NCBI GenBank assembly: GCA_050950825.1
Contig: JBMNIH010000004.1
Span: 256,001 to 320,000 of the forward strand
Length of the DNA stretch: 64,000 nucleotides
Direction of reading: 5' to 3'
Source of the DNA: Clostridia bacterium
GTDB taxonomy: Bacteria; Bacillota; Clostridia; JAAYHZ01
Part shown: piece after piece, positions 1 through 64,000 of the stretch
Position numbering within the stretch: position 1 is the stretch's first letter
Layout: each line of letters starts with the position of its first letter
Position numbers and translations under genes: made by a program
The notes under the pieces: model-generated
Told to the model about the DNA's origin: nothing
What the model saw: only the letters and a program-made list of their open reading frames with translations
Databases searched by the model: none

Positions 1-75
1 TGGTTGATAGGCCGGGAGTGTAAGCGCAGCAATGCGTTGAGCGGACCGGTACTAATAGGCCGAGGGCTTGACCAA
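1..75 (+). rRNA. rrl: 23S rRNA, 3' end (partial)
   Basis: Matches the conserved 23S 3' end (GATAGGCCGGGAGTGTAAG...ACTAATAGGCCGAGGGCTTGACC); followed by 5S. Confidence 0.93.
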
Positions 76-151
76 GGTCGTCGCTGAAGAAAAAAAGACG
101 TATTATGCAGTTTTGAGGGTGCGATAAAAAGCGCGCGAAGAGAATAAAGAT

Positions 152-268
152 TTTCGGTGGCAATAACGAGAAGGACCCACCCGTTCCCATCCCGAACACG
201 GCAGTTAAGCTTCTCGGTGCTGAAAATACCGGGGCGTGGCGCCCCGGGAAGATAGGTCGCTGCCGGAA
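152..268 (+). rRNA. rrf: 5S rRNA
   Basis: CACCCGTTCCCATCCCGAACACGGCAGTTAAGC core; 5' TTCGGTGGC pairs with 3' GCTGCCGGAA. Confidence 0.96.
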
Positions 269-275
269 CTATACG

Positions 276-310
276 AGTCCCGCATCCGAACAAGATGCGG
301 GATTCTTTTT
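276..310 (+). terminator. rrn operon intrinsic terminator
   Basis: GAGTCCCGCATC/GATGCGGGATTC hairpin followed by T-run. Confidence 0.8.
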
Positions 311-331
311 ACTATAAAAACATGGAATAAT

Positions 332-366
332 AAAAAAGCCGGGATTTGAATTTCCCGGCTTTTTTG
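332..366. terminator. Bidirectional terminator (hup / rrn)
   Basis: AAAAAAGCCGGGA...TCCCGGCTTTTTT. Confidence 0.75.
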
Positions 367-466
367 CTTTTTCGATATTTCATCGAAAAATAAAAAGAGA
401 GTGTTTGCTTCAACAATCTGAAAACACACTCTTTCATAATTACTCTTTTTAATAAAAATATAAGAC

Positions 467-742
467 TTACGCGTTAATCTTATCTTTAAATCCTTTACCG
501 GGTTTGAATACCGGTGTCTTCGATGCGGCAATACGAATCGGTTCCTTGGTTTGGGGATTTCTGCCCATTCTTTCGGCACGCGCTCTTACTTCAAATGTAC
601 CGAAGTTAACTAATACTATTTTTTCATTGTTCGTTAATGCTTCTTGTACTGCGTCTACAAAGGCATTTAATGCAGCCTCACTGTCCTTCCTGCTGAGCCC
701 TGATTTTGTTGAAATCGCTCTTACTAAATCTGCTTTATTCAT
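467..742 (-). CDS. hup: DNA-binding protein HU
   Basis: MNKADLV...FGTFEVRARAERMGRNPQT...PVFKPGK HU signature; AGGAGG RBS. Confidence 0.97.
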   Translation of the reverse strand: MNKADLVRAISTKSGLSRKDSEAALNAFVDAVQEALTNNEKIVLVNFGTFEVRARAERMGRNPQTKEPIRIAASKTPVFKPGKGFKDKINA

Positions 743-985
743 TGGGGTCCTCCTTTACATGGAATTTGTCACCATTCTACTCCTGAAACCTTGATATGTC
801 AAGAGTTTCGAGCTAATTACAAGTATTTTTACCAATAAAATTAATTGCTATTCAATAATTACTGTAAAATAAGAAATATGATGTAAGGAAGGCAAGGAAT
901 CACATAAAAATCCATATCCCCTTATTGAAGATAAATGCGTTTTCCATGTATACTAAGAACAAATAAATAAAGATAGGATAAGACA

Positions 986-1828
986 ATGAGAGTCATACAA
1001 GATACTGTCGTTATTGCCGCCGTAGAAAAAATGTGCATCGAAGCAAACTGTCATTTGTGTGAAGATGTCAAAAGTGCGATTGAAAAGGGGCGAAAGGAAG
1101 AAACATCGCCCATAGGACAATATATTTTGGACCAATTAATCGAAAATGCCGAAATTGCAGACAGCTGCAATATGCCGATCTGCCAAGATACCGGAATGGC
1201 GGTTTTCTTTGTTGAAGTGGGAAACAAGGTGCTGATCGAGGGGAGAAATTTGACGGAGGCCATCAATGAAGGCGTTCGCCGAGGATATACCCAAGGTTTT
1301 TTGCGTAAGTCCGTTGTTGCCGACCCTTTCTTCAGGGAAAATACAAAGGACAATACGCCTGCCGTTATTCATTATGAATTTACGGAAGGAGATCGATTAA
1401 AAATTACATTTGCCCCGAAAGGCTTTGGCAGTGAGAACATGAGCCGGCTGAAAATGTTGAATCCTTCGGACGGAATGGAAGGGGTAAAAGAATTTGTGAT
1501 AGATACGGTTTTGAAAGCGGGGCCGAATCCGTGTCCGCCCATTGTTGTGGGTGTGGGAATCGGAGGAACCATGGAAATGGCGGCTTTACTGGCGAAAAAG
1601 GCGTTAACAAAGCCGATACATGAGAAGAATCCCGTTGAATACTTGGATCGCATGGAAAATGAAATTTTAGAAAAAATCAATGAAACGGGAATCGGACCCG
1701 GCGGTTTAGGGGGGAAAACTACGGCTTTGTGTGTTCGTATCCTTGTTTATCCTACCCATATTGCCGGATTGCCTGTAGCGGTAAATATCAATTGCCATGC
1801 CGCACGCCACGCGGAAGTCGTCATTTAA
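986..1828 (+). CDS. Fe-S fumarate hydratase/tartrate dehydratase, alpha subunit
   Basis: PICQDTG, KGFGSEN, GPNPCPP, NINCHAARH motifs. Confidence 0.93.
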   Translation: MRVIQDTVVIAAVEKMCIEANCHLCEDVKSAIEKGRKEETSPIGQYILDQLIENAEIADSCNMPICQDTGMAVFFVEVGNKVLIEGRNLTEAINEGVRRGYTQGFLRKSVVADPFFRENTKDNTPAVIHYEFTEGDRLKITFAPKGFGSENMSRLKMLNPSDGMEGVKEFVIDTVLKAGPNPCPPIVVGVGIGGTMEMAALLAKKALTKPIHEKNPVEYLDRMENEILEKINETGIGPGGLGGKTTALCVRILVYPTHIAGLPVAVNINCHAARHAEVVI

Positions 1829-1852
1829 TTGCATAATAGGAAGGATAAGAAT

Positions 1853-2395
1853 ATGAAAAACATTGTAAAGCTGACTACCCCTTTGGATCCTAATAGAATC
1901 GAAACGCTCCGGTGCGGGGACTTTGTGGAAATCACAGGCACGATCTATACCGCCAGGGATGCAGCCCATAAAAGAATGAAGGAAATGCTTGAGAAAAATA
2001 TGAGCTTGCCTTTCGATTTGTCCGGACAAATTATCTATTATGCCGGACCTTGTCCCGCCAAACCGGGACAGGTTATCGGTTCCATAGGGCCTACCACATC
2101 CGGTAGAATGGATGTCTATACGCCGCTTCTTTTAAAGCAGGGTTTGGCGGGAATGATCGGTAAGGGCAAGAGAAGCCAAGAAGTCATTGACGCCATGATT
2201 CGTTACAAAAGCGTGTATTTCGGAGCGACCGGCGGTGCAGGAGCTTTGATATCCAAATGCGTGAAAAAGGCGGAAGTGATTGCTTTTGATGACTTGGGAA
2301 CGGAAGCGATACGAAGGCTGTATGTAGAAGATTTGCCGGTTATCGTGTTGATCGATTGTAAAGGCAATAAGCTGTACAAAGAGTTTGACAAGTAG
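1853..2395 (+). CDS. Fe-S fumarate hydratase/tartrate dehydratase, beta subunit
   Basis: TARDAAH, GPTTSGRM, GKG, LGTEAI motifs; ATG at 1853 after AGGA. Confidence 0.93.
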   Translation: MKNIVKLTTPLDPNRIETLRCGDFVEITGTIYTARDAAHKRMKEMLEKNMSLPFDLSGQIIYYAGPCPAKPGQVIGSIGPTTSGRMDVYTPLLLKQGLAGMIGKGKRSQEVIDAMIRYKSVYFGATGGAGALISKCVKKAEVIAFDDLGTEAIRRLYVEDLPVIVLIDCKGNKLYKEFDK

Positions 2396-2453
2396 AATGA
2401 CATTCAGTAAAATGAAAAGAACGAGAAAGAGAGTATGTAAATGAGGTGTTAGG

Positions 2454-3665
2454 ATGCAAAAAATAAAGATGGTTACGCCGCTTGTGGAGATCGACGGAGA
2501 CGAAATGACGCGTATATTATGGCAAATGATAAAAGACAAGCTGCTGTACCCTTATATCGATTTAAAGACCGAATACTACGATTTGGGATTAAAACATAGA
2601 GATGAAACGGACGATCAAGTGACGGTCGACGCGGCGTATGCCATTAAGAAATACGGCGTCGGCGTTAAATGTGCCACCATCACGCCGGATGCGTCTCGAA
2701 TCAAAGAATACGGATTGAAAAAAATGTGGAAGAGCCCTAACGGCACGATTAGAGCGATTCTTGACGGTACCGTTTTTCGTGCTCCCATTTTAGTGAAGAA
2801 TATAAAGCCGATGGTAAGCGGTTGGGAAGAGCCGATAATCATAGCAAGACATGCCTACGGAGATGTATATAAGGGAGTGGAATTTAAAGCAACCGGTAAA
2901 GGCAAAGCCGAAATGGTGTTTACGGACGAAAACGGCCAAGAAACCCGACAGACCATTCACGAATTTGATGAAGAGGGCGGAATCGTCTTATCCATGCATA
3001 ATACCCATAAATCGATTCGAAGCTTTGCTAAGGCTTGCTTCGAATATGCTTTAGGAGAAAAAAGAGACCTTTGGTTTTCTACCAAGCAAACCATTTCCAA
3101 AACCTATGACCATACCTTTATGGACATCTTTAATGAGCTTTATGAAAGCGAGTACAAGGAAGCCTTTGAAAAAGCCGGTATCGAATATTTTTATACGTTA
3201 ATCGACGATGCGGTTGCACGAATTATCCGTTCGAAAGGCGGTATGGTATGGGCTTGCAAGAACTATGACGGTGACGTCATGTCGGATATGGTAGCGACCG
3301 CCTTCGGAAGCTTGGCCATGATGACATCGGTACTTGTATCTCCCGAAGGCCATTACGAATACGAAGCCGCTCACGGTACCGTACAGCGTCATTATTACAG
3401 GCATTTGAAGGGTGAAAAAACATCCACCAACTCCATGGCCACTTTATTCGCTTGGACCGGTGCGCTCAGAAAGCGCGGAGAAAAGGACGGCTTAAAGGAT
3501 TTATGCGAGTTTGCCGATAAGCTTGAAAAAGCCGCTATCAACACCATTGAAAATGGAACCATGACAAAAGACTTGGCTTTGTTGTGTGAAGAAGGCGATT
3601 TAAATGTTGTCAATTCCGAAGAATTTTTAGACGCCATTAAGAATGAGTTGGAAAAAATGTTATAA
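2454..3665 (+). CDS. icd: NADP-dependent isocitrate dehydrogenase (eukaryote-like type II)
   Basis: [39 protein letters not shown]. Confidence 0.97.
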
Positions 3666-3717
3666 TTAATAACGACATACGAATAATAAATTCAAATATA
3701 GAACAAGGAGAAGGATT

Positions 3718-3927
3718 ATGGCAAAAGTTACATTAGACACAATCATTTCGGACGTATTGAAGATGGATAGAACCACAGCACCGATCTTCATCAAATATGG
3801 AATGCACTGTATCGGATGCCCCGTTGCATCCGCCGAAAGCATTAAAGAAGCTTCTGCTGTTCACGGAATTGATGCCGAGAAGTTAGTGGAAGAATTAAAC
3901 AAACATCTTGATGCCAAAAATGCATAA
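3718..3927 (+). CDS. DUF1858 (hybrid cluster protein-associated redox disulfide) domain protein
   Basis: GMHCIGCP...ESI..A..VHGID pattern. Confidence 0.85.
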   Translation: MAKVTLDTIISDVLKMDRTTAPIFIKYGMHCIGCPVASAESIKEASAVHGIDAEKLVEELNKHLDAKNA

Positions 3928-4029
3928 ATGGCTATCATAAACAAGCGGCGCAGTCTTCACAAGCTGCGCTTTTGTTTTTATCTAAGAAGTGAAAATCCGT
4001 ATGGAATGAAGCGTAAAAAGGAGTGGCAT

Positions 4030-4551
4030 ATGGAGAATCTGAAACTTGTATTGCCTACCCTTGATATGGAGAAAGAAGCGCTTTCTTACAGGCAAGAGTA
4101 CATTGATTACGGAGAAACCTATATACACGGCAGCGCCGGCTTGATGAAGGAGGAAGATTACAAGCTTTGGGTGGAGAAGATCACGTATGCGCGAACGGAG
4201 AAGATGCCGGAGGGGCTTGTCAACGCTTCCACCTATTTTGCCGTCGTAGGAGACCGGATTGTGGGCACCATTCAGATCCGATACAGGCTGAATGAATTTC
4301 TTCTAAACTACGGTGGCCACATAGGCTACGGCGTCCGTCCGTCGGAACGGCGCAAAGGATATGCAACCGAGATGCTTTCACAAGCTCTTGAAATATGTCG
4401 AAATCTCGGTTTGGAATGCGTTCTTATTACCTGCGACAAAGACAATATCGGTTCGGCACGGACCGTTATGAAAAACGGCGGTATTCTTGAAAACGAAATC
4501 CCTCGAGAAGACGGCGGGATAACCCAACGATATTGGATTACGCTAAAGTAG
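4030..4551 (+). CDS. GNAT family N-acetyltransferase
   Basis: GGHIGYGVRPSERRKGYAT motif A; ATG 4030 after AGGAG. Confidence 0.9.
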   Translation: MENLKLVLPTLDMEKEALSYRQEYIDYGETYIHGSAGLMKEEDYKLWVEKITYARTEKMPEGLVNASTYFAVVGDRIVGTIQIRYRLNEFLLNYGGHIGYGVRPSERRKGYATEMLSQALEICRNLGLECVLITCDKDNIGSARTVMKNGGILENEIPREDGGITQRYWITLK

Positions 4552-4627
4552 AAAAATGAATTTACATAAACAAAAGAGCCCGGTCATTTGTATTCGGGCT
4601 CTTTGCGTATGTTGAAAATTTTTAAGT

Positions 4628-6466
4628 TCAGTCGAAAAAAGGTCTTGATCGGTCGATGACGGATCCTACATCGAATAAGTCGGCCAGCATTTCCGGATTG
4701 TTGAACATGCGCACGCCGTCAATGTTTTGTCTGTCCATGATCAAAGCCTTTTCGGTAATGACATGGTAAGGATATCCGCCTACGCCGCAAATCGCTTCGT
4801 ATCCTTGGGAAGTCAAGTATTCGTATTTATCCGATCCCGGCTTAACTTGGTAGCCGAAAGGCGTGATATAGATGTTTGTGGGTCCCGTAATCGGTTCCAC
4901 CTCACGCTTCCAGCGTTCCGTGTCGTGTTCCAGTATGACAAGTTCGAATTCCCCGTCGGAAAAGTCGTCATTATGAGAATAACTGTGATTTGCAAACCGC
5001 CAGCCGGAGGATTTTAAGGCGTCGGCCACGCGCTTTGCTTCTTCGTGTACGGATGCGTAATTCGCCGCATCGGTTAAGTTGGTACGGTAACCCAATACGC
5101 CCTCGTATCCGGTTAAAGCGATGATCCCTTTGGCGCCGAGATAAGAAAAGTCCGGGTGTTTTTCAACGAACGCATCCACGATAGGCATGACATCTCCGTC
5201 GTATGTGATAATTTCGGATCCGTCCGGAGTCGTGACCGCCGTTGCGATCTTTCCTTGATCGTCCACAACGAGACGGCTTGCAAATCCGTCTCCCTTCATG
5301 TACTCATAATAGGAGACGTCGTCAATGGAAAGCACCAAAGGTTTTTTCCCCTTCGGCAGGTACAAATCTTTTTTCTTAACAAGGGTGTGGTCGTTGTCAC
5401 GGTAGGTTTCGAAAAGATCGTTAATATCGACTAATATATAATTTCTTTCATACAGTTGATTCAGTATTTTTACAAACTCATCGACGGTTACCATGTAGTC
5501 GTTGTAGCCTTGGGTTTTGTAATCGCCGTCAAATGCCAATTCCGGATAGACGATCAAGCTGTGGAAGAACACATGATAAATCGGCCCTTGGTAAAGATTC
5601 ATTTCCGCCAATCGGTCTCGGCAGTAGTTTATTTTCTGCAAAAGCTCCGCATTGTCGGGATAATGAGTTTTGGCATTGTTCAGTATGGTTAAGGCATCTT
5701 GGTACCTTTTGCCGTCAATCAGCAATTGCGCTTTTTCCAAAGAATCCTTTAGTATGGCGGCATGGCATTCTTCGATTCTTTTCTGTGCGTCGGTATAGAA
5801 TTGAATATCGCTTTCGGGAACGTTTTGAAAATAGGAGATGGCTTCGGCGTATTCGCCTCTTGCCATGCTGTTCACTCCTTTTTGGTAGTCGGAGCGAGTA
5901 CGGTTCAGGTCTTCTACCGTGTTGATATAGGAGGCGAGTTTATCTTGAAACAATTCAAACAATTGCGCGTTTCTTAAGAAATTGATGGTCGGTTGGTAAT
6001 CGCTCTGTAAACCGATAAAGGACTTGTAGTGATTTTCAATCGACTCTTCCAGAAGCTTTTTTATTTGCTCTTCAAAAACGGTTATTCCTTTTACTCTTTT
6101 GGCGATGCTGTCGTTTACCGTTTCTCCGTAAAGAGATTGGCATAGCAAGTTGTATTCATCCGCTACCTTCCGAGTCATATCGGATATATAGCGGTCGTAT
6201 TTGCCGTCCGTATTGTCTTTAATAACAGAATTTAAAAGATCATAGGCTTTTTGATAATTCCCGTTTTTGATGGATTCGTCAAAGTTTTCGACCCTTGCTT
6301 GGATGTTTGCCATGATCTGCTGCTGTTTTCTTTCCGATTCACCGGCTTGAAATAGTTTTATAGAAACGGATGCCACAAAATAGATTAATAATGCGGCGGC
6401 CAATATAAATCCTATGTTCAAGTATAAATACTTTAGATATGATTGCTTCTTCTTTTTATCTTGCAC
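4628..6466 (-). CDS. Membrane-anchored TPR-like + polysaccharide deacetylase (CE4-like) protein
   Basis: N-terminal TM, helical TPR-like region, SIDD and HSYSH motifs; paralog of 16762..18579. Confidence 0.8.
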   Translation of the reverse strand: MQDKKKKQSYLKYLYLNIGFILAAALLIYFVASVSIKLFQAGESERKQQQIMANIQARVENFDESIKNGNYQKAYDLLNSVIKDNTDGKYDRYISDMTRKVADEYNLLCQSLYGETVNDSIAKRVKGITVFEEQIKKLLEESIENHYKSFIGLQSDYQPTINFLRNAQLFELFQDKLASYINTVEDLNRTRSDYQKGVNSMARGEYAEAISYFQNVPESDIQFYTDAQKRIEECHAAILKDSLEKAQLLIDGKRYQDALTILNNAKTHYPDNAELLQKINYCRDRLAEMNLYQGPIYHVFFHSLIVYPELAFDGDYKTQGYNDYMVTVDEFVKILNQLYERNYILVDINDLFETYRDNDHTLVKKKDLYLPKGKKPLVLSIDDVSYYEYMKGDGFASRLVVDDQGKIATAVTTPDGSEIITYDGDVMPIVDAFVEKHPDFSYLGAKGIIALTGYEGVLGYRTNLTDAANYASVHEEAKRVADALKSSGWRFANHSYSHNDDFSDGEFELVILEHDTERWKREVEPITGPTNIYITPFGYQVKPGSDKYEYLTSQGYEAICGVGGYPYHVITEKALIMDRQNIDGVRMFNNPEMLADLFDVGSVIDRSRPFFD

Positions 6467-6573
6467 GGCATAACCGCCCTTTCCTTGATATGATACCCTC
6501 TATTATACCACAGGGTCGAATTTTCGTAAAATCCGAAACAAAGTCGGACTTCTTTGTACGGATTTATTCGGAT

Positions 6574-8532
6574 TTATTTGATCAGATCGAAATCGTCAAA
6601 GTCTCCGTCTCCGTCAATTTCCAGTTCGACCAATTGGGGCAACCGGTAGACGAGGTACAAGATATCTTCGCGGTTTACGGGAACATTTACCAAGGAAAGC
6701 CTTTTTAATTGCGTGCATCCGGTAAGAGGAGTTATGTCCTTGATTTGATTACCGTCCAGGATTAAGGTTTCCAAGGAGGTTAAGGCCTCAAAGCCGTCCA
6801 AATCGGTTATGAGGTTATAGGCCAAATTTAAGGTTTCCAGTCTTTTCATAAAGGACAGCACATTAACGTACACGGTATAGTAATTGATATTTACGTGGTA
6901 ATTAATAAAGCGTACTTTGTTCCATGAAAGGTCAAGATGCTTGATTCCCGTGGTATACATCAATGAATCAATAATCATGATCTCGTTATGGGGAAGACTT
7001 AAGGTATTCATATTTTTAAAATATTGTATACCGTCCAAATCGCGAATTTTCCCGCCTTCGGATCCGTCATGGGATATGGCTTCGACTCCTAATGCCCATA
7101 TGGCCGTCATCTCGGCTTTACCCGCAACTTTTTTCACCGTATCAAAAAGGACGGAATCCGGAAAATACAATTCTCCGTCCGTTATCTGATAAATTTGAAG
7201 CATGGTTCCGGTCGATACCGGTTGTCCCGGCTCGTAACCTACATACATGAATTCTCCCGGTAGTCCTTCGTAGGTATGGATACGTATGATACTGTATCTG
7301 CGATAACCGTTATAATGTAAAATGTTTTTAACCTCTTCCTCGTCATTTGTCGTTAAGTTAGGTAAAAAGGCCGCAGTATTCACTTTTAATACAACGGATT
7401 CATCGGAGTTTAAAACCGGTTCTCCGGGAGCGGGAGTCTGCTCTAATACCTTGTTACCGGGGTTATCCTGCAGATAAATATAATCCAATTTATAGGCAAT
7501 GTTGAATTCTTTTAAAACATCTTCGGCATCGGCGAATTGTAAGCCCGTAACGTCCGGCATATACACTTCCTTGTTATTATATATCTCTACCGTAAAATCT
7601 TCCTTTACGGGATGGTTTCCGGTAGCGGGATTTTGCATCGATATAATATTGGGCTTGTAAGCCGCATTATAGGACTCCTTGGCGATATAGTTAAGACCGT
7701 ATCTTTCTAAAGTGCTTACCGCTTCTTCAATCGGCCGCCCCGTTACATTCGGAACATAAACGGCATGATTGACGGTAAGCTTCACCGGAAAATCGCTTTT
7801 TTTAAGAACGGTTCCTGCAGGAATTTCTTGTAATAGGATTTCTCCGGGGGAATCGTCCGTCGAAAAGACCAAGTTTGTTTCATAGGGAATACGGGCTTTG
7901 TTCAGTATTTCCGCCGCCTTATCTATATTCAAGCCCGCAACATCCGGCATTTTCACGGGTTTTGGGAAAAGAATAAGGACCGATACAACAAAAAGGATGG
8001 ATGCCGCAAGGATACCGACCTTTTTCGCTTTTTTCGGTATTCGTTCCCAAAAGGAGACTTTGAATTGAGAAAGAGGCTCGTAAGCAAAATTCTTTTCGGT
8101 ATACTCCATGATAAGATAAGCGGTTTTGTTTTCTTCGAAAACCTGGTAAGCGGACTCCATATTGGATAATCCCGCTTGCTTCGTCAGCAGCACGCCTTCT
8201 TCTAAGAATATCTTTCGTTTTTGAGCGTACAATTCCTGACGATTTTCTTTTACGGTTACTTCCGACGTGTATTTGGAATCGCGGAGCGCTTCATTTTCCG
8301 GAAAGTATTCGACGATCAGAATTTTTTGCAAGAACGCATAATCGTACCCTAAATAGGTGATGTAATTGCGCCCTTTTTTAAGAACCTTTCCGACGATAAA
8401 TCTACCTTTCAGGATTTTATCTTCTTTTAATGAAAACGGAAGCTCTCCCGATCCGTTTATATATCCGCAGTGAGGACAGACATGATCATAACCTTTGTTT
8501 TCCATGCAACCGAAACACATAAAATCCGTCAT
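6574..8532 (-). CDS. Zn-ribbon + degenerate Ser/Thr kinase N-lobe + TM + PASTA repeats + LRR protein
   Basis: CFGC/CPHC; GRFIVGKVL..G..YITYLGYD; TM; MPDVAG/VPNVTG/MPDVTG/LPNLT PASTA starts; LxLxxNxI LRRs; ATG 8532 after GGGGG. Confidence 0.8.
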   Translation of the reverse strand: MTDFMCFGCMENKGYDHVCPHCGYINGSGELPFSLKEDKILKGRFIVGKVLKKGRNYITYLGYDYAFLQKILIVEYFPENEALRDSKYTSEVTVKENRQELYAQKRKIFLEEGVLLTKQAGLSNMESAYQVFEENKTAYLIMEYTEKNFAYEPLSQFKVSFWERIPKKAKKVGILAASILFVVSVLILFPKPVKMPDVAGLNIDKAAEILNKARIPYETNLVFSTDDSPGEILLQEIPAGTVLKKSDFPVKLTVNHAVYVPNVTGRPIEEAVSTLERYGLNYIAKESYNAAYKPNIISMQNPATGNHPVKEDFTVEIYNNKEVYMPDVTGLQFADAEDVLKEFNIAYKLDYIYLQDNPGNKVLEQTPAPGEPVLNSDESVVLKVNTAAFLPNLTTNDEEEVKNILHYNGYRRYSIIRIHTYEGLPGEFMYVGYEPGQPVSTGTMLQIYQITDGELYFPDSVLFDTVKKVAGKAEMTAIWALGVEAISHDGSEGGKIRDLDGIQYFKNMNTLSLPHNEIMIIDSLMYTTGIKHLDLSWNKVRFINYHVNINYYTVYVNVLSFMKRLETLNLAYNLITDLDGFEALTSLETLILDGNQIKDITPLTGCTQLKRLSLVNVPVNREDILYLVYRLPQLVELEIDGDGDFDDFDLIK

Positions 8533-8638
8533 AGTGCCCCCCGAAAACAGTTGTACCTTTAAGGCTATTATATCATATTCTATCGTTCTTCGGGCTTTTC
8601 CTTGCGGCCGGGATAGGAAGTCATTAAAAGATGAATAA

Positions 8639-8715
8639 ACGTAATTACGTAAAATCATATTGACAACAACGAGGATGGCTTAGTATTGAATTGCGGAAAT
8701 ACGTAGTAACATAAA
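8639..8715 (+). promoter_or_regulatory. Putative operator/promoter of the ArsR-family gene
   Basis: Perfect palindrome ACGTAATTACGT (8639-8650), TTGACA at 8660, further TACGTA half-site before the RBS. Confidence 0.5.
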
Positions 8716-8727
8716 AAGGAGGCCGTT

Positions 8728-9351
8728 ATGGAATACGATTGCAGAAAGGAAATCGAAAGACTTCGAAAAGAAATCGAGGATTTGAAGGAGCGATTCGGCC
8801 GAATGGAGCGCATCTCATCGAAGGAACCGCTAAAAAAGCCTCATATTATGAGAAACGAGCAATCGAACCCGGAGTCGAACCGTATTATGGATTCTCTGTT
8901 GGAGATCAGTGAAAAAGAAAACCGTACGGGAAGCGTAACGTGCATGGGGGTTTTCCGGTCGAGCGGAAGGCAATCTCAATGGATTACGGAAAGCCGAAAT
9001 ACGGACGATTTGTTGGCTTTGATTGAAATCAAGTTGGCATCGGCGGTACTGCAGTGCATCGGCAACAGCGACCGCTTGAACTTGCTTCTTACGCTCTTGC
9101 GTACGCCTATGACCGTCGCTTCTTTGGTTGAAAAGTGCGGATTCAATACCACAGGACAAGCGTATCATCATCTCAAGCCGTTAATCGCGGCGGATTTGGT
9201 TTATGAGGTTGAACAAGGAGAAAGAGGCGTTTACGCCGTAAGACCTCATCGGGTGCAAGGTATCATCATGTTATTAGCCGGTATAGCGGATTTGACGGAT
9301 CCGAGATACTCCCGGGGAAATTGGATATCGGATGAAAGAGAAGATAAATAA
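8728..9351 (+). CDS. ArsR-like winged-helix transcriptional regulator
   Basis: RLNLLLTLL...TTGQAYHHLKPLIAADLV wHTH. Confidence 0.82.
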   Translation: MEYDCRKEIERLRKEIEDLKERFGRMERISSKEPLKKPHIMRNEQSNPESNRIMDSLLEISEKENRTGSVTCMGVFRSSGRQSQWITESRNTDDLLALIEIKLASAVLQCIGNSDRLNLLLTLLRTPMTVASLVEKCGFNTTGQAYHHLKPLIAADLVYEVEQGERGVYAVRPHRVQGIIMLLAGIADLTDPRYSRGNWISDEREDK

Positions 9352-9416
9352 ATTTTACCGAAATGACGATACGACAAACTTGTTAAAAAACGAATAAAAT
9401 CTTATGATATAATGAT

Positions 9417-9521
9417 TATGCGTTTTATCAATTCGCAACACAAAAAGAAACCACCACAATGTGAATGTGGCGGGTGTTGTAAACTAAAATATATTCGGAC
9501 AAGAGAATTGATAAACGCATA
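9417..9521 (+). repeat. Long imperfect hairpin abutting the mobile-element end
   Basis: TATGCGTTTTATCAATTC (9417-9434) pairs with GAATTGATAAACGCATA (9505-9521) with one extra T; inner stems 9435-9480. Confidence 0.8.
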
Positions 9522-9728
9522 TTGTACCAAACCGCGTAGGTTCTCATTTTCCCATGGGAATTTTAAAAGGTCAACATCGGTTTGATTCGAACATTTTAGG
9601 CTTAAAAGTACGTTAAAACGGTACTTCGCACCTTGAAAATCGAAGAAAAAGCGGAAAATCGCCTGAAAAAGAGCAAGCTACGCCCTCCCATAAAGGGTCG
9701 TTTTACACGATATTCAGTTGTCAAGAAT

Positions 9729-10886
9729 CTACGGTCCGGTACCGGTAGGCAATAAAGCCGGCTGCGCGTACAAAGAGCGAGGAACCAAAAGAAAAGATTG
9801 GCTTCCGCATTTCGGACAGCGGTCAAGAGGTTCAACTTTGCACTTGGGGAATTCTTGAATAACTCCCGTGGGTGCGGTTGCCTTCAGCAAATCTCTGCAT
9901 AATTCCAAACGCTCTTCTCTTCCTCGGTTGGCAAGCAATCCGTAATGTCGAATTTTCATGAATCCTTTGGGCAACACATGGAGGAGAAAACGGCGTACGA
10001 ACTCGTCTTCGGAAAGCTGCATGATCTTGATTTTGTTGTGATCTTTGTAATCTTTCCAGTGGAAACGCACCGTCTGCGTGTCGGGATTATGAGAAACGAT
10101 TCGGCTGTCCGAGATCGCCACTTTGTGAGTATATCGGCCGAGATACCGTATAACGGCGGAAGCGTCTTTAAACGGTTTCTTGCAATAGCATACCCAATCC
10201 TTGGAGTACAGTAAGTCCAGAAATTGTTGCCTTTTTTGAACGGTATCCAAACCTTCCGTCAATTGAAGGGTGTTATTAACAAAGAATGTTTTCAATTCCT
10301 CGAGGAACTTTCCCCGGAAAACGATGCTGATCGCTTTAAGAGGAAGGAAAAAGGAATCTTTGGAAACAACGAATCGTTTGCGATCGCTGGACAATCCGCC
10401 GCCCGTTACGATACAATGCAAATGGGGATGGAACTGAATGTTTCGCCCCCATGTATGTAAGACGGCGATAAAGCCGGGTTGCGCCCCGAGAAATTTTTCG
10501 TTCTCCGAGAGAGTCAAAACGGTTTGACTAGCGGCACGAAAGAGCAGATTGAACATATTGTCGGGGTTTGCAAGAAACAAGGGATTGAGTTCGGCAGGCA
10601 CGGTGAAAACCACGTGGAAATAGGGTATCGGGAGCGTGTTGGCGACTTGCTTTTCAACCCATTTTCTTTGGTTGGACCCTTGACAAACGGGACAATGTCG
10701 ATTTCGGCAGGAATTGAAATGTGCCTCGGTGTAACCGCAATCGTCACATCGTTGGACGAATCCTCCCATTTCGGGAGTGCGGCACTTACAGATTGCGTCA
10801 ATGACTTTTGTTTTTTGGGGAGAATAGCTTTGGGACGGCAATCTCTCTTTAAAGGACTGAAAGATCTTTTGAATTTTAGAGGACAT
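9729..10886 (-). CDS. IS91-family rolling-circle (HUH/Y2) transposase
   Basis: Zn-binding CxxC + SCRNRHCPVC; HPHLHC HUH motif; YLGRY (YxxxY); FLLHVLPKGF.KIRHYG. Confidence 0.95.
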   Translation of the reverse strand: MSSKIQKIFQSFKERLPSQSYSPQKTKVIDAICKCRTPEMGGFVQRCDDCGYTEAHFNSCRNRHCPVCQGSNQRKWVEKQVANTLPIPYFHVVFTVPAELNPLFLANPDNMFNLLFRAASQTVLTLSENEKFLGAQPGFIAVLHTWGRNIQFHPHLHCIVTGGGLSSDRKRFVVSKDSFFLPLKAISIVFRGKFLEELKTFFVNNTLQLTEGLDTVQKRQQFLDLLYSKDWVCYCKKPFKDASAVIRYLGRYTHKVAISDSRIVSHNPDTQTVRFHWKDYKDHNKIKIMQLSEDEFVRRFLLHVLPKGFMKIRHYGLLANRGREERLELCRDLLKATAPTGVIQEFPKCKVEPLDRCPKCGSQSFLLVPRSLYAQPALLPTGTGP

Positions 10887-11751
10887 TAAAATCACCTCCG
10901 AAACCGTCAGCCGGACTCTTCACCCCTTGAAGATGCTTCCGTGCCAAGTGCGTGTAACGTTTGGTGGTCCAAATGCTTGCATGACCGAGTAGGGATTGTA
11001 TGACTTCGATATCTTGTCCGGATTCGTAAAGGTGTGTCGCAAAGCTATGGCGTAAAGAATGAATGCACGCATTTTTGCGGATTCCGGCTTTTATTACGGC
11101 ATCATGAAACGCCTTTTGGATTCCCTGCGCTGCCATAGGCTTACCGGAAGAGGCACCCGGGAAAAGATAAGGACCTTCAGGTCTGTAAAGCCTCCAATAA
11201 TCTCGAAGAAGCGTCAAATACTCCGGAGACAGTATCGTATAGCGATCTTTGTTGTTTTTACTTTTTCGAACGGCGATCTGCATATTCTCACTGTCAATAT
11301 CTTTGATTTTTAGATTCAAGGCTTCTCCGAGACGAAGACCTGCAGAATAACAAAGGTATAGAATGACTCTGTATCGAGGGTTTCTTATGTAGGAAAATAT
11401 TCGTTTGATTTCATTTTGCGACAATACGGCAGGCAGTACAGTTTCCTTACGAACACGAGGAAGTAAAGACTCATCAAAAGTTTTTTGCAATCCTACACGG
11501 AAGAAAAGACGTATGGCTGCTCTGACTTGGTTGATGTAATCCGCACTCAAGGATCGCTTAACAAGACCGTGCAAATACAAAAGTACATCTTGCTGAGAGA
11601 TTTGACAGGGATGTTTCTGAACCGTTTGATAAAACTTAATAATTTGTCGCTCATAAAGATAGATTGTTCTTTGAGAATAACGGCAGGTCTCAAGAACAAA
11701 CTTAACATTGTGGAGCGCTTGATCAAAATCGACGGATAAATTTGTTGACAT
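10876..11751 (-). CDS. Tyrosine recombinase (phage integrase/XerD family)
   Basis: Complete catalytic set: GLR, K(NNKDR), HSLRH, LGH, Y(TH); overlaps tnp start by 11 bp. Confidence 0.95.
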   Translation of the reverse strand: MSTNLSVDFDQALHNVKFVLETCRYSQRTIYLYERQIIKFYQTVQKHPCQISQQDVLLYLHGLVKRSLSADYINQVRAAIRLFFRVGLQKTFDESLLPRVRKETVLPAVLSQNEIKRIFSYIRNPRYRVILYLCYSAGLRLGEALNLKIKDIDSENMQIAVRKSKNNKDRYTILSPEYLTLLRDYWRLYRPEGPYLFPGASSGKPMAAQGIQKAFHDAVIKAGIRKNACIHSLRHSFATHLYESGQDIEVIQSLLGHASIWTTKRYTHLARKHLQGVKSPADGFGGDFNVL

Positions 11752-11939
11752 AACAATACCACCTTTCAAAATCAAATTAATGGGAGCTATTATATACGAT
11801 TTTGAAGGTGATAGGAATTAAATATAAAGGTTAGGACCCGAAAAGGGTAAATACTGTTGAGCTACCGCGCAGCGGTTTGGTACAATTATCGGTTATACGG
11901 GGTTTCTTTAGATACCCTAAATATCATTTGAGGTTTTTT

Positions 11940-12431
11940 ATGGCCAAAGGAAAAATAACGTGTTCCTTTCAATTGAACGAAAAGGATTTTTTAAATTTTA
12001 ATTATGCAGTCAATCGAAGACCGCTACGCTTTATGCTGTTGTATGGTTTTATTTTGATGGCATTGGTTATCGGTTTTGAAGCCGTAAAAGAAAAAATAAA
12101 CGTCATTCCTATCATGATCGGCTTGTTCATTATTATCCTCTCCTTCGGCGTTACCCTTTTCAATATGGTTCGAAAAAGCAGAGAAGGTTGGGCGGTAAAT
12201 ACGGCTTTTCATGACCCGATGACGTTTGCGTTTGACGACAAAGGATTTTCTTGCACGACCCCTAAGCATTCGGCTCGTGTGACTTGGCAAAAAGTCACTA
12301 AAGTCGTATGGGGGAAAAAGATTATTGTTATCATGACGGGAGGCACCCAAGCCTATTTAATACCGACACGGATAGAAAACATAAACGAGGTAAAAAAAGT
12401 GATATGGGAGTACGTATCACATAAAAAATAA
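11940..12431 (+). CDS. YcxB-like membrane protein
   Basis: Two TM helices, then FDDKGF...VTWQKV..V...YLIP pattern; GAGG RBS. Confidence 0.7.
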   Translation: MAKGKITCSFQLNEKDFLNFNYAVNRRPLRFMLLYGFILMALVIGFEAVKEKINVIPIMIGLFIIILSFGVTLFNMVRKSREGWAVNTAFHDPMTFAFDDKGFSCTTPKHSARVTWQKVTKVVWGKKIIVIMTGGTQAYLIPTRIENINEVKKVIWEYVSHKK

Positions 12432-12478
12432 AGTGATTGTATGAAGACGATAAGACCGTAAGGAAAGGAAGAAAAGAC

Positions 12479-13207
12479 ATGCAAGATTTCAAAGAGCAAA
12501 GCGAAAGAAATTTTCAAATGTTAAAAGAAAATGCATATCCGGGCAGAGGAATCGTGTTGGGAATGGATTCTCAATCCAAACACTATATCCAAGTGTATTG
12601 GATAATGGGAAGAAGCGAAAACTCAAGAAATCGAATTTTCGTAGAAGAAAACGGATTCGTCAAAACGAAAGCATATGACGAGAATAAATGTACCGACCCT
12701 TCTTTGATTATCTATTACCCCGTGAAACACATCGGCTCTTGCCATATCGTTACCAACGGGGACCAGACGGATACCGTTTATGAAAGGATTAAAGAAAAGA
12801 AAACCTTTGAACAGGCGCTTATGGAAAGAACCTTCGAACCGGACAAACCGAATTTTACCCCTCGTATTTCCGGTTTGATCGACTTAAAAGATCCTCTTTT
12901 TGCATACAGGCTGTCCGTTTTAAAGACGGTCAATAATCGGGAAGAGTACGGGCAGAAGAATTTTTACTACTACCACAAGGCAATTCCCGGCTTTGGCCAC
13001 GGCATCACCACCTATCGGTCGGACGGCAATCCCTTGCCTTCATTTTCATCGGAGCCTTTGCTGCTGCCCTTGGAAGATTGCCCTGAAAAAACCGCCGAGT
13101 TGTATTGGAATGCATTGAATGAAGAGAATAAAGTTTCGCTGTTGGTGAAGTTCATCGACGCAGAATCCGGGGAATTTCAAATCGTAATCAAAAACAAGCT
13201 GGCATAA
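12479..13207 (+). CDS. purO: IMP cyclohydrolase, PurO-like
   Basis: YPGRGI, YWIMGRSENSRNR, VTNGDQTD, FEPD.PNFTPRISG. Confidence 0.85.
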   Translation: MQDFKEQSERNFQMLKENAYPGRGIVLGMDSQSKHYIQVYWIMGRSENSRNRIFVEENGFVKTKAYDENKCTDPSLIIYYPVKHIGSCHIVTNGDQTDTVYERIKEKKTFEQALMERTFEPDKPNFTPRISGLIDLKDPLFAYRLSVLKTVNNREEYGQKNFYYYHKAIPGFGHGITTYRSDGNPLPSFSSEPLLLPLEDCPEKTAELYWNALNEENKVSLLVKFIDAESGEFQIVIKNKLA

Positions 13208-13221
13208 GGAGGTATCTTTTT

Positions 13222-13494
13222 ATGGAAAAAGCGGTCGTTACGGTGTTAGGCGTAGACCGAGTAGGTATTATTGCGGATACTAGTGCCGTGATGAAAAAGT
13301 GCAACATTAATATCTTGGACATATCCCAGACCATTGTTCAAGATATGTTTACCATGATGATGATTGTGGATCTTACGAACGGCAACCGACCTTTCGACAA
13401 CGTAAAAGAAGAATTGGATAAAGTGGCATTGGATTTAGGCGTCCAAATCAAAATACAGCATATGGACATATTTCAGTCGATGCACAGAATTTAA
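13222..13494 (+). CDS. ACT domain protein (UPF0237)
   Basis: VTVLGVDRVGII...NILDISQTI...IFQSMHRI; paired with PFL-family gene. Confidence 0.9.
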   Translation: MEKAVVTVLGVDRVGIIADTSAVMKKCNINILDISQTIVQDMFTMMMIVDLTNGNRPFDNVKEELDKVALDLGVQIKIQHMDIFQSMHRI

Positions 13495-13513
13495 AAGAAC
13501 AGGAGGCTGATTT

Positions 13514-14872
13514 ATGCCGGGGCTTTATGAAGTATATGAAACCTTGAAAATGATCGAGAAAGAGCATTTGGATATACGAACGGTTACCATGGGGATCTCT
13601 CTTTTCGACTGCTGCGACAGCGACGGCAAAAAAGCGTGTCAAAAAATATACGATAAGATTACCAAGAGAGCGGAGAACTTGGTAAAAACCGTGGAAGCGG
13701 TAGAAAGAAAATTCGGAATACCCATTGTCAACAAAAGAATATCCGTAACACCCGTTTCTTTGATAGCCGGATCTTCCGATGCAAAGGATTATACATGTTT
13801 TGCGGAAGCCATGGATAAAGCGGCCGCGACTACCGGGGTCGACTATATCGGAGGATTTACGTCTTTGGTGCAAAAAGGCTTTACCAAGGGAGACGAAATA
13901 TTGATCAATTCCATTCCCAAAGCCATTGCATCCACCCGCAAGGTATGTTCTTCGGTGAACGTGGCTTCTACAAAAGCCGGCATCAATATGGATGCCGTGA
14001 AAAAAATGGGTGCGGTTATCAAGGAGCTGGCTTATGCCACCAAAGAGGAAAACTGCTTCGGCTGTGCAAAGCTGGTGGTGTTTGCCAATGCACCGGACGA
14101 CAATCCTTTTATGGCGGGAGCCTATCACGGTATCGGAGAACCGGAAACCTGCATTAACGTAGGAGTCAGCGGACCCGGAGCCGTAAAAGCCGTACTGGAA
14201 AAGGTTAAAGGAGAGGACTTGGGAACGGTAGCGGAAACCGTTAAAAGAACCGCCTTCAAAATCACCCGTGTCGGCCAATTGGTGGCAAGAGAGGTGTCCG
14301 CCCTTTTAGGTACCAAGTTCGGCATAGTGGATTTGTCCCTTGCGCCTACACCCGTGGTGGGAGACAGTATCGCGCGGATTTTGGAAGAGATGGGCGTGGA
14401 AAAGTGCGGTACCCACGGTTCGACGGCGGCTTTGGCTTTATTAAACGACGCCGTGAAAAAAGGCGGTGTTATGGCTTCATCTTACGTTGGGGGATTAAGC
14501 GGTGCCTTCATCCCGGTTAGCGAAGACGAAGGCATGTGTGCGGCCGTTATGGACGGTGCTTTGTCATTGGATAAATTGGAAGCCATGACCTGCGTATGCT
14601 CGGTAGGCTTGGACATGATCGTGGTTCCCGGAGACATCTCCGCCGAGACCATTTCCGCCATTATTGCCGATGAAGCGGCTATCGGTATGATCAATAACAA
14701 AACCACTGCCGTTCGATTGATTCCGGCCATCGGTAAAAAAGAAGGCGATGTAATCGAATACGGCGGCTTATGGGGGAAAGCACCGGTCATGAAGGTGAAT
14801 CCGTACAAAAGCGCCGAATTTATCAATCGGGGAGGAAGAATCCCTGCCCCCATCAACAGTTTGCGAAACTGA
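13514..14872 (+). CDS. PFL family protein (UPF0210/DUF711)
   Basis: [42 protein letters not shown]. Confidence 0.92.
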
Positions 14873-14928
14873 AAGCGAGCCATTGTCCGCCGACATTTGT
14901 CGGCGGACCGTGATATTATGATCAAAAT

Positions 14929-16733
14929 AAAAAGGGGCTGTTGCATTAGAGGTTTTTTAAACATCTGATGCACTGCCTCTTTTTCAATATTTTACCTTGA
15001 ATTTAAGGAATTTTAATTAATTTTAATCAACAAAGAAGCCGATTACTAAAAAAGGGTGCACTTAATACACCTTTTGTAATAATCGGCTTTTTCTTTAATT
15101 TGTTTTCACTTAAGCACTATTTTCAAATTGAAAAAGATGTGTACCGGTTCGTCCGGCTTGAATTTTACTGTGAAGCTTATTTACGTTAAAAGCCATAGCC
15201 AGTAGTATGCTCTCGGCAAGTACATTCGCCTTACCTCTGCACAAAAATCTCCGAAATCCCATGTCCTGCTTTATTGTTCCGAAAGATCCTTCCGCCTGTA
15301 TGCTTCTGTTTATTCTAAGAATTTCCTTTTATACATTTACTTTTGAAGGAGCAATCACTGCAATCTTCGCATGTATAAACCGTTTTCCTCGCTCAAAAAT
15401 CCGTTTTTGCTTCTTTTCTTTATTATATCGCTAACGACAAGTTTTCTCTTGTTATGACAGACGTAATAATCTCCTTCTGCATGGTATTCCATATTTTCCA
15501 TAAGACCAATGTCATTTTTATATTTCTTGGTTTTGGATTGTTCGTAATTTAACGGTTTAATATACGCCGATTGGCCGTTTTTATCCAAGTAAATATAGTT
15601 TTCTTCGCTTTCGTATCCTGCGTCCGCGACAACTTTTTTGTATTTGAATTTTAAATGGGATCTCATTTCATTCAAAAAAGGTATTAGAGTCGGTGCATCC
15701 GTTGTGCATTGATTCACCGTTACCCATGTTATGTACTCGGAGTCAACGCCATGCTGAATGTTATATGCCGCTTTCAGCTGACCGTTGCCCATAGCGTCCT
15801 CTTTCATTCTCATAAACGTCGCATCGTGATCCGTTTTTGAAAAACTGTTGCGGTCTCCGCATACATGTATGTTTTTCGTATATTCCTTCAGCTTATCCAA
15901 ATAATTCTCCAAAGTCTCAATGGATCGTTGGAAAGGTGTTTTTCTCTTCCCTTTTCCATGTACGAACTCGATGTTTTCTTCCTTCTTTATGGCATACAGT
16001 CTCTTGCGTAACTTTTTAACGTGTTTCATTTCGACTTGATTATTGTATACTATTTTGATTCCGTACTTTTCCTCGCATTCCGCGAAGAAATCCGCCAATT
16101 TTGCAAGCAACTTCTCTTGATTTTTTGTGACCGCTCTTTTCCAGACAAAAGTGTATTTGTTTGCACACGCCTCTATTTTCGTGCCGTCAATAAATATGGC
16201 GTCGCCGGATAATTCTCCGATATCATAGAGAAATTCGGACATTTCACTCAAAATTCTTTTGGCACAAGGTGTGAAATGCAAGCTTCGAAACCTGGAAAAC
16301 GTTGCATGATCAGGTACCGGCATACCCTCTAAAAGGTACATAAAATTTACATCGCGACGACATGCTTTTTCTATGTCTCTTGATGAATAAATATGATTCA
16401 TGTATGCGTAAATTAAGATTTTAAGCATCTGACGCGGGCTTGCTTGGTTTCTCTTTATACGAGAATAAGTCGAATACAAATCTTCTAAATCCATCTCCTC
16501 CACAAAATGACTCAACAAGCGAACCGGATCATCGTCAGGAATTTTATATTCCAATTCTATTGGAAGTTTTAGTTGATAATTTCTTCGTTTAAATGTATAC
16601 TTCTTATTAAGTTTTAAGGTTTTCATATTGTTATTTTATCATAAATCCCTTGCTTCTTGGGCATCGGGATTTATTTTTTATCAATTAAAAAGAGGCTGTG
16701 CACTATTTCTTTTTAGTGCAACAGCCCCTTTTT
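14929..16733 (-). mobile_element. IS1182-family insertion sequence (decayed)
   Basis: 17-bp inverted ends AAAAAGGGGCTGTTGCA / TGCAACAGCCCCTTTTT, each part of a subterminal hairpin. Confidence 0.85.
15110..16626 (-). pseudogene. IS1182 transposase pseudogene
   Basis: SSRDIE, PDHATF, IDGTKIEA, SKTDHDATFMRMK, ADAGY; frameshift near 15385; C-terminus (CEDC...RSIQAEGSFG...GFRRF) continues out of frame with an apparent internal deletion near 15325. Confidence 0.88.
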
Positions 16734-16761
16734 TCATGTATTCGAGTTTTCCTTAAATCTC

Positions 16762-18579
16762 TTACCACGGGTTTTCGGGGAATGCCGGACGTCTGCTATC
16801 GATGGTGTATACGGGATCAATCAGGTCTTTTACCAAGCTCTTGTTGTACGTCATCATAAATCCGTCTAAGTTCTGTCGGTCCATGCTGACGGCCTTTGAC
16901 CCGTAGCTTACGTAAGGCATGCCGCCTACGGCACAAATGATGTTAAATCCTTCGGAGACAAGGTAATTGTAGCTTTCCGAGCCGGGTCTCGATTGGTAAC
17001 CGAAGGGAGTAATGTAGATATTGGTTTTGCCGATGATCGGTTCCACTTCTTTTTTCCAACGCTCCGTATCTCTCTTTAATAAATCCAAGGAAAATACGCC
17101 GTCGCTGAAGTCGTCGTGGTGGGTGTAGCTGTGGCTTGCAAAGGCCCAGCCGTTAGCTTTCAAGGCGTCCGCCACTTTTTTGGCTTCAGCGGTCAACGCT
17201 TCGATTTCGGCCTTGTCCTTTTCATCGGGATTGTTGGTTCTGTAGCCCAATACTCCTTCGTAACCGGTCAGCGCGATAACGCCTTTTGCTCCTTGGTAGG
17301 AGAAGTCCGGATGCTCTTCCACGAATTTGTCTACCAAAGGCATTACGTCATGTTCTCTGGAGATCACTTGACTTCCGTCCGGTGCAATCGTAAGGTTTGC
17401 GACTTTTCCGTTTTCGTCGATAATGAGTTTTTCGGGGAACCCGTCTCCCTTCATATATTCGTAGTAGGAAACGTCGTCAATGGATAATATAATCGGTTTC
17501 TTTCCCTTCGGAACCATAATCTTGTTCTTGGTAATGGTTCCGTCCGGATTGGTGGTGATTAATTTTCGAATATCGTATAGTATGAAATTTCTTTCGTAGA
17601 GCTGCTCCAATATTTTTTTGCATTCTTCCACGGTTGTCATCCAATAGTTGTATCCCTGTTGTTTATAATCACCGTCAAAGGCTTTCTCGGGATAAACGAT
17701 CAAACTGTGGAAGAAAATGTGATACAAGGGTCCCGTATACTCGTAAAGCTCCGCCAAATATTTTTGACCCGATTCTTTTAATTCCAAAAGCTTTGCGCTG
17801 TCGGGGAAGAGGGCTAAGTATTCGTCGGCCTTGTTTATGGCATTTTCATATTCGTAGGATTGAATCAGCTTTTCCACTTCGTCGATATAACCGTTTAGCA
17901 GAGCTTGGTTCAATTCCTCTATTTTTTCCTGCGCCTGTATGTAATGGTATTGGTCTTTGCCGATCGTTTTTAATATATCGATGGCATCGGCGATTCTATT
18001 TTGATTTATTTGATCCAAGGCACGGTCGTAAATTTCTTTGGATTTTTTAATTTCAGGCAGTTGTGCCAAATAATCGTCTCGTTCCTTCAGCTCCGGGGCT
18101 ACCGATTTGGACCGGGTTAAATAATTCATGGCACGGTCATAGGAAAGCTTGTTATCCAAATAGTCTTGCACGATTTGGTCGGTTACTTGCAAAATGATCT
18201 TTTGCGTATAGGAAGAAAAAACTTTAAAGCCTTCCAGCTTCTCCGAGGTTTCCTTCGAAATTTCCGAAGAAGACATGGATTCCGCCAAAGAAGCGTATTC
18301 TTCCATAAGAAGACTGTTCATCAGGGTTACGGTTTCGTCGTTTTTTCCGTCTTTGTTTTTACCGACGATATATTCGTAGTGCTCCTTCGCACTTTTGTAA
18401 TCTCCCTCCTTCAGAGAATCGCTGAAGTTCTGAAACCTTTGTTGAATGGTTTTATTCGCTCCGGTAGGAGTACCGGGGTTTTGGGTGTTTTGAGGGTCGT
18501 TCACCGAACCGAATTCGCATGCCGACGCCGACAAGATAAGGGTTACAACTAAAAGAAGCGAAAAAAATCTTTTTATCAT
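16762..18579 (-). CDS. Lipoprotein with TPR-like + polysaccharide deacetylase (CE4-like) domain
   Basis: Lipobox LSASAC; HIFFHSLIVYP, SIDD, HSYTH motifs; paralog of 4628..6466. Confidence 0.8.
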   Translation of the reverse strand: MIKRFFSLLLVVTLILSASACEFGSVNDPQNTQNPGTPTGANKTIQQRFQNFSDSLKEGDYKSAKEHYEYIVGKNKDGKNDETVTLMNSLLMEEYASLAESMSSSEISKETSEKLEGFKVFSSYTQKIILQVTDQIVQDYLDNKLSYDRAMNYLTRSKSVAPELKERDDYLAQLPEIKKSKEIYDRALDQINQNRIADAIDILKTIGKDQYHYIQAQEKIEELNQALLNGYIDEVEKLIQSYEYENAINKADEYLALFPDSAKLLELKESGQKYLAELYEYTGPLYHIFFHSLIVYPEKAFDGDYKQQGYNYWMTTVEECKKILEQLYERNFILYDIRKLITTNPDGTITKNKIMVPKGKKPIILSIDDVSYYEYMKGDGFPEKLIIDENGKVANLTIAPDGSQVISREHDVMPLVDKFVEEHPDFSYQGAKGVIALTGYEGVLGYRTNNPDEKDKAEIEALTAEAKKVADALKANGWAFASHSYTHHDDFSDGVFSLDLLKRDTERWKKEVEPIIGKTNIYITPFGYQSRPGSESYNYLVSEGFNIICAVGGMPYVSYGSKAVSMDRQNLDGFMMTYNKSLVKDLIDPVYTIDSRRPAFPENPW

Positions 18580-18745
18580 AATTAACGTTCCTTTACTAAG
18601 TAGTATATTTGTTAGACGAGTGAAACGCCTCGTTTGGGTGCATAAAAATCAAAAAAAGTTATTAAATATTCGCAAAAAATTTCAATAAAAAAATAGTATC
18701 AAGAAAAACAGGTATTTTCAATATCTATAGTTTATGTTATTTTAG

Positions 18746-21979
<3,234 letters not shown>

Positions 21980-22069
21980 CTTCCGCAGTCCTTTTTGCAC
22001 TGCAAGAAAAAATATTGATTCTTGCAGTGTTTTGCGTTAAAATAAAGCTTATTTCAGAATGGAGATTGC

Positions 22070-22591
22070 ATGGAAGAAATGATACCGTGGGTACTTGTAG
22101 TTATGGGAAGCGACTCGGATTACGATGTCGTTAAAGGTTGCCTGAAAATATTAAAGCAATTTGGAATCGGATTTGAAGCGGTTGTATGTTCCGCCCACCG
22201 AACACCGGACGCTGCCGCGGAATATGCGAAAAACGCCGCGGATAACGGTTTTGAAGTCATCATCGCCGCTGCCGGTAAGGCGGCTCATTTACCCGGAGTT
22301 TTAGCAGCCTATACGACTTTACCGGTTATCGGATTGCCGATCAAATCCTCTACTTTAGACGGCTTGGATTCTTTACTGTCCATCGTTCAAATGCCGAACG
22401 GCGTGCCGGTTGCCACCGTTGCCATTAACGGAGCCGAAAATGCCGGTTTGCTGGCGGCTCAAATTCTTGCGCTGAAATATCCCGAAATCGAAGCGAAGCT
22501 GATTTCGTTTAAGGAGGATATGAAAAACGGCGTGGTCAAAAAGAATATCGATTTGCAAGAAAAGATTAAGAACGATATGAATACACTGTGA
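22070..22591 (+). CDS. purE: N5-CAIR mutase
   Basis: MGSDSD, SAHRTP, AAHLPG, SIVQMP.GVPVATV. Confidence 0.97.
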
Positions 22592-22667
22592 CACTTTGCA
22601 TATTAACGATGATGGTTTATTTGATTTTATATAAACATTGTATAAATTAGTAGTGGAGGAAACAAAT

Positions 22668-23690
22668 ATGAAGTATAAGGATTCCGGTGTTGATGTTGAG
22701 GCCGGTTACAGAGCGGTCGAATTGATGAAGAAACATGTCAATAAAACCCTGACTCCGAATGTAATCGGAGGTATCGGCAGTTTTGGCGGACTCTATGCTT
22801 TGGATGTCAAAGACATGAAAAGTCCCGTTTTGGTCTCCGGTACGGACGGTGTAGGTACGAAGCTGAAATTTGCTTTCATCGCCGATCGTCATGATACTAT
22901 CGGAATCGACTGCGTAGCCATGTGTGTCAACGATATCATGTGCAGCGGTGCAGTGCCCTTGTTCTTTTTAGACTATATTGCTTGCGGCAAAAACTATCCG
23001 GAAAAGATCGAGCAAATCGTAAAGGGCGTAGCGGAAGGCTGCATCCAAGCGGAATGTGCCTTGATCGGCGGTGAAACGGCGGAAATGCCCGGTTTTTACG
23101 ATTACGACGAATACGACATTGCCGGTTTTGCGGTAGGAATTGTGGAACGCGATAAAATCATCGACGGAAGCAAAATAACGGAAGGGGATGCGCTGATCGG
23201 TTTGGCGTCTTCCGGGTTACATAGCAACGGTTTTTCTTTAATTCGAAAAGCAGTCGGCGAAAATCAAGAAAGATTAAATCAAAAAATCGATGATTTTAAA
23301 GGCAGCATTTTGGACGAGCTTTTAACTCCTACGAAAATATATGTAAAAACCTTAAAGAGCGTTTTATCGCGGTATGAAGTCAAAGGAATCGCCCATATCA
23401 CCGGAGGCGGATTCTACGAAAACATACCCCGAATACTGCCGGAAGGATATACCGCCAACGTAAAAAAAGCCACATGGCCGATTCTGCCTATCTTCCACTT
23501 GATTAACAATGCGGGGATGATTCCGGAGGATGAAATGTACCGTACATTCAACATGGGAATCGGTATGGTTCTTGCAGTCGGAAGCGATATCGCCGACGAA
23601 TTGACTTCCTTTATCAATACCCGAACGGACAGCCGAGCATACATAATCGGAGAAATCGGCAAAGGGGAAGAGAGTATAAAGCTATGGTAA
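22668..23690 (+). CDS. purM: AIR synthetase
   Basis: DGVGTKL, GGETAEMPG, HITGGG, TFNMGIG. Confidence 0.97.
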   Translation: MKYKDSGVDVEAGYRAVELMKKHVNKTLTPNVIGGIGSFGGLYALDVKDMKSPVLVSGTDGVGTKLKFAFIADRHDTIGIDCVAMCVNDIMCSGAVPLFFLDYIACGKNYPEKIEQIVKGVAEGCIQAECALIGGETAEMPGFYDYDEYDIAGFAVGIVERDKIIDGSKITEGDALIGLASSGLHSNGFSLIRKAVGENQERLNQKIDDFKGSILDELLTPTKIYVKTLKSVLSRYEVKGIAHITGGGFYENIPRILPEGYTANVKKATWPILPIFHLINNAGMIPEDEMYRTFNMGIGMVLAVGSDIADELTSFINTRTDSRAYIIGEIGKGEESIKLW

Positions 23691-24310
23691 ACATTGCAGT
23701 TTTCGTATCCGGTGGTGGAACCAATTTGCAAGCTTTAATCGATAAAATCAACGGCGGATACATCACCGGTGCCAAAATCGCAGTGGTGGTATCAAGCAAT
23801 TACAAGGCATATGCCATCAAAAGAGCCGAAGAAAACGGTATTCCCTATAGAGTGATTTCAAAAAAGGATTTTTCCTCGATAGAGGAATTTGACCGAGCAA
23901 TGCTGGACGTATGCGAAGAGTACGGCATCAACCTGGTGGTATTGGCCGGATATTTATCCATGTTAGGACAAGGTTTTGTTTCCGCCTATAAAAACCGTAT
24001 TTTAAACATCCACCCGTCTTTGATTCCTTCCTTCTGCGGAAAAGGATACTACGGAATCACGCCTCATGAAAAAGCATTGGAGTATGGCGTAAAGATTACG
24101 GGTGCTACGGTTCACTTTGTGGATTTTGAATACGACAGCGGCCCTATTGTTTTACAAAAGGCCGTTGAAGTAAAAGATAACGATACACCGGAGATCTTGC
24201 AAAAAAGAGTTATGGAAGAAGCGGAATGGGAGATCCTTCCGCTGGCGGTGAAGTTGTTTTGCGAAGGAAAGTTAAAAGTGGAAGGCAGGAAGGTTCGCAT
24301 CTTGCCATAA
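23684..24310 (+). CDS. purN: GAR transformylase
   Basis: SGGGTNLQA, NIHPSLIP, GATVHFV..YDSGPI. Confidence 0.97.
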   Translation: MVNIAVFVSGGGTNLQALIDKINGGYITGAKIAVVVSSNYKAYAIKRAEENGIPYRVISKKDFSSIEEFDRAMLDVCEEYGINLVVLAGYLSMLGQGFVSAYKNRILNIHPSLIPSFCGKGYYGITPHEKALEYGVKITGATVHFVDFEYDSGPIVLQKAVEVKDNDTPEILQKRVMEEAEWEILPLAVKLFCEGKLKVEGRKVRILP

Positions 24311-24366
24311 ACTTTGACATTATACGGAAAGCGTGGTGAAGCTCCTGATTTTATTCAGGTGAATAT

Positions 24367-25629
24367 ATGAATATACTCGTAATCGGAGGCGGCGGCAGAG
24401 AACATGCCATCGTATGGAAGCTGTCTCGATCTTCTCATAATGTGAAGCTGTGGTGTGCCCCGGGAAACGGAGGCATATCCCGTTTAGCCGAATGCGTCGA
24501 CATCAAACCCATGGAATTTGATAAAATCGTATCTTTTGCAAAGACGCAAAAAACGGATTTGGTTGTGGTAGCGCCGGACGATCCTTTGGCGGCAGGGCTT
24601 GTAGACCTTTTGGAGGCAAACGGTATACCGGCCTTCGGACCTTGCAAGGACGCCGCCCGTCTGGAAGGCAGCAAGGCCTTTGCAAAAGATTTTATGAAAA
24701 AATACAAGATCCCCACGGCGGATTATCGGGTGTTTGACAATCCGAAGGATGCTTTGGATTACCTTGATGATTGTTCTTTTCCCGTGGTGGTAAAAGCGGA
24801 CGGCTTGGCTTTTGGTAAAGGCGTTATCATTGCGGAAGACAAAACAACCGCCGTAGATGCCGTTGAAAGCATGATGGAAAAGAAAAGCTTCGGAGAAGCC
24901 GGTAAAAAGATTGTTATTGAAGAGTTTTTAACCGGTCGGGAAGTTACGGTATTGGCGTTTACCGACGGTACGACCTTGCTTCCTATGGTCAGCTCCCAAG
25001 ACCATAAAAGAGTTTATGACAACGACAAAGGATTAAACACCGGGGGAATGGGAACCTTTGCTCCGAGCAAATTCTACGACGAAGAAACGGAAAAGCTCTG
25101 TTACGAGACTATTTTTCAGCCGACACTGGAAGGCTTGAAAAAAGAAGGAATCAAATACAAAGGGGTATTGTATTTCGGATTGATTTTAACGGAAAAAGGA
25201 CCCTATGTATTGGAATACAATGCCCGATTCGGCGATCCGGAGACCCAAGTGGTGCTTCCTTTATTGAAAAACGATTTGTCGGATGTTTTCATGGCGGTAA
25301 GAAATGAAAGCTTATCCGATGTCATTTTGGAATGGGAAGACAAATATTGCGTGTGCGTGGTTTTGGCATCCGGAGGGTATCCGGGGTCCTACAAAACCGG
25401 GTATGAAATACAGGGGCTTGATCGATACGAAAATTCGGAGGATATTCTTTTGTTCCATGCGGGAACGAAAAGAATGGACGAAAAATTTATGACGGCCGGA
25501 GGAAGAGTTTTAGGCGTTACGGCAAAGGGCAGAAGCATGGAAGAGGCCCGAGAAAAGGCGTATGAAGCGGTAAAACATATCCGTTTTACCGACATGCACT
25601 ACCGTACCGATATCGGCATAAAAAAATGA
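24367..25629 (+). CDS. purD: Phosphoribosylamine-glycine ligase
   Basis: GGGGREHA, LEGSK, QDHKR, NTGGMG, EYNARFGDPE. Confidence 0.97.
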   Translation: MNILVIGGGGREHAIVWKLSRSSHNVKLWCAPGNGGISRLAECVDIKPMEFDKIVSFAKTQKTDLVVVAPDDPLAAGLVDLLEANGIPAFGPCKDAARLEGSKAFAKDFMKKYKIPTADYRVFDNPKDALDYLDDCSFPVVVKADGLAFGKGVIIAEDKTTAVDAVESMMEKKSFGEAGKKIVIEEFLTGREVTVLAFTDGTTLLPMVSSQDHKRVYDNDKGLNTGGMGTFAPSKFYDEETEKLCYETIFQPTLEGLKKEGIKYKGVLYFGLILTEKGPYVLEYNARFGDPETQVVLPLLKNDLSDVFMAVRNESLSDVILEWEDKYCVCVVLASGGYPGSYKTGYEIQGLDRYENSEDILLFHAGTKRMDEKFMTAGGRVLGVTAKGRSMEEAREKAYEAVKHIRFTDMHYRTDIGIKK

Positions 25630-26243
25630 GTAAACGATTAATTGCAGTGATCGGAGGAAGCTTCAATCCGGTCCATAACGGACATATTGCCATAGGAGAA
25701 GCCGTGGAAAGGGCGCTTTCGCCCGATAAGATTCTCTTTATCCCTTCCTATATCCATGCAGATAAAGGGAAAGCGCAAGGGGCGTCGCCCGAGGATCGAT
25801 TTTTTATGCTGCAATTGGCCTTGGAAGGCCGATCCGGATGGGAAGTATCGGACATCGAATACAAGAGGGAGGAGACCTCCTACACCGTTCATACCATGGA
25901 AAAACTTACGAAGATGTACGAAAACACCGAATTCCATTTTGTATGCGGTGCCGACATCATGTATACCATTCACACTTGGAGAGAACCGTATCGACTTTTT
26001 CAATTATGTAAATTTGCCGTCGTTCAAAGACCGGGTTATACCACCGAAGAATTTTTGGAACAGGTGGACAGGGTAAGAAAAGAATACGACGGCCATATTA
26101 AAGTTATTGAGTGTGACCAATTGGACATATCCTCTTCGGATATTCGACAACGATTGAGCCGCGGTGCGGATGTTGCCGGTATGCTGCCAGAAAGGGTTTT
26201 GGAATACATTAAGGAAAAGGGGCTTTACAAAGCGAGTGTTTAA
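25626..26243 (+). CDS. nadD: Nicotinate-nucleotide adenylyltransferase
   Basis: GGSFNPVHNGH, SYT, ISSSDIR. Confidence 0.95.
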   Translation: MSKRLIAVIGGSFNPVHNGHIAIGEAVERALSPDKILFIPSYIHADKGKAQGASPEDRFFMLQLALEGRSGWEVSDIEYKREETSYTVHTMEKLTKMYENTEFHFVCGADIMYTIHTWREPYRLFQLCKFAVVQRPGYTTEEFLEQVDRVRKEYDGHIKVIECDQLDISSSDIRQRLSRGADVAGMLPERVLEYIKEKGLYKASV

Positions 26244-26250
26244 TGGAAGT

Positions 26251-26838
26251 ATGAATGCGGAAGAAATTTTGGCAAAACTGAAAAGCATACTGCCTGAAAA
26301 AAGATTTCGACATACCTTGGGTGTAACGGATACGGCGTTAAAGCTGGCACGAATCTACTCTGCAGATAAGGAAAGGGTTTTTTTGGCGTCATTGCTGCAT
26401 GACTGTGCAAAGCACATGACCGACGAGGAAATGATCGAATTTCTGAATAAAAGAAATATAGAGGCGGACCCCGTTATGAAGGCAATCGGGGGAAACGTGC
26501 TGCATGCTTTGGTCGCCCGATACTTGGCGCAAGAAGAGTACGGCATCGAGGATCCGGAAATACTGTCGGCCATCGAGTGCCATACGTTGGGAAAGGTCGG
26601 AATGACCTTGACGGAAAAAATCGTGTTTATCAGCGATTACATAGAACCCGGCCGAAAATTCGAAGGAGTGGAAGTGCTGCAGAAGCTGGCGCCGAAGAAT
26701 TTGGATGAAGCGGTCGTTGCCGCAATTCGTTCCACTCTCATGTATTTATTATCCGAAAATCGTCTGATTCATCCGAGGCTTTTGGAGACAAGAAACGATT
26801 TTTTAATAAAAAAGGCTTCGGAGGAAAAGGAGATGTAA
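26251..26838 (+). CDS. yqeK: HD-domain Ap4A hydrolase YqeK
   Basis: RFRHTLGV, LLHDCAK, HT, DYIEPGR; nadD-yqeK-rsfS order. Confidence 0.92.
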   Translation: MNAEEILAKLKSILPEKRFRHTLGVTDTALKLARIYSADKERVFLASLLHDCAKHMTDEEMIEFLNKRNIEADPVMKAIGGNVLHALVARYLAQEEYGIEDPEILSAIECHTLGKVGMTLTEKIVFISDYIEPGRKFEGVEVLQKLAPKNLDEAVVAAIRSTLMYLLSENRLIHPRLLETRNDFLIKKASEEKEM

Positions 26839-26977
26839 TCTTCTCTTCGCTTTTTGATTCATTCAAAATACAAATTAACCGTTTATAGCCGGCGGGTTTG
26901 TGGTATAATAAGGCAACATGGAAATATTGCTTTATGCCCGTGTTTTACAAATATTATGTTAGAAGGAGCAGAAAGTT

Positions 26978-27340
26978 TTGAACGAAAAAGAATTAGCCAA
27001 TAAAATAACGCAGGTTCTCGTAGATAAAAAGGGTGTCGATATCGTTCAGATCCATGTAGGAAACCTGACCACTTTGACGGACTATTTTATCATTGTCACC
27101 GGAACGTCGGACCGCCATATGCAAACATTGGCGGAAAGCGTGGAAGAAGAACTGCAAAAGGAAGGCATTCTTCCGCGGCCAAGCGAAGACCGAAAGAATA
27201 AAAGCTGGATTTTGTTGGACTACGGCGACGTGGTTTTAAACGTATTTGACGAAGAATCCCGTCGTATGTACAATCTTGAGCGGCTCTGGGCGGACGGCGA
27301 TATTCTTCGAATTGAAGAATTGATTCGAAAACACGAATAA
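26978..27340 (+). CDS. rsfS: Ribosome silencing factor
   Basis: DYFII.TG.S.RH, WILLDYGDVV, R.MYNLERLW. Confidence 0.95.
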   Translation: MNEKELANKITQVLVDKKGVDIVQIHVGNLTTLTDYFIIVTGTSDRHMQTLAESVEEELQKEGILPRPSEDRKNKSWILLDYGDVVLNVFDEESRRMYNLERLWADGDILRIEELIRKHE

Positions 27341-27390
27341 GATATTTTTGAGCATAGACATACGAAATTTATGACCGAGGTGTATATATA

Positions 27391-29829
27391 ATGGCGTACT
27401 CTGTTGAGACCGATAGGAAATGGCAAAAGATTTGGGAAGAGAAAAAATTGTATAAATTCAATCGAGACAATATCGATAAAAAGCTTTATTGTCTTGAAAT
27501 GTTTTCATACCCGTCGGGAGCGAAGCTTCATGTAGGGCATTGGTATAATTTCGGGCTAACCGATTCATGGGCTCGAATGAAGAGGCTTCAAGGTTACGAA
27601 ATATTCCAGCCTATGGGATTTGATGCTTTCGGACTTCCTGCCGAAAACTATGCTATAAAAACCGGAATTCATCCGAAGGATTCCACAATGAAGAATATCG
27701 AGACCATGGAAGACCAACTGAGAAGAATGGGCGCCATGTTCGATTGGGATTATGAGGTCAAAACATGCGAACCGGAATACTATAAATGGACCCAATGGTT
27801 GTTTTTAAAGTTATATGAAAAAGGCTTGGCATATAGAAAGAACGCTCCCGTGAACTGGTGCGATTCTTGTATGACGGTGTTGGCCAACGAGCAGGTTATT
27901 GACGGTCGCTGCGAACGCTGCGACAGCGAAGTTATTCGAAGGGATTTAACCCAGTGGTTCTTTAAGATTACGGAATATGCCGATGAGCTTTTGGATATGC
28001 TGCCTTCGCTGGATTGGCCGGAAAAAACCAAGAAAATTCAAACCAACTGGATCGGAAGGTCGAGGGGAGCAAAGATTCGTTTCCAAGTTGCGGATTCCGA
28101 TTTATCCTTCGACGTATTTACTACCCGTGCCGATACCTTGTGCGGAGTAACTTACGTGGTGTTGGCTCCGGAAAATCCTTTGGTTGACAAGATTACAACG
28201 GAAGAGTACAGAGACGGAGTAGAACAATACCGTATCATAACGGCAAAGATTACCGAAATCGATCGTTTGTCGACGGTGAAGGAAAAGACCGGCGTGTTCA
28301 CCGGTGCATATGCGGTTCATCCCTTGACCGGTGAAAAGGTTCCCATTTGGATCGCCGATTATGTATTGGCTTCCTACGGCACCGGTTGCGTTATGGCGGT
28401 TCCCGCTCATGACGAAAGAGACTACGAATTTGCTACCAAATTCGGACTTCCCATAAAACGAGTTATCAAAGGAGCACAGGGGCAGGATGACAGCCTTCCC
28501 TTTGTAGAGGACGGTACTTTGGTAAACTCCGATAAATACGACGAATTGACTTCCGAACAGGCCCGAGAAGCCATCGTTCTCGATCTGAAGAAGGAATCGA
28601 AGGGGGAAGAAACGGTCAATTACCGTTTGAGAGACTGGCTGGTGTCCCGTCAGCGCTACTGGGGGGCTCCCATTCCCATCATATACTGCGATGACTGCGG
28701 CGTAGTGCCGGTACCTGAAAAAGATCTGCCGGTAGAGCTTCCTTACAACGTGGAATTTACTCCGGACGGAAAGTCTCCCTTGTCCAAGTCCGAAGAATTT
28801 ATGAATACAACTTGTCCGAAATGCGGAAAGCCCGCAAGAAGAGATCCGGACACATTGGATACCTTCGTCTGCTCGTCCTGGTATTATCTGCGATACCCGG
28901 ATAACAAGAACGACAAAGAACCCTTCGATAAAGAATGGATTAACAAGATGCTGCCCGTGGATAAATATGTAGGCGGTGCCGAGCATGCGGCCATGCATTT
29001 GCTGTATGCCCGCTTTATTACGAAGTTTTTAAGGGATATCGGCTACTTGAATTTCGATGAGCCGTTCTTGTCCTTGGTCCATCAAGGACAGATCTTAGGC
29101 CGAGACGGGTTTAAGATGAGCAAGTCTCGAGGAAACACCATTTCTCCGGACGATTACATCAACGAACACGGTTCCGACGTATTCCGTTTGTATTTGGCAT
29201 TCGGTTTTGCCTATACCGAAGGCGGTCCTTGGAGCGACGAAGGAATCAAAGCCATTGTGCGTTTTGTAAACCGTTTGGAAAGATTGGTTGAAAACCTTAC
29301 GGCTATGGAAGAAAAGAAGAACAACCCGGTAAAGGAAGACGCCGAATTGATTTACGTTCTGCATAACACCATTAAATCCGTTACCGAGGATGCGGAAGTA
29401 TTCCAGTTCAACACATCCATCGCACGTATTATGGAGCTTTTAAACGCTTTGTACAAATACGAAGCCAATCCGGAAGGCATCAATTATGCCTTGTATAAAG
29501 AAGCGATTGAAAAAATGCTCGTACTGCTTTCGCCTTTCGCTCCTCACTTTACCGAAGAAATGTGGGAGAAAATCGGTCATACCGATTCCATTTTCAACGA
29601 AAAGTGGCCTGAATACGATGAAAAAGCGTTGGTGAAGAACGAGATCGAAATCGCCGTTCAAATCAACGGTAAAGTAAGAGGAAGGGTCATGGTAGACTCC
29701 TCCTTGGGCAAAGAAGAAATGGAAAAAGCTTTAATGAAAGACGAAGCCGTCCTGTCCTTGATCGGAGATAAAACCCCGGTGAAGGTGATTACCGTTCCCG
29801 GCAAGTTGATTAATATTGTTGTAAAATAA
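27391..29829 (+). CDS. leuS: Leucine-tRNA ligase
   Basis: YPSG.LHVGH (HIGH), KMSKS, FTTRADT editing domain. Confidence 0.98.
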
Positions 29830-30129
29830 AGAATTATTCATATTAAAAAAGAGCGATTGATTTCGCTCTTTTTTTTACTTATTTTCCATGTATTCTTTGT
29901 TAGAAACTCTCCAAACACTTTAAGAAACGACGCAAGCTTTATTTTAGCTTATATATTACCGAAAGGCCTTTTTATTCTCGATTCGTAAGGCTTCTTCTTT
30001 TGCATTTTCGATGCCTATTTGCTTCCCGTTATCATCGATACCGAACAGGATGGTTTCGTCGGTATAATTGGCATAAGCACAAACGGTTTTTATCGTTGCA
30101 CATTGACGTGCCGTGAATGTGCGGTATGT

Positions 30130-30816
30130 TCATTCAACGGTGATAAGGTTTCGTATTTGGCTGAATTTGTTTTCCTTAATGCCGGGGACGTTCATGATAT
30201 CCTCGATTTTTTGAAAAGGTCCGTTTTTTCTACGGTATTCGACGATGGCGTTGGCCGTTGAAGGGCCGATCCCGGGGAGAGTAGCCAGTTGGTTTGCATT
30301 TGCCGTGTTGATGTTAATTCGCTTGTACGACTCTTCGGAGGATTCATGACCGTCTTGTCCCGCTATAACGCCGCCGTCTCCGTCGATGATTTCCAATCCC
30401 GAAGGCATGCTTTCTCCGTCCGTTTCATGGATGGATTTGATGCGTAAGGTGACGTTTTCGTACAATTTGAACACCAAATTGATATTCTTGTTCGCATCCT
30501 CCGTAAACCCTCCGGCTAATACAATGGCATCGTAAATAATTTGGCCTTCTTCGAGTTCGTAGATACCCGGATTTTTTACGCATCCGGTGACATAAACCTT
30601 GATTGTTTTTTTGAGCGCGGTTTCTTCCTGTACATTATCCGAACCATCCGGTTCCGTCTCGTTTTCTAACGGATCTTCGAAATCTTCAATTTGAAAAGTC
30701 GTTGAAACGGACATGATGTATCCGATGGCGGAAAAGAATAGGATCAATGCAGCCGTAAGGAAGATGACGGTCTTTTTTCTCATTTGTATCTTCTTGCCTA
30801 CGATATTGATTTTCAT
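30130..30816 (-). CDS. comEA: Competence DNA-binding protein ComEA (SLBB + HhH)
   Basis: TM; VYVTGCVKNPGIY; ININTA...LPGIGP...VPGI. Confidence 0.92.
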   Translation of the reverse strand: MKINIVGKKIQMRKKTVIFLTAALILFFSAIGYIMSVSTTFQIEDFEDPLENETEPDGSDNVQEETALKKTIKVYVTGCVKNPGIYELEEGQIIYDAIVLAGGFTEDANKNINLVFKLYENVTLRIKSIHETDGESMPSGLEIIDGDGGVIAGQDGHESSEESYKRININTANANQLATLPGIGPSTANAIVEYRRKNGPFQKIEDIMNVPGIKENKFSQIRNLITVE

Positions 30817-31036
30817 CCTCTTTTTTTCCTCTTTCGTTATACGGAAAGGATAACACAGGAGGTAAGATCAAACAATCCCGGACGTCAAGAACGGACATTA
30901 TAACAGAAAAAACGAAAAAATTCGACATGAGAATCCGGCTTCGTTATACGGGTAAAACATTGAATTAATATAAATCGTTTTTCGTCTGTTTGGTATAATT
31001 GAGAGGTAAGAAATCTGATTTTTAGAGGAGACTTTT

Positions 31037-32155
31037 ATGTACGAGTTGGATATCGAGCAATTTTGGGCGGATGACGAATTGGCACACAAAGACAATTGCT
31101 TTTATAAAGATGCTCCCCAAGTGGCTTTAGGCATTCGAATGAGCGACGAATGCGTTTTTGCCGAACTGGACGTTCCGGGAGATCCTTGGGGAGATCTTGA
31201 TCCTTTATTAAGAGCCCGATACAACAAGATGTACAACGATAAAGCCGAAAAAATCGTAGGGCGAAGGCTGCTCAGTGAAAAAATCCCGAACCCGGATGCC
31301 GCCTTTCCTTACGTCAAAAGGATCGGAGAGATCTTCGGAGGCACTTACATACGGGGAGAATACACAAGCGAATGGCTTGTAAGCGACATCAAAACCTACG
31401 ACCTGCTGGAAAAAAGGCTGGATTATATTGACCGTATGGATTTGGCGGATTTTATGCTTCCTCCCAATTGGGAAGCCAAAAAGAATAGAATTTACGAAAA
31501 ATACGGAATACTGCCCGATCCGATTAATGCTATCCGCGGTCCGGTAACCTTGGCTTGCTCCATCGTAGGCGAAGAAAATCTCATCTTTATGTATTACGAT
31601 GCCCGCGAGCTTTTTGAAAGATTCGGTAAAACCATCGGTGACGTTATTATCGGTATGATCGATGTAATGAATAACGAAAGAGGAGCTAAAGCGCCCGTAA
31701 GCCGGGGATTTTCCTTTTACGACGACAACTGCGTACTGCTTACTCCCGAGATGTATGAAGTATTCGGTTATCCGATTTTAAAAAGAGTATTCGACTACAC
31801 GGCTCCCGGGGAAAGGGATCGCAGATACCAGCATTCCGATTCCGCCATGGAGCATCTTTTGCCCGTTTTGGCTCGCTTAAATTTAACCGGATGCAACTTC
31901 GGACCTACCGTTACGGTAGACAAGATACGAAGGTACATGCCGAAAACCCGAATCGACGGATGTTTGTCTCCTTTGACTTTTATGAGAAACAACCCGGATG
32001 AAATTATCGCAGAAGTGAAAAGAGATTGCGAAATGATCAAAGAGGCAGGAACCAAAGGTTTGAACCTTACGACCGCCGGTTCCATTAACAACGGCAGCTC
32101 ATTGGAAAGCATGCGGCTTGTAATGCAGGTTATCCAAAATTACGGAAGATACTAG
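31037..32155 (+). CDS. Uroporphyrinogen decarboxylase (URO-D/MtaA-like) family protein
   Basis: RGPVTLA, DDNC.LLTP.MY..F..P, HSDS motifs of the URO-D superfamily. Confidence 0.7.
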   Translation: MYELDIEQFWADDELAHKDNCFYKDAPQVALGIRMSDECVFAELDVPGDPWGDLDPLLRARYNKMYNDKAEKIVGRRLLSEKIPNPDAAFPYVKRIGEIFGGTYIRGEYTSEWLVSDIKTYDLLEKRLDYIDRMDLADFMLPPNWEAKKNRIYEKYGILPDPINAIRGPVTLACSIVGEENLIFMYYDARELFERFGKTIGDVIIGMIDVMNNERGAKAPVSRGFSFYDDNCVLLTPEMYEVFGYPILKRVFDYTAPGERDRRYQHSDSAMEHLLPVLARLNLTGCNFGPTVTVDKIRRYMPKTRIDGCLSPLTFMRNNPDEIIAEVKRDCEMIKEAGTKGLNLTTAGSINNGSSLESMRLVMQVIQNYGRY

Positions 32156-32188
32156 TATGCACGAATGGGGCAAGGAGGCTTAGGGTTT

Positions 32189-32755
32189 ATGATCACCTTT
32201 AAAAAGGCGGATTTTGACTGTTTGGAGCTCTATAATCAAATCCCCATGAAAGTTTTGGTTACAAGAATAATCGAAGTAAAAAAGAGTGGAACGGGTCTTG
32301 GCGGAATCGCATATGAATTTCATGAAAAGGACGTACGACCGTATATAAAAGACTTTGCAGAAGAAGGAGAGTCCGCCGTAAGATGGAAAAAAGAGTTTGA
32401 CATATCGCATTGGGCACTGTTCATGGCGTTTGACACCTTAAAGCCTATCGGCGGGGCCGTCGTAGCGGCAAGAACACCGTCTATTCGGATGTTAGACGGA
32501 AGAGACGATATCGCCCTATTATGGGACATCCGTGTTGACGATCATTACAAAAGGCAGGGGATAGGGCACCGGTTGTTTACGATGGCTGTGGATTGGTCGA
32601 AAGAGCAGGGGTACCAATATTTAAAGATTGAGTGCCAAAATACAAATCTTCCGGCTTGCAGATTCTATGAAAAGCACGGTGCCGAGCTTATTGTCGTAAA
32701 CGAGCATGCCTACGGAAACGGCGAAGTCATGTTTTTATGGTATCTTTCTTTGTGA
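32189..32755 (+). CDS. GNAT family N-acetyltransferase
   Basis: LWDIRV...KRQGIG, ECQNTNLPACRFY (SatA-like pattern). Confidence 0.85.
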   Translation: MITFKKADFDCLELYNQIPMKVLVTRIIEVKKSGTGLGGIAYEFHEKDVRPYIKDFAEEGESAVRWKKEFDISHWALFMAFDTLKPIGGAVVAARTPSIRMLDGRDDIALLWDIRVDDHYKRQGIGHRLFTMAVDWSKEQGYQYLKIECQNTNLPACRFYEKHGAELIVVNEHAYGNGEVMFLWYLSL

Positions 32756-32774
32756 TGAAAATAAAAAGAGGGGG

Positions 32775-34535
32775 CTACCCCTCTTGGTTTTGCTTGAGCT
32801 TTTCAATGACCTTGGCATCGGGATTTACATAAAGGGTCTTGTAGTCGGTGTATATGACCATTCCCGGTTTGGCGCCTTTCGGTTTTTTAACGTTTTTTAC
32901 CTTCGTATAATCTACCGGAACGTTTCCGGAATGCTTGGCCTTGCTGTGCCAAGCGGCTAACACGGCGGCTTCGTAAACGGTGCTCGAAGGTATTTCTCCG
33001 TAATCTTTTTTGATTATCACGTGAGAGCCCGGTATTTTTTGCGTATGAAGCCAAATATCGTTGGCTTGCGCGGTTTTTAAGGTTAATTGGTCGTTTTGCT
33101 TGTTATTTTTCCCTACATAGATCCTCAACCCGTCGGAAGAAAAAAAGCGGTAGGGCTTGGTTTCCGTTGTTGTTTTGGACTTCTTTTTCGCTTTTGTTTC
33201 TTTGATATATCCGTTCTCGATGAGCTCCCATTGGATTTCGTCGATTACCGCGTCGTCGGTGCTTGCTTCAAGCATTTGTTCTACGCTCTTTAAATATTCC
33301 AGCTCGGATGTTGTTTCTTCCATCTGCTTCAGCGAATATTCGTACTTGGCTTTTTCCTTTTGGTACCTTTTATAATACATCTGCGCGTTGTGAGCGGGAG
33401 ACTTGTTTTCGTCCAAAGGAATTTCCACGTATTGCTCCTCTTCGGCGTAGTAATTAAGCACGCGGGCGGCTTTCATACCGGTTTTCAAAGCATGGATATT
33501 GGCCGTCAGAAGCTCTCCGTACAACCTCCATGTTTCTCTATCGGCGGTGTCGCGGATCTGCTGCTCGTACAAAGCCTGTTTTTTCTCGCAGCGGTCCATG
33601 TTGTTGTGAAGGATTTTTACCAAATGGCTCTTTTTTTGAACCAAACGATTGGATTTGTCCTTGTCGGTAAAAAACTCGTCCAGCATCTCGTTGGCAGAAG
33701 GAAACTCTTTTAACGAAGCCATTTGGGTCAGCAAAAAGCAGTGGAAATCCAAGGGGGAAGGAGGATCGTCGGGCGTATAAGCAATGCAGAAGGCATATTG
33801 TCCTTTTTTAATTTCGTTTTTTATCCTCTCCGCCTCCTCGGCCAAACGAGCTTTCTCCAACGGGGTGCATGCGGAAAAGGGCTTTTTGGGATCGATATTT
33901 CCCCGATAACACACTTCCCTTGAAAGAAGGGGACTAAACCCTTTAATGTATTCCAAAAGGGTCTTTTCGCATGAGAGTTTTCCCTGTTGTTCGGTAAAGG
34001 CTCCGGGATCAAAATCATCGATTAATGTTTTGTTTTGCTGAGGGGGCATCCGGTAAGGACGTGCCGGCATGATTTCCCGAACCCGGTTCACCTCTTCGTC
34101 TACGTGTTTGATGGCATCCAATATGACGTCGTCTTTATTCGTCAATATGATGTTGCTCCATTTTCCCATAATTTCCGCAACCAGCTTTTTCACGACGGTA
34201 TCGCCCATCTCGTCCATGGTTTGTATATGAAGAACAACGATTCTTTCGTAATCGAAGCATGTGACCTCCATTATTCTTCCGCCGATCAGGTGTTTTCTTA
34301 AAAGCATGCAAAACGAAGGAGCGGTTTCGGGGTTCTTCTTGCTTTGTGTCGTCAGGTGGATACGGGGATAAGTGGAGTTGGCACTGATCACCAAGCGTAC
34401 TCTATCCTTTTGCGTTCGCAATTGCATGGTGACTTCATCTTTTTCCGGCTGGTAGACCCGTTCGATTACGGCTCCTTTTAATATGTGATCCAATTCCTTG
34501 GCTATACAATTCGTAAATATTCCGTCAAAGGGCAT
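32775..34535 (-). CDS. rqcH: Ribosome quality control protein RqcH (NFACT/FbpA)
   Basis: MPFDG, FCMLLRKHL, EIMGK.SNIIL, VGKNNKQND, PGSHV, VDYT. Confidence 0.95.
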   Translation of the reverse strand: MPFDGIFTNCIAKELDHILKGAVIERVYQPEKDEVTMQLRTQKDRVRLVISANSTYPRIHLTTQSKKNPETAPSFCMLLRKHLIGGRIMEVTCFDYERIVVLHIQTMDEMGDTVVKKLVAEIMGKWSNIILTNKDDVILDAIKHVDEEVNRVREIMPARPYRMPPQQNKTLIDDFDPGAFTEQQGKLSCEKTLLEYIKGFSPLLSREVCYRGNIDPKKPFSACTPLEKARLAEEAERIKNEIKKGQYAFCIAYTPDDPPSPLDFHCFLLTQMASLKEFPSANEMLDEFFTDKDKSNRLVQKKSHLVKILHNNMDRCEKKQALYEQQIRDTADRETWRLYGELLTANIHALKTGMKAARVLNYYAEEEQYVEIPLDENKSPAHNAQMYYKRYQKEKAKYEYSLKQMEETTSELEYLKSVEQMLEASTDDAVIDEIQWELIENGYIKETKAKKKSKTTTETKPYRFFSSDGLRIYVGKNNKQNDQLTLKTAQANDIWLHTQKIPGSHVIIKKDYGEIPSSTVYEAAVLAAWHSKAKHSGNVPVDYTKVKNVKKPKGAKPGMVIYTDYKTLYVNPDAKVIEKLKQNQEG

Positions 34536-34648
34536 ATTTGATCTCCTTTTTGTATTGTATCCTGAAAACAGGTTTATTCTATCATTATACCGGACGAGGG
34601 GTGCTTTTGTGATATAATTGAATTGACCGTTTTCGGGATGGAGGCATC

Positions 34649-35773
34649 ATGTTCATATTATTAACACCGATCGTTGTACTTATAGTATTGCCTTGGCTTT
34701 TTTGGCAAACCGTAAAAGCCGTTAATCGATATATATTCAACCGTTTGGAATACTCCTGCAGGTTTGTTGTGAATAAAGCTCATGAGGGAGACGTAATCTA
34801 CTTAATCGAAGAGATTCACAATAACTGTTTTTTGCCTGCAAAAAGGCTGATGACCTCGATCCATGCATCCCGCTGGCTGGAATTCGCCACCACACAATCC
34901 ACCTTGGTCGGATTGACGCGCGTGGTCACAAGTGAATTTTCCTTGAAGGCTTATGAAAGAATACGAAGGACTTGGTATTTGCGCTGCGCGAAAAGGGGCG
35001 TCTACGAAATCAAGAACAACACATTGACTTTGGCAAGTATTTTCGGGCTGTCGGTACAGTCGGCAGCCATTCCGGTGAATACGAAGCTGATCGTATACCC
35101 CGAGATTGTGGATTTGCGCTATTTAATCTTATCCGGGAACGATTTTTTCGGTGATACGGTGGTACGAAGATGGATTTTGGACGACCCCTTCATAACGGCG
35201 GGAGCAAGGGAATACCTTCCCGGAGATCCCATGAACCGTATTCATTGGGCGGCCACGGCAAGACAAAACACCGTCATGGTCCGGAAGAACGACTATACGG
35301 CAAAGCTGGACATTTTGGTTCTATTAAATATCCAGTCGAGAGACAACGAGTACGAGGATGTCATCGACAAAGACCTGATTGAGTACGGTATAAAAGTGGC
35401 GGCTACGGTGTTCGACTTGGCTTTAAAAAACGGAGCAAGGATTCAATTCGGATGCAATGCAGGGACGGAGGAGGACCGAACCAAAACCGTTTTAACGGAA
35501 AGCGATGCGTCGAGCAACCACATTCAGCATTTATTAACGATTTTATCCGGGCTGGTGCTGAAAAATGTCCGCTATTTCGAAGAGTTTTTAAAAAATGCGA
35601 CGGAGAACAAAAGGGACGCGGAGATCCTTATCCTCACATCCTATATGAATCTCGAAATGACGGACATAGTTCGGGACTTGATAAGGGCACGAAACAGGGT
35701 GAAAATTCTGATGCTGGACCCGTATGCAAGGGCCTTCGCCATGCCGGTAGGAGCGGATTTGTATTATGTTTAG
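34649..35773 (+). CDS. DUF58 domain protein
   Basis: GAREYLPGDPMNRIHWAATAR. Confidence 0.9.
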   Translation: MFILLTPIVVLIVLPWLFWQTVKAVNRYIFNRLEYSCRFVVNKAHEGDVIYLIEEIHNNCFLPAKRLMTSIHASRWLEFATTQSTLVGLTRVVTSEFSLKAYERIRRTWYLRCAKRGVYEIKNNTLTLASIFGLSVQSAAIPVNTKLIVYPEIVDLRYLILSGNDFFGDTVVRRWILDDPFITAGAREYLPGDPMNRIHWAATARQNTVMVRKNDYTAKLDILVLLNIQSRDNEYEDVIDKDLIEYGIKVAATVFDLALKNGARIQFGCNAGTEEDRTKTVLTESDASSNHIQHLLTILSGLVLKNVRYFEEFLKNATENKRDAEILILTSYMNLEMTDIVRDLIRARNRVKILMLDPYARAFAMPVGADLYYV

Positions 35774-36959
35774 AGAGCATTTTAAAGATTATCGATTCGC
35801 ATTTTTGCGAGGGCTGTTAACGATCTATCCCTTTATTCTCCTCATTGATGCACGGATTGCCAAACGCAATACATGGTATCCGGAATTCTTGATGTTTTTA
35901 TTCTGCTCTTTATTCGCATTTGTTGCAGGCATTGCTTATGAAGGATACTATTACAACCGCCAAAAACAAAAAGAATACCCGACGCTAAGAAAATTTCGTC
36001 AAACGGCCGCCTTAGGTGCCGTGATTTTTGCCGTTTTGCTGTACGGAATTTTATTGAAGATAGAGGAGCTGCCTCGTGTCACGTACGCCTTGTCTCGAGG
36101 GATGGTAGCGTATCTTTTTATGGGCATCGCTTTTTTTGCACGGGATGCAAAAAAAGAAAAAAAGACGGACTTTCTGCTTGCGGTTCCCTCTTTGATCATA
36201 ACGATTCTGTTGTACTTCATATTTCCGGGAACTCGAAGGATATACGGGAACTTGGCAATGCTTACCCTTGTTTTTCATGGAATCCTGTATACGGTTTGTC
36301 ATACAAGGGTACCTGACCGTATCCGAGAATCCTATAAAAGATTTCAATCGAAGCATCGCATCGGCGCTTTGCTTAAAAAGTGGTCGGCATTTTTTAATAA
36401 AGCGTGGCAATATGCGGTCGAATTATTCAAAAGTATAGGGAAAGCTTTAAAAAGCATTACGGTCAATTTTACCTTGTTTAAAGGGATGAAGCGGTTGATT
36501 GTCGGAATCTATCGATTCTTTCGTAAAGATAAGGGAACCAAGATCTCCAAACACAGCGACTATATTGACGAAATCGACACCTTGTTCGGAGAAGACCGTA
36601 TGAACAACGAGATTCGCTATACCGTGCGAGGCTTGATGAAAATAAAGGATCCGGTAAAAAAGGTTCGGTATGCCTTCGGATTGGTGATGTGGAACCTAAA
36701 AGAAAAAAAGGTAGGAATAAAGTACTACGATACGGTACCTGTCATTGAAGAAAAATCAAAAGTCATCGAGAACCTGGACCCGTATATGAAGCCTCTATGC
36801 GAGCTTTACCAGGATGTTCGGTACGGTGATCGCAAGGTCAATGCCCTTTCTTCGGAACAAGCCGCGGATTTGGCGATTTCCGCCGATGAAACCATCAAAG
36901 CAAGCTATTATCAGCCGAAGACGTATGCGAATTCGGATTTTGACTTTCGAAGGGAGTGA
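35766..36959 (+). CDS. Membrane protein, possible C-terminal DUF4129
   Basis: Several TM helices; C-terminal LYQDVRYG; overlaps DUF58 gene. Confidence 0.6.
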   Translation: MFREHFKDYRFAFLRGLLTIYPFILLIDARIAKRNTWYPEFLMFLFCSLFAFVAGIAYEGYYYNRQKQKEYPTLRKFRQTAALGAVIFAVLLYGILLKIEELPRVTYALSRGMVAYLFMGIAFFARDAKKEKKTDFLLAVPSLIITILLYFIFPGTRRIYGNLAMLTLVFHGILYTVCHTRVPDRIRESYKRFQSKHRIGALLKKWSAFFNKAWQYAVELFKSIGKALKSITVNFTLFKGMKRLIVGIYRFFRKDKGTKISKHSDYIDEIDTLFGEDRMNNEIRYTVRGLMKIKDPVKKVRYAFGLVMWNLKEKKVGIKYYDTVPVIEEKSKVIENLDPYMKPLCELYQDVRYGDRKVNALSSEQAADLAISADETIKASYYQPKTYANSDFDFRRE

Positions 36960-36965
36960 TGAACG

Positions 36966-37253
36966 TTGGTTTGTACGGTAGGTACGGTTACCATCCATAT
37001 ACCTTATGCCGGTTCATTGAAAGAAAAAAGGCGTGTAATAAAATCCGTAATCAGCCGGACCATCAACAAATTTTCGGTTTCCTGTATTGAAGCCGACTAC
37101 CATGACTTATGGCAAAAAGGAATGATCGGTATCGGATTCGTCGCTTCGGATTATAACCAAGCGGATAAAATCGAAAGCTCGATTCGTTCCTTTTATGAAG
37201 CAAACGAGGATTTTGAAATTATCGACATGAATTTTGAGAAATTTTCCGTGTAG
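36966..37253 (+). CDS. DUF503 (YlxP-like) protein
   Basis: SLKEKRRVIKS...F.VS..E....DLWQ. Confidence 0.85.
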   Translation: MVCTVGTVTIHIPYAGSLKEKRRVIKSVISRTINKFSVSCIEADYHDLWQKGMIGIGFVASDYNQADKIESSIRSFYEANEDFEIIDMNFEKFSV

Positions 37254-37312
37254 GAGCCGTATCGTAAGGATAAAAATACGAATGCATCATTCCATCAAAG
37301 GAGTTGTTAAAA

Positions 37313-38206
37313 ATGGTTGCTTCCTTTTCCTCCATTGTAAAGAGTGAAATTTCCGCCCTGGAGCTTGAGGATTCTTGCTGCACCCTTTCCGAAGCGGCGG
37401 GGGCCATTCGTACCGCCGGGCGCATCCGTCCCGACGGTTCCGTGGAATTTTTAACCGAAAATTCCGCCGTAGCCCGCCGATTGTTCAAATTGTTGAAGGA
37501 GCTTTATAAAGAGATTGTAGAAGTCAGCTATATGAACAGCTACAAGTTCAAAAAGCATACGAACTATATCTTGACCATCCCGCCGGACGTGACAAAGGTA
37601 TTGAATAAAGATATGGAAGGATTGGTCTTTGACAGCGAGCATTTTTGCTGCTGCCGCGCTTTCCTTCGAGGAGTGTTTATCGCTTCCGGTTCGGTCAGCG
37701 ATCCGAAAAAATCCTATCATTTGGAATTGGCGGTCCGAAACGAAGAAGCCGTAGAGCTTATCCGGAAGTGCTTTGAGCTGTTCCGATTGGAATTCAGTAT
37801 GATTCAAAGGAAAAACCTCCATGTAGTCTACATTAAAGAAGCGGAGCAGATCGTGGACTTTTTGAACGTAATCGGCGCCCATCGAGCCTTATTAAGCTAT
37901 GAAGACATACGCGTATTAAAAAGCGTAAGAAACGATATCAACCGATTGGTCAACTGCGAAACGGCGAATTTGGATAAAACGGTGGAAGCCGCCGTAAAAC
38001 ATATTCAATACATTGAACAATTGGAGGAATGCGGCCTTCTCGAAACGTTACCCGAACCTTTAAAAGAAACGGCTTTGCTGCGATTGCAGCACCCGGATGC
38101 CTCTTTAAAGGAGCTGGGGGAGATGTCGACGCCTCCCGTGGGGAAATCCGGAATCAACCATCGGTTGAAAAAACTCCAAAGAATTGCGGAGAGCTTGGGG
38201 AAATAA
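37313..38206 (+). CDS. whiA: DNA-binding protein WhiA
   Basis: SFSS.VK.E, FLRG.F...GSVSDP..SYHLE, NRLVNCETANL, KSGINHR. Confidence 0.95.
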   Translation: MVASFSSIVKSEISALELEDSCCTLSEAAGAIRTAGRIRPDGSVEFLTENSAVARRLFKLLKELYKEIVEVSYMNSYKFKKHTNYILTIPPDVTKVLNKDMEGLVFDSEHFCCCRAFLRGVFIASGSVSDPKKSYHLELAVRNEEAVELIRKCFELFRLEFSMIQRKNLHVVYIKEAEQIVDFLNVIGAHRALLSYEDIRVLKSVRNDINRLVNCETANLDKTVEAAVKHIQYIEQLEECGLLETLPEPLKETALLRLQHPDASLKELGEMSTPPVGKSGINHRLKKLQRIAESLGK

Positions 38207-38218
38207 CCGTCGGCAATA

Positions 38219-38247
38219 GAAGGATATGCAAAAACCCGATAGAATAT
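38219..38247 (+). promoter_or_regulatory. sigma-H promoter of the spoIIA operon
   Basis: GAAGGATAT-N11-ATAGAATAT fits the AGGA...GAAT sigH consensus. Confidence 0.75.
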
Positions 38248-38292
38248 ACAGGTGATGACGTTTAGGATCAATTCGAACGGGAGGTTTCAAAC

Positions 38293-38646
38293 TTGAGCAA
38301 AAGCATTAGGCGGTATAAAGAGCATTTGATTGTCAAATTTCCGAAGGAAGCGGACCATCACCACTTGTCCTCTTTCAGCGACAAGATCCGTATGGAAATC
38401 CTAAAAAGAGGCGTTAAAAATATAATTTTTGATTTCAGCGACGTAACGTTTATAGACAGCTCGGCCGTGGGCTTGATCCTGTCAAAAAGCAAAACCGTCG
38501 AATCCTTAGGGGGAAAAGCAGGGCTGTGCTGTGCAAAAGGACACGTACTGAAGGTATTAAATGCTTGTACGGCTGTAGGGCTCAGCAAAATGTTTGACAA
38601 CGTGGAAGAAGCCATCAGCTGCTTTGAGAAAAAACAAGAAGCTTAA
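38293..38646 (+). CDS. spoIIAA: Anti-anti-sigma F factor
   Basis: STAS domain, EADHH, TFIDSS.VGLI; operon context. Confidence 0.88.
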   Translation: MSKSIRRYKEHLIVKFPKEADHHHLSSFSDKIRMEILKRGVKNIIFDFSDVTFIDSSAVGLILSKSKTVESLGGKAGLCCAKGHVLKVLNACTAVGLSKMFDNVEEAISCFEKKQEA

Positions 38647-38673
38647 TGTTCAATGTACGAAGGGAGTATAACC

Positions 38674-39096
38674 ATGGAATTCTATAACGAAATGACCGTT
38701 TCTTTTAAATCCTTATCCATAAACGAATCCTTTGCACGAGTAGTCGTTGCATCTTTTGTAACATCCTTGGATCCTACCTTGGAAGATCTGGCGGATATCA
38801 AAACCGCCGTATCCGAAGCCGTTACCAATGCCATCATACACGGCTATGAAGGAAAAGACGGCATCATCACGATTCACTGTACCATAACGGGAAAAACGGT
38901 AACCATAAAGATCATTGATAAAGGCGTAGGCATTGAAGATATCGAAAAGGCTCGGCAGCCTTTTTATACCTCCAAACCGGAAATGGAACGATCGGGAATG
39001 GGATTCACCGTCATGGAAACCTTCATGGACCGTATGGAAGTGGAATCCCGCCCGGGAGAAGGCACTACGGTTACCTTGATAAAAACCATCGAATAA
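38674..39096 (+). CDS. spoIIAB: Anti-sigma F factor
   Basis: NESFAR, VSEAVTNAIIHGY, ERSGMGFTVME. Confidence 0.96.
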   Translation: MEFYNEMTVSFKSLSINESFARVVVASFVTSLDPTLEDLADIKTAVSEAVTNAIIHGYEGKDGIITIHCTITGKTVTIKIIDKGVGIEDIEKARQPFYTSKPEMERSGMGFTVMETFMDRMEVESRPGEGTTVTLIKTIE

Positions 39097-39157
39097 GTCC
39101 GTTGTTCTTGCCTTTTGTTTCCTTTCTTTAAATACCGGGAAATTTTACATGGAGTAT

Positions 39158-39187
39158 GTATATTTCCCCTCGAAGAAGGAAAAAATA
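39158..39187 (+). promoter_or_regulatory. sigma-F-type promoter upstream of sigF
   Basis: GTATA-N15-GGAAAAAATA matches GYWTA-N15-GGnnAnAnTW. Confidence 0.65.
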
Positions 39188-39224
39188 AGCATTAGAAGCA
39201 AATAGTGTTTGGAGAGGTATACAT

Positions 39225-39977
39225 ATGAAACAATCGGATGTTTGTCAATCTCAGAAGGATCAAAAAAATGTAGCACTCATCATACAAGCACAAAAAGGGG
39301 ATGAATCGGCAAAGGATGCCTTGTTTGATTTGAATGCAGGGTTAATTTGGAGTGTGGTAAGAAAGTTCGCGAACAGAGGCTACGAATTGGAGGATCTTTT
39401 TCAGATTGGCTGTATCGGGTTTTTAAAGGCAATCGAAAAGTTTGATACCGGATACGACGTGTGTTTTTCCACCTATGCGGTTCCTATGATTATGGGCGAA
39501 ATCCGAAGGTTTCTAAGAGACGACGGCATCATACGAGTTAGCCGGTCCATGAAGGAAGCCTATTCGAAAATTCGAGCGGCAAGAGAGATCCTGCTGAAGC
39601 AAAACGGGGAGGAGCCCACGATTGCCGAAATTGCAAGCTTTACCGGACTGTCGGACGAGGAAATCGTCACGGCTATGGAAGCCAACGCGTCTCCCGAATC
39701 CTTGTATGCCGACAACAACGAGCAGGATAAATCCGATGGCCGGCAGCTGATCGACAAGCTGGGCAACGACGAGCCGGAGGAGGAGAAGCTGTTAAACAAC
39801 ATCGTCCTTCGAGAGGTATTAAAAACGTTAAACAAAAGAGATAAGAAGATCATCGATTTACGATATTTTGAACATAAAACCCAAGTGGAAACGGCGCAAA
39901 TATTAGGGATATCCCAAGTTCAAATTTCCAGGCTGGAAAAGAGAATTTTAAGTGAATTAAAAGGAAGAATCGGCTGA
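39225..39977 (+). CDS. sigF: RNA polymerase sporulation sigma factor F
   Basis: DLFQIGCIG, FSTYAVPMIMGEIRRFLRDDG, GISQVQISRLE; follows spoIIAB. Confidence 0.95.
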   Translation: MKQSDVCQSQKDQKNVALIIQAQKGDESAKDALFDLNAGLIWSVVRKFANRGYELEDLFQIGCIGFLKAIEKFDTGYDVCFSTYAVPMIMGEIRRFLRDDGIIRVSRSMKEAYSKIRAAREILLKQNGEEPTIAEIASFTGLSDEEIVTAMEANASPESLYADNNEQDKSDGRQLIDKLGNDEPEEEKLLNNIVLREVLKTLNKRDKKIIDLRYFEHKTQVETAQILGISQVQISRLEKRILSELKGRIG

Positions 39978-40042
39978 TCGAATTGGAAAGTTTATATAAA
40001 GGGCGGATACAAGCGGGAAACCGCTTTTTCTTGTTTTGTCGC

Positions 40043-40072
40043 GAATATTTTTTACGAATTGTATTCATAATA
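40043..40072 (+). promoter_or_regulatory. sigma-G-type promoter of the spoVA operon
   Basis: GAATA-N18-CATAATA. Confidence 0.7.
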
Positions 40073-40114
40073 AAAGAAGAAAAGATACGCTCTTTCCAAC
40101 AAGGAAGAATCGAG

Positions 40115-40294
40115 GTGTTTGCTATCACGGATCGTTTATTTAAACTGAAGATTGCGCTTTTGATTTTGCTAATCGCCCTCATATTCGTTTGCATTAGCTT
40201 AATACTTTTGTCCGGAAATAGAAGCCGTTATTACGAATACGGTGTATACGTATATCATAATCAAATAGAGGTAAGTTATGCAGAAGCTATATAG
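40115..40294 (+). CDS. Small membrane protein upstream of spoVAC
   Basis: GTG start after AAGGA, single TM (IALLILLIALIFVCISLILL), overlaps spoVAC start. Confidence 0.5.
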   Translation: MFAITDRLFKLKIALLILLIALIFVCISLILLSGNRSRYYEYGVYVYHNQIEVSYAEAI

Positions 40295-40721
40295 TGCAAA
40301 GGATTATCAAAAATACGTGGATAAAAAATCCCCGAATTCCAAGCTGGGCTTGAACATGTTAAAGGCTTTCTTAACCGGAGGTCTTATTTGTATGTTAGGA
40401 CAGCTTTTGATGAACTACTTTCAATCCCGCAATCTTGACCAAATGGATTATGCCACATTAACGGCTATGTGCCTTATTTTGCTGAGCGTTATTCTTACCG
40501 CCTTGGATATATATATTTATATAGGAAAGTTCGGCGGTGCGGGAGCCAGCATCCCCATCACCGGGTTCGCAAACGCCATCGTTTCGCCGGCCATGGAATT
40601 CAAAACGGAAGGATATGTATTGGGTGTGGGAGCGAAAATGTTTTTAATTGCAGGTCCGGTATTGGTCTACGGAATATCGTCATCCGTCATACTGGGCATC
40701 CTCTATTATATCTTAAAGTAG
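40278..40721 (+). CDS. spoVAC: Stage V sporulation protein AC
   Basis: AF..GGLIC..GQ, GAGASIPITGFAN, KMF.IAGPV. Confidence 0.95.
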   Translation: MQKLYSAKDYQKYVDKKSPNSKLGLNMLKAFLTGGLICMLGQLLMNYFQSRNLDQMDYATLTAMCLILLSVILTALDIYIYIGKFGGAGASIPITGFANAIVSPAMEFKTEGYVLGVGAKMFLIAGPVLVYGISSSVILGILYYILK

Positions 40722-40733
40722 GGAAGTAGAACT

Positions 40734-41735
40734 ATGCGATTGGGAAAACAAACGGTTACATTCGAAAAAATGCCGTATATCACGGCAACGGCGGCCATTG
40801 TCGGCCCCTACGAAGGAGAAGGGCCTTTGAAGGACGGCTTTGACCGAATCATTGAAAACGACGATAACGGTGAAAAAAGCTGGGAGAAGGCCGAAACGAA
40901 ATTGATGCAGGACACGTACCATCTGCTGCTGCAGAAGGGCAATACGACGGAGAAAAACATCCACTACGTTCTTGCGGGAGATTTGTTGAATCAAAATATC
41001 GCATCAAGCTACGCTTTTCGAGATCGTGAATGCTCCTATTTAGGAATCTACGGTGCTTGCTCCACCTTCGGAGAAGCCGTAGGTATCGCTTCCATGATAA
41101 TGGCGGGAGGCTTTGCGGAGCAAATCATTTGTATCACATCCAGCCATTATTGCTCCGCCGAAAGGCAGTATCGATACCCCTTGGAATTTGCCACCCAAAG
41201 ACCGCCTACGTCCCAATGGACGGTAACCGGCAGCGGAGGGCTCTTGCTTCAAAAGGACGGAACCGGTCCCGTGGTGGAGATGTTTACCGCCGGCAAGATC
41301 GTGGACCAAGGTATAAAAGACGCCAACAACATGGGAGCGGCCATGGCTCCCGCCGCAGCGGATACCATCGCTACCCATTTTGTAGAAACCGGGAGAAAAC
41401 CGGAGGATTACGATTTAATCGTTACGGGTGATTTGGGAGCGGTGGGAACCGATATCTGCCGAGAGCTGCTGAAGCAATACGGCTTTGATGTGTTCGAAAG
41501 GCACGAAGACTGCGGCTTGCTGATGTACGATCGATCGAAGCAGGATGCACACAGCGGGGCAAGCGGCTGCGGATGCTGTGCAACGGTATTTTCGGCGTAT
41601 TTTTATCCGAAGCTTCGAAACGGAGAGCTGACCCGTATTTTATTTGTGCCTACCGGAGCTCTTTTAAGCCCCACCATTGTTCAGCAAGGAGAATCCATTG
41701 CGTGTATCGCCCATGCCGTGGCGATCGCCGGTTAA
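40734..41735 (+). CDS. spoVAD: Stage V sporulation protein AD
   Basis: GDLLNQ, GACST, AERQYRYP, NMGAAMAPAA, SGCGC. Confidence 0.95.
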   Translation: MRLGKQTVTFEKMPYITATAAIVGPYEGEGPLKDGFDRIIENDDNGEKSWEKAETKLMQDTYHLLLQKGNTTEKNIHYVLAGDLLNQNIASSYAFRDRECSYLGIYGACSTFGEAVGIASMIMAGGFAEQIICITSSHYCSAERQYRYPLEFATQRPPTSQWTVTGSGGLLLQKDGTGPVVEMFTAGKIVDQGIKDANNMGAAMAPAAADTIATHFVETGRKPEDYDLIVTGDLGAVGTDICRELLKQYGFDVFERHEDCGLLMYDRSKQDAHSGASGCGCCATVFSAYFYPKLRNGELTRILFVPTGALLSPTIVQQGESIACIAHAVAIAG

Positions 41736-41764
41736 CAACCGACGCCGAAAGGAGAAATCGACTG

Positions 41765-42127
41765 ATGGGAGATAAATTGTTAAATGCATTTTTGGTAGGC
41801 GGCGCCCTTTGCGCCATTGGACAGCTGTTGATTGACAAAACAAAACTGACGTCCGCACGAATCATGGTGATGTATGTTACCTTAGGTGTGTTTTTGGGCG
41901 GACTGGGTATTTATCAAAAGCTGGTGGATATCGGAGGTGCGGGAGCTACCGTTCCCTTGATGGGATTCGGCTACAGCTTGGCGAAAGGAGTTATGAAGGA
42001 AGTGGACCAAAACGGTTTGTTAGGAGCTTTTACCGGCGGCATTAAAGCGACGGCCGGGGGAATCACCGCCGCCATTATTTTCGGATATATTGCTTCTTTG
42101 ATTGCCAAACCCCAAGGAAGGCGATGA
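41765..42127 (+). CDS. spoVAE: Stage V sporulation protein AE
   Basis: AFLVGG.LC.IGQ, GAGATVPL.GFG. Confidence 0.93.
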   Translation: MGDKLLNAFLVGGALCAIGQLLIDKTKLTSARIMVMYVTLGVFLGGLGIYQKLVDIGGAGATVPLMGFGYSLAKGVMKEVDQNGLLGAFTGGIKATAGGITAAIIFGYIASLIAKPQGRR

Positions 42128-42229
42128 TGGGAAAAGACGTCATTGAATAAAGCATGGAACGACGAAGCACGAAAATTTTGTTCGTGCTTGTTTTTTTGTT
42201 CGGATATTTATTCATTTATGGGCGGTTGA

Positions 42230-42258
42230 TTGACACAAAATGCCAAGTAAAGTATGAT
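42230..42258 (+). promoter_or_regulatory. sigma-A promoter at the island's left junction
   Basis: TTGACA-N17-TATGAT directly abutting the addA fragment. Confidence 0.6.
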
Positions 42259-42755
42259 GCAAACCTGAGAGTTTTATATGACAGAGCGAGACAATTTGAG
42301 GAAACCGGCTATAAAGGCCTGTTTAACTTTATTAACTTCGTGGATAAATTAAAAAGCAGCCGGGGTGATATGGGAAGCGCGAAAATACTCGGCGAGAACG
42401 ATAATGTTGTGCGTATAATGAGCATTCATAAAAGCAAAGGCCTTGAGTTTCCTGTTGTTATTCTGGCAGGCTGCGGAAAACGGTTTAATCTTATGGATAT
42501 GAACAGTAGTATTCTTTTGCATCAGGAACCGGGATTCGGTCCTGATGTAGTTGACTGTTCAAAGAGAATCTCGTGGCCGTCTGCCGCGAAGCTTGGCATC
42601 AGAGAGAAGATAAAGACTGAAAATCTGTCGGAGGAGATGCGGATTCTGTATGTCGCAATGACCGGAGCCCGTGAAAAGCTTATAATAACAGGTTCTGTCC
42701 GGAATATAGAAAAGTCGGCTGCCAGGTGGAGCAGAACAGCTTCGGTTCAGGACGA
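42259..42755 (+). pseudogene. addA: Internal fragment of AddA helicase/nuclease subunit
   Basis: [36 protein letters not shown] (motif VI normally TRA); no N-terminal helicase or C-terminal nuclease domain. Confidence 0.88.
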
Positions 42756-43077
42756 TAAAAAGCAATTTGAGAGAATCGAAGAAAAGAGGCCGGCTCTATT
42801 GTTTTCCGGAGAAATGTTGGGGAAATATGTAAACTTAAATGGACAATCCGATATATCTGCAAAGCTACATTTCCAAAAGGGCAACTATGTAAAATCTCCT
42901 GTAAGTTTATTTACTTATTATAGGAACAGTAGGGTTATGGAGTTCAGAGAGTTGAGATGACAGAAGCTGAAAAACCTTTATCTGAATGTAAGATTCCGGA
43001 GAGCATGATAAACATGTGTCACTATTTTATTTTAGCAAGCTTACGTAATAAATAAGTAAATACTCGGAAAGACAGGC

Positions 43078-43950
43078 TCAGGGGGTCCCGTAAAGCTTGT
43101 TTTTATACTCTGTGGGAGACACCCCGGTCTTCTTCCTGAACACACACGAGAAGTGACTAAGACTGCCGAAAGCACATAGATCACAAATCTGCGACATTGT
43201 ACAGTCGGTTTTTATTAACATATCCTTGGCTTTCTCTATTCTCACATTAAGCAAATATTCAAACGGAGTTATCCCTGTATGGCGTTTAAACAGCCTGAGA
43301 AAATGGTAAGGGCTGTAATGCGTTACATTCGCTATCTCAGCAAGGGTTAAATTATTCTGGTAATTATCGGTAATATATTCAATAGCTTTTTTAACAGCCG
43401 CATCATCGTAATAAGTAGCAGACCGAAAAGCTGAACCGGACAGATCGAGGCAACTCTCACGAAGAAGCATAACCGCGACCTGCAGCGCAATGCTTTCCTG
43501 CATCAGGGAAACTCCGGGCAGATCGGCGCTGCATTCCCGTATAAAAATATTCAAAAGCTCCCTCAGTGCAGGTGTTAACGCAAAGCAGCAGTTTTTCAGT
43601 AACGGTTCACTTATGCCGAATAATTCCTCCGCTGTTGATCGGATAAGCGTATTGTCCATATAAACAACCAAAGATTTAAAATCGGTGACTGCCATTTTTT
43701 CACCCCTGTAGGACTGCCCGGGATTACAGGGGAAAATGCTCATTTTCTTCAGAGCGCACCGTTTATTTTGAGTTATAACTACAGGCGCCTGTTTTAACGG
43801 AATCAGGAAGTAGTACTGTCCGCACGAAAATTCATCAAACATTAAATATGAGGTTTCAACTATCACCATTTTATCGCTTGGATATAAATAGGATTTAAGC
43901 ATATGACGGTCTGGAAATGTAGGTTTCAGCACAGATAACATATTTTCCAT
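43078..43950 (-). CDS. AraC family transcriptional regulator
   Basis: SPYHFLRLFK..TG.TP..Y....R...AK..L...F.S.SHF...F.K.TG.SP..Y. Confidence 0.93.
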   Translation of the reverse strand: MENMLSVLKPTFPDRHMLKSYLYPSDKMVIVETSYLMFDEFSCGQYYFLIPLKQAPVVITQNKRCALKKMSIFPCNPGQSYRGEKMAVTDFKSLVVYMDNTLIRSTAEELFGISEPLLKNCCFALTPALRELLNIFIRECSADLPGVSLMQESIALQVAVMLLRESCLDLSGSAFRSATYYDDAAVKKAIEYITDNYQNNLTLAEIANVTHYSPYHFLRLFKRHTGITPFEYLLNVRIEKAKDMLIKTDCTMSQICDLCAFGSLSHFSCVFRKKTGVSPTEYKNKLYGTP

Positions 43951-44360
43951 GATACTACCTCCGACGCAGCTTGCTTTTAAATATATTCTGCATTTGCTGC
44001 AGCCTGCTTTAAATATACCATAAAATACTATCAGTTGTCATTACTCAGCATGTGATTTTGTGGAAAAAACCGGTGATTATTTAAAATTCATTCCTGAAAA
44101 AACAAATAAAGTTCGCAATCATAATAAAACATTTGAGCAACTTTATGAAAATCATTCCATTATAGCTAACGTATAATAATCAGGAAAACATGGGAATGTG
44201 TACGGGAGGCACCCCTATGAAAAACGTACAAATGGCTGATAACGAGGCGGAACAAGTGGCCGGTTTTGTGAAAAAAGCAGGCAGGGCTGCGAATATTCAT
44301 CAATCAGCAGATGCCGGCGAAGGAAATATTCTGCTTCGGCTAAGGATAGGCGGAATATAT

Positions 44361-44903
44361 ATGCCTCGAGCATTAATTCTTATAATGTTGCTTGCAGCAT
44401 TTATGCTTTCAGCCTGCGGGAAAACAGCGTCAAACAATGAAGGCGCGCCTGTTCGTTCGTCAATCATCGAACCCGAGCAGCTCATTTCCAAACAGGAAGC
44501 CGAAGATTTGCTAGGAGAGGCTGTCAAAGACGGCGAAAAGCGCGAACAGCCTGAAGTTGGGCAGAAAATATGCTTCTATGACATGCCATACAGAGATTCG
44601 GCTTATTTTGTTCAGATATCCATTACTCAGGCAGCGCTTATGCCTGCCTCCGGACAGACAGTTGAGGACATTTATAAAACGCTGAAAGAAGCGTTAATCG
44701 AAACGGCGGAGCAAAAAAAGATCGATGGAACAGGAGACGAATACTTCCTCGGAACCCCCGGTCTGCACATATTGAAAGAAGGGTACTATATTTGCATTGC
44801 TGCAGGCAACCTGAATGACGACAGGGTTCTCGGCATACCGGAGCAGGCCGGTGTACCGGCAGTTAATAATTTAGAAAAAATTCTAAGCGAGGTAAGAGAA
44901 TGA
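44361..44903 (+). CDS. Putative lipoprotein
   Basis: Lipobox MLSAC; in-frame alternative upstream start at 44217; stop overlaps the next start (ATGA). Confidence 0.72.
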   Translation: MPRALILIMLLAAFMLSACGKTASNNEGAPVRSSIIEPEQLISKQEAEDLLGEAVKDGEKREQPEVGQKICFYDMPYRDSAYFVQISITQAALMPASGQTVEDIYKTLKEALIETAEQKKIDGTGDEYFLGTPGLHILKEGYYICIAAGNLNDDRVLGIPEQAGVPAVNNLEKILSEVRE

Positions 44904-45340
44904 AAATTATTAAAAGTATTGTAAAATGGATTGGAACACAATTTCAGGTGCATACCGTCTATTCACTGCTTATAACGATAACGGCCGCCGCACTCGTCAC
45001 AGCGGGAATCCTTTGGATTCCCGGATTATTCAAGTCAGCCGAAACATCTGCTTACCTGCCCGATCGCGAGTATATTCTTGCCCCGGTTGAATATAAAGAG
45101 CCTCAAACCCTTGAAGAACTCCTTCACGTCAGGATATCAGAGCCGGATGTGGACACGTTGCTGCGCAATCCGGCGATTGCAGAAGAACTTATGAAAGCTG
45201 AAAAGCTGACTGATGTTGTAGATTCACGGCTTGCTCTGAACAACCTGCGCAACCTTGATCAGCAGCTCGCTGAGCGGATTGAACAGATGCAGAAATCCTT
45301 TGGTAAAAGCAATAAACCTGATGTTACGAACATTGAGCTT

Positions 45341-45529
45341 GCCGGAATGAGCAGTGAGACTGCCGAAACCGGCAATAGGCCTGCCGGGGCGGGCAGTAAA
45401 CCTGCCGGAACAAGCAATGAGGTTGATAGAGTGGGCAGTGAACCTGCCGGAACGAGCAATGAGGTTGCCGGAGTGAGCAGTGACCTTGCCGGAACCGGCG
45501 GAGAGCATGCCGGAACAAACGGTGAGTCT
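45341..45529 (+). repeat. Nine tandem 21-bp (7-aa) coding repeats
   Basis: Units resembling GCCGGAACGAGCAATGAGGTT (AGxSxEx). Confidence 0.85.
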
Positions 45530-48500
45530 TCCAAAGCATCGGCGGATACCATCAGCGCAGCAATAGACAATACGGCGGATCCGGCGAATGCCCCCTCTGC
45601 ACAGGAGGAGCAGATGCTTTCTGTCAAATCGGCAAATGCCCCGGCTGCACCGGCCAATCTGTCCGGTATATCGACCAATCTGCAGGAAATGTCATCATTT
45701 TCCCATGGCATTGCCATACAGGCAACAGGCGAGCTTGCAGTACCGGAAAAGGAGCTGGAACAGCTGAACCAACTCCTTTCAGGGCTGAAAAATGCGACAG
45801 GACGGCTGCTTGAACCAAAGGAGTACAGCGATGACCTTGTGTCAATTCCGTCTGCAATGAATATGAAGGCTATATGGCAATCACCGGACGAGGCGCTTGT
45901 CCATATGACCCCATCGGGAGACTGGATCCCCGAGCAGGGCTACAAGCTTTACAGGAAAGTTGAAGGTCAGGAAGTTCTGATCAACGAGAGTGCTTTGTCG
46001 CCGGTACCCATCCTGTCCGGAGAAATTCAGATTGCCGATGCTGATATGATAAAGGCACTTTACAAGCAAGCGGAGCTGACGCCGGAAAAACTGAAAGTCC
46101 TGGATATGACCGCTGAAGAGTTCAGGGATAAGGCCTACCGCGTTGATTCCCTCACGCCGAAGGAACGCATAGGCGGCAAAGTGGACTTCCTCGCAATGAA
46201 AGAGGCGCTTATTACAGTTCCCGCAAGCATGGAGCAGAAAATTCCCCAAACAGACATTATGTTTGGTTTTCCTATATACATTCAGGATAACATTTCGATT
46301 TATCAACATAATTTCTCTGAATTGAAAATTAATCTTATGCAGAAGTTTTCACTTGTTCATGCTGCGCAGCCGACCGGTATCAGAGGATTTACACAGCTTC
46401 CTGACGGCGCAAAAAAAGTGAAGCTGACCAAAGATATCATGTCAGCCCGGCAGCAGATTTCCACGCTCGCTTTCGTTGATGATGAGTTTGCGGAAAAAGC
46501 CGGATTCTTAGTCCGCGATGATCTCTCAGCGCTTAACCTGTCAAATGGTACGAGGGTTCAGTATATCGTCGAAATGCCTGACGGCAGTCGGTCATTCGTT
46601 AACATTACCCACGGAGAGGAGAAAAACCTTACAAAACCGCAGGAGCTGATGGGTTACGGCATTGACGGTAAGGTGATGCTACGCTGGGATGTGCCGCAGG
46701 ACGAGGAAGAAAGAAGCATTGTAAGCGGTTATCATATTGAGCGCAAGCTCGAAGATGAAACATCGTTTACTAAAATTACGGAGCAGCCCGTTGCAATTTC
46801 TTACATACTTGACGAACACGATATGTATTTTGAGTTGCCGGTATTCTTTGAAGACGAGGTCGAGGACGGCCTTACGGCTGAATACCGTATTTATTCGATT
46901 GATGTATTCGGCCGGAGCAGCGAGTATTCGGATGCTGCCAGCGTAACAGTCTATCGCGTTACGCCACCGAACGCGCCCGTTATAGAGTCACCTGCGTTAT
47001 CGGGCAAACCGGAACCGGTTGTGAATTCGACACAGATGCAAGGTACTTCAGCGAATACCGGTGAGAGTTCGGTCAGTGCAGTTTCCTGGTCAGGTGTTGT
47101 ACATTTGCCCGGGTCAGTCCTTCAGGATGCAATGGAACTGAATAAATATAAACCCGGTATCGTTCTGCCGATTTTTACCGATACGCCCGATACTGTGCGC
47201 TTCACGATATACCGTGCCAAAGCAGTCGGCGCGGAAAGTTTCGGACCTCCGGAGATCCTCGCTGACATCTCCTATGATAACCCGCGTCCGCCGAAGCCTC
47301 AAAGTTTTGTAGACGAAGGCGAAGACGACGAATTTGATGCCGGGCCGTCTCAAATTGAAATGCTGGATACTGCCGCCTCTTCCTCTTCCCAAAAAGAGCT
47401 TAAAAGATCTGAAGACGACGGCGATGGCGGTACTGTTGACAGCCGGCCGGATCAAATGAAAACGCTGAATAAGCCTGCCTCTCCCAAAACAATGCAAAAA
47501 AAGAGCAATAAAGGAATACATGTCGTGTTGGCTGAGTACAGTCCTCACCAACCCGATCTGGTCTATTTTGACTCAGATGTTGAAGAAGGTTGTACATATA
47601 AATACTGGGTCTCGGCCTGGGATAAATGGAATAATGAAAGCGCATGGTCACAATCGGTCACAATGGGCATTCCCACCAAGAAAGAGCCTGAGATTCCGAA
47701 AGAGATTGATATAGCGATGCATGTACGCAGGCTTCCTGATCGCTCGTTTGCCCCTCCCGGGATGCTCGTCAACGGTCCGATCCAATATGCCAAACTCCCG
47801 AACTCCGGCGCAAAGACACTTATGTCCGGTAACATTGAATGGAGCTATGCCGGAGTAGACTTCCCCGACCGGAATTACCCGGACGGGGCTGTCCTCGGCA
47901 CGGTTGAAAATGCTATCGCCGACAAAGCCCGAATAGGAGGATTTTTACTGGATGACCGTGTTCCGGCAGTGATCGATGCGGAGTATGACAACCTGCCTGA
48001 TCGCAAGTATATCCATAAGTTTGTAGGAGTGAAAGGTGAGGATGTGCTGTCCGGCGGCATTGCTGTCCTCAGATGGCCGGCCTATACGGGAGAAGGTCTC
48101 GAAGGCTACGCCGTCTACCGTCCGCTGTTTACCCCGAAAGCCTTGGAGGAAATGCAGCAGATGTCCTACAGTGAGCTCGTGGCTATGGGCAGATGGCAAC
48201 TCGTGAATGATGAGGTAATCAAGCAGAATCAGCTTATGCTGAGCGGGCTTGACGATACACCCGGAAGTCTGTCGCTGTTCCTTGTCTGTACTCGAGCCCG
48301 AAAAAGAGCCGGAGGATACATCCGCTGTATCCGATGATGAAAGCCTCAGCGCGGACCTTCCCGAGGGTGGTCATGTCTTTCTAAGCTGGGATAAACCCGA
48401 CGACCCGCAGGTGCAGTATTACCGCGTCTACCGCAGCGAGGTGCCCTCGTTTAAAGAGCCTGTTGACGAATCAAAGCTCGATTGGACTCTGGTCGGTGAC

Positions 48501-49837
48501 CGCATTGAACACAACCGGTTCACACACCGTGTGGAGCAGAGCTTTGCGCACTATTACTATTACAAAATCACATCGGTGTCCCCATGGGGCGTTGAATCGA
48601 TGGAAGGCCGGATACAGCGCTTCCGCGTACCCGCCACAAAGCCCCCGGATACTCCCAACCTGCTTTTGCCGCTCTCGACGAAGGACGGCGTGAAGATAAA
48701 TTTCTCGGCGGTACGGCATTGCGACCGCTATGAAATATGGCGTACACCGATACCAATACATTCGATGGAGGAAGTCAAAGAATTGGCAAAGACGCATCCG
48801 GAACTGTACGAGGCTCTGTTCGGGTCTCCTGATACGTCTAATGAGGATTTCATCAATAACTATTTTGACACGCTGAGCAAAGAACGCGAATCAGCCCAGT
48901 CGCAGTATGTACCCATGCAGTTCGCCTCCAGGTCCGGCGAGTCTGTACCGATGCAGCTCACCTCAGGCTCACCGGAAGGACTTGGGTTTATGTCAATGCC
49001 GTTTACGGTAGGTCTTTCAAATCAGGAGCCTGCAATGTCAACGGCGGCTAAACCGGGACTATCGAATCCGTCCCGGGTCAGAACGCTAAATCCTGTCGGC
49101 AAATTCAAGACGCTTTCGATTTTCAACATCTCCTCGGTTAAGAGGAATCTCGAAGCTCTCTCCTTGGAGAAGAAACTGAATGTCTATAATATAATTCTCG
49201 ACAAATACGGCCCCCTTGCGATTGCCGATTACTCACAGCTAAGCTGGGAGATGAGCAGGCGGGTTAATTGGGAAAAGATAGGTGAAATTCTCGCTGACTA
49301 CACCACGACCGAAACAGTCGATCCGGCCACCGGGCTTTTAAAGCCGCTGTCGTTCACCGACAAAACCGCGCAGTACGGCGTCCTCTATCTTTATACCGTC
49401 CAGGCATGGAACGACGACAACCTCGGTTCCACGCGGCCTGAGCCGGTGATAGCCACGCCGCGCAGAAATGGTCCGTTTGACCCCATCGACGGTCTAAAAG
49501 GGGAAATTGTCAATGGAGTTCCGACGCTCGTATGGAATACGCCAAAAATGAAAAATGTTTTGCCCGAAAAGTGTCTTGAGGATACGGTAGGTTATATCGT
49601 ATACCGCTCGGACACGAGGGATGGCACATACTATCAGGCAAGCCCGCTGCTCTTCGAGAATAGATGGGTCGACACCGAAGCTGACAGGAACGCCTTCAAC
49701 TGGTATAAGGTCAAAGTTCTTGATACGGGCGGATATCTCTCGGATTTCTCCGAGCCGGTACTCATTCAGCAGACCTTCATAACCGATATGGTGACCGTTA
49801 TTCCCAAGTTTGATCTGCCCGACAACATAGTCATAGC

Positions 49838-50425
49838 GCCGAGAATAAGCTTTGACGGCAGCAATTTTACGGCAGACGAAGGCATGGTGTTTGAAACCTC
49901 ATACAGCCTTTCGGGCACCGATCCAATTACCGTTACTCTTAAGGCTGCTGACAGTAAAGGCGCCGAGGTAGACGGATTTGCGGTGAATGCTGCTTCACGC
50001 AGGGTAACGGCTTCATCAAAACTCGGAGCAGGAACTTATACAGTTACGGTAACGGCAACAAACAGCGCAGGAGAAAGCAAGGCTTCGTTCACACTTACGG
50101 TAAAGCCCAAAATAGTAATTACAGAGCCCAATATAACGGATATACCTCTTGTTGTGAAACCTAAAATCACATTTGACAAAAGCAGCTACAATGCCGTTGA
50201 GGGTACAGCGTTTGAAACCTCATACAACCTTACGGGCACCGAGCCCATTACAGTTACTTTGAAGGCTGTCAACGCCAAAGGCAGCATAATCCGCACCATT
50301 AGGGCGGATGCGGACTCACGGAAGGTAATCGCTCCGTCGACGCTTCCCCCTGATACCTATACAGTGACGGTGACGGCAAAAAACAGTGCCGGAGAAAGCT
50401 CAGCTTCGTTTATGCTAACGGTAGT
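49838..50425 (+). repeat. Tandem duplicated Ig/cadherin-like domain
   Basis: P.I.FD...EG..FETSY.L.GT.PITVTLKA...TYTVTVTA.NSAGES.ASF.LTV occurs twice; a more divergent third copy follows. Confidence 0.85.
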
Positions 50426-53400
50426 GCCATCGGGTGAGCCCCCGAAGCTTTCCGAACGCGATGACGGTTACCGGTTTAAGATGTACCTGGCACTATTCGG
50501 ATCGAATGATTTCACGGTACAGTTCTCCGCGTCGGGTACCGAGCCCCTCGAATGGTCGCTTGAGCCTTATAAGGAAATAAGTATTCCTGATGAGATAACG
50601 ATAAACGACAGGGGGCTTTTAACTGTTAAAAACACTGTAAAAAAGGGTACTTACCGGTTTGTTGTAAAAGTCGGCAACAAATTCGGATCAGATGAAAAGA
50701 CCGTTTTTCCGGATGTTATGCCCCTGCTTCAACCGGATGTCACGAAGAAGCCGGATAACTCGATTATACCGAGGGATTCTCTTCCACCGATTGTCACGGT
50801 CGCATCCACGCCCACGCCCGGCCCGTTTATAATAAAGTCTATAGGCTTTCTCGACACAGTTTCGGTAAGCGGTGCGGGTACCGTGCATACAAACGGAAAC
50901 ATCAATGCGGCGTCAGAACTCCCACAGGTTGAAATATTCGATTATACGAGTAACTATGTGAAATGCATGAGCTTTACTCTGAGCGATGTGAAGCTGAATG
51001 GCGGGCAAAACGCTTATTACGGCACGGCAATGCTGAATCTCGGCGGAGCAACCGTACCGGTATATATTATACGGGCCGGTATCTCACATCTAGGCGGAGA
51101 GGATATCATGACCGATGGCTCTGTTTTTATCGAACAGCCTTTCGAACTATCGGCTGTCGGCCTGACGCTCGTATCTCTCGACATCTCGCCTCATGCAAAT
51201 TATGCGAAGGTCTCCGGATATATAAAAAGCACGGTCACGGGCAGCAACCTTGCCGGTGATTTATATTCGCTAAAATTTGAAGATGCGAACCTTACCCCGG
51301 GTACAATCACAATAAGTAAAAATCTGCCCGATATTCGCTACAGGCAGTTAAAAATATACAATATAAAAACCATTGTTATAAACCTTAATGCCGCACAACA
51401 ACAGGGAAAGGATTTGCTCTCGCTGCAGGAACCTGACGTTGCTATGAAATTCCACCTCGAAACGCTCAGCAACGAAGGACTGGAGTTTGAGACAGACAAT
51501 TCGCTTTCATTTGATACACAGGGCAGGCTTAGCGGTCGCATTTTTACGAATAAAGAACAATTCCTGCAACTGCTCGTACCGGGCGGTGCAGGACTTAGGG
51601 CAGGCGCTGCCGAGCTTGAGATTGCCGACGGAGAGTTTAAATCAAACGGCAAGCTTATAGGCAAGCTCGTGATACCGTTTGAAAAGACAACCACACAGGG
51701 TCCTCTTGTACCGGCTATTTATGCGGGCGCGCATCCGGCGCACAGCGAGCTGGACGACCTGGCGTCCGGCAGCGGAGTTCTTTCGCAGGAGCATCAGGAT
51801 GCGCTGAATAATTCGCTCGTACACTATGGTCAAAAGGTGCAGCAAAACAGTCTCCTTATCCTGCCTAAATCCTTTGAGCTGCAGGATAAATGCGCATCGG
51901 CCTCTATCTACCTCGTTGACTGGAGCGGAGAGGGTTTTGTGATTAAATCGGCGACCATGGATAATGTAAGGGTGACCAACCGAAACTTATCCGGTATAGA
52001 TAAGCTGGGCGATTTTGAGGTGGGTGACTATTATCAGCGCGAACAGGCTCTTATCCTCAGTGGGGGCAGCGATAAGCTCGGATATGATGTGTCCATAGAT
52101 CTCAGCCGGGAAGATAGTCTGCCGAAAACGGGAAATACGCAGGGTCAAAACAATGATACGGAGATATTGACTCCGAAGGAAACCGAAAAACCATTTTGGG
52201 TAGGCATTGTTGTCGGGAAAGCAGAATTGGAGCTGCCGTCGAAATATCTCCGGCAGGCCGACGGCAGTATTATTCGGTTCAACCTGGCAGAGGGCGAAAT
52301 GCTCTATGACCTTAACGGATTCAACTACCAGACCTATCTGTACGGCAGCGACCCGGAGGGTGTGCCGGCACAGTTCGGGGATAACCTGGGCGGTTTTAAG
52401 GATGTTCGTATCAAGGACTGTCTGCTCGACCTTTATGCCAACACAGTCAATCTCGAAATAAACGCGACGGTCAGGGTTGAAATCCTTCAGAACGAAAAGA
52501 TGGAAGCTAAACTCTACACCGACAAAAGCGGAGAATTCATCTGCTCGGTGGCGCCAACGAATGTTGCGCTGGCAAAGGGCATCAATATGAAAATAGCCGG
52601 GGGTTTTTTTGAAAAAGAAGGGATGCGTATAAGCGGCGAGATGATGCTGCCTGCTGAAGGATTCGATGCAGTCACGAAAGACCCGCCGGGCTTCACTGAT
52701 CTGACCATTCCAAGCAGTCTTGACGCGGTAACGCCTGGAATTGCTGCAAAAAGCGCAGCCGCCGTTGTGCTTGACAAGCCGGTGAACATCAACTTTAAAG
52801 GTTTCCCGATGGAGGTGCGCGAATTTGAGCTGAGATACAGGAAAAAACCGGCTGCTGTTTTTCAGTTTCCGGGAGATACGAAGAGATACGATTCGATACA
52901 AATAACGCTGCGAGGCGCCACACGGCTTTCCGATAATATTGCGCTCTCACGCGATACGACTGACTCTCTTGCAATAAAATGCAGCTTTGCGGACCGTGGT
53001 GCTCCTCCGGACGCGATGCCGGAACCGGTTTTGCTGTATGAAGAATCCAAATCCGAGCTTAACACATCCTTTGACGGCTGCATCGACATTACGGCAAAGA
53101 AGCTAATCCCGAAGAAATTGCCGCAAGGCAGCCAAACGGGAGGCCTTGTGGAGTTTGAAACAGACGGGCTCGACCTGAATTTCCTCGGTCAAAGCCTTAA
53201 GAGCCTGCCGGTAACAGCTAAAACCCGATTCGGCAAGCAGCCGGACGGCAAATTCTATTACGCTGTCGGGCTGACGCCTCAAAATGGGCAACCCATCAAT
53301 TTCGGCGCCGGTGATGTGGATAACTTTACGGGACTGGTTGCGTATAATATGGCTGTTGGCACCGATGAACAGGGAAGGTACCGGTTCCCTGACAATCCCG

Positions 53401-54569
53401 GCCAGATGAGTGCATACATTGATAATCTGGCGGTAGGCGGCGGTAAATTTGTGGGCGGTATCAAGGGTGAGATGAATGTCACCGGCCTGTGTAAAATCAA
53501 AAACCTGTATTTCGGCTTTGAGTCCGGACCATCAGTCAGGGCAGAGGGTGACCTGTACCTGCCGCTCAGCATAAGGTCCATCGTTGAGGGACAGCCTGAT
53601 AAATTCATGGGCAAGGCATCCATCTGTTACCGACACCAGGATCGCTACCTCTCTTTCAGCATGACCCTTGAAAGAATAAATGTAGTTTTGGCCGAACTCG
53701 GCGGAAGTCTGGGCTTTGAATACAGCCCCAGCCTGTTTGGGGTTTACCTTGGCTATCCCGAGACGCTTGCAGGCAATATTGGCATATTCCATGTCGGAGC
53801 CGGAGTAGGATTCCGTTACGATTGGGATGAGGAAGCAGGCATGATTCAGGCCAAGATTGAATTCGGCCTTGAAAAGAACCTGAATATTGCTATTGTTTAT
53901 CTCAGAGGCTATCTCTATGCAGGTGCCGATGGGGCATATTACTGGAGCCATGACGGCAGCAGTATTACGCTGACGCTCTATCTGAAGGGAGGCATTGAAG
54001 GCGGTGTCAAGATCGGAGGTAAACGGTTCAAGGTTATAGGCTTTTATCTGGATGCCCAGGGTACTTTGGTATCAAGTCCGGGATTTGACAAATGGAATCT
54101 CGCATGTTCTGCAACCGTTGCTTACAGCGTCGATGTATTCCTGTTCGAGGTCGAAGGCTCGGTCACTGCCGATTTCGCAACTACAATAGGCTGACGCCAG
54201 GCGTATCGATATTGCAGACTGTCTGTTCAGATGTGTAATGAAGAACTATTGTACGATAACGGAAACAAAAGCTTCATTTGCGAAGTATATATAATTTCCT
54301 AATATTGTACAGTAGTTTTTCACATGTATAGTACTGCTCATGTGGATTCATAACGCTCATTTCCTAATATAACCTTATTTTGAATGAGTTTTTACTCTTT
54401 ATTATATCTGATATACTAGCCAAACCCTCAATTTTTCAGTATAGGAAGCGCAGGAAGTCCACCCGGTACAGCGTATAATTTTCCGAACGATGATTTCCAG
54501 TCTTTTTATCCAGGGATTGAGTAACGGTTGCAATGCAATATTTTTTTGACTCCCCTTAACAAAAAAATC

Positions 54570-54733
54570 CGGGTAAATTTTACAAGTAAAGGCTTACGGG
54601 GATTCTACCTGTTATCAGGAAAATGCATATGTTGGTATTCAAAAATGAATTGACGTATAAATTCGTCAATTTGGGTGGTACCGCAGAAGCTATGGCTTTT
54701 GTCCCATATTTTGATGGGATGAAGGCTTTTTTA
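54570..54733 (+). promoter_or_regulatory. Orphan T-box riboswitch (3' part)
   Basis: AGTA, CCTGTTATCAGG, stem III AATTGACG/CGTCAATT, T-box GGGTGGTACCGC (54673-54684), terminator TTTTGTCCCAT/ATGGGATGAA + T-run. Confidence 0.8.
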
Positions 54734-54786
54734 TACATTTTTTTGTTATACCGAAAACGCCAAAGGTGAGTGACATTAGTACATCG

Positions 54787-56220
54787 CCGGCGTATGATAG
54801 CCGAAATGGACGAAGGCCGAATCGGCACGATTATTGTAAAAGACATGTCGAGGCCGGGGCGAGATTATCTGAAGGTCGGCTATTACACCGAAGTCGCATT
54901 CCCCGATGCCGATGTGCGCTTCATTGCCGTCAACAACGGCGTGGACAGCGCAAACCAGCAGAAAAGTGATTTTACTCCTTTTTTGAACATCATAAACGAA
55001 TGGTATGCTAAGGATACGAGCAAGAAAATACGCGCTGTGTTTAAAGCTAAGGGAGAGTCCGGTAAGCCACTCTGCACCAATCCGCCCTACGGATACATAA
55101 AAGACCCGGAGGACAAAATGCGCTGGATAGTGGACGAAAAAGCCGCTGAGGTGGTCAGGGTGTTTTTCAAAATGTATATGGAGGGCTTCGGACCCACGCA
55201 GATAGCGAAAACCTTGAGAAGAATCAAATTGAAACACCGACGGTTCACCTGAACAGTATGGGCATTAAGACTCCCGCCAAGCAGACGGAAACGCCTTATG
55301 CATGGTCAGCGCGTACGGTAGCAGACATTCTCGCAAAAGTCGAGTATCCGGGACACACGGTGAATTTCAAGACTCGCAAAAAATCTTACAAGAGCAAGGA
55401 GAAGATTTGGAACAATCCCGAAGACTGGATGGTGTTTGAAAACACACATGAAGCCATCATCGACGAACATGTCTGGGAAACCGTCCGGAAAATACGAGAT
55501 GGTAAACGCAGACCATCTCGCATGGGTGAAATGGGTGTATTCTCCGGCATGATGTTCTGTGCGGACTGCGGGGCGAAGCTGTATCAGGTCAGAGCCAATG
55601 GCCGGACGCATGACAAGGAATACTTCGTCTGTGCTACCTATCGCAAAAAGAAGGGTCTGTGCAGTTCGCACCAAATACGCAATGTGATAATTGAGGAACC
55701 GGTACTTGATTATTTGCAGCAGATCATAACCTTTGTGAAGGAACACGAGCGAGATTTCATCACAGCCGCCATGAAAAGTTCAGAAAGGCGGATTACTGAA
55801 GACCTGCGCATGGCACAGAAGGAATATGAGCAGGGACAGGTGAGAATTTCCACACCGGATAAAATCCTGAGGAAACTGTATGAAGACCGTGTAATGGAGA
55901 GAATTTCGGAGGAACGTTACTATAAAATATCATCGGACTATGAAGCCGAACAGAGAAGCCTCGTGGAGAGAGCCACGGTATTGAAACAGACGCTAGATGC
56001 CGCAAAGGAGGAGAATCTGAACATCGACCGTTTTCTCAAAATCGTACGCAAGTACACGGAAATTACAGAGTTAAGTGCTGAAATTATTCGGGACTTCATC
56101 GAGAAGATAATCGTGTATAAGGCTGAAAAGGTAGATGGTGTTCGAACCCCGCGAATTCGAATCATTTACAATTGCATCGGAGCAATAGATTTTCCGAAAA
56201 TGGACGAAAAAACGGCATAG
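54787..56220 (+). pseudogene. Large serine recombinase (TnpX/DUF4368 type), 5'-truncated and frameshifted
   Basis: KDMSR(P)GR, PPYGY, HEAIID, CADCG Zn ribbon, C-terminal IRIIYNCIG; catalytic YxRxS N-terminus absent; frameshift near 55218. Confidence 0.9.
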
Positions 56221-56285
56221 CCGCTATTCACGACTATGCCGGAACTTTTCAGGGATATAAAATCCCTATGTGAGGACAGCTTTCC

Positions 56286-57545
56286 ATGTCTTTTTATCTT
56301 TCCTCGCTTAACGGTCTTGAAAAAGAAATCATTCGGGAGCTTGAAAAGCTCTACATTTACGATTGTCACGAGCATCTGCCGCCGGAAAAAGGGCGCCTTA
56401 AACAAAAGCCCGACGCCTTTACGCTGTTTTCCCACTACTGCCAACACGAGCTCTACACCGGAGGAATGGACAAAGAAATCATGGCCAAAATCCTTTGGCA
56501 GCCGGGCGATATCGATTGGAAGTGGAAAACCTTCGAACCTTTTTACAAGCAAATGAAGCACACGAGCTATTGCCGAGCGGCTCATATCACCATGGAAAAG
56601 TACTACGGCGAAAAAGAGCTGACCGCGAAAAACGTACATGCCGTCAGTGAACGTATACAAAAAGCCAATACGCAAGGTCTTTACGACTGCGTACTTCGAG
56701 AAGACTGCAAAATCATCGCTTCCATTAACTGCGACGGTCCCTTAGACGATACCCATTCGGGATTGATTCGCCAAACCGTAAGAGCCATCGACTATATTTA
56801 CTCCTACAAGGACGTTTTGAAAAAGTTTGGCGACGGCGAAACGTCTATCGATTCCGTGGACGATATATTAAAAGCGTGCGAAGGCTACATCGTAAATGTC
56901 AAAGAAAAAGGTGCCGTCGGCGTTAAATACATGTCCTTCTACATCGATGGGGCGACAAGAGAAGATGCGCAAAACACCCTTAAAAGGCTTAAGAACGATC
57001 CTTCTTTGGTTTTACCTCGAAGAAATCCTTTGAATGAATTCGTTTTGACGTCCCGGCTTCGCATGACGCATGATAAGGGTCTTGTCAACTGCATGCATAC
57101 CGGCTATCGGAACGATTATCGGGAGCTTTCTCCCGCCAATCTACTCCCCTTTATCATGAAAAACCAAGACGTGAAAATCGACATCTACCACGCAGGCTAC
57201 CCTTACGTAAGAGAAGCCATTATGCTAGGCAAGGTTTGGCCGAATATTCGAATGAATATGTGCCGGACCTACTTGATCAGCCAACGATTTGCATTCGACG
57301 CTTTGGACGAAATGCTCGAAATGCTGCCGGATAACAAGATCATCGGTTTCGGCGGTGACTATTATGTCGTGGAAAAGGTATTCGGGCATCTTGTTATGGC
57401 CAGAGAAACCATTGCTCGCGTTCTTGCGAAGAAAATACAAGACGGGTACTTGTCTTTAGATAGAGCCTTGGAAATCGGAAGAAAAATGCTGTACGACAAT
57501 CCGAAGGAATTTTACGGATTCAAAGACGTGGGTTTCAACGTGTAA
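56286..57545 (+). CDS. Amidohydrolase family protein
   Basis: DCHEHL (HxH), HTG, HAGYPY, GFGGD; possibly decaying (candidate W->R changes). Confidence 0.8.
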   Translation: MSFYLSSLNGLEKEIIRELEKLYIYDCHEHLPPEKGRLKQKPDAFTLFSHYCQHELYTGGMDKEIMAKILWQPGDIDWKWKTFEPFYKQMKHTSYCRAAHITMEKYYGEKELTAKNVHAVSERIQKANTQGLYDCVLREDCKIIASINCDGPLDDTHSGLIRQTVRAIDYIYSYKDVLKKFGDGETSIDSVDDILKACEGYIVNVKEKGAVGVKYMSFYIDGATREDAQNTLKRLKNDPSLVLPRRNPLNEFVLTSRLRMTHDKGLVNCMHTGYRNDYRELSPANLLPFIMKNQDVKIDIYHAGYPYVREAIMLGKVWPNIRMNMCRTYLISQRFAFDALDEMLEMLPDNKIIGFGGDYYVVEKVFGHLVMARETIARVLAKKIQDGYLSLDRALEIGRKMLYDNPKEFYGFKDVGFNV

Positions 57546-57596
57546 ATCCTTTTCTTGTGATATAATTTGTTCAAATGAAAAGAACGGAGAGATACA

Positions 57597-58430
57597 ATGA
57601 GCAAAGCGGATCGAATCTTCATTGATATGTGTCAAGATATTTTAGAAAACGGGTACAGCTCCATAGGGGAGAAGGTGCGCCCCGTATGGACGGACACCGG
57701 GGAGCCGGCCCATACCCTAAAAAAGTTCGGCGTTGTGAATCGCTATGATTTATCCGAAGAATTCCCGATTCTGACTTTACGTCCTACTCGATTGGACAAG
57801 GCCGTAGACGAGCTTCTGTGGATCTGGCAGAAAAAATCCAATAACGTGAAGGATTTAAACAGCCGGATATGGGATGCGTGGGCGGATGAAAACGGATCCA
57901 TCGGAAAAGCATACGGATACCAATTGGGTATCAAGCACAAGTACAAGGAAGGGGAATTCGACCAAGTGGACCGGGTTCTTTACGATTTGAAGCACAATAA
58001 ATACAGCAGAAGAATCATTGTAAACATGTACAATCATGCGGACCTTCATGAAATGAACCTTTATCCTTGCGCATACTCCGTCACCTTTAACGTGACGGGA
58101 AATCGCTTAAACGCCATTTTGAACCAGCGGTCGCAAGACATCTTGGTAGCGAACAACTGGAATGTATGCCAGTATGCCGTATTGGTCCACATGTTCGCCC
58201 AAGTCAGCGATCTTGAGCCGGGAGAATTGGTTCATGTAATTGCCGATGCCCATATTTACGATCGGCATATCCCCATCATCGAAGAATTGATCAAGCGTCC
58301 CGTTTACGATGCGCCTCGGTTTGAGATCAACAAGGATATCAAGGATTTTTATCAATTCAAGCCGGAGGATTTTAAATTGATTGACTACAAAGCCGGTGTT
58401 CAAATTAAAAACATTCCGGTAGCGGTATAG
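57597..58430 (+). CDS. thyA: Thymidylate synthase
   Basis: ELLW, YGYQ, SRR, LYPC, QRSQD, N..QY, DAHIY. Confidence 0.96.
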   Translation: MSKADRIFIDMCQDILENGYSSIGEKVRPVWTDTGEPAHTLKKFGVVNRYDLSEEFPILTLRPTRLDKAVDELLWIWQKKSNNVKDLNSRIWDAWADENGSIGKAYGYQLGIKHKYKEGEFDQVDRVLYDLKHNKYSRRIIVNMYNHADLHEMNLYPCAYSVTFNVTGNRLNAILNQRSQDILVANNWNVCQYAVLVHMFAQVSDLEPGELVHVIADAHIYDRHIPIIEELIKRPVYDAPRFEINKDIKDFYQFKPEDFKLIDYKAGVQIKNIPVAV

Positions 58431-58446
58431 GCAAAGGAGGTATGAA

Positions 58447-60969
58447 ATGGGCGACCTTTTTGTAACAAGCGATCGGAAGGCATTGGACTACCCTTATTTC
58501 CCCGATAAATTCATCGCCGTCATATGGCGAAATTGGGAAACGGTGCCCGTTGAAAACATTGCCAAGGCCTTGGATACTACGGTTGGTAATATCGTGGAAA
58601 CGGCAGGTCTCATGGGATTGGATACCAAGGCTTCTCCGAATCCTTCTTTTTTGAAAAGAGGGTATCTTACCGTCATTCGCAGGAACTGGCACCTTTTGGA
58701 TTACGATCAAATCTGCACCCTTTTGGATATAACAAAAGACGAATTGTTTTTTATTTTAAAAGAAGACGATTTTATGTGGCATAAAATGGGCAACATGAAA
58801 CCGAATACCGGTCATACGGTTTATCGGCCGCTGACGGAAGAAGAAAAGGTAATTTTACGAAAAAACGCATACGTATTGGCCGAAATTCACGGGGAGCGGT
58901 ATAAGGAAAATGCGTTTTCCTTTTTAGAGCCCTATTACGCCTATGACATGACTCCCATTGAAAAAGGCGACGGGAAGGGATTTGAAATTGTTTTGCCGGA
59001 TACCGTCGGATATATTTACCCCGAAGACAATCCTTGGATCGACCTTTATGTGAAGGACTTTTGCCGCTTGATGGAAAAGAGAATGGGAATCAAGGCGAAG
59101 CTTCACGAAAGTGCAGACTTTACCGTACATATTGCAATAAAGGACTTCGCTTCAAAAAAGAGCGGAAGTTATCGAATGGATATTTCCTCGTCCTCGATAC
59201 GAATCGAGTGCAAGGATGAAAAAGCCGTTTATCGGGCATTATTGGAGCTTGACAAGAAATTTCGTTCCGGTAAGGGGCCTTACCTTCATCCGGAAACAAT
59301 CGAAAAGAATACGGTATTTGATATTCGGTACATCTATTCCTACTTCGCCCTCTACGGCGATGCTCTTTTAGATCCTTCGTTGGATCCTTACCCGGAAGGA
59401 CTTTTGCGAAGGCTTTCCGAATGCGGTGTAAACGGCATATGGATGCAGGGTATTTTGTATCAATTGACGCCTTTTCCCTTTGAGCCTTCTCTTTCAAAGG
59501 GCTATGAAAAAAGAAGGGAATCCCTAAAGCGCTTGGTGGAAAAGGCGAAGCGGTTCGGCATCGACATTTATATGTACTTTAACGAACCGAGAGCCATGAG
59601 CGATGCTTTTTACCGAAAATATCCCGAGCTGCGGGGAACGAGAGAAGGAGACTTTTATGCCCTTTGTACCTCCGATGACAGGGTAAAAGAATATTTGTAT
59701 AGCGGAATGAAGGATCTTTTTTCCGATATTCCGGATTTGGCCGGGTTCTTTACCATAACCATGTCGGAAAATCTGACCAACTGTTATTCTCGTTTGGGAC
59801 GGCGTGAGCAAGAATGTCCCCGCTGCAAGCTAAGAAAACCGGAAGAGGTTGTTGCGGAAGTAAACAATTTAATGGCGCGGGGCGCCAAAGCGGGAAATCC
59901 CGATGCAAAAGCCATAGCATGGACTTGGGGATGGAACCCTTCTTGGACGGAAAACGTCATTCGGTCGTTGGATGAAGGCATTATGCTGATGTGCGTCAAT
60001 GAAGAGGGAATGGAATTGGATATCGCAGGGTATCATCCGGTCGTTATCGACTATACCATGACGGTACCGGGTCCTTCCCAAAGAGCGATAAACAATTGGA
60101 CGATCGCCAAGCAAACCGGCAGAAAAACGCTGTCAAAGGTACAGCTGAACTGTACGTGGGAGCTTTCCGCACTGCCCTTTTTACCTTTAGCCCAAATATG
60201 CGATGAAAGAATTCGAAACATCAAAAAACAAGGCGTGGAAGGCTTGATGCTCAGTTGGACATTAGGCGGATGCGACTCCCAAAACCTTGATATCGCCTCT
60301 CTTTATTACGAGGAACCGACGGAAGAAAATCCTTTGGAAAGGTATATGGAAAAAACTTACGAGAATACCGCCCAAAGAGTGATGAAAGCACAAGAAATCT
60401 TTAGCGAAGCCATGAGGATGTTTCCTTTCCATTTAACCGTTTTGTACACCGCTCCGCAGAATTATGCACCGGCGGCGCCTTTTTATGAATACAAAACCGG
60501 ATATACCGCCAGTATGATCGGTTTTCCTCATGACGATTTACAAACATGGAAAGCCATCTACAGTGAAGAGGATTTTCAAAAGCAATTTCATAAGCTGGTA
60601 TCGAAATGGAAAGAGGGAGTGAATCTTTTGGAAGAGGCAACGGAAGTTCGCAACTCCAAGTTCGCCGAGCTGCTGCGTATGGCCAAAGGCGCTTATTACC
60701 ATTTCAAAAGCACTTTGAATCATATTCGGTTTGTTATGGAGAGAAATAAATTGCTTTCGGATACCTTAACAATGGAAGAACAGATCCAAGCGAAAAAGAC
60801 GATTCGGTCGATTTTAGATGACGAAACCGAAACGGTTTTGAATGTATTAAAAATCCGTTCGGAGGATTCGAGAATCGGGTTTGAAGCAAGCAACCACTAC
60901 TTCTATACGGTACAGGATTTGAAAGAAAAAATCATCAATTTGCACTACTTGAAAGAATATTATGCATAA
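58447..60969 (+). CDS. Uncharacterised putative glycoside hydrolase (GH20-like domain + TIM barrel)
   Basis: Y.M.I....I.I......A.YRAL hexosaminidase-like segment; GVNGIW, YFNEP, SENLTNC, W.WGW. Confidence 0.55.
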   Translation: MGDLFVTSDRKALDYPYFPDKFIAVIWRNWETVPVENIAKALDTTVGNIVETAGLMGLDTKASPNPSFLKRGYLTVIRRNWHLLDYDQICTLLDITKDELFFILKEDDFMWHKMGNMKPNTGHTVYRPLTEEEKVILRKNAYVLAEIHGERYKENAFSFLEPYYAYDMTPIEKGDGKGFEIVLPDTVGYIYPEDNPWIDLYVKDFCRLMEKRMGIKAKLHESADFTVHIAIKDFASKKSGSYRMDISSSSIRIECKDEKAVYRALLELDKKFRSGKGPYLHPETIEKNTVFDIRYIYSYFALYGDALLDPSLDPYPEGLLRRLSECGVNGIWMQGILYQLTPFPFEPSLSKGYEKRRESLKRLVEKAKRFGIDIYMYFNEPRAMSDAFYRKYPELRGTREGDFYALCTSDDRVKEYLYSGMKDLFSDIPDLAGFFTITMSENLTNCYSRLGRREQECPRCKLRKPEEVVAEVNNLMARGAKAGNPDAKAIAWTWGWNPSWTENVIRSLDEGIMLMCVNEEGMELDIAGYHPVVIDYTMTVPGPSQRAINNWTIAKQTGRKTLSKVQLNCTWELSALPFLPLAQICDERIRNIKKQGVEGLMLSWTLGGCDSQNLDIASLYYEEPTEENPLERYMEKTYENTAQRVMKAQEIFSEAMRMFPFHLTVLYTAPQNYAPAAPFYEYKTGYTASMIGFPHDDLQTWKAIYSEEDFQKQFHKLVSKWKEGVNLLEEATEVRNSKFAELLRMAKGAYYHFKSTLNHIRFVMERNKLLSDTLTMEEQIQAKKTIRSILDDETETVLNVLKIRSEDSRIGFEASNHYFYTVQDLKEKIINLHYLKEYYA

Positions 60970-60974
60970 CGGAT

Positions 60975-61004
60975 AAAAGGACACAAGACTTAGTCTTGTG
61001 TCCT
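60975..61004. terminator. Intrinsic terminator (U-tract on the minus strand)
   Basis: AAAAGGACACAAGAC-TTA-GTCTTGTGTCCT. Confidence 0.8.
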
Positions 61005-61200
61005 ATATGATCATCGATGATATGGAGTCAAGCGCCTAAAAAATGTTAAAACATTCTTCTTCTGCAACGGTGCAGTATTCGGTTATCCGCAAGATCTGTC
61101 AAACATTCGAGATGCTTGCAGGTTTTCCGGCCGTATCACTACAACCTGAATGCCCGTATTTCCATACAGACACTTGCATCAATCGAATCGGCTCGATAAC
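60975..61200 (-). ncRNA. Candidate structured ncRNA, unassigned
   Basis: Multibranch fold with a GGAA tetraloop and G-U pairs that work only on the minus strand; own terminator; no convincing ORF. Confidence 0.55.
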
Positions 61201-61262
61201 GGTTCTAATTATTGATTAGCCTTTTATCGTTGACTGTATCACCGATGTACACTTTTATTATG

Positions 61263-61319
61263 TGTCGAATTTTCGATATTATTCATTGTCGAAACAAAAA
61301 AAGATTGTTTTATTTGACA
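61263..61319. promoter_or_regulatory. Spo0A-box cluster
   Basis: TGTCGAA at 61263 and 61287; one-mismatch inverted copies at 61272 and 61313. Confidence 0.6.
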
Positions 61320-61377
61320 TAATCGAAGAAGACATAAAAAAAGACCGGTTAATAATTTTCGATACCGGTCTTCTTTT

Positions 61378-61454
61378 TGGTGCGCCCAAAGGGATTCGAA
61401 CCCCCGACCCAAGGTTTAGGAAACCTTTGCTCTATCCTTCTGAGCTATGAGCGC
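61378..61454 (-). tRNA. tRNA-Arg (anticodon CCT)
   Basis: GCGCTCATAGCTCAGAAGGATAGAGC-AAAGGT-TTCCTAA-ACCTT...GTTCGAATCC...CCA cloverleaf. Confidence 0.96.
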
Positions 61455-61597
61455 ATATCAAGGACAGAAGTAATATTACTATGAAAAGACCTTTTTGTCA
61501 AATGTTTATGGCACGATATAACAAAGAGGTAGGGTATGGAAAGTAACAAAAAAGGCATCATGCCCATAGGACATCATGCCTTTTGTATTCCGATTTT

Positions 61598-62299
61598 TTA
61601 CATCCAAAAATCCTCATATTCGTTGTACATCGGCATCTTAATCTTGTTTTCACGAGGTTCGAATGCAGGACGATTTGACGGTTTGGTATAAGGGTCAATT
61701 TTCTTTGTTCCCTTTTTATTTAAGTTCACGGTTAATCTTCCGTTAATGTATACTTCGCAAATGTAATCGCCGTTCTCGTTATATACTTCTTCTACATCGT
61801 TGTCTTTTACGACCAACCCGGCAAATTCCCCGGAATATTTCCAAAGCTCGTCCCTGTCGATGTATCCGAAGCATTTCCCGGACCAGTTCCAAACCCAGTT
61901 CAGGTTTTCATACTGGGTTGTATATATTGCATAACCCGATATATCTTTTGCGATGAAAGGATATACGGCGATTGCCAGTTGAATTAATAGCAGCAGGGCT
62001 ATAATCACGATTTGTGCCGTTACAAGCTGCGAATTGATTGCAATTAACAAAGCAACGTTTATTCCGACGGTAATAACGAACATGGAACCGATTAAAAACC
62101 TTGCAAAGCTTTTGCCATTGTACATTAAAGCTAAAGCCAACAATTCAACGATAGCTCGGCCTATCATCGCCAACCAAGCGATATCCGTCAGCCTTTTTGA
62201 ATACAATGCCAAAGCAAATGTTATGATTTCGAAAATAAATGTAAAGTATGCAATAAGAGCAATACTCCGCTTTCCTTTTATAACGGAAGCTTTTTGCAT
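61598..62299 (-). CDS. Membrane protein with C-terminal beta-repeat domain
   Basis: Four TM helices, then W.WSG.CFGY / W.YSG.FAG / YNENG.YICE repeats; AGGAGG RBS. Confidence 0.7.
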   Translation of the reverse strand: MQKASVIKGKRSIALIAYFTFIFEIITFALALYSKRLTDIAWLAMIGRAIVELLALALMYNGKSFARFLIGSMFVITVGINVALLIAINSQLVTAQIVIIALLLLIQLAIAVYPFIAKDISGYAIYTTQYENLNWVWNWSGKCFGYIDRDELWKYSGEFAGLVVKDNDVEEVYNENGDYICEVYINGRLTVNLNKKGTKKIDPYTKPSNRPAFEPRENKIKMPMYNEYEDFWM

Positions 62300-62437
62300 T
62301 TCGTGTGAACCTCCTTTAGGCGTCTCCTGTTTTCCGTATAAGTTCTATGCCATAACTCATTATACCGGAAATCCGAAGGATTTAAGATATGAAAAGTAAA
62401 CAAATTGTTAATATTTTGGTTTTCGGTCATGAAAAAT

Positions 62438-62510
62438 AAAAAAAGAGGTTAGCCTTTATAAAAGGACTAACCGTGTAAAGGGGGTCAAAATGTATTTTGT
62501 GAGGTCATTC
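62438..62510 (-). ncRNA. Candidate forespore small RNA
   Basis: sigF-like promoter (GAATA...GGTAAGAATA, 62541-62513), CU-rich GACCCCCTTT segment, terminator GGTTAGTCCTT/AAGGCTAACC + T-run. Confidence 0.45.
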
Positions 62511-62772
62511 GATATTCTTACCCGTGTTTCATTTTTTATTCATTTTTTTAAAAAATTTTTGCAATTTTTTTGATGATATAAAGCAAGAAATGCAATAATA
62601 CTAGCAATAAGAAGGTGGAAAAACCTTGACTTTTATTATATAATCAATAGGAAGATTGTACCGATTTATGTCATCCGGTATGATGGTATAAAAATGCGAT
62701 TCCAATAGCCAATCAAGCGGAATGACTGAAAATGAATATGAAAAAAAAAGAAATATAATGGAGGTATACTAC

Positions 62773-64000
62773 ATGGGTTGCTGTGATTGCAAGTGTTGTA
62801 AAGCGGATATCGGCCTGATCGGTTTGGCCGTCATGGGTGAAAATTTGGTATTGAATATGGAAAGCAAAGGCTTTACCGTAGCCGTATATAACAGGACAGT
62901 ATCAAAGGTAGACAGCTTTGTAGAAGGAAGAGGCAAGGATAAGAATATTATCGGAACGCACTCAATCGAAGAATTGGTAGCTTCTTTGAAAAAACCGAGA
63001 AAAATTATGCTGATGGTGAAAGCCGGCAAACCTGTAGATGATTTTATCGATCTGTTAATTCCTCATTTAGACCAAGGCGATATCATTATCGACGGCGGAA
63101 ACTCTCATTTCCCCGATACCATCAGAAGAACAAAGTATTTGGAAGAAAAAGGCTTACTGTATATCGGAACCGGAGTTTCCGGCGGTGAAGAAGGCGCATT
63201 AACCGGACCGAGCATCATGCCCGGCGGATCTCCCGCAGCTTGGGAACACGTAAAACCGATTTTCCAAGCCATCGCCGCTAAAGTTGAGGACGGAAGTCCT
63301 TGTTGCGATTGGGTCGGAGAAGACGGTGCCGGCCACTTCGTTAAAATGGTTCACAACGGAATCGAATACGGCGATATGCAGTTGATCTGCGAAGCTTACG
63401 ATTTGATGAAATCCTTGTTAGGCATGAGTGCAGATGAAATGCACGAAGTGTTTAAAGAATGGAACGAAGGCGAGCTGAACAGCTATTTGATCGAAATTAC
63501 CCGTGACATTCTCGGATTCAAGGACGAAGACGGACAACCTTTGGTAGAAAAGATTCTGGATACCGCAGGACAAAAAGGTACCGGTAAATGGACCGCTATC
63601 GCCGCGTTGGACGAAGGTATTCCCTTGACCATGATCGGCGAAGCCGTATTTGCACGTTGCTTGTCCGCAATGAAGGACGAACGTGTTGCGGCGTCCAAGG
63701 TGCTGACGGGACCGAAGCCCGTATTTGAAGGCGACAAGAAGGCCTTTATCGAAGACATCCGTAAAGCTTTGTATGCATCGAAGATTATTTCCTACGCACA
63801 AGGCTACACCTTAATGGCGGCTGCCGCAAAGACCTACGGCTGGAACCTGAACTACGGCGGAATCGCTTTGATGTGGAGAGGCGGATGCATCATTCGTTCG
63901 GTATTCTTAGGCAAGATTAAGGAAGCATTCGACAAGAATCCGAGCTTAACCAACTTGTTACTGGATCCCTTCTTTAAAGAAAAGGTATTGGCGGCACAAG
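62773..64000 (+). CDS. gnd: 6-phosphogluconate dehydrogenase, decarboxylating (runs off the window)
   Basis: [50 protein letters not shown]; GGAGG RBS. Confidence 0.96.

Follow-up and report, generated by a model that had tools for sequence, protein, structure and literature searches.

The question raised by this locus is what an insertion sequence of the IS91 family does with a tyrosine recombinase gene of its own, and on which sites such an enzyme would act. IS91-family elements and their ISCR relatives mobilise resistance and catabolic genes, and ISfinder includes IS91 members with an additional integrase ORF. The sizeable IS91 subgroup that carries a tyrosine recombinase lacks a description of its role: PGAP annotates such pairs as "xerA site-specific tyrosine recombinase/integron integrase" and "IS91 family transposase", for example on Clostridium estertheticum plasmids, and a literature search found no paper on the ends or mechanism of this integrase-carrying subgroup. 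According to PMC13181058, the functional intermediate of IS91 itself has been settled only recently. The element described here, located in a window of 64,000 nucleotides (the whole stretch of DNA that was analysed), provides together with its relatives exact ends, a 9-nt target that is the host's -10 box, an explanation for tandem copies and a conserved folded-junction architecture. The ends, the target and the folded junction turn the question of the recombinase's role into simple, decisive experiments.

The two genes are intact and overlap by 11 nt (int stop codon at 10876-10878, tnp ATG at 10886), as had been proposed in an earlier note on this DNA. The transposase combines a Zn-binding N-terminus (PF14319 Zn_Tnp_IS91, E 9.5e-30) with a Y2 HUH domain (PF04986 Y2_Tnp, E 2.1e-60), the combination by which IS91-family transposases are recognised; it scores 423 bits against the NF033538 equivalog (cut-off 125) and contains the HUH motif HPHLH at residue 156 and two tyrosines in YLGRY at residue 251. 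The recombinase comprises Phage_integrase and SAM_4 domains (Pfam) with the R, HxxR, H and Y residues all there, and its 21 closest homologs (60-99% identity, roughly 20 of them at 60-77%) are mostly 287-292 aa long. It scores below every curated family cut-off, including XerA (206.5 against 220), the integron integrase model TIGR02249 (188 bits against 265, matched in two stretches) and PRK15417 (120 against 435). The integron-integrase model gave its second-best score, and the IntI4 structure 2a3v turned up in the comparison. Residues 193-213 occupy the place of about 75 positions in the integron-integrase profiles, and the IntI-specific extra segment, which reads extrahelical bases, appears to be missing from this protein. 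In a related Clostridium element both genes are under purifying selection (dN/dS of 0.22-0.25 for int and 0.09 for tnp).

Table 1. Coordinates of the element, its genes and its end features in the window.
Feature	Position	Strand	Basis or detail
Whole element	9414..11886	(-)	four G000 copies, L052, L053, unitig breaks, L115
Target motif TGATATAAT (extended -10-like), retained immediately 5' of the element	9405..9413	(+)	left-flank comparison
GATT, first 4 nt of the ori end, one-sided unpaired bulge at the joint	9414..9417	(+)	tandem-junction folds
Terminal ori hairpin	9418..9520	(+)	arms 9418-9434 / 9505-9520, outer arm with a single additional T
Terminator-like stem-loop for the int-tnp operon, in the 70-nt ori hairpin loop	9451..9473	(-)	sequence
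Internal inverted copy of the ter end ("left end" of the earlier note), directly adjoining the inner hairpin arm	9521..9535	(-)	repeat search, L115 block
Conserved motif TTAAAATTCCCATGGGAAAA just inside the internal copy	9547..9566	(-)	L115 block, similar motifs in relatives
IS91-family Y2 HUH transposase (tnp)	9729..10886	(-)	ATG 10886 behind GGAGGTG; longest ORF extends to 10895
Xer/IntI-like tyrosine recombinase (int)	10876..11751	(-)	ATG 11751, 291 aa; longest ORF extends to 11775
Ter end	11857..11886	(+)	palindrome ACCGCgcaGCGGT 11864-11876; last 9 nt TGGTACAAT; longest L115-identical run (30 nt)
Flanking DNA right of the element (outside it)	11887..11896	(+)	differs in every other copy

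The extent of the element (2473 bp, genes on the minus strand) was obtained by comparing four genome copies, a metagenome contig and a 70%-identical relative (L115), the left cut being ambiguous by up to 3 nt leftward because AAT is common to the target and the ter end. The four copies in genome G000 share 99.9-100% identity and include a head-to-tail tandem, metagenome contigs L052 and L053 carry the element, and unitigs from three runs end at 9407-9410 and at 11886. L115 belongs to another class, was reached via a phylum sample and encodes Int and Tnp with 73% and 74% identity, respectively. G000 contig 7 and L052, an independent contig, show the same tandem junction; a 2-nt difference between the tandem copies rules out an assembly duplicate. 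The true termini, GATTATGCG... and ...GGTACAAT, do not form an inverted repeat, and alignment of the copies did not reveal the inverted repeats at both termini that are expected of an IS with terminal inverted repeats. At least ten different insertion sites were recorded. Target duplication is absent, as had been noted earlier, no repeat being common to the flanks at the three fully flanked G000 sites or in L115, and seven right flanks begin with T, C, A, G, T, G and A, without a consensus. The element is an active insertion sequence of the IS91 family and belongs to the subgroup in which a Xer/IntI-like tyrosine recombinase gene of the element precedes that of the Y2 HUH transposase.

Several searches define the reach of this comparison. 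A genome scan with Tnp returned one distant relative (46% identity), and a metagenome scan returned two identical contigs and six distant loci. Among same-genus and same-family genomes the empty site was unreadable, the left flank having no DNA match and the right flank matching at 68% identity. Neither a ter-ori joint or circle nor an empty site was found in the Logan contigs of four public runs, a negative that carries no weight in either direction because contigs drop rare forms; in the Logan runs the element has a greater word depth than its flanks, which does not represent copy number. A solo left end of 63 nt, which breaks off at the apex of the hairpin, was considered as a processing product and rejected, as it adjoins an IS256-family transposase gene. 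A scan of viral contigs with the 15-mer described below gave 36 loci, which were taken as chance: none encodes a tnp relative and one has a weak 69-residue recombinase match. The region 9200-12100 has no Rfam match at E <= 0.1.

The earlier note had placed the two ends of the element at a perfect 15-nt inverted repeat, GCGGTTTGGTACAAT. The repeat itself is real (9521-9535 on the minus strand, 11872-11886 on the plus strand): allowing up to 2 mismatches, the 15-mer matches twice in the window where 0.14 matches are expected, a count that none of 100 shuffles attained. The complementarity of the 25-nt arms at 9511-9535 and 11872-11896 (21/25, 84%) was likewise reproduced. The arms are not a pair of termini: one is the ter end, and the other is situated 107 nt inward from the ori terminus. 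The reading of these arms as two inverted 25-nt duplex sites of Xer/dif type, terminal to the element and recombined for its excision and integration, draws on a repeat far beyond chance and on the internal site, which as a duplex displays ACAA and TTAT arms around a 7-bp spacer. We consider it very improbable, since the left site is internal in 4/4 G000 copies and in L115, the true left boundary being 9414, and the outer half of the right site, with its supposed spacer and TTAT (11887-11896), is flank. TTAT occurs at the proposed spacing in one of the five copies with a known right flank (present in the window, absent from L002, L004, L053 and L115), and the 7-bp spacer of the internal site, measured from ACAA to TTAT, is 8 in L115. 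As a duplex the ter-ori junction separates the arms by 12 bp, and the element occupies many insertion sites rather than one att/dif site. The earlier note had named beforehand what would tell against it, namely boundaries of other copies lying away from the repeats or a TTAT spacing that varies; the boundaries were found away from the left repeat, and the right-hand spacer with TTAT proved not to be conserved.

The position of the true left end brought out the target. All ten distinct left flanks end in TATAAT, with TG two bases ahead of it in nine of them. Insertion takes place immediately 3' of TGRTATAAT, in a single orientation and with no duplication of the target. TGRTATAAT is the extended -10 box of the host; the window contains 9 occurrences, where 1.4 would be expected, and the genome 245. 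The TATGA that precedes TATAAT in common among left flanks was considered as co-mobilised flank and rejected, because 46 of the 245 genomic TGRTATAAT sites read alike (TATGATATAAT), which makes it the local promoter consensus. A co-oriented ORF begins 54-322 nt downstream in 5/5 right flanks; such an ORF follows 70% of 242 unoccupied TGRTATAAT sites, compared to 24% of random positions, and targeting of active promoters beyond the motif itself was dismissed as unsupported above this background. By eye, one target was seen within the 5' part of an opposite-strand ORF and another within the end of an IS3-like gene.

The last 9 nt of the ter end, TGGTACAAT, imitate the target motif TGRTATAAT, and this likeness accounts for the head-to-tail tandems, as a resident ter end is itself a target. 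Read outward, the ter end has the layout of a promoter that faces the downstream gene, with TTGAGC (a -35-like hexamer), 18 nt, and TG-TACAAT. An element that inserts precisely between a -10 box and the gene behind it, and that brings a substitute promoter at its own end, would limit the damage it does.

At the other end, the oriIS-like motif that had been noticed near the tnp-downstream end, TTAAAATTCCCAT, was found at 9554-9566 on the minus strand, and the longer conserved motif to which these positions belong is probably the ori recognition motif of the transposase, judging by its conservation. Joining of ter and ori allows the junction strand to form, with the internal stretch, one continuous hairpin of about 31 bp, with the joint at the 4-nt bulge and a 1-nt bulge 8 nt further on. 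The natural tandem junction folds with a dG of -36.6 kcal/mol, compared to -17.3 +/- 3.0 for shuffled sequences (z = -6.5; 0/200 shuffles fold as well), and the other strand gives z = -6.7. Should the recombined strand be the one with the joint in the bulged hairpin arm, it would be the window plus strand, that is, the bottom strand.

Comparison with L115 points to the same parts of the element. No identical run in the complete alignment exceeds the 30 nt of the ter end, and within 9414-9728 the non-coding identical blocks of at least 12 nt are the inner hairpin arm (9507-9519, 13 nt), the internal copy (9520-9534, 15 nt) and the ori motif (9547-9559, 13 nt). In the L115 stem the pairing is maintained through one compensatory change and the bulges are retained with other letters, the bulge at the joint lying in the same place as GATT; the hairpin loop diverges whereas the stems are maintained, and the modelled L115 junction folds at -34.9 against -13.9 +/- 2.7. 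Covariation in the stem is thin, with one compensatory pair in L115 and one in Clostridium subgroups. The arms of the 15-mer are conserved in sequence and not only in pairing, which would equally fit one protein binding dsDNA at two places.

In the L037 family (Tnp 43% identical) the same layout is found with a different sequence, and its junctions fold at -49 and -57 against -16 and -17. In three families the joint lies exactly at a bulge inside a stem. Equivalent internal copies were identified in L037, L039, L041 and L089, and TTGAA(T/A)TTCCCAT-like motifs are present at the equivalent place in L037, L039, L041 and the Clostridium element. An inverted match between the sequences upstream of int and downstream of tnp beats every shuffle in 5/13 distinct int-bearing loci and in 0/4 int-less IS91 loci, L088, with a truncated transposase fragment, having been left out of these controls. 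Since L037 and L039 are mutually related, the independent positives amount to four families. The inverted match was not significant in the other 8/13 int-bearing loci, three of which had less than 200 nt upstream, nor was it found in the G021 element, whose ends are known. Taken together, these alignments and folds indicate that the folded-junction architecture is recurrent in distant integrase-carrying relatives.

The explanation that best fits the whole, and whose chances of being right or wrong we regard as about equal, is that TnpA produces a single-stranded circle, that the folded ter-ori junction serves as the integration site, and that the recombinase probably acts there. TnpA would nick the bottom strand (window plus) after the -10 box, and rolling-circle replication would peel off this strand from ori to ter. 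The internal 15-mer would pair with the emerging ter end, placing ter beside the 5' end, and the strand would close into a single-stranded circle. Cleavage of the folded junction would then take place at the joint, followed by joining to the 3' side of a TGRTATAAT target. The recombinase would most likely perform or assist this last step on folded DNA, in the way that XerCD act for the CTX phage and IntI for attC, the alternative being TnpA alone, as in IS91. The tandem junction is compatible with rolling-circle transposition through a single-stranded circle and does not prove it. As regards the hybrid mechanism suggested earlier, the part in which the HUH enzyme makes ssDNA or circles and the recombinase works on the ends gains a structural basis in the conserved folded junction, while the twin dif-like sites fail on the boundaries.

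A more specific form of this explanation, which we put forward tentatively and regard as somewhat unlikely in its entirety, is a self-contained insertion sequence that integrates as a single strand. The HUH enzyme would only make the circle, the 15-nt guide would fold the joint in the manner of attC or CTX, the element's own Xer-like recombinase would integrate it behind extended -10 boxes, and the ter end would restore a look-alike promoter. If true, IS91 elements, integron cassettes and CTX-type phages would be connected through their mechanism, and the purpose of the extra recombinase in this IS91 subgroup would be explained.

A possibility that we take seriously, while holding it to have less than an even chance, is that the element moves like IS91 and IS1294 with TnpA only. 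The internal copy and hairpin would then help the HUH enzyme to recognise ori, capture ter and cleave the junction again, and the recombinase would be an accessory (for tandem or multimer resolution, for regulation, or as a passenger) that integration does not need. A ter-like target, no duplication and conservation solely 5' of the cut are the IS91 rule in PMC13181058, where the IS91 single-stranded circle is described as inserting with TnpA alone. Moreover, the ter end GCGGTTTGGTAC is homologous to the GTTC-terminated ends of L037, L041, L089 and the Clostridium elements, and GTTC is given as the terIS cleavage tetranucleotide of IS801 and IS1294 (PMC13181058). The ter-like target is exactly what such a mechanism predicts, and nothing here requires the recombinase. 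On the other hand, int is intact, overlaps tnp and is under purifying selection, and the module of about 130 nt beyond the ori motif, with the ter-to-internal repeat, was found only in the int-bearing loci among those tested (5/13 against 0/4, a small sample).

Single-strand origins prime complementary-strand synthesis in rolling-circle plasmids and filamentous phages, and the hairpin might be such a housekeeping structure, combining a priming origin with the terminator of the operon, in which case there would be no recombination site and the ter/internal repeat would merely extend the structure. The terminator-like stem-loop in the loop, a -10-like sequence with TG inside the ori hairpin stem, and the loop that diverged in L115 over maintained stems agree with this reading. 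We nevertheless judge it improbable, because the joint coincides with the stem bulge in all three families, which a priming site does not need, and because the bases at the cut are the most conserved ones.

Several known systems share parts of the preferred reading, in which TnpA makes a single-stranded circle and the recombinase probably acts at its folded junction. Like IS91, IS801 and IS1294, the element has a transposase of the same family, subterminal palindromes, and neither terminal inverted repeats nor a duplication. As read from its sequence, it also agrees with the IS91 pattern in that the ori end, downstream of tnp, adjoins a specific target resembling the ter cleavage site. In PMC13181058 the IS91 target beside oriIS is a tetranucleotide that resembles the terIS cleavage site, target duplication is absent, and a bottom-strand single-stranded circle inserts whereas a double-stranded circle fails to; a single-stranded circle is the expected intermediate here as well. 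The present element differs from these in its tyrosine recombinase gene (IS91 has orf121 or none), in its target of 9 nt, TGRTATAAT, instead of 4, in the module between the ori motif and the terminus, which holds the inverted ter copy and the long hairpin, and in a ter end that doubles as an outward promoter look-alike.

Integron attC sites are folded single strands recombined by IntI. The site proposed here would similarly exist solely as a folded single strand, with the joint at the edge of a conserved stem near unpaired bases, an additional lone extrahelical base and a variable loop, and the recombinase has the affinity to the integron-integrase model mentioned above. Its score below the family cut-off and the apparent lack of the IntI-specific segment set it apart from the integron integrases. 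The stem letters are unlike the attC consensus with its conserved R and L boxes, the resemblance being one of general shape (stem, unpaired spacer, stem with an extra base, loop). In addition, the element encodes its own HUH enzyme and targets -10 boxes, and no attI, Pc or cassette array was seen in the flanks. CTX-type phages integrate as folded ssDNA via host XerCD at dif. The scheme proposed here would share with them an HUH protein that makes a single-stranded circle, two inverted sites whose folding gives a duplex-like site, bulged at its centre, and a recombinase of Xer type; in contrast, the recombinase is encoded by the element rather than the host, the targets are many rather than dif, and the element is an insertion sequence rather than a phage. 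Integration by host XerCD at dif, which defines an IMEX, does not apply to an element with at least ten sites and its own recombinase.

In IS200/IS605 elements (Y1 HUH), the cleavage and target sequences base-pair with internal guide bases that lie near a hairpin. The present element likewise has an internal stretch that is complementary to the end, and nearly so to the target, at the foot of a subterminal hairpin, and would use an ssDNA substrate; it differs in that its transposase is Y2, its complementary stretch has 15 nt instead of 4, and guide-target pairing is putative. Finally, the two-gene element of Clostridium has in common with the present one the gene pair, the overlap, the ori motif, the internal ter-like copy, the terminal hairpin and a homologous ter end (GCGGTTTAGTTCAA against GCGGTTTGGTACAA). 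Its Int and Tnp are 40% and 48% identical to those described here, its internal copy is weaker (10/14), and it sits in palindromic targets (GTCGTGAAA ... TTTCACGAC), not behind -10 boxes.

The element occurs in four copies of 99.9-100% identity in G000, the genome that holds the window: the window copy, a second on contig 10 and, on contig 7, a precise head-to-tail pair. When the copies are aligned with their flanks, the common sequence begins right behind a TATAAT at 9408-9413, and the element proper runs from GATTATGCG at 9414 (ori end, downstream of the transposase gene tnp) to ...GCGGTTTGGTACAAT at 11886 (ter end, upstream of the tyrosine recombinase gene int). Since AAT belongs to the target as well as to the ter end, the cut position is uncertain by as much as 3 nt. 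A fifth right junction, on metagenome contig L053, falls on the same base as in the G000 copies, and Logan unitigs from three runs break at 9407-9410 and 11886, their loose ends providing five further left and two further right flanks. Contig L052 consists of element sequence throughout and carries a ter-ori joint identical to that of the contig-7 tandem, which is not an assembly duplicate since its two copies differ by 2 nt.

The earlier note had placed dif-like inverted ends at 9511-9535 and 11872-11896. The 15-nt inverted repeat behind that proposal is exact, with two matches in the window versus 0.14 expected (none of 100 shuffles reached two), and the 25-nt arms do agree at 21 of 25 positions, but they are not the two ends of the element. 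The left arm is internal, its exact repeat beginning 107 nt from the terminus, and the outer part of the right arm, with the proposed spacer and TTAT (bases 11887-11896), is flank; TTAT is present at that spacing in only one of the five copies with known right flank, the window copy itself. Two partial forms were also observed. A 63-nt solo left end, equal to window 9407-9469, lies behind TTATATAAT at 567529-567591 of G000 contig 4; it stops within the hairpin loop, adjoins a 404-aa ORF read by eye as an IS256/Mutator-type transposase, and looks like an element copy truncated by another insertion sequence. In record 1 of run X15 (window 9403-12090) the element and the window's right flank share a contig and the left flank departs before 9403, which suggests a rearranged or recombined form of the window locus in another sample.

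Ten distinct left flanks were compared: four from G000, five from Logan unitig ends and one from a relative, L115. All ten close with TATAAT, always in a single orientation, and nine have TG two bases ahead of it (TGA or TGG); the exception, the solo remnant, has TTA instead. The seven right flanks, starting with T, C, A, G, T, G and A, have nothing in common, and there is no target duplication; the earlier note had seen no clear one. TGRTATAAT, which looks like the host's extended -10 consensus, occurs nine times in the window versus 1.4 expected (seven on the + strand; span 6502-57566) and at 245 sites in the genome, 119 of them preceded by TA or TG. A co-oriented ORF starts at most 330 nt downstream of 70% of the 242 unoccupied sites, compared to 24% of random positions; with the element removed, 54 nt separate the target box in the window from the start codon (ATG) of a YcxB-like gene. 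Apart from one base, the ter end, TGGTACAAT, matches the target consensus; once resident it is therefore itself a target, which explains the exact head-to-tail tandems. A promoter scan of the last 30 nt of the element gave TTGAGC, 18 nt and TG-TACAAT, ending on the element's last base, so that after insertion the downstream gene would face a -10-like box again at the same distance; this look-alike may function as a promoter.

Features of the element (window coordinates)
Feature	Position	Strand	Remarks
GATT, start of ori end	9414-9417	+	
Hairpin arm, outer	9418-9434	+	
Loop	between arms 9418-9434 and 9505-9520		70 nt
Hairpin arm, inner	9505-9520	+	
Inverted copy of ter end	9521-9535		adjoins inner hairpin arm, zero gap
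IS91-family Y2 HUH transposase gene (tnp)	9729-10886	minus	Pfam Y2_Tnp + Zn_Tnp_IS91
Tyrosine recombinase gene (int)	10876-11751	minus	Phage_integrase + SAM_4

The overlapping recombinase and Y2 transposase genes described from the sequence were confirmed: the overlap is 11 nt, with GGAGGTG ahead of the tnp ATG, and both products carry their domains and catalytic residues (HUH motif and YxxxY pair; R, HxxR, H and Y). The transposase scored 423 bits against NCBIfam NF033538 (cut-off 125), and the element agreed with the IS91 family on every testable criterion. The recombinase scored best against archaeal XerA (206.5 bits; cut-off 220), followed by integron integrase (188; cut-off 265), whose profile matches in two separate stretches and leaves out the segment specific to IntI. 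An integron identity was rejected because the recombinase lies under the cut-off and appears to be without the extra segment, and because the flanks showed no cassette array; a dif-dependent element was likewise rejected, as the targets are many. Among the recombinase homologs from the class sample, the nearest (L022, L023, L025-L032, L034, L036 and L038; 37-45% identity, with open frames of 290-380 aa in most cases) lack an IS91 transposase gene in their 1.5-kb flanks, so this recombinase lineage is not restricted to IS91 elements. According to its annotation, an Acinetobacter indicus plasmid (L107) has, immediately upstream of tet(X3), a tyrosine recombinase gene that is shorter and shows 46% identity over residues 69-290; an IS91-like ISVsa3 transposase gene follows 2.7 kb downstream.

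Within the natural tandem, GATT of one copy directly follows the preceding copy's ter end, and the junction folds as one continuous stem: 15 bp between ter end and internal copy, a 4-nt one-sided bulge exactly at the joint, then 8 bp, one extra T and at least 8 further bp. The fold reaches -36.6 kcal/mol versus -17.3 +/- 3.0 for shuffles (z -6.5; none of 200 equal it), with z -6.7 for the complementary strand; the left end without its ter partner gives just -22.4 (z -2.8). Within the loop lies a stem-loop resembling a terminator of the int-tnp operon.

These pieces are conserved in L115, from a genome of another class in the same phylum (DNA 70%, Int 73% and Tnp 74% identical), where the element lies behind TGGTATAAT. 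The 30-nt ter end is the longest identical run of the full alignment, and in the non-coding left part (9414-9728) identity extends over at least 12 nt in three blocks, which correspond to the inner arm of the hairpin (13 nt), the copy of ter inside the element (15 nt) and the TTCCCATGGG motif (13 nt). At one stem position both partners have changed (AATTC/GAATT to AATCC/GGATT), the joint still has its bulge and the stem its single extra base, each with different letters, and the modelled junction folds at -34.9 versus -13.9 +/- 2.7.

In the family of L037 and L039 (Tnp about 43% identical), whose ends were set to within a few bases by means of fragments and a second species, ori motif, inverted ter-end copy, long hairpin and terminus keep their order with different sequence, and the modelled junctions fold at -49 and -57 versus about -17. 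A Clostridium estertheticum element, annotated as xerA plus IS91 family transposase, has a ter end, GCGGTTTAGTTCAA, homologous to that of the window, a weaker internal copy (10/14) and a terminal hairpin; comparison of its subgroups gives dN/dS values of 0.22-0.25 (int) and 0.09 (tnp), hence the two genes are both maintained. In a blind test, the 350 nt preceding the first gene were searched for an inverted match to the 550 nt that follow tnp in 13 distinct int-bearing and four int-less IS91-family loci, leaving out L054 and a fifth int-less locus, L088, a truncated fragment. The match was better than every shuffle in five of the 13 (the window, L037, L039, L041 and L089, with L037 and L039 being relatives of one another), in none of the other eight, three with less than 200 nt upstream, and in none of the four int-less loci. 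The test found no ter/internal inverted repeat in the int-tnp element of another genome, G021, whose ends are known. This 2.5-kb element (L049 and L050, contig 1) runs from TAACGTTTAGTG... to ...TTTGTTANGTG (N variable), occurs in pairs 3.4-4 kb apart with a solo ter-end fragment of 171-175 nt nearby, and has a ter-like GACGGTTCAGTACAAC behind its ori motif; a matching upstream end was not found.

IS91-family elements, according to one source, make no target duplication, have a tetranucleotide adjoining oriIS that resembles the terIS cleavage site, and insert as a bottom-strand single-stranded rather than a double-stranded circle (PMC13181058). Along these lines, TnpA would nick the strand that is + in the window and bottom with respect to the genes; the nick would fall behind the -10 box, and the strand would be displaced towards ter; the internal 15-mer may then pair with the emerging ter end and place it beside the 5' end, whereupon the circle would close and the folded junction could serve as integration site. 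The strand with the joint in the bulged arm would be the bottom strand, which fits its use by IS91. Integration by TnpA alone would account for the target rule equally well, and we consider it possible but rather unlikely. A role of the recombinase in integration is favoured, since the recombinase is conserved with the element, since none of the few int-less loci tested showed the additional module that lies beyond the ori motif, and by analogy with Xer and IntI recombinases, which act on folded sites with unpaired crossover bases in CTX phage DNA and attC.

The two-gene subgroup of recombinase plus IS91 transposase is already known to annotators and to ISfinder, and our literature search turned up no account of its ends, target or mechanism; in its available text, the ISwz1 paper treats resistance islands only (PMC11322121). 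The novel features are the detailed structure of the folded junction, the targeting of -10 boxes and the resemblance of the ter end to a promoter.

On plasmids of C. estertheticum and C. tagluense (L106, L108-L114), the xerA plus IS91 element lies within palindromic targets. The flank order there is ...AATGTCGTGAAA, 6-7 variable nt, element, TTTCACGACATT..., and insertion therefore split a repeated hairpin between its loop and its 3' arm. Derivatives of this element that are gene-less or have internal deletions are also present on several Clostridium plasmids.

Follow-up and report, generated by a model that had tools for sequence, protein, structure and literature searches.

A directional, context-specific process has been turning CTGG and its complement CCAG into CCGG across the genome of this Clostridia bacterium, and the lineage has probably spent a long time under a repair bias of the very-short-patch (VSP) type, from T:G to C:G at HpaII sites, exerted by an enzyme of the Vsr kind. 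In a 64,000-nucleotide stretch of this genome (the window), a sequence-only reading had listed 13 positions at which such a substitution seemed to have replaced an ancestral residue. All 13 are CCGG, homolog alignments agree with the reconstructed residues (Leu, Gln, Trp or Arg) at 13/13 sites, and the homologs do not already carry Pro, Arg or Gly there. The observation is confirmed, although the share of motif-breaking substitutions lying on CCGG had been overstated, these changes being a strongly enriched minority. Of the 23 derived mismatches that the recombinase pseudogene shows across 244 columns of 70% or higher consensus, 2 are Leu>Pro on CCGG.

The affected genes all lie on the forward strand. 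A foreign addA fragment (42154..42960; C-terminal part of a UvrD-like helicase, Pfam UvrD_C) matches AddA of other families at 72-77% identity and the host's own AddA at only 45%. Three of its substitutions have created a CCGG: Ser>Gly at 42305 (CCAG>CCGG), Leu>Pro at 42529 (Leu in 6/6 close homologs and 16/29 of all) and Arg>Gly at 42662 in motif TRA (CCAG>CCGG), where Arg is found in 29/29 homologs. Two targets are still unconverted, a CTGG at 42463 and a CCAG at 42722. A lipoprotein-like ORF (44190..44903) shows Leu>Pro at 44838 (Leu in 49/53 homologs) and 44856 (Leu in 18/53, Lys in 14) and Ser>Gly at 44314-44316, all creating CCGG; these places hold Leu, Leu and Ser in a relative of 96% identity. 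The giant Ig/PKD-repeat surface-protein gene (44900..54194) is split into two ORFs in the window (44900-48337 and 48249-54194), its homologs being single proteins of about 2700-3300 aa. It has Leu>Pro on CCGG at 50709 (Leu in 32/34 homologs) and 52686 (Leu in 27/34), and the CCGG at 52250 is probably a Gln>Arg change (Gln in 23/34). In the amidohydrolase ORF (56286..57545; Amidohydro_2), residue 327 is Trp>Arg (CCGG at 57263) against Trp in 38/38 homologs, and residue 257 (CCGG at 57053) may be Gln>Arg, Gln occurring in 16/38. The lipoprotein and amidohydrolase genes, both affected, are intact ORFs and not evident pseudogenes.

Contigs assembled from other sequencing runs show 0 differences from the window over the addA, lipoprotein, 52686 and amidohydrolase sites. 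The lipoprotein sites are covered by an identical contig of run X18 (44258-47072) and the amidohydrolase by contigs of runs X18 and X13, with 0 differences. The contig over 50709 has 5 differences and 1 gap, figures that refer to the contig as a whole and not to places within it.

The large serine recombinase pseudogene offers the closest comparison with relatives. Its first piece (54770..55252) is 5'-truncated, and of its resolvase domain only the last part is left (positions 53-144 of the 145 in the Pfam Resolvase profile). The second (55258..56220; Pfam Recombinase, Zn_ribbon_recom and DUF4368) lies in another frame, and relatives have one extra A after 55207, the frameshift of the window's copy. 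CCGG sites carry Leu>Pro at 54854 in SRLGR (Leu in 41/60 homologs), 55348 (51/60), 55699 (35/60) and 55855 (57/60), Gln>Arg at 55485 (Gln in 49/60) and Trp>Arg at 55602 (Trp in 30/60, Phe in 18); a further Gln>Arg is possible at 54787. In Leu-consensus columns every Leu>Pro is CCG followed by G, and CTG followed by G is kept in none. Recombinase relatives of about 96% identity, in contigs from four metagenome runs, have T or A at 54855, 55349, 55487, 55603, 55700 and 55856, where the window has C or G. Of the 40 differences with the best support, these 6 fall on a set of 20 positions out of 1434 (binomial p = 1.9e-5). No difference between window and relatives runs in the reverse direction, and outside CCGG the CpG-versus-TpG differences are balanced (5 versus 5). 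In these four runs only the relatives' contigs span the six sites, so the window's own C/G calls there have no independent reproduction. Conversion has reached 6 of 10 recombinase target sites at an overall divergence of about 3.7% (51 differences over ~1370 nt, run X11 contigs), leaving CTGG or CCAG at 54955, 55123, 55425 and 55473. The suggestion that incoming DNA is rapidly pseudogenised fits this pace, but several affected genes are intact ORFs.

The impression that CCGG is common holds for the whole genome, where it reaches 2.60x the zero-order expectation and CTGG/CCAG falls to 0.39x. None of the 16 NCGN/NTGN contexts has a higher ratio than the 5.23 of CCGG/CTGG, and in 132 kb of intergenic-like DNA the departures grow to 4.40x for CCGG and 0.21x for CTGG/CCAG. 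At synonymous sites, NCC:NCT stands at 8509:128 before GG and 24120:4241 before G[ACT], and CCG:CCA before G at 7615:106; synonymous sites where the change yields CCGG are 98.5-99% converted. By frame, sense-strand CTGG occurs 3605 times in the Leu frame, 128 times in the synonymous frame and 1428 times before Trp, and CCAG 106 times in the synonymous frame and 923 and 971 times in the others. Synonymous CTGG is nearly gone while Leu-frame CTG followed by G is kept, which argues against word avoidance, codon selection and a blind basecalling error. The fraction of C at codon position 3 is 0.99 in C_GG, 0.86-0.92 in [AGT]_GG, 0.89 in C_GA and C_GT, 0.72 in C_GC and 0.23-0.8 in most other contexts. 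This matrix is that of a four-base site tolerating one outer mismatch; E. coli Vsr tolerates one outer-base mismatch in its site. The proposed T-to-C drive at CTGG is thereby borne out as directional and genome-wide, at synonymous and intergenic sites as well as in relaxed genes, with T>C enriched at CTGG relative to other contexts.

An HpaII-like methylase working with a Vsr had been proposed as the source; the methylase is present, but a vsr gene was not found. The genome has one C5-methylase, full length (PF00145, 329 bits) and free of stops, which its gene associations place in the HpaII family. Among 80 loci with methylase homologs of 68-79% identity, R.HpaII lies in the flanks of 69 and Vsr in those of 63, with both in full in 53, and RE_HpaII is the gene directly downstream of the methylase homolog in 6/6 loci scanned with Pfam. 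Here the methylase is flanked by genes for a GNAT acetyltransferase and a BNR-repeat protein. A remnant of R.HpaII, its last 40-54 residues, adjoins a recently active IS of 1392 bp, which has at least 7 copies of 99.6-100% identity. In this 97%-complete assembly, vsr was not detected by the PF03852 profile, by tblastn with 7 Vsr proteins or by a purpose-made HMM trained on 62 Vsr sequences (best E-value 1.5).

Other lineages show the same bias with varying gene content. It is present in the separately assembled sister species G001, in the family relative G002, where vsr is solitary, and in G013, which has a Vsr-M-R cassette. Eight of the sampled genomes combine Vsr with a methylase homolog that is full length and at least 45% identical, and in six (G002, G013, G014, G041, G044 and G045) synonymous C at C_GG is at least 0.87, the others being G042 (0.68) and G043 (0.13); 3 of 16 genomes sampled without Vsr also reach 0.87 or more. 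These samples comprise 20-210 kb per genome, and kin among them are not independent. G043 has the full cassette and no bias, and biased genomes without Vsr or without either gene exist, so the association between genes and bias is imperfect.

The reading we favour would work as follows. An HpaII-type C5-methylase would mark CCGG, the inner C presumably being the methylated base, and a T:G-mismatch nuclease of the Vsr kind would cut the T strand in a CTGG/CCGG context and restore C:G. Such an enzyme would treat every T:G alike, whether it came from a deaminated 5-methylcytosine, from faulty replication or from a recombination heteroduplex, and genuine T:A pairs would therefore also be converted, from CTGG/CCAG to CCGG. 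In neutral places (synonymous sites, intergenic DNA and dead genes) conversion would run near to completion. Leu>Pro, Trp>Arg, Gln>Arg, Ser>Gly and Arg>Gly conversions would be held back by purifying selection in needed genes and would build up in relaxed or foreign genes, which would thus be quickly damaged. We infer that a Vsr-family enzyme is or was the agent; its gene would either have disappeared very recently, along with the other parts of a Vsr-M-R cassette, or lie in unassembled DNA. Overall, the best reading is that the enzyme behind the drive has been lost recently, is missing from the assembly or belongs to another kind.

It is unlikely, though conceivable, that the same T:G-to-C:G drive comes from an enzyme outside the Vsr family, a mismatch nuclease or glycosylase partnering the solitary HpaII-type methylase. 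Neither the present genome nor its sister G001 yields a Vsr match, yet both keep a solitary methylase and are biased; the fingerprint of the present genome is broader than that of G001 or of the vsr-bearing G002; and CTGG is strongly depleted in G012, which has no match to PF00145 or PF03852. An active methylase without T:G repair should, moreover, erode CCGG fast, and synonymous sites are almost fully converted. However, no candidate emerged from the HhH-GPD proteins, DUF559 or the neighbours of the methylase: the three HhH-GPD proteins, judged by eye, resemble an ordinary Nth, a MutY and an OGG-like enzyme, and the assembly has no DUF559 match. The R.HpaII remnant beside a very young IS offers a simple route to recent loss of vsr from the cassette, and both assemblies, of this genome and of G001, are incomplete (97%).

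We give still less weight to the bias being a fossil, in which past VSP repair is gone and decay is starting through C>T at methylated CCGG, an account that is largely compatible with the favoured one and differs from it in timing only. The absence of vsr from the assembly suits it, and the IS that borders the R.HpaII remnant matches other copies at 100% identity, which would allow for a very recent loss. Evidence on current activity points both ways. Young repeat copies of 11 families yield 51 singleton differences, of which two are CCGG>CTGG and none, at 58 target positions, is CTGG>CCGG, as decay would predict. These numbers are tiny, however; a T>C in cTgt is all that separates two young IS copies, and in the same IS family a site polarised by an outgroup copy is CTGG>CCGG. 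No relaxation is visible at synonymous sites.

Selection in place of mutation, acting through codon-pair or translational preference, a functional role of the CCGG motif or the avoidance of nuclease cutting at CTGG/CCAG, is very improbable. Context-dependent codon choice exists in many genomes, and several gene-less relatives prefer NCC over NCT before GG (G003 0.80, G005 0.77, G016 0.93). Against this, the bias peaks in intergenic-like DNA, CTG before G is undepleted in the Leu frame (14% versus 15-22% in other contexts) despite five synonymous escapes, conserved residues such as the invariant amidohydrolase Trp and the helicase motif Arg are destroyed, and changes accumulate in a frameshifted, truncated recombinase pseudogene. 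A sequencing or assembly artefact at methylated motifs is hardly credible: a letter at 48288 in the giant gene, absent from contigs of all four other runs, means that some assembly errors are possible, and the six recombinase calls lack reproduction by independent contigs, but an error that blindly read CTGG as CCGG would have erased CTGG from the Leu and Trp frames too, where it is retained, CTGG itself is no methylated site, contigs of other runs are identical across the addA, lipoprotein, 52686 and amidohydrolase sites, and the bias recurs in three separately assembled genomes.

The favoured VSP-type bias has a close counterpart in E. coli Dcm/Vsr, where a C5-methylase target is likewise protected by repair of deamination T:G to C:G with look-alike T>C conversion as a side effect, the genome has an excess of the product word and a shortage of the substrate word, and one outer base may deviate. 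The Dcm/Vsr effect on oligonucleotide abundance in E. coli has reportedly been described several times. The site there is CCWGG, in contrast to CCGG here, and the present effect is far stronger than the one known from E. coli, with near-complete synonymous conversion and the intergenic CCGG excess given above. Unlike in E. coli, protein sequences are visibly changed and the vsr gene was not found. GC-biased gene conversion and repeat-induced point mutation are fixed-direction processes that can fix mildly harmful alleles and hasten the decay of unselected DNA. They resemble the present process in direction and in that decay, as analogies only; here the target is a four-base word, the origin prokaryotic repair, and the process is not aimed at repeats or at foreign DNA as such.

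The HpaII restriction-modification system of Haemophilus parainfluenzae, whose original locus is said to contain a vsr-like ORF, is matched by the Vsr - M.HpaII-type - R.HpaII order in most loci of close methylase homologs. In the present genome the methylase alone is intact, with the R.HpaII remnant in another contig region and Vsr missing. Caulobacter crescentus ScmA is also a solitary C5-methylase acting on a CCGG-containing motif (YGCCGGCR), with a Vsr-like protein expressed in the same cell (PMC12907096), a partner not found here. Its motif is longer, and the part of that paper drawn on here concerns fitness and the DNA-damage response and not a genome-wide compositional drive (PMC12907096).

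In our reading, rapid pseudogenisation of incoming DNA would be a by-product of the drive, with no sign of a role in defence. The drive puts damaging Pro, Arg and Gly changes into decaying and even intact genes.

The sequence-only reading had proposed a directional T>C change (A>G on the other strand) that turns CTGG/CCAG into CCGG, and the genome-wide word counts are in line with it. In the 3.55-Mb genome that holds the window (G000), CCGG occurs at 2.60 times and CTGG/CCAG at 0.39 times the zero-order expectation, and among 16 contexts the CCGG/CTGG pair has the highest ratio, 5.23. At coding sites, taken from a crude set of 2460 long ORFs (82% of the genome), the ratio of NCC to NCT codons was 8509:128 before GG versus 24120:4241 before G[ACT], and CCG:CCA before G was 7615:106. 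CTGG was retained where T>C alters the protein, with 3605 sites in the Leu frame CTG|G and 1428 as C|TGG, versus 128 in the silent frame; the corresponding CCAG counts were 106 silent sites versus 923 and 971 where the protein is altered. Leu CTG before G accounted for 14% of Leu codons, compared with 15-22% before other bases. Intergenic-like DNA (132 kb) was the most extreme, with CCGG at 4.40 and CTGG at 0.21 times expectation. At third codon positions, the share of C relative to T was 0.99 in the C_GG context, 0.86-0.92 in [AGT]_GG, 0.89 in C_GA and C_GT and 0.72 in C_GC, a matrix that describes a four-base site tolerant of one outer mismatch. The genome thus combines directional T>C at the deamination-product word with enrichment of the target word, as in a very-short-patch (VSP) repair system. 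G000 also strongly avoids TAG-containing words, CTAG being its rarest tetramer (0.084 times the zero-order expectation), and at third codon positions before AG it favours C (0.72-0.85) over T.

The effect of this change on proteins was examined in the window. The reading had placed motif-breaking residues on CCGG in an addA fragment, in what remains of a recombinase and in adjacent genes; all 13 positions that it named are indeed CCGG, and alignments show that homologs have at these sites the residues restored by a single CCGG>CTGG or CCGG>CCAG change. Its impression that such changes make up much of the decay held as an enrichment and not as a majority: 244 recombinase columns with at least 70% consensus contain 23 derived mismatches, only 2 of them CCGG Leu>Pro. 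The recombinase gene (54770-56220) is a pseudogene of the large serine recombinase family. It is 5'-truncated and in two pieces in different frames, its Resolvase profile match starts only at position 53, and it lacks a complete resolvase domain in one frame with the recombinase and zinc-ribbon domains. When it was aligned with the best 60 of 120 homologs listed (6747 matches; best identity 59%), six of its ten CCGG sites faced Leu at 54854 (41/60), 55348 (51/60), 55699 (35/60) and 55855 (57/60), Gln at 55485 (49/60) and Trp at 55602 (30/60). A seventh site, 54787, is ambiguous (Gln in 39/60), and at 55059, 55106 and 55544 the site encodes Ser-Gly or Pro-Glu, which are conserved. Wherever Pro stands in a column of Leu consensus in this gene, its codon is CCG followed by G; CTG followed by G is absent from these columns, while CTG followed by A, C or T is present.

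The same changes were found in the other genes. The addA fragment is foreign: its identity is 72-77% with AddA from other families and 45% with the host's own AddA. It carries Leu>Pro at 42529 (Leu in 6/6 close homologs and 16/29 of all), Arg>Gly at 42662 (CCAG>CCGG; Arg in 29/29) and, in addition to the sites listed by the reading, Ser>Gly at 42305 (CCAG>CCGG; Ser in 6/6 close homologs). Two CCGG-encoded Pro residues of the lipoprotein are Leu in 49/53 and 18/53 homologs, and a 96% identical relative has Leu at both and Ser where the window has a CCGG-encoded Gly. In the giant protein, two such Pro residues are Leu in 32/34 and 27/34 homologs, and a CCGG-linked Arg is Gln in 23/34. Residue 327 of the amidohydrolase (56286-57545) is Arg and is Trp in 38/38 homologs; contigs of two other metagenome runs are identical to the window here, so the change is fixed in the species, and the enzyme may be dead despite its intact open frame.

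The direction of these changes could be read at the nucleotide level from metagenomes. Among the matches listed, the window stretch is present in 20 runs from 17 studies, mostly of bioreactors and digesters, and the contigs of four runs were compared with window 40001-60000. All four bioreactor or digester runs contain relatives of the recombinase (window 54675-56675, ~96% identical) at 25-500x depth versus 5-8x for the host, which suggests an abundant mobile element common to those communities. The relatives in run X11 differ from the window at 51 positions in about 1370 nt (about 3.7%), and the relatives have an additional A after 55207, where the frame of the window is broken. Their bases at 54855, 55349, 55487, 55603, 55700 and 55856 are T or A. 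Of the 40 best-supported differences, these 6 fall on a set of 20 positions among 1434 (p = 1.9e-5). The four remaining CTGG/CCAG sites of the recombinase show no difference in the opposite direction, and outside CCGG the CpG-versus-TpG differences are balanced (5 versus 5). Therefore, conversion reached 6 of 10 target sites in a gene that elsewhere diverged by less than 4%. In the four runs these six sites are covered only by the relatives' contigs, the window's own calls having no independent copy; the addA, lipoprotein and amidohydrolase sites and site 52686 of the giant gene lie on contigs with no difference from the window.

The giant Ig/PKD surface-protein gene is itself split by a frameshift at 48288 (ORFs 44900-48337 and 48249-54194), its homologs being single proteins of about 2700-3300 aa. 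At 48288 the contigs of all four runs are one letter shorter than the window, so the split is either peculiar to the strain or due to an error of assembly. The gene also varies between strains: runs X12 and X11 have six letters inserted after 47289, and run X13 lacks 14 letters at 49855.

Recent activity of the drive was sought in repeats of G000. In 11 repeat families, counting only the 51 singletons, there were two CCGG>CTGG changes and no CTGG>CCGG change at 58 target positions. Two copies of one IS family differ by a single base, T>C in cTgt; a further site of this family is polarised by an outgroup copy as CTGG>CCGG, and two more such sites are unpolarised, so that the polarity evidence from repeats runs in both directions.

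The reading had proposed an HpaII-like methylase acting with a Vsr endonuclease as the cause of the drive. The T>C direction is borne out by the word and codon counts and the C5-methylase by a profile match, while the Vsr gene was not found. A search of the genome returned a single PF00145 match (329.5 bits, full length, no stops; contig C10:25427-26398), so that the C5-cytosine methylase of a VSP system is present. Homologs 68-79% identical to it were retrieved at 80 loci from many phyla, with Vsr in the flanks of 63 (60 full length), an R.HpaII homolog in 69 (alignment of at least 150 aa) and both in full in 53; the gene directly downstream is RE_HpaII (PF09561) in 6/6 loci scanned. The G000 methylase is orthologous to those paired with R.HpaII-family nucleases and, because R.HpaII and Vsr flank its homologs, is assigned to the HpaII family by association, which points to CCGG as its probable specificity. 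Taken together, the flanks of the 80 loci lack a strong CCGG/CTGG bias (the ratio is 1.3 for those with both Vsr and R); as they are probably island DNA, five of those genomes were sampled elsewhere.

In G000 the methylase is solitary, lying between a GNAT gene and a BNR-repeat gene. No intact R.HpaII is found in the genome, where PF09561 matches only at profile positions 320-359 of 359 (contig C4:37452-37571). This remnant, the last 40-54 residues (C4:~37452-37574), adjoins a 1392-bp IS256-like element, and the two together are likely what an IS-mediated deletion has left of a restriction-modification cassette. The element (C4:36064-37574 including the remnant) has at least 7 copies of 99.6-100% identity. 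Metagenome contigs scanned with the anti-sigma-like protein downstream of the remnant yielded only two distant loci (68% and 56%), without cassette genes. In this assembly, which is 97% complete, Vsr was detected neither by Pfam (PF03852), nor by tblastn with 7 Vsr proteins, nor by a custom HMM of 62 Vsr sequences, whose best hit among all six-frame ORFs of 40 aa or longer had E = 1.5. The place syntenic with the vsr locus of a relative of the same family (G002) was inspected as well: the ortholog of the gene downstream of that vsr lies at C4:446321-447478, and upstream of it are thrS and a ~500-bp spacer without a trace of Vsr. DUF559, another candidate for T:G repair, has no match in G000, and three HhH-GPD proteins, judged by eye, we take to be Nth, MutY and an OGG-like enzyme.

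We then compared the bias with the occurrence of these genes in other genomes. The family comprises three species genomes. The methylase is present in all of them (79% and 61% identity), with surroundings that differ from genome to genome; a solitary vsr was found in G002 and none in the sister species G001. The bias is seen in all three, C at C_GG being 0.99 in G000, 0.96 in G001 and 0.98 in G002, and it is broadest in G000, where C at C_GA/GT is 0.89 versus 0.45 and 0.52 in the other two. Among small genome samples (20-210 kb) in which kin are not independent, C at C_GG is at least 0.87 in 6/8 in which Vsr accompanies a full-length methylase homolog (45% identity or more), the exceptions being G042 (0.68) and G043 (0.13, the one clear exception), and in 3/16 without Vsr (G012, G016 and G037). 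G012, from another family and rated 100% complete, has CTGG at 0.30 times expectation and NCC:NCT before GG of 45:0 (loci L172 and L173), with no PF00145 or PF03852 match. Because of these proportions and of G012, the link of the bias to the cassette is real but loose. The pattern is reversed in some relatives: CCGG is strongly avoided in G021 (0.11 times expectation), G024 and G017 (loci L198-L199, L194-L195 and L178-L179), as would be expected if a restriction system that cuts CCGG acted in the absence of the T>C drive.

VSP-type repair at HpaII sites is the best fit to these data. T:G mismatches in CTGG/CCGG would always be resolved to C:G, so that replication errors and recombination heteroduplexes would convert T:A to C:G. 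In Escherichia coli, Vsr can provoke analogous CTAGG>CCAGG mutations, and loss of vsr turns 5-methylcytosines into C>T hot spots (PMC2715241). The absent vsr is probably accounted for by one of two circumstances, its very recent loss with the rest of the cassette, whose remnant lies by a young IS, or its location in unassembled DNA. It is improbable that the drive in this genus works without a Vsr-family enzyme, through a T:G repair activity of unrecognised kind and the solitary HpaII-type methylase; such an activity would keep about 21,000 CCGG sites intact and would drive biased conversion strongly enough for Leu>Pro and Trp>Arg to become fixed even in intact genes. Selection and artefact are both very unlikely causes of the pattern, mere word avoidance being disfavoured because five other Leu codons would have let CTG|G escape, and blind sequencing error because it would remove Leu-frame sites too.

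VSP-type repair belongs to a known class of mechanism; new are the word concerned (CTGG>CCGG), how strong the effect is, its visible cost to proteins, including an invariant Trp of an intact gene, and the absence of the nuclease gene that would be expected. A literature search, mostly outside subscription journals, found no description of a CTGG>CCGG drive or of an extreme Vsr-linked CCGG excess in Firmicutes. This organism offers an unusually clean and strong natural case of a DNA-repair enzyme acting as a mutator of fixed direction, in which one four-base word is converted throughout the genome, repair bias and not translation sets the choice of codon at thousands of sites, and protein changes are predictable (Leu>Pro, Trp>Arg, Gln>Arg, Ser>Gly and Arg>Gly). 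With its vsr absent, it is well suited to a search either for a cassette lost very recently or for a new enzyme of T:G repair. As the enzyme is usually carried by a mobile HpaII-type cassette that occurs across phyla, the base composition of hosts may long bear the footprints of such cassettes, which affect tetranucleotide-based binning, estimates of how foreign DNA adapts to its host's composition, and the dating of pseudogenes. A high content of CTGG/CCAG makes incoming DNA decay more quickly than the average, as in the recombinase with its six converted sites.
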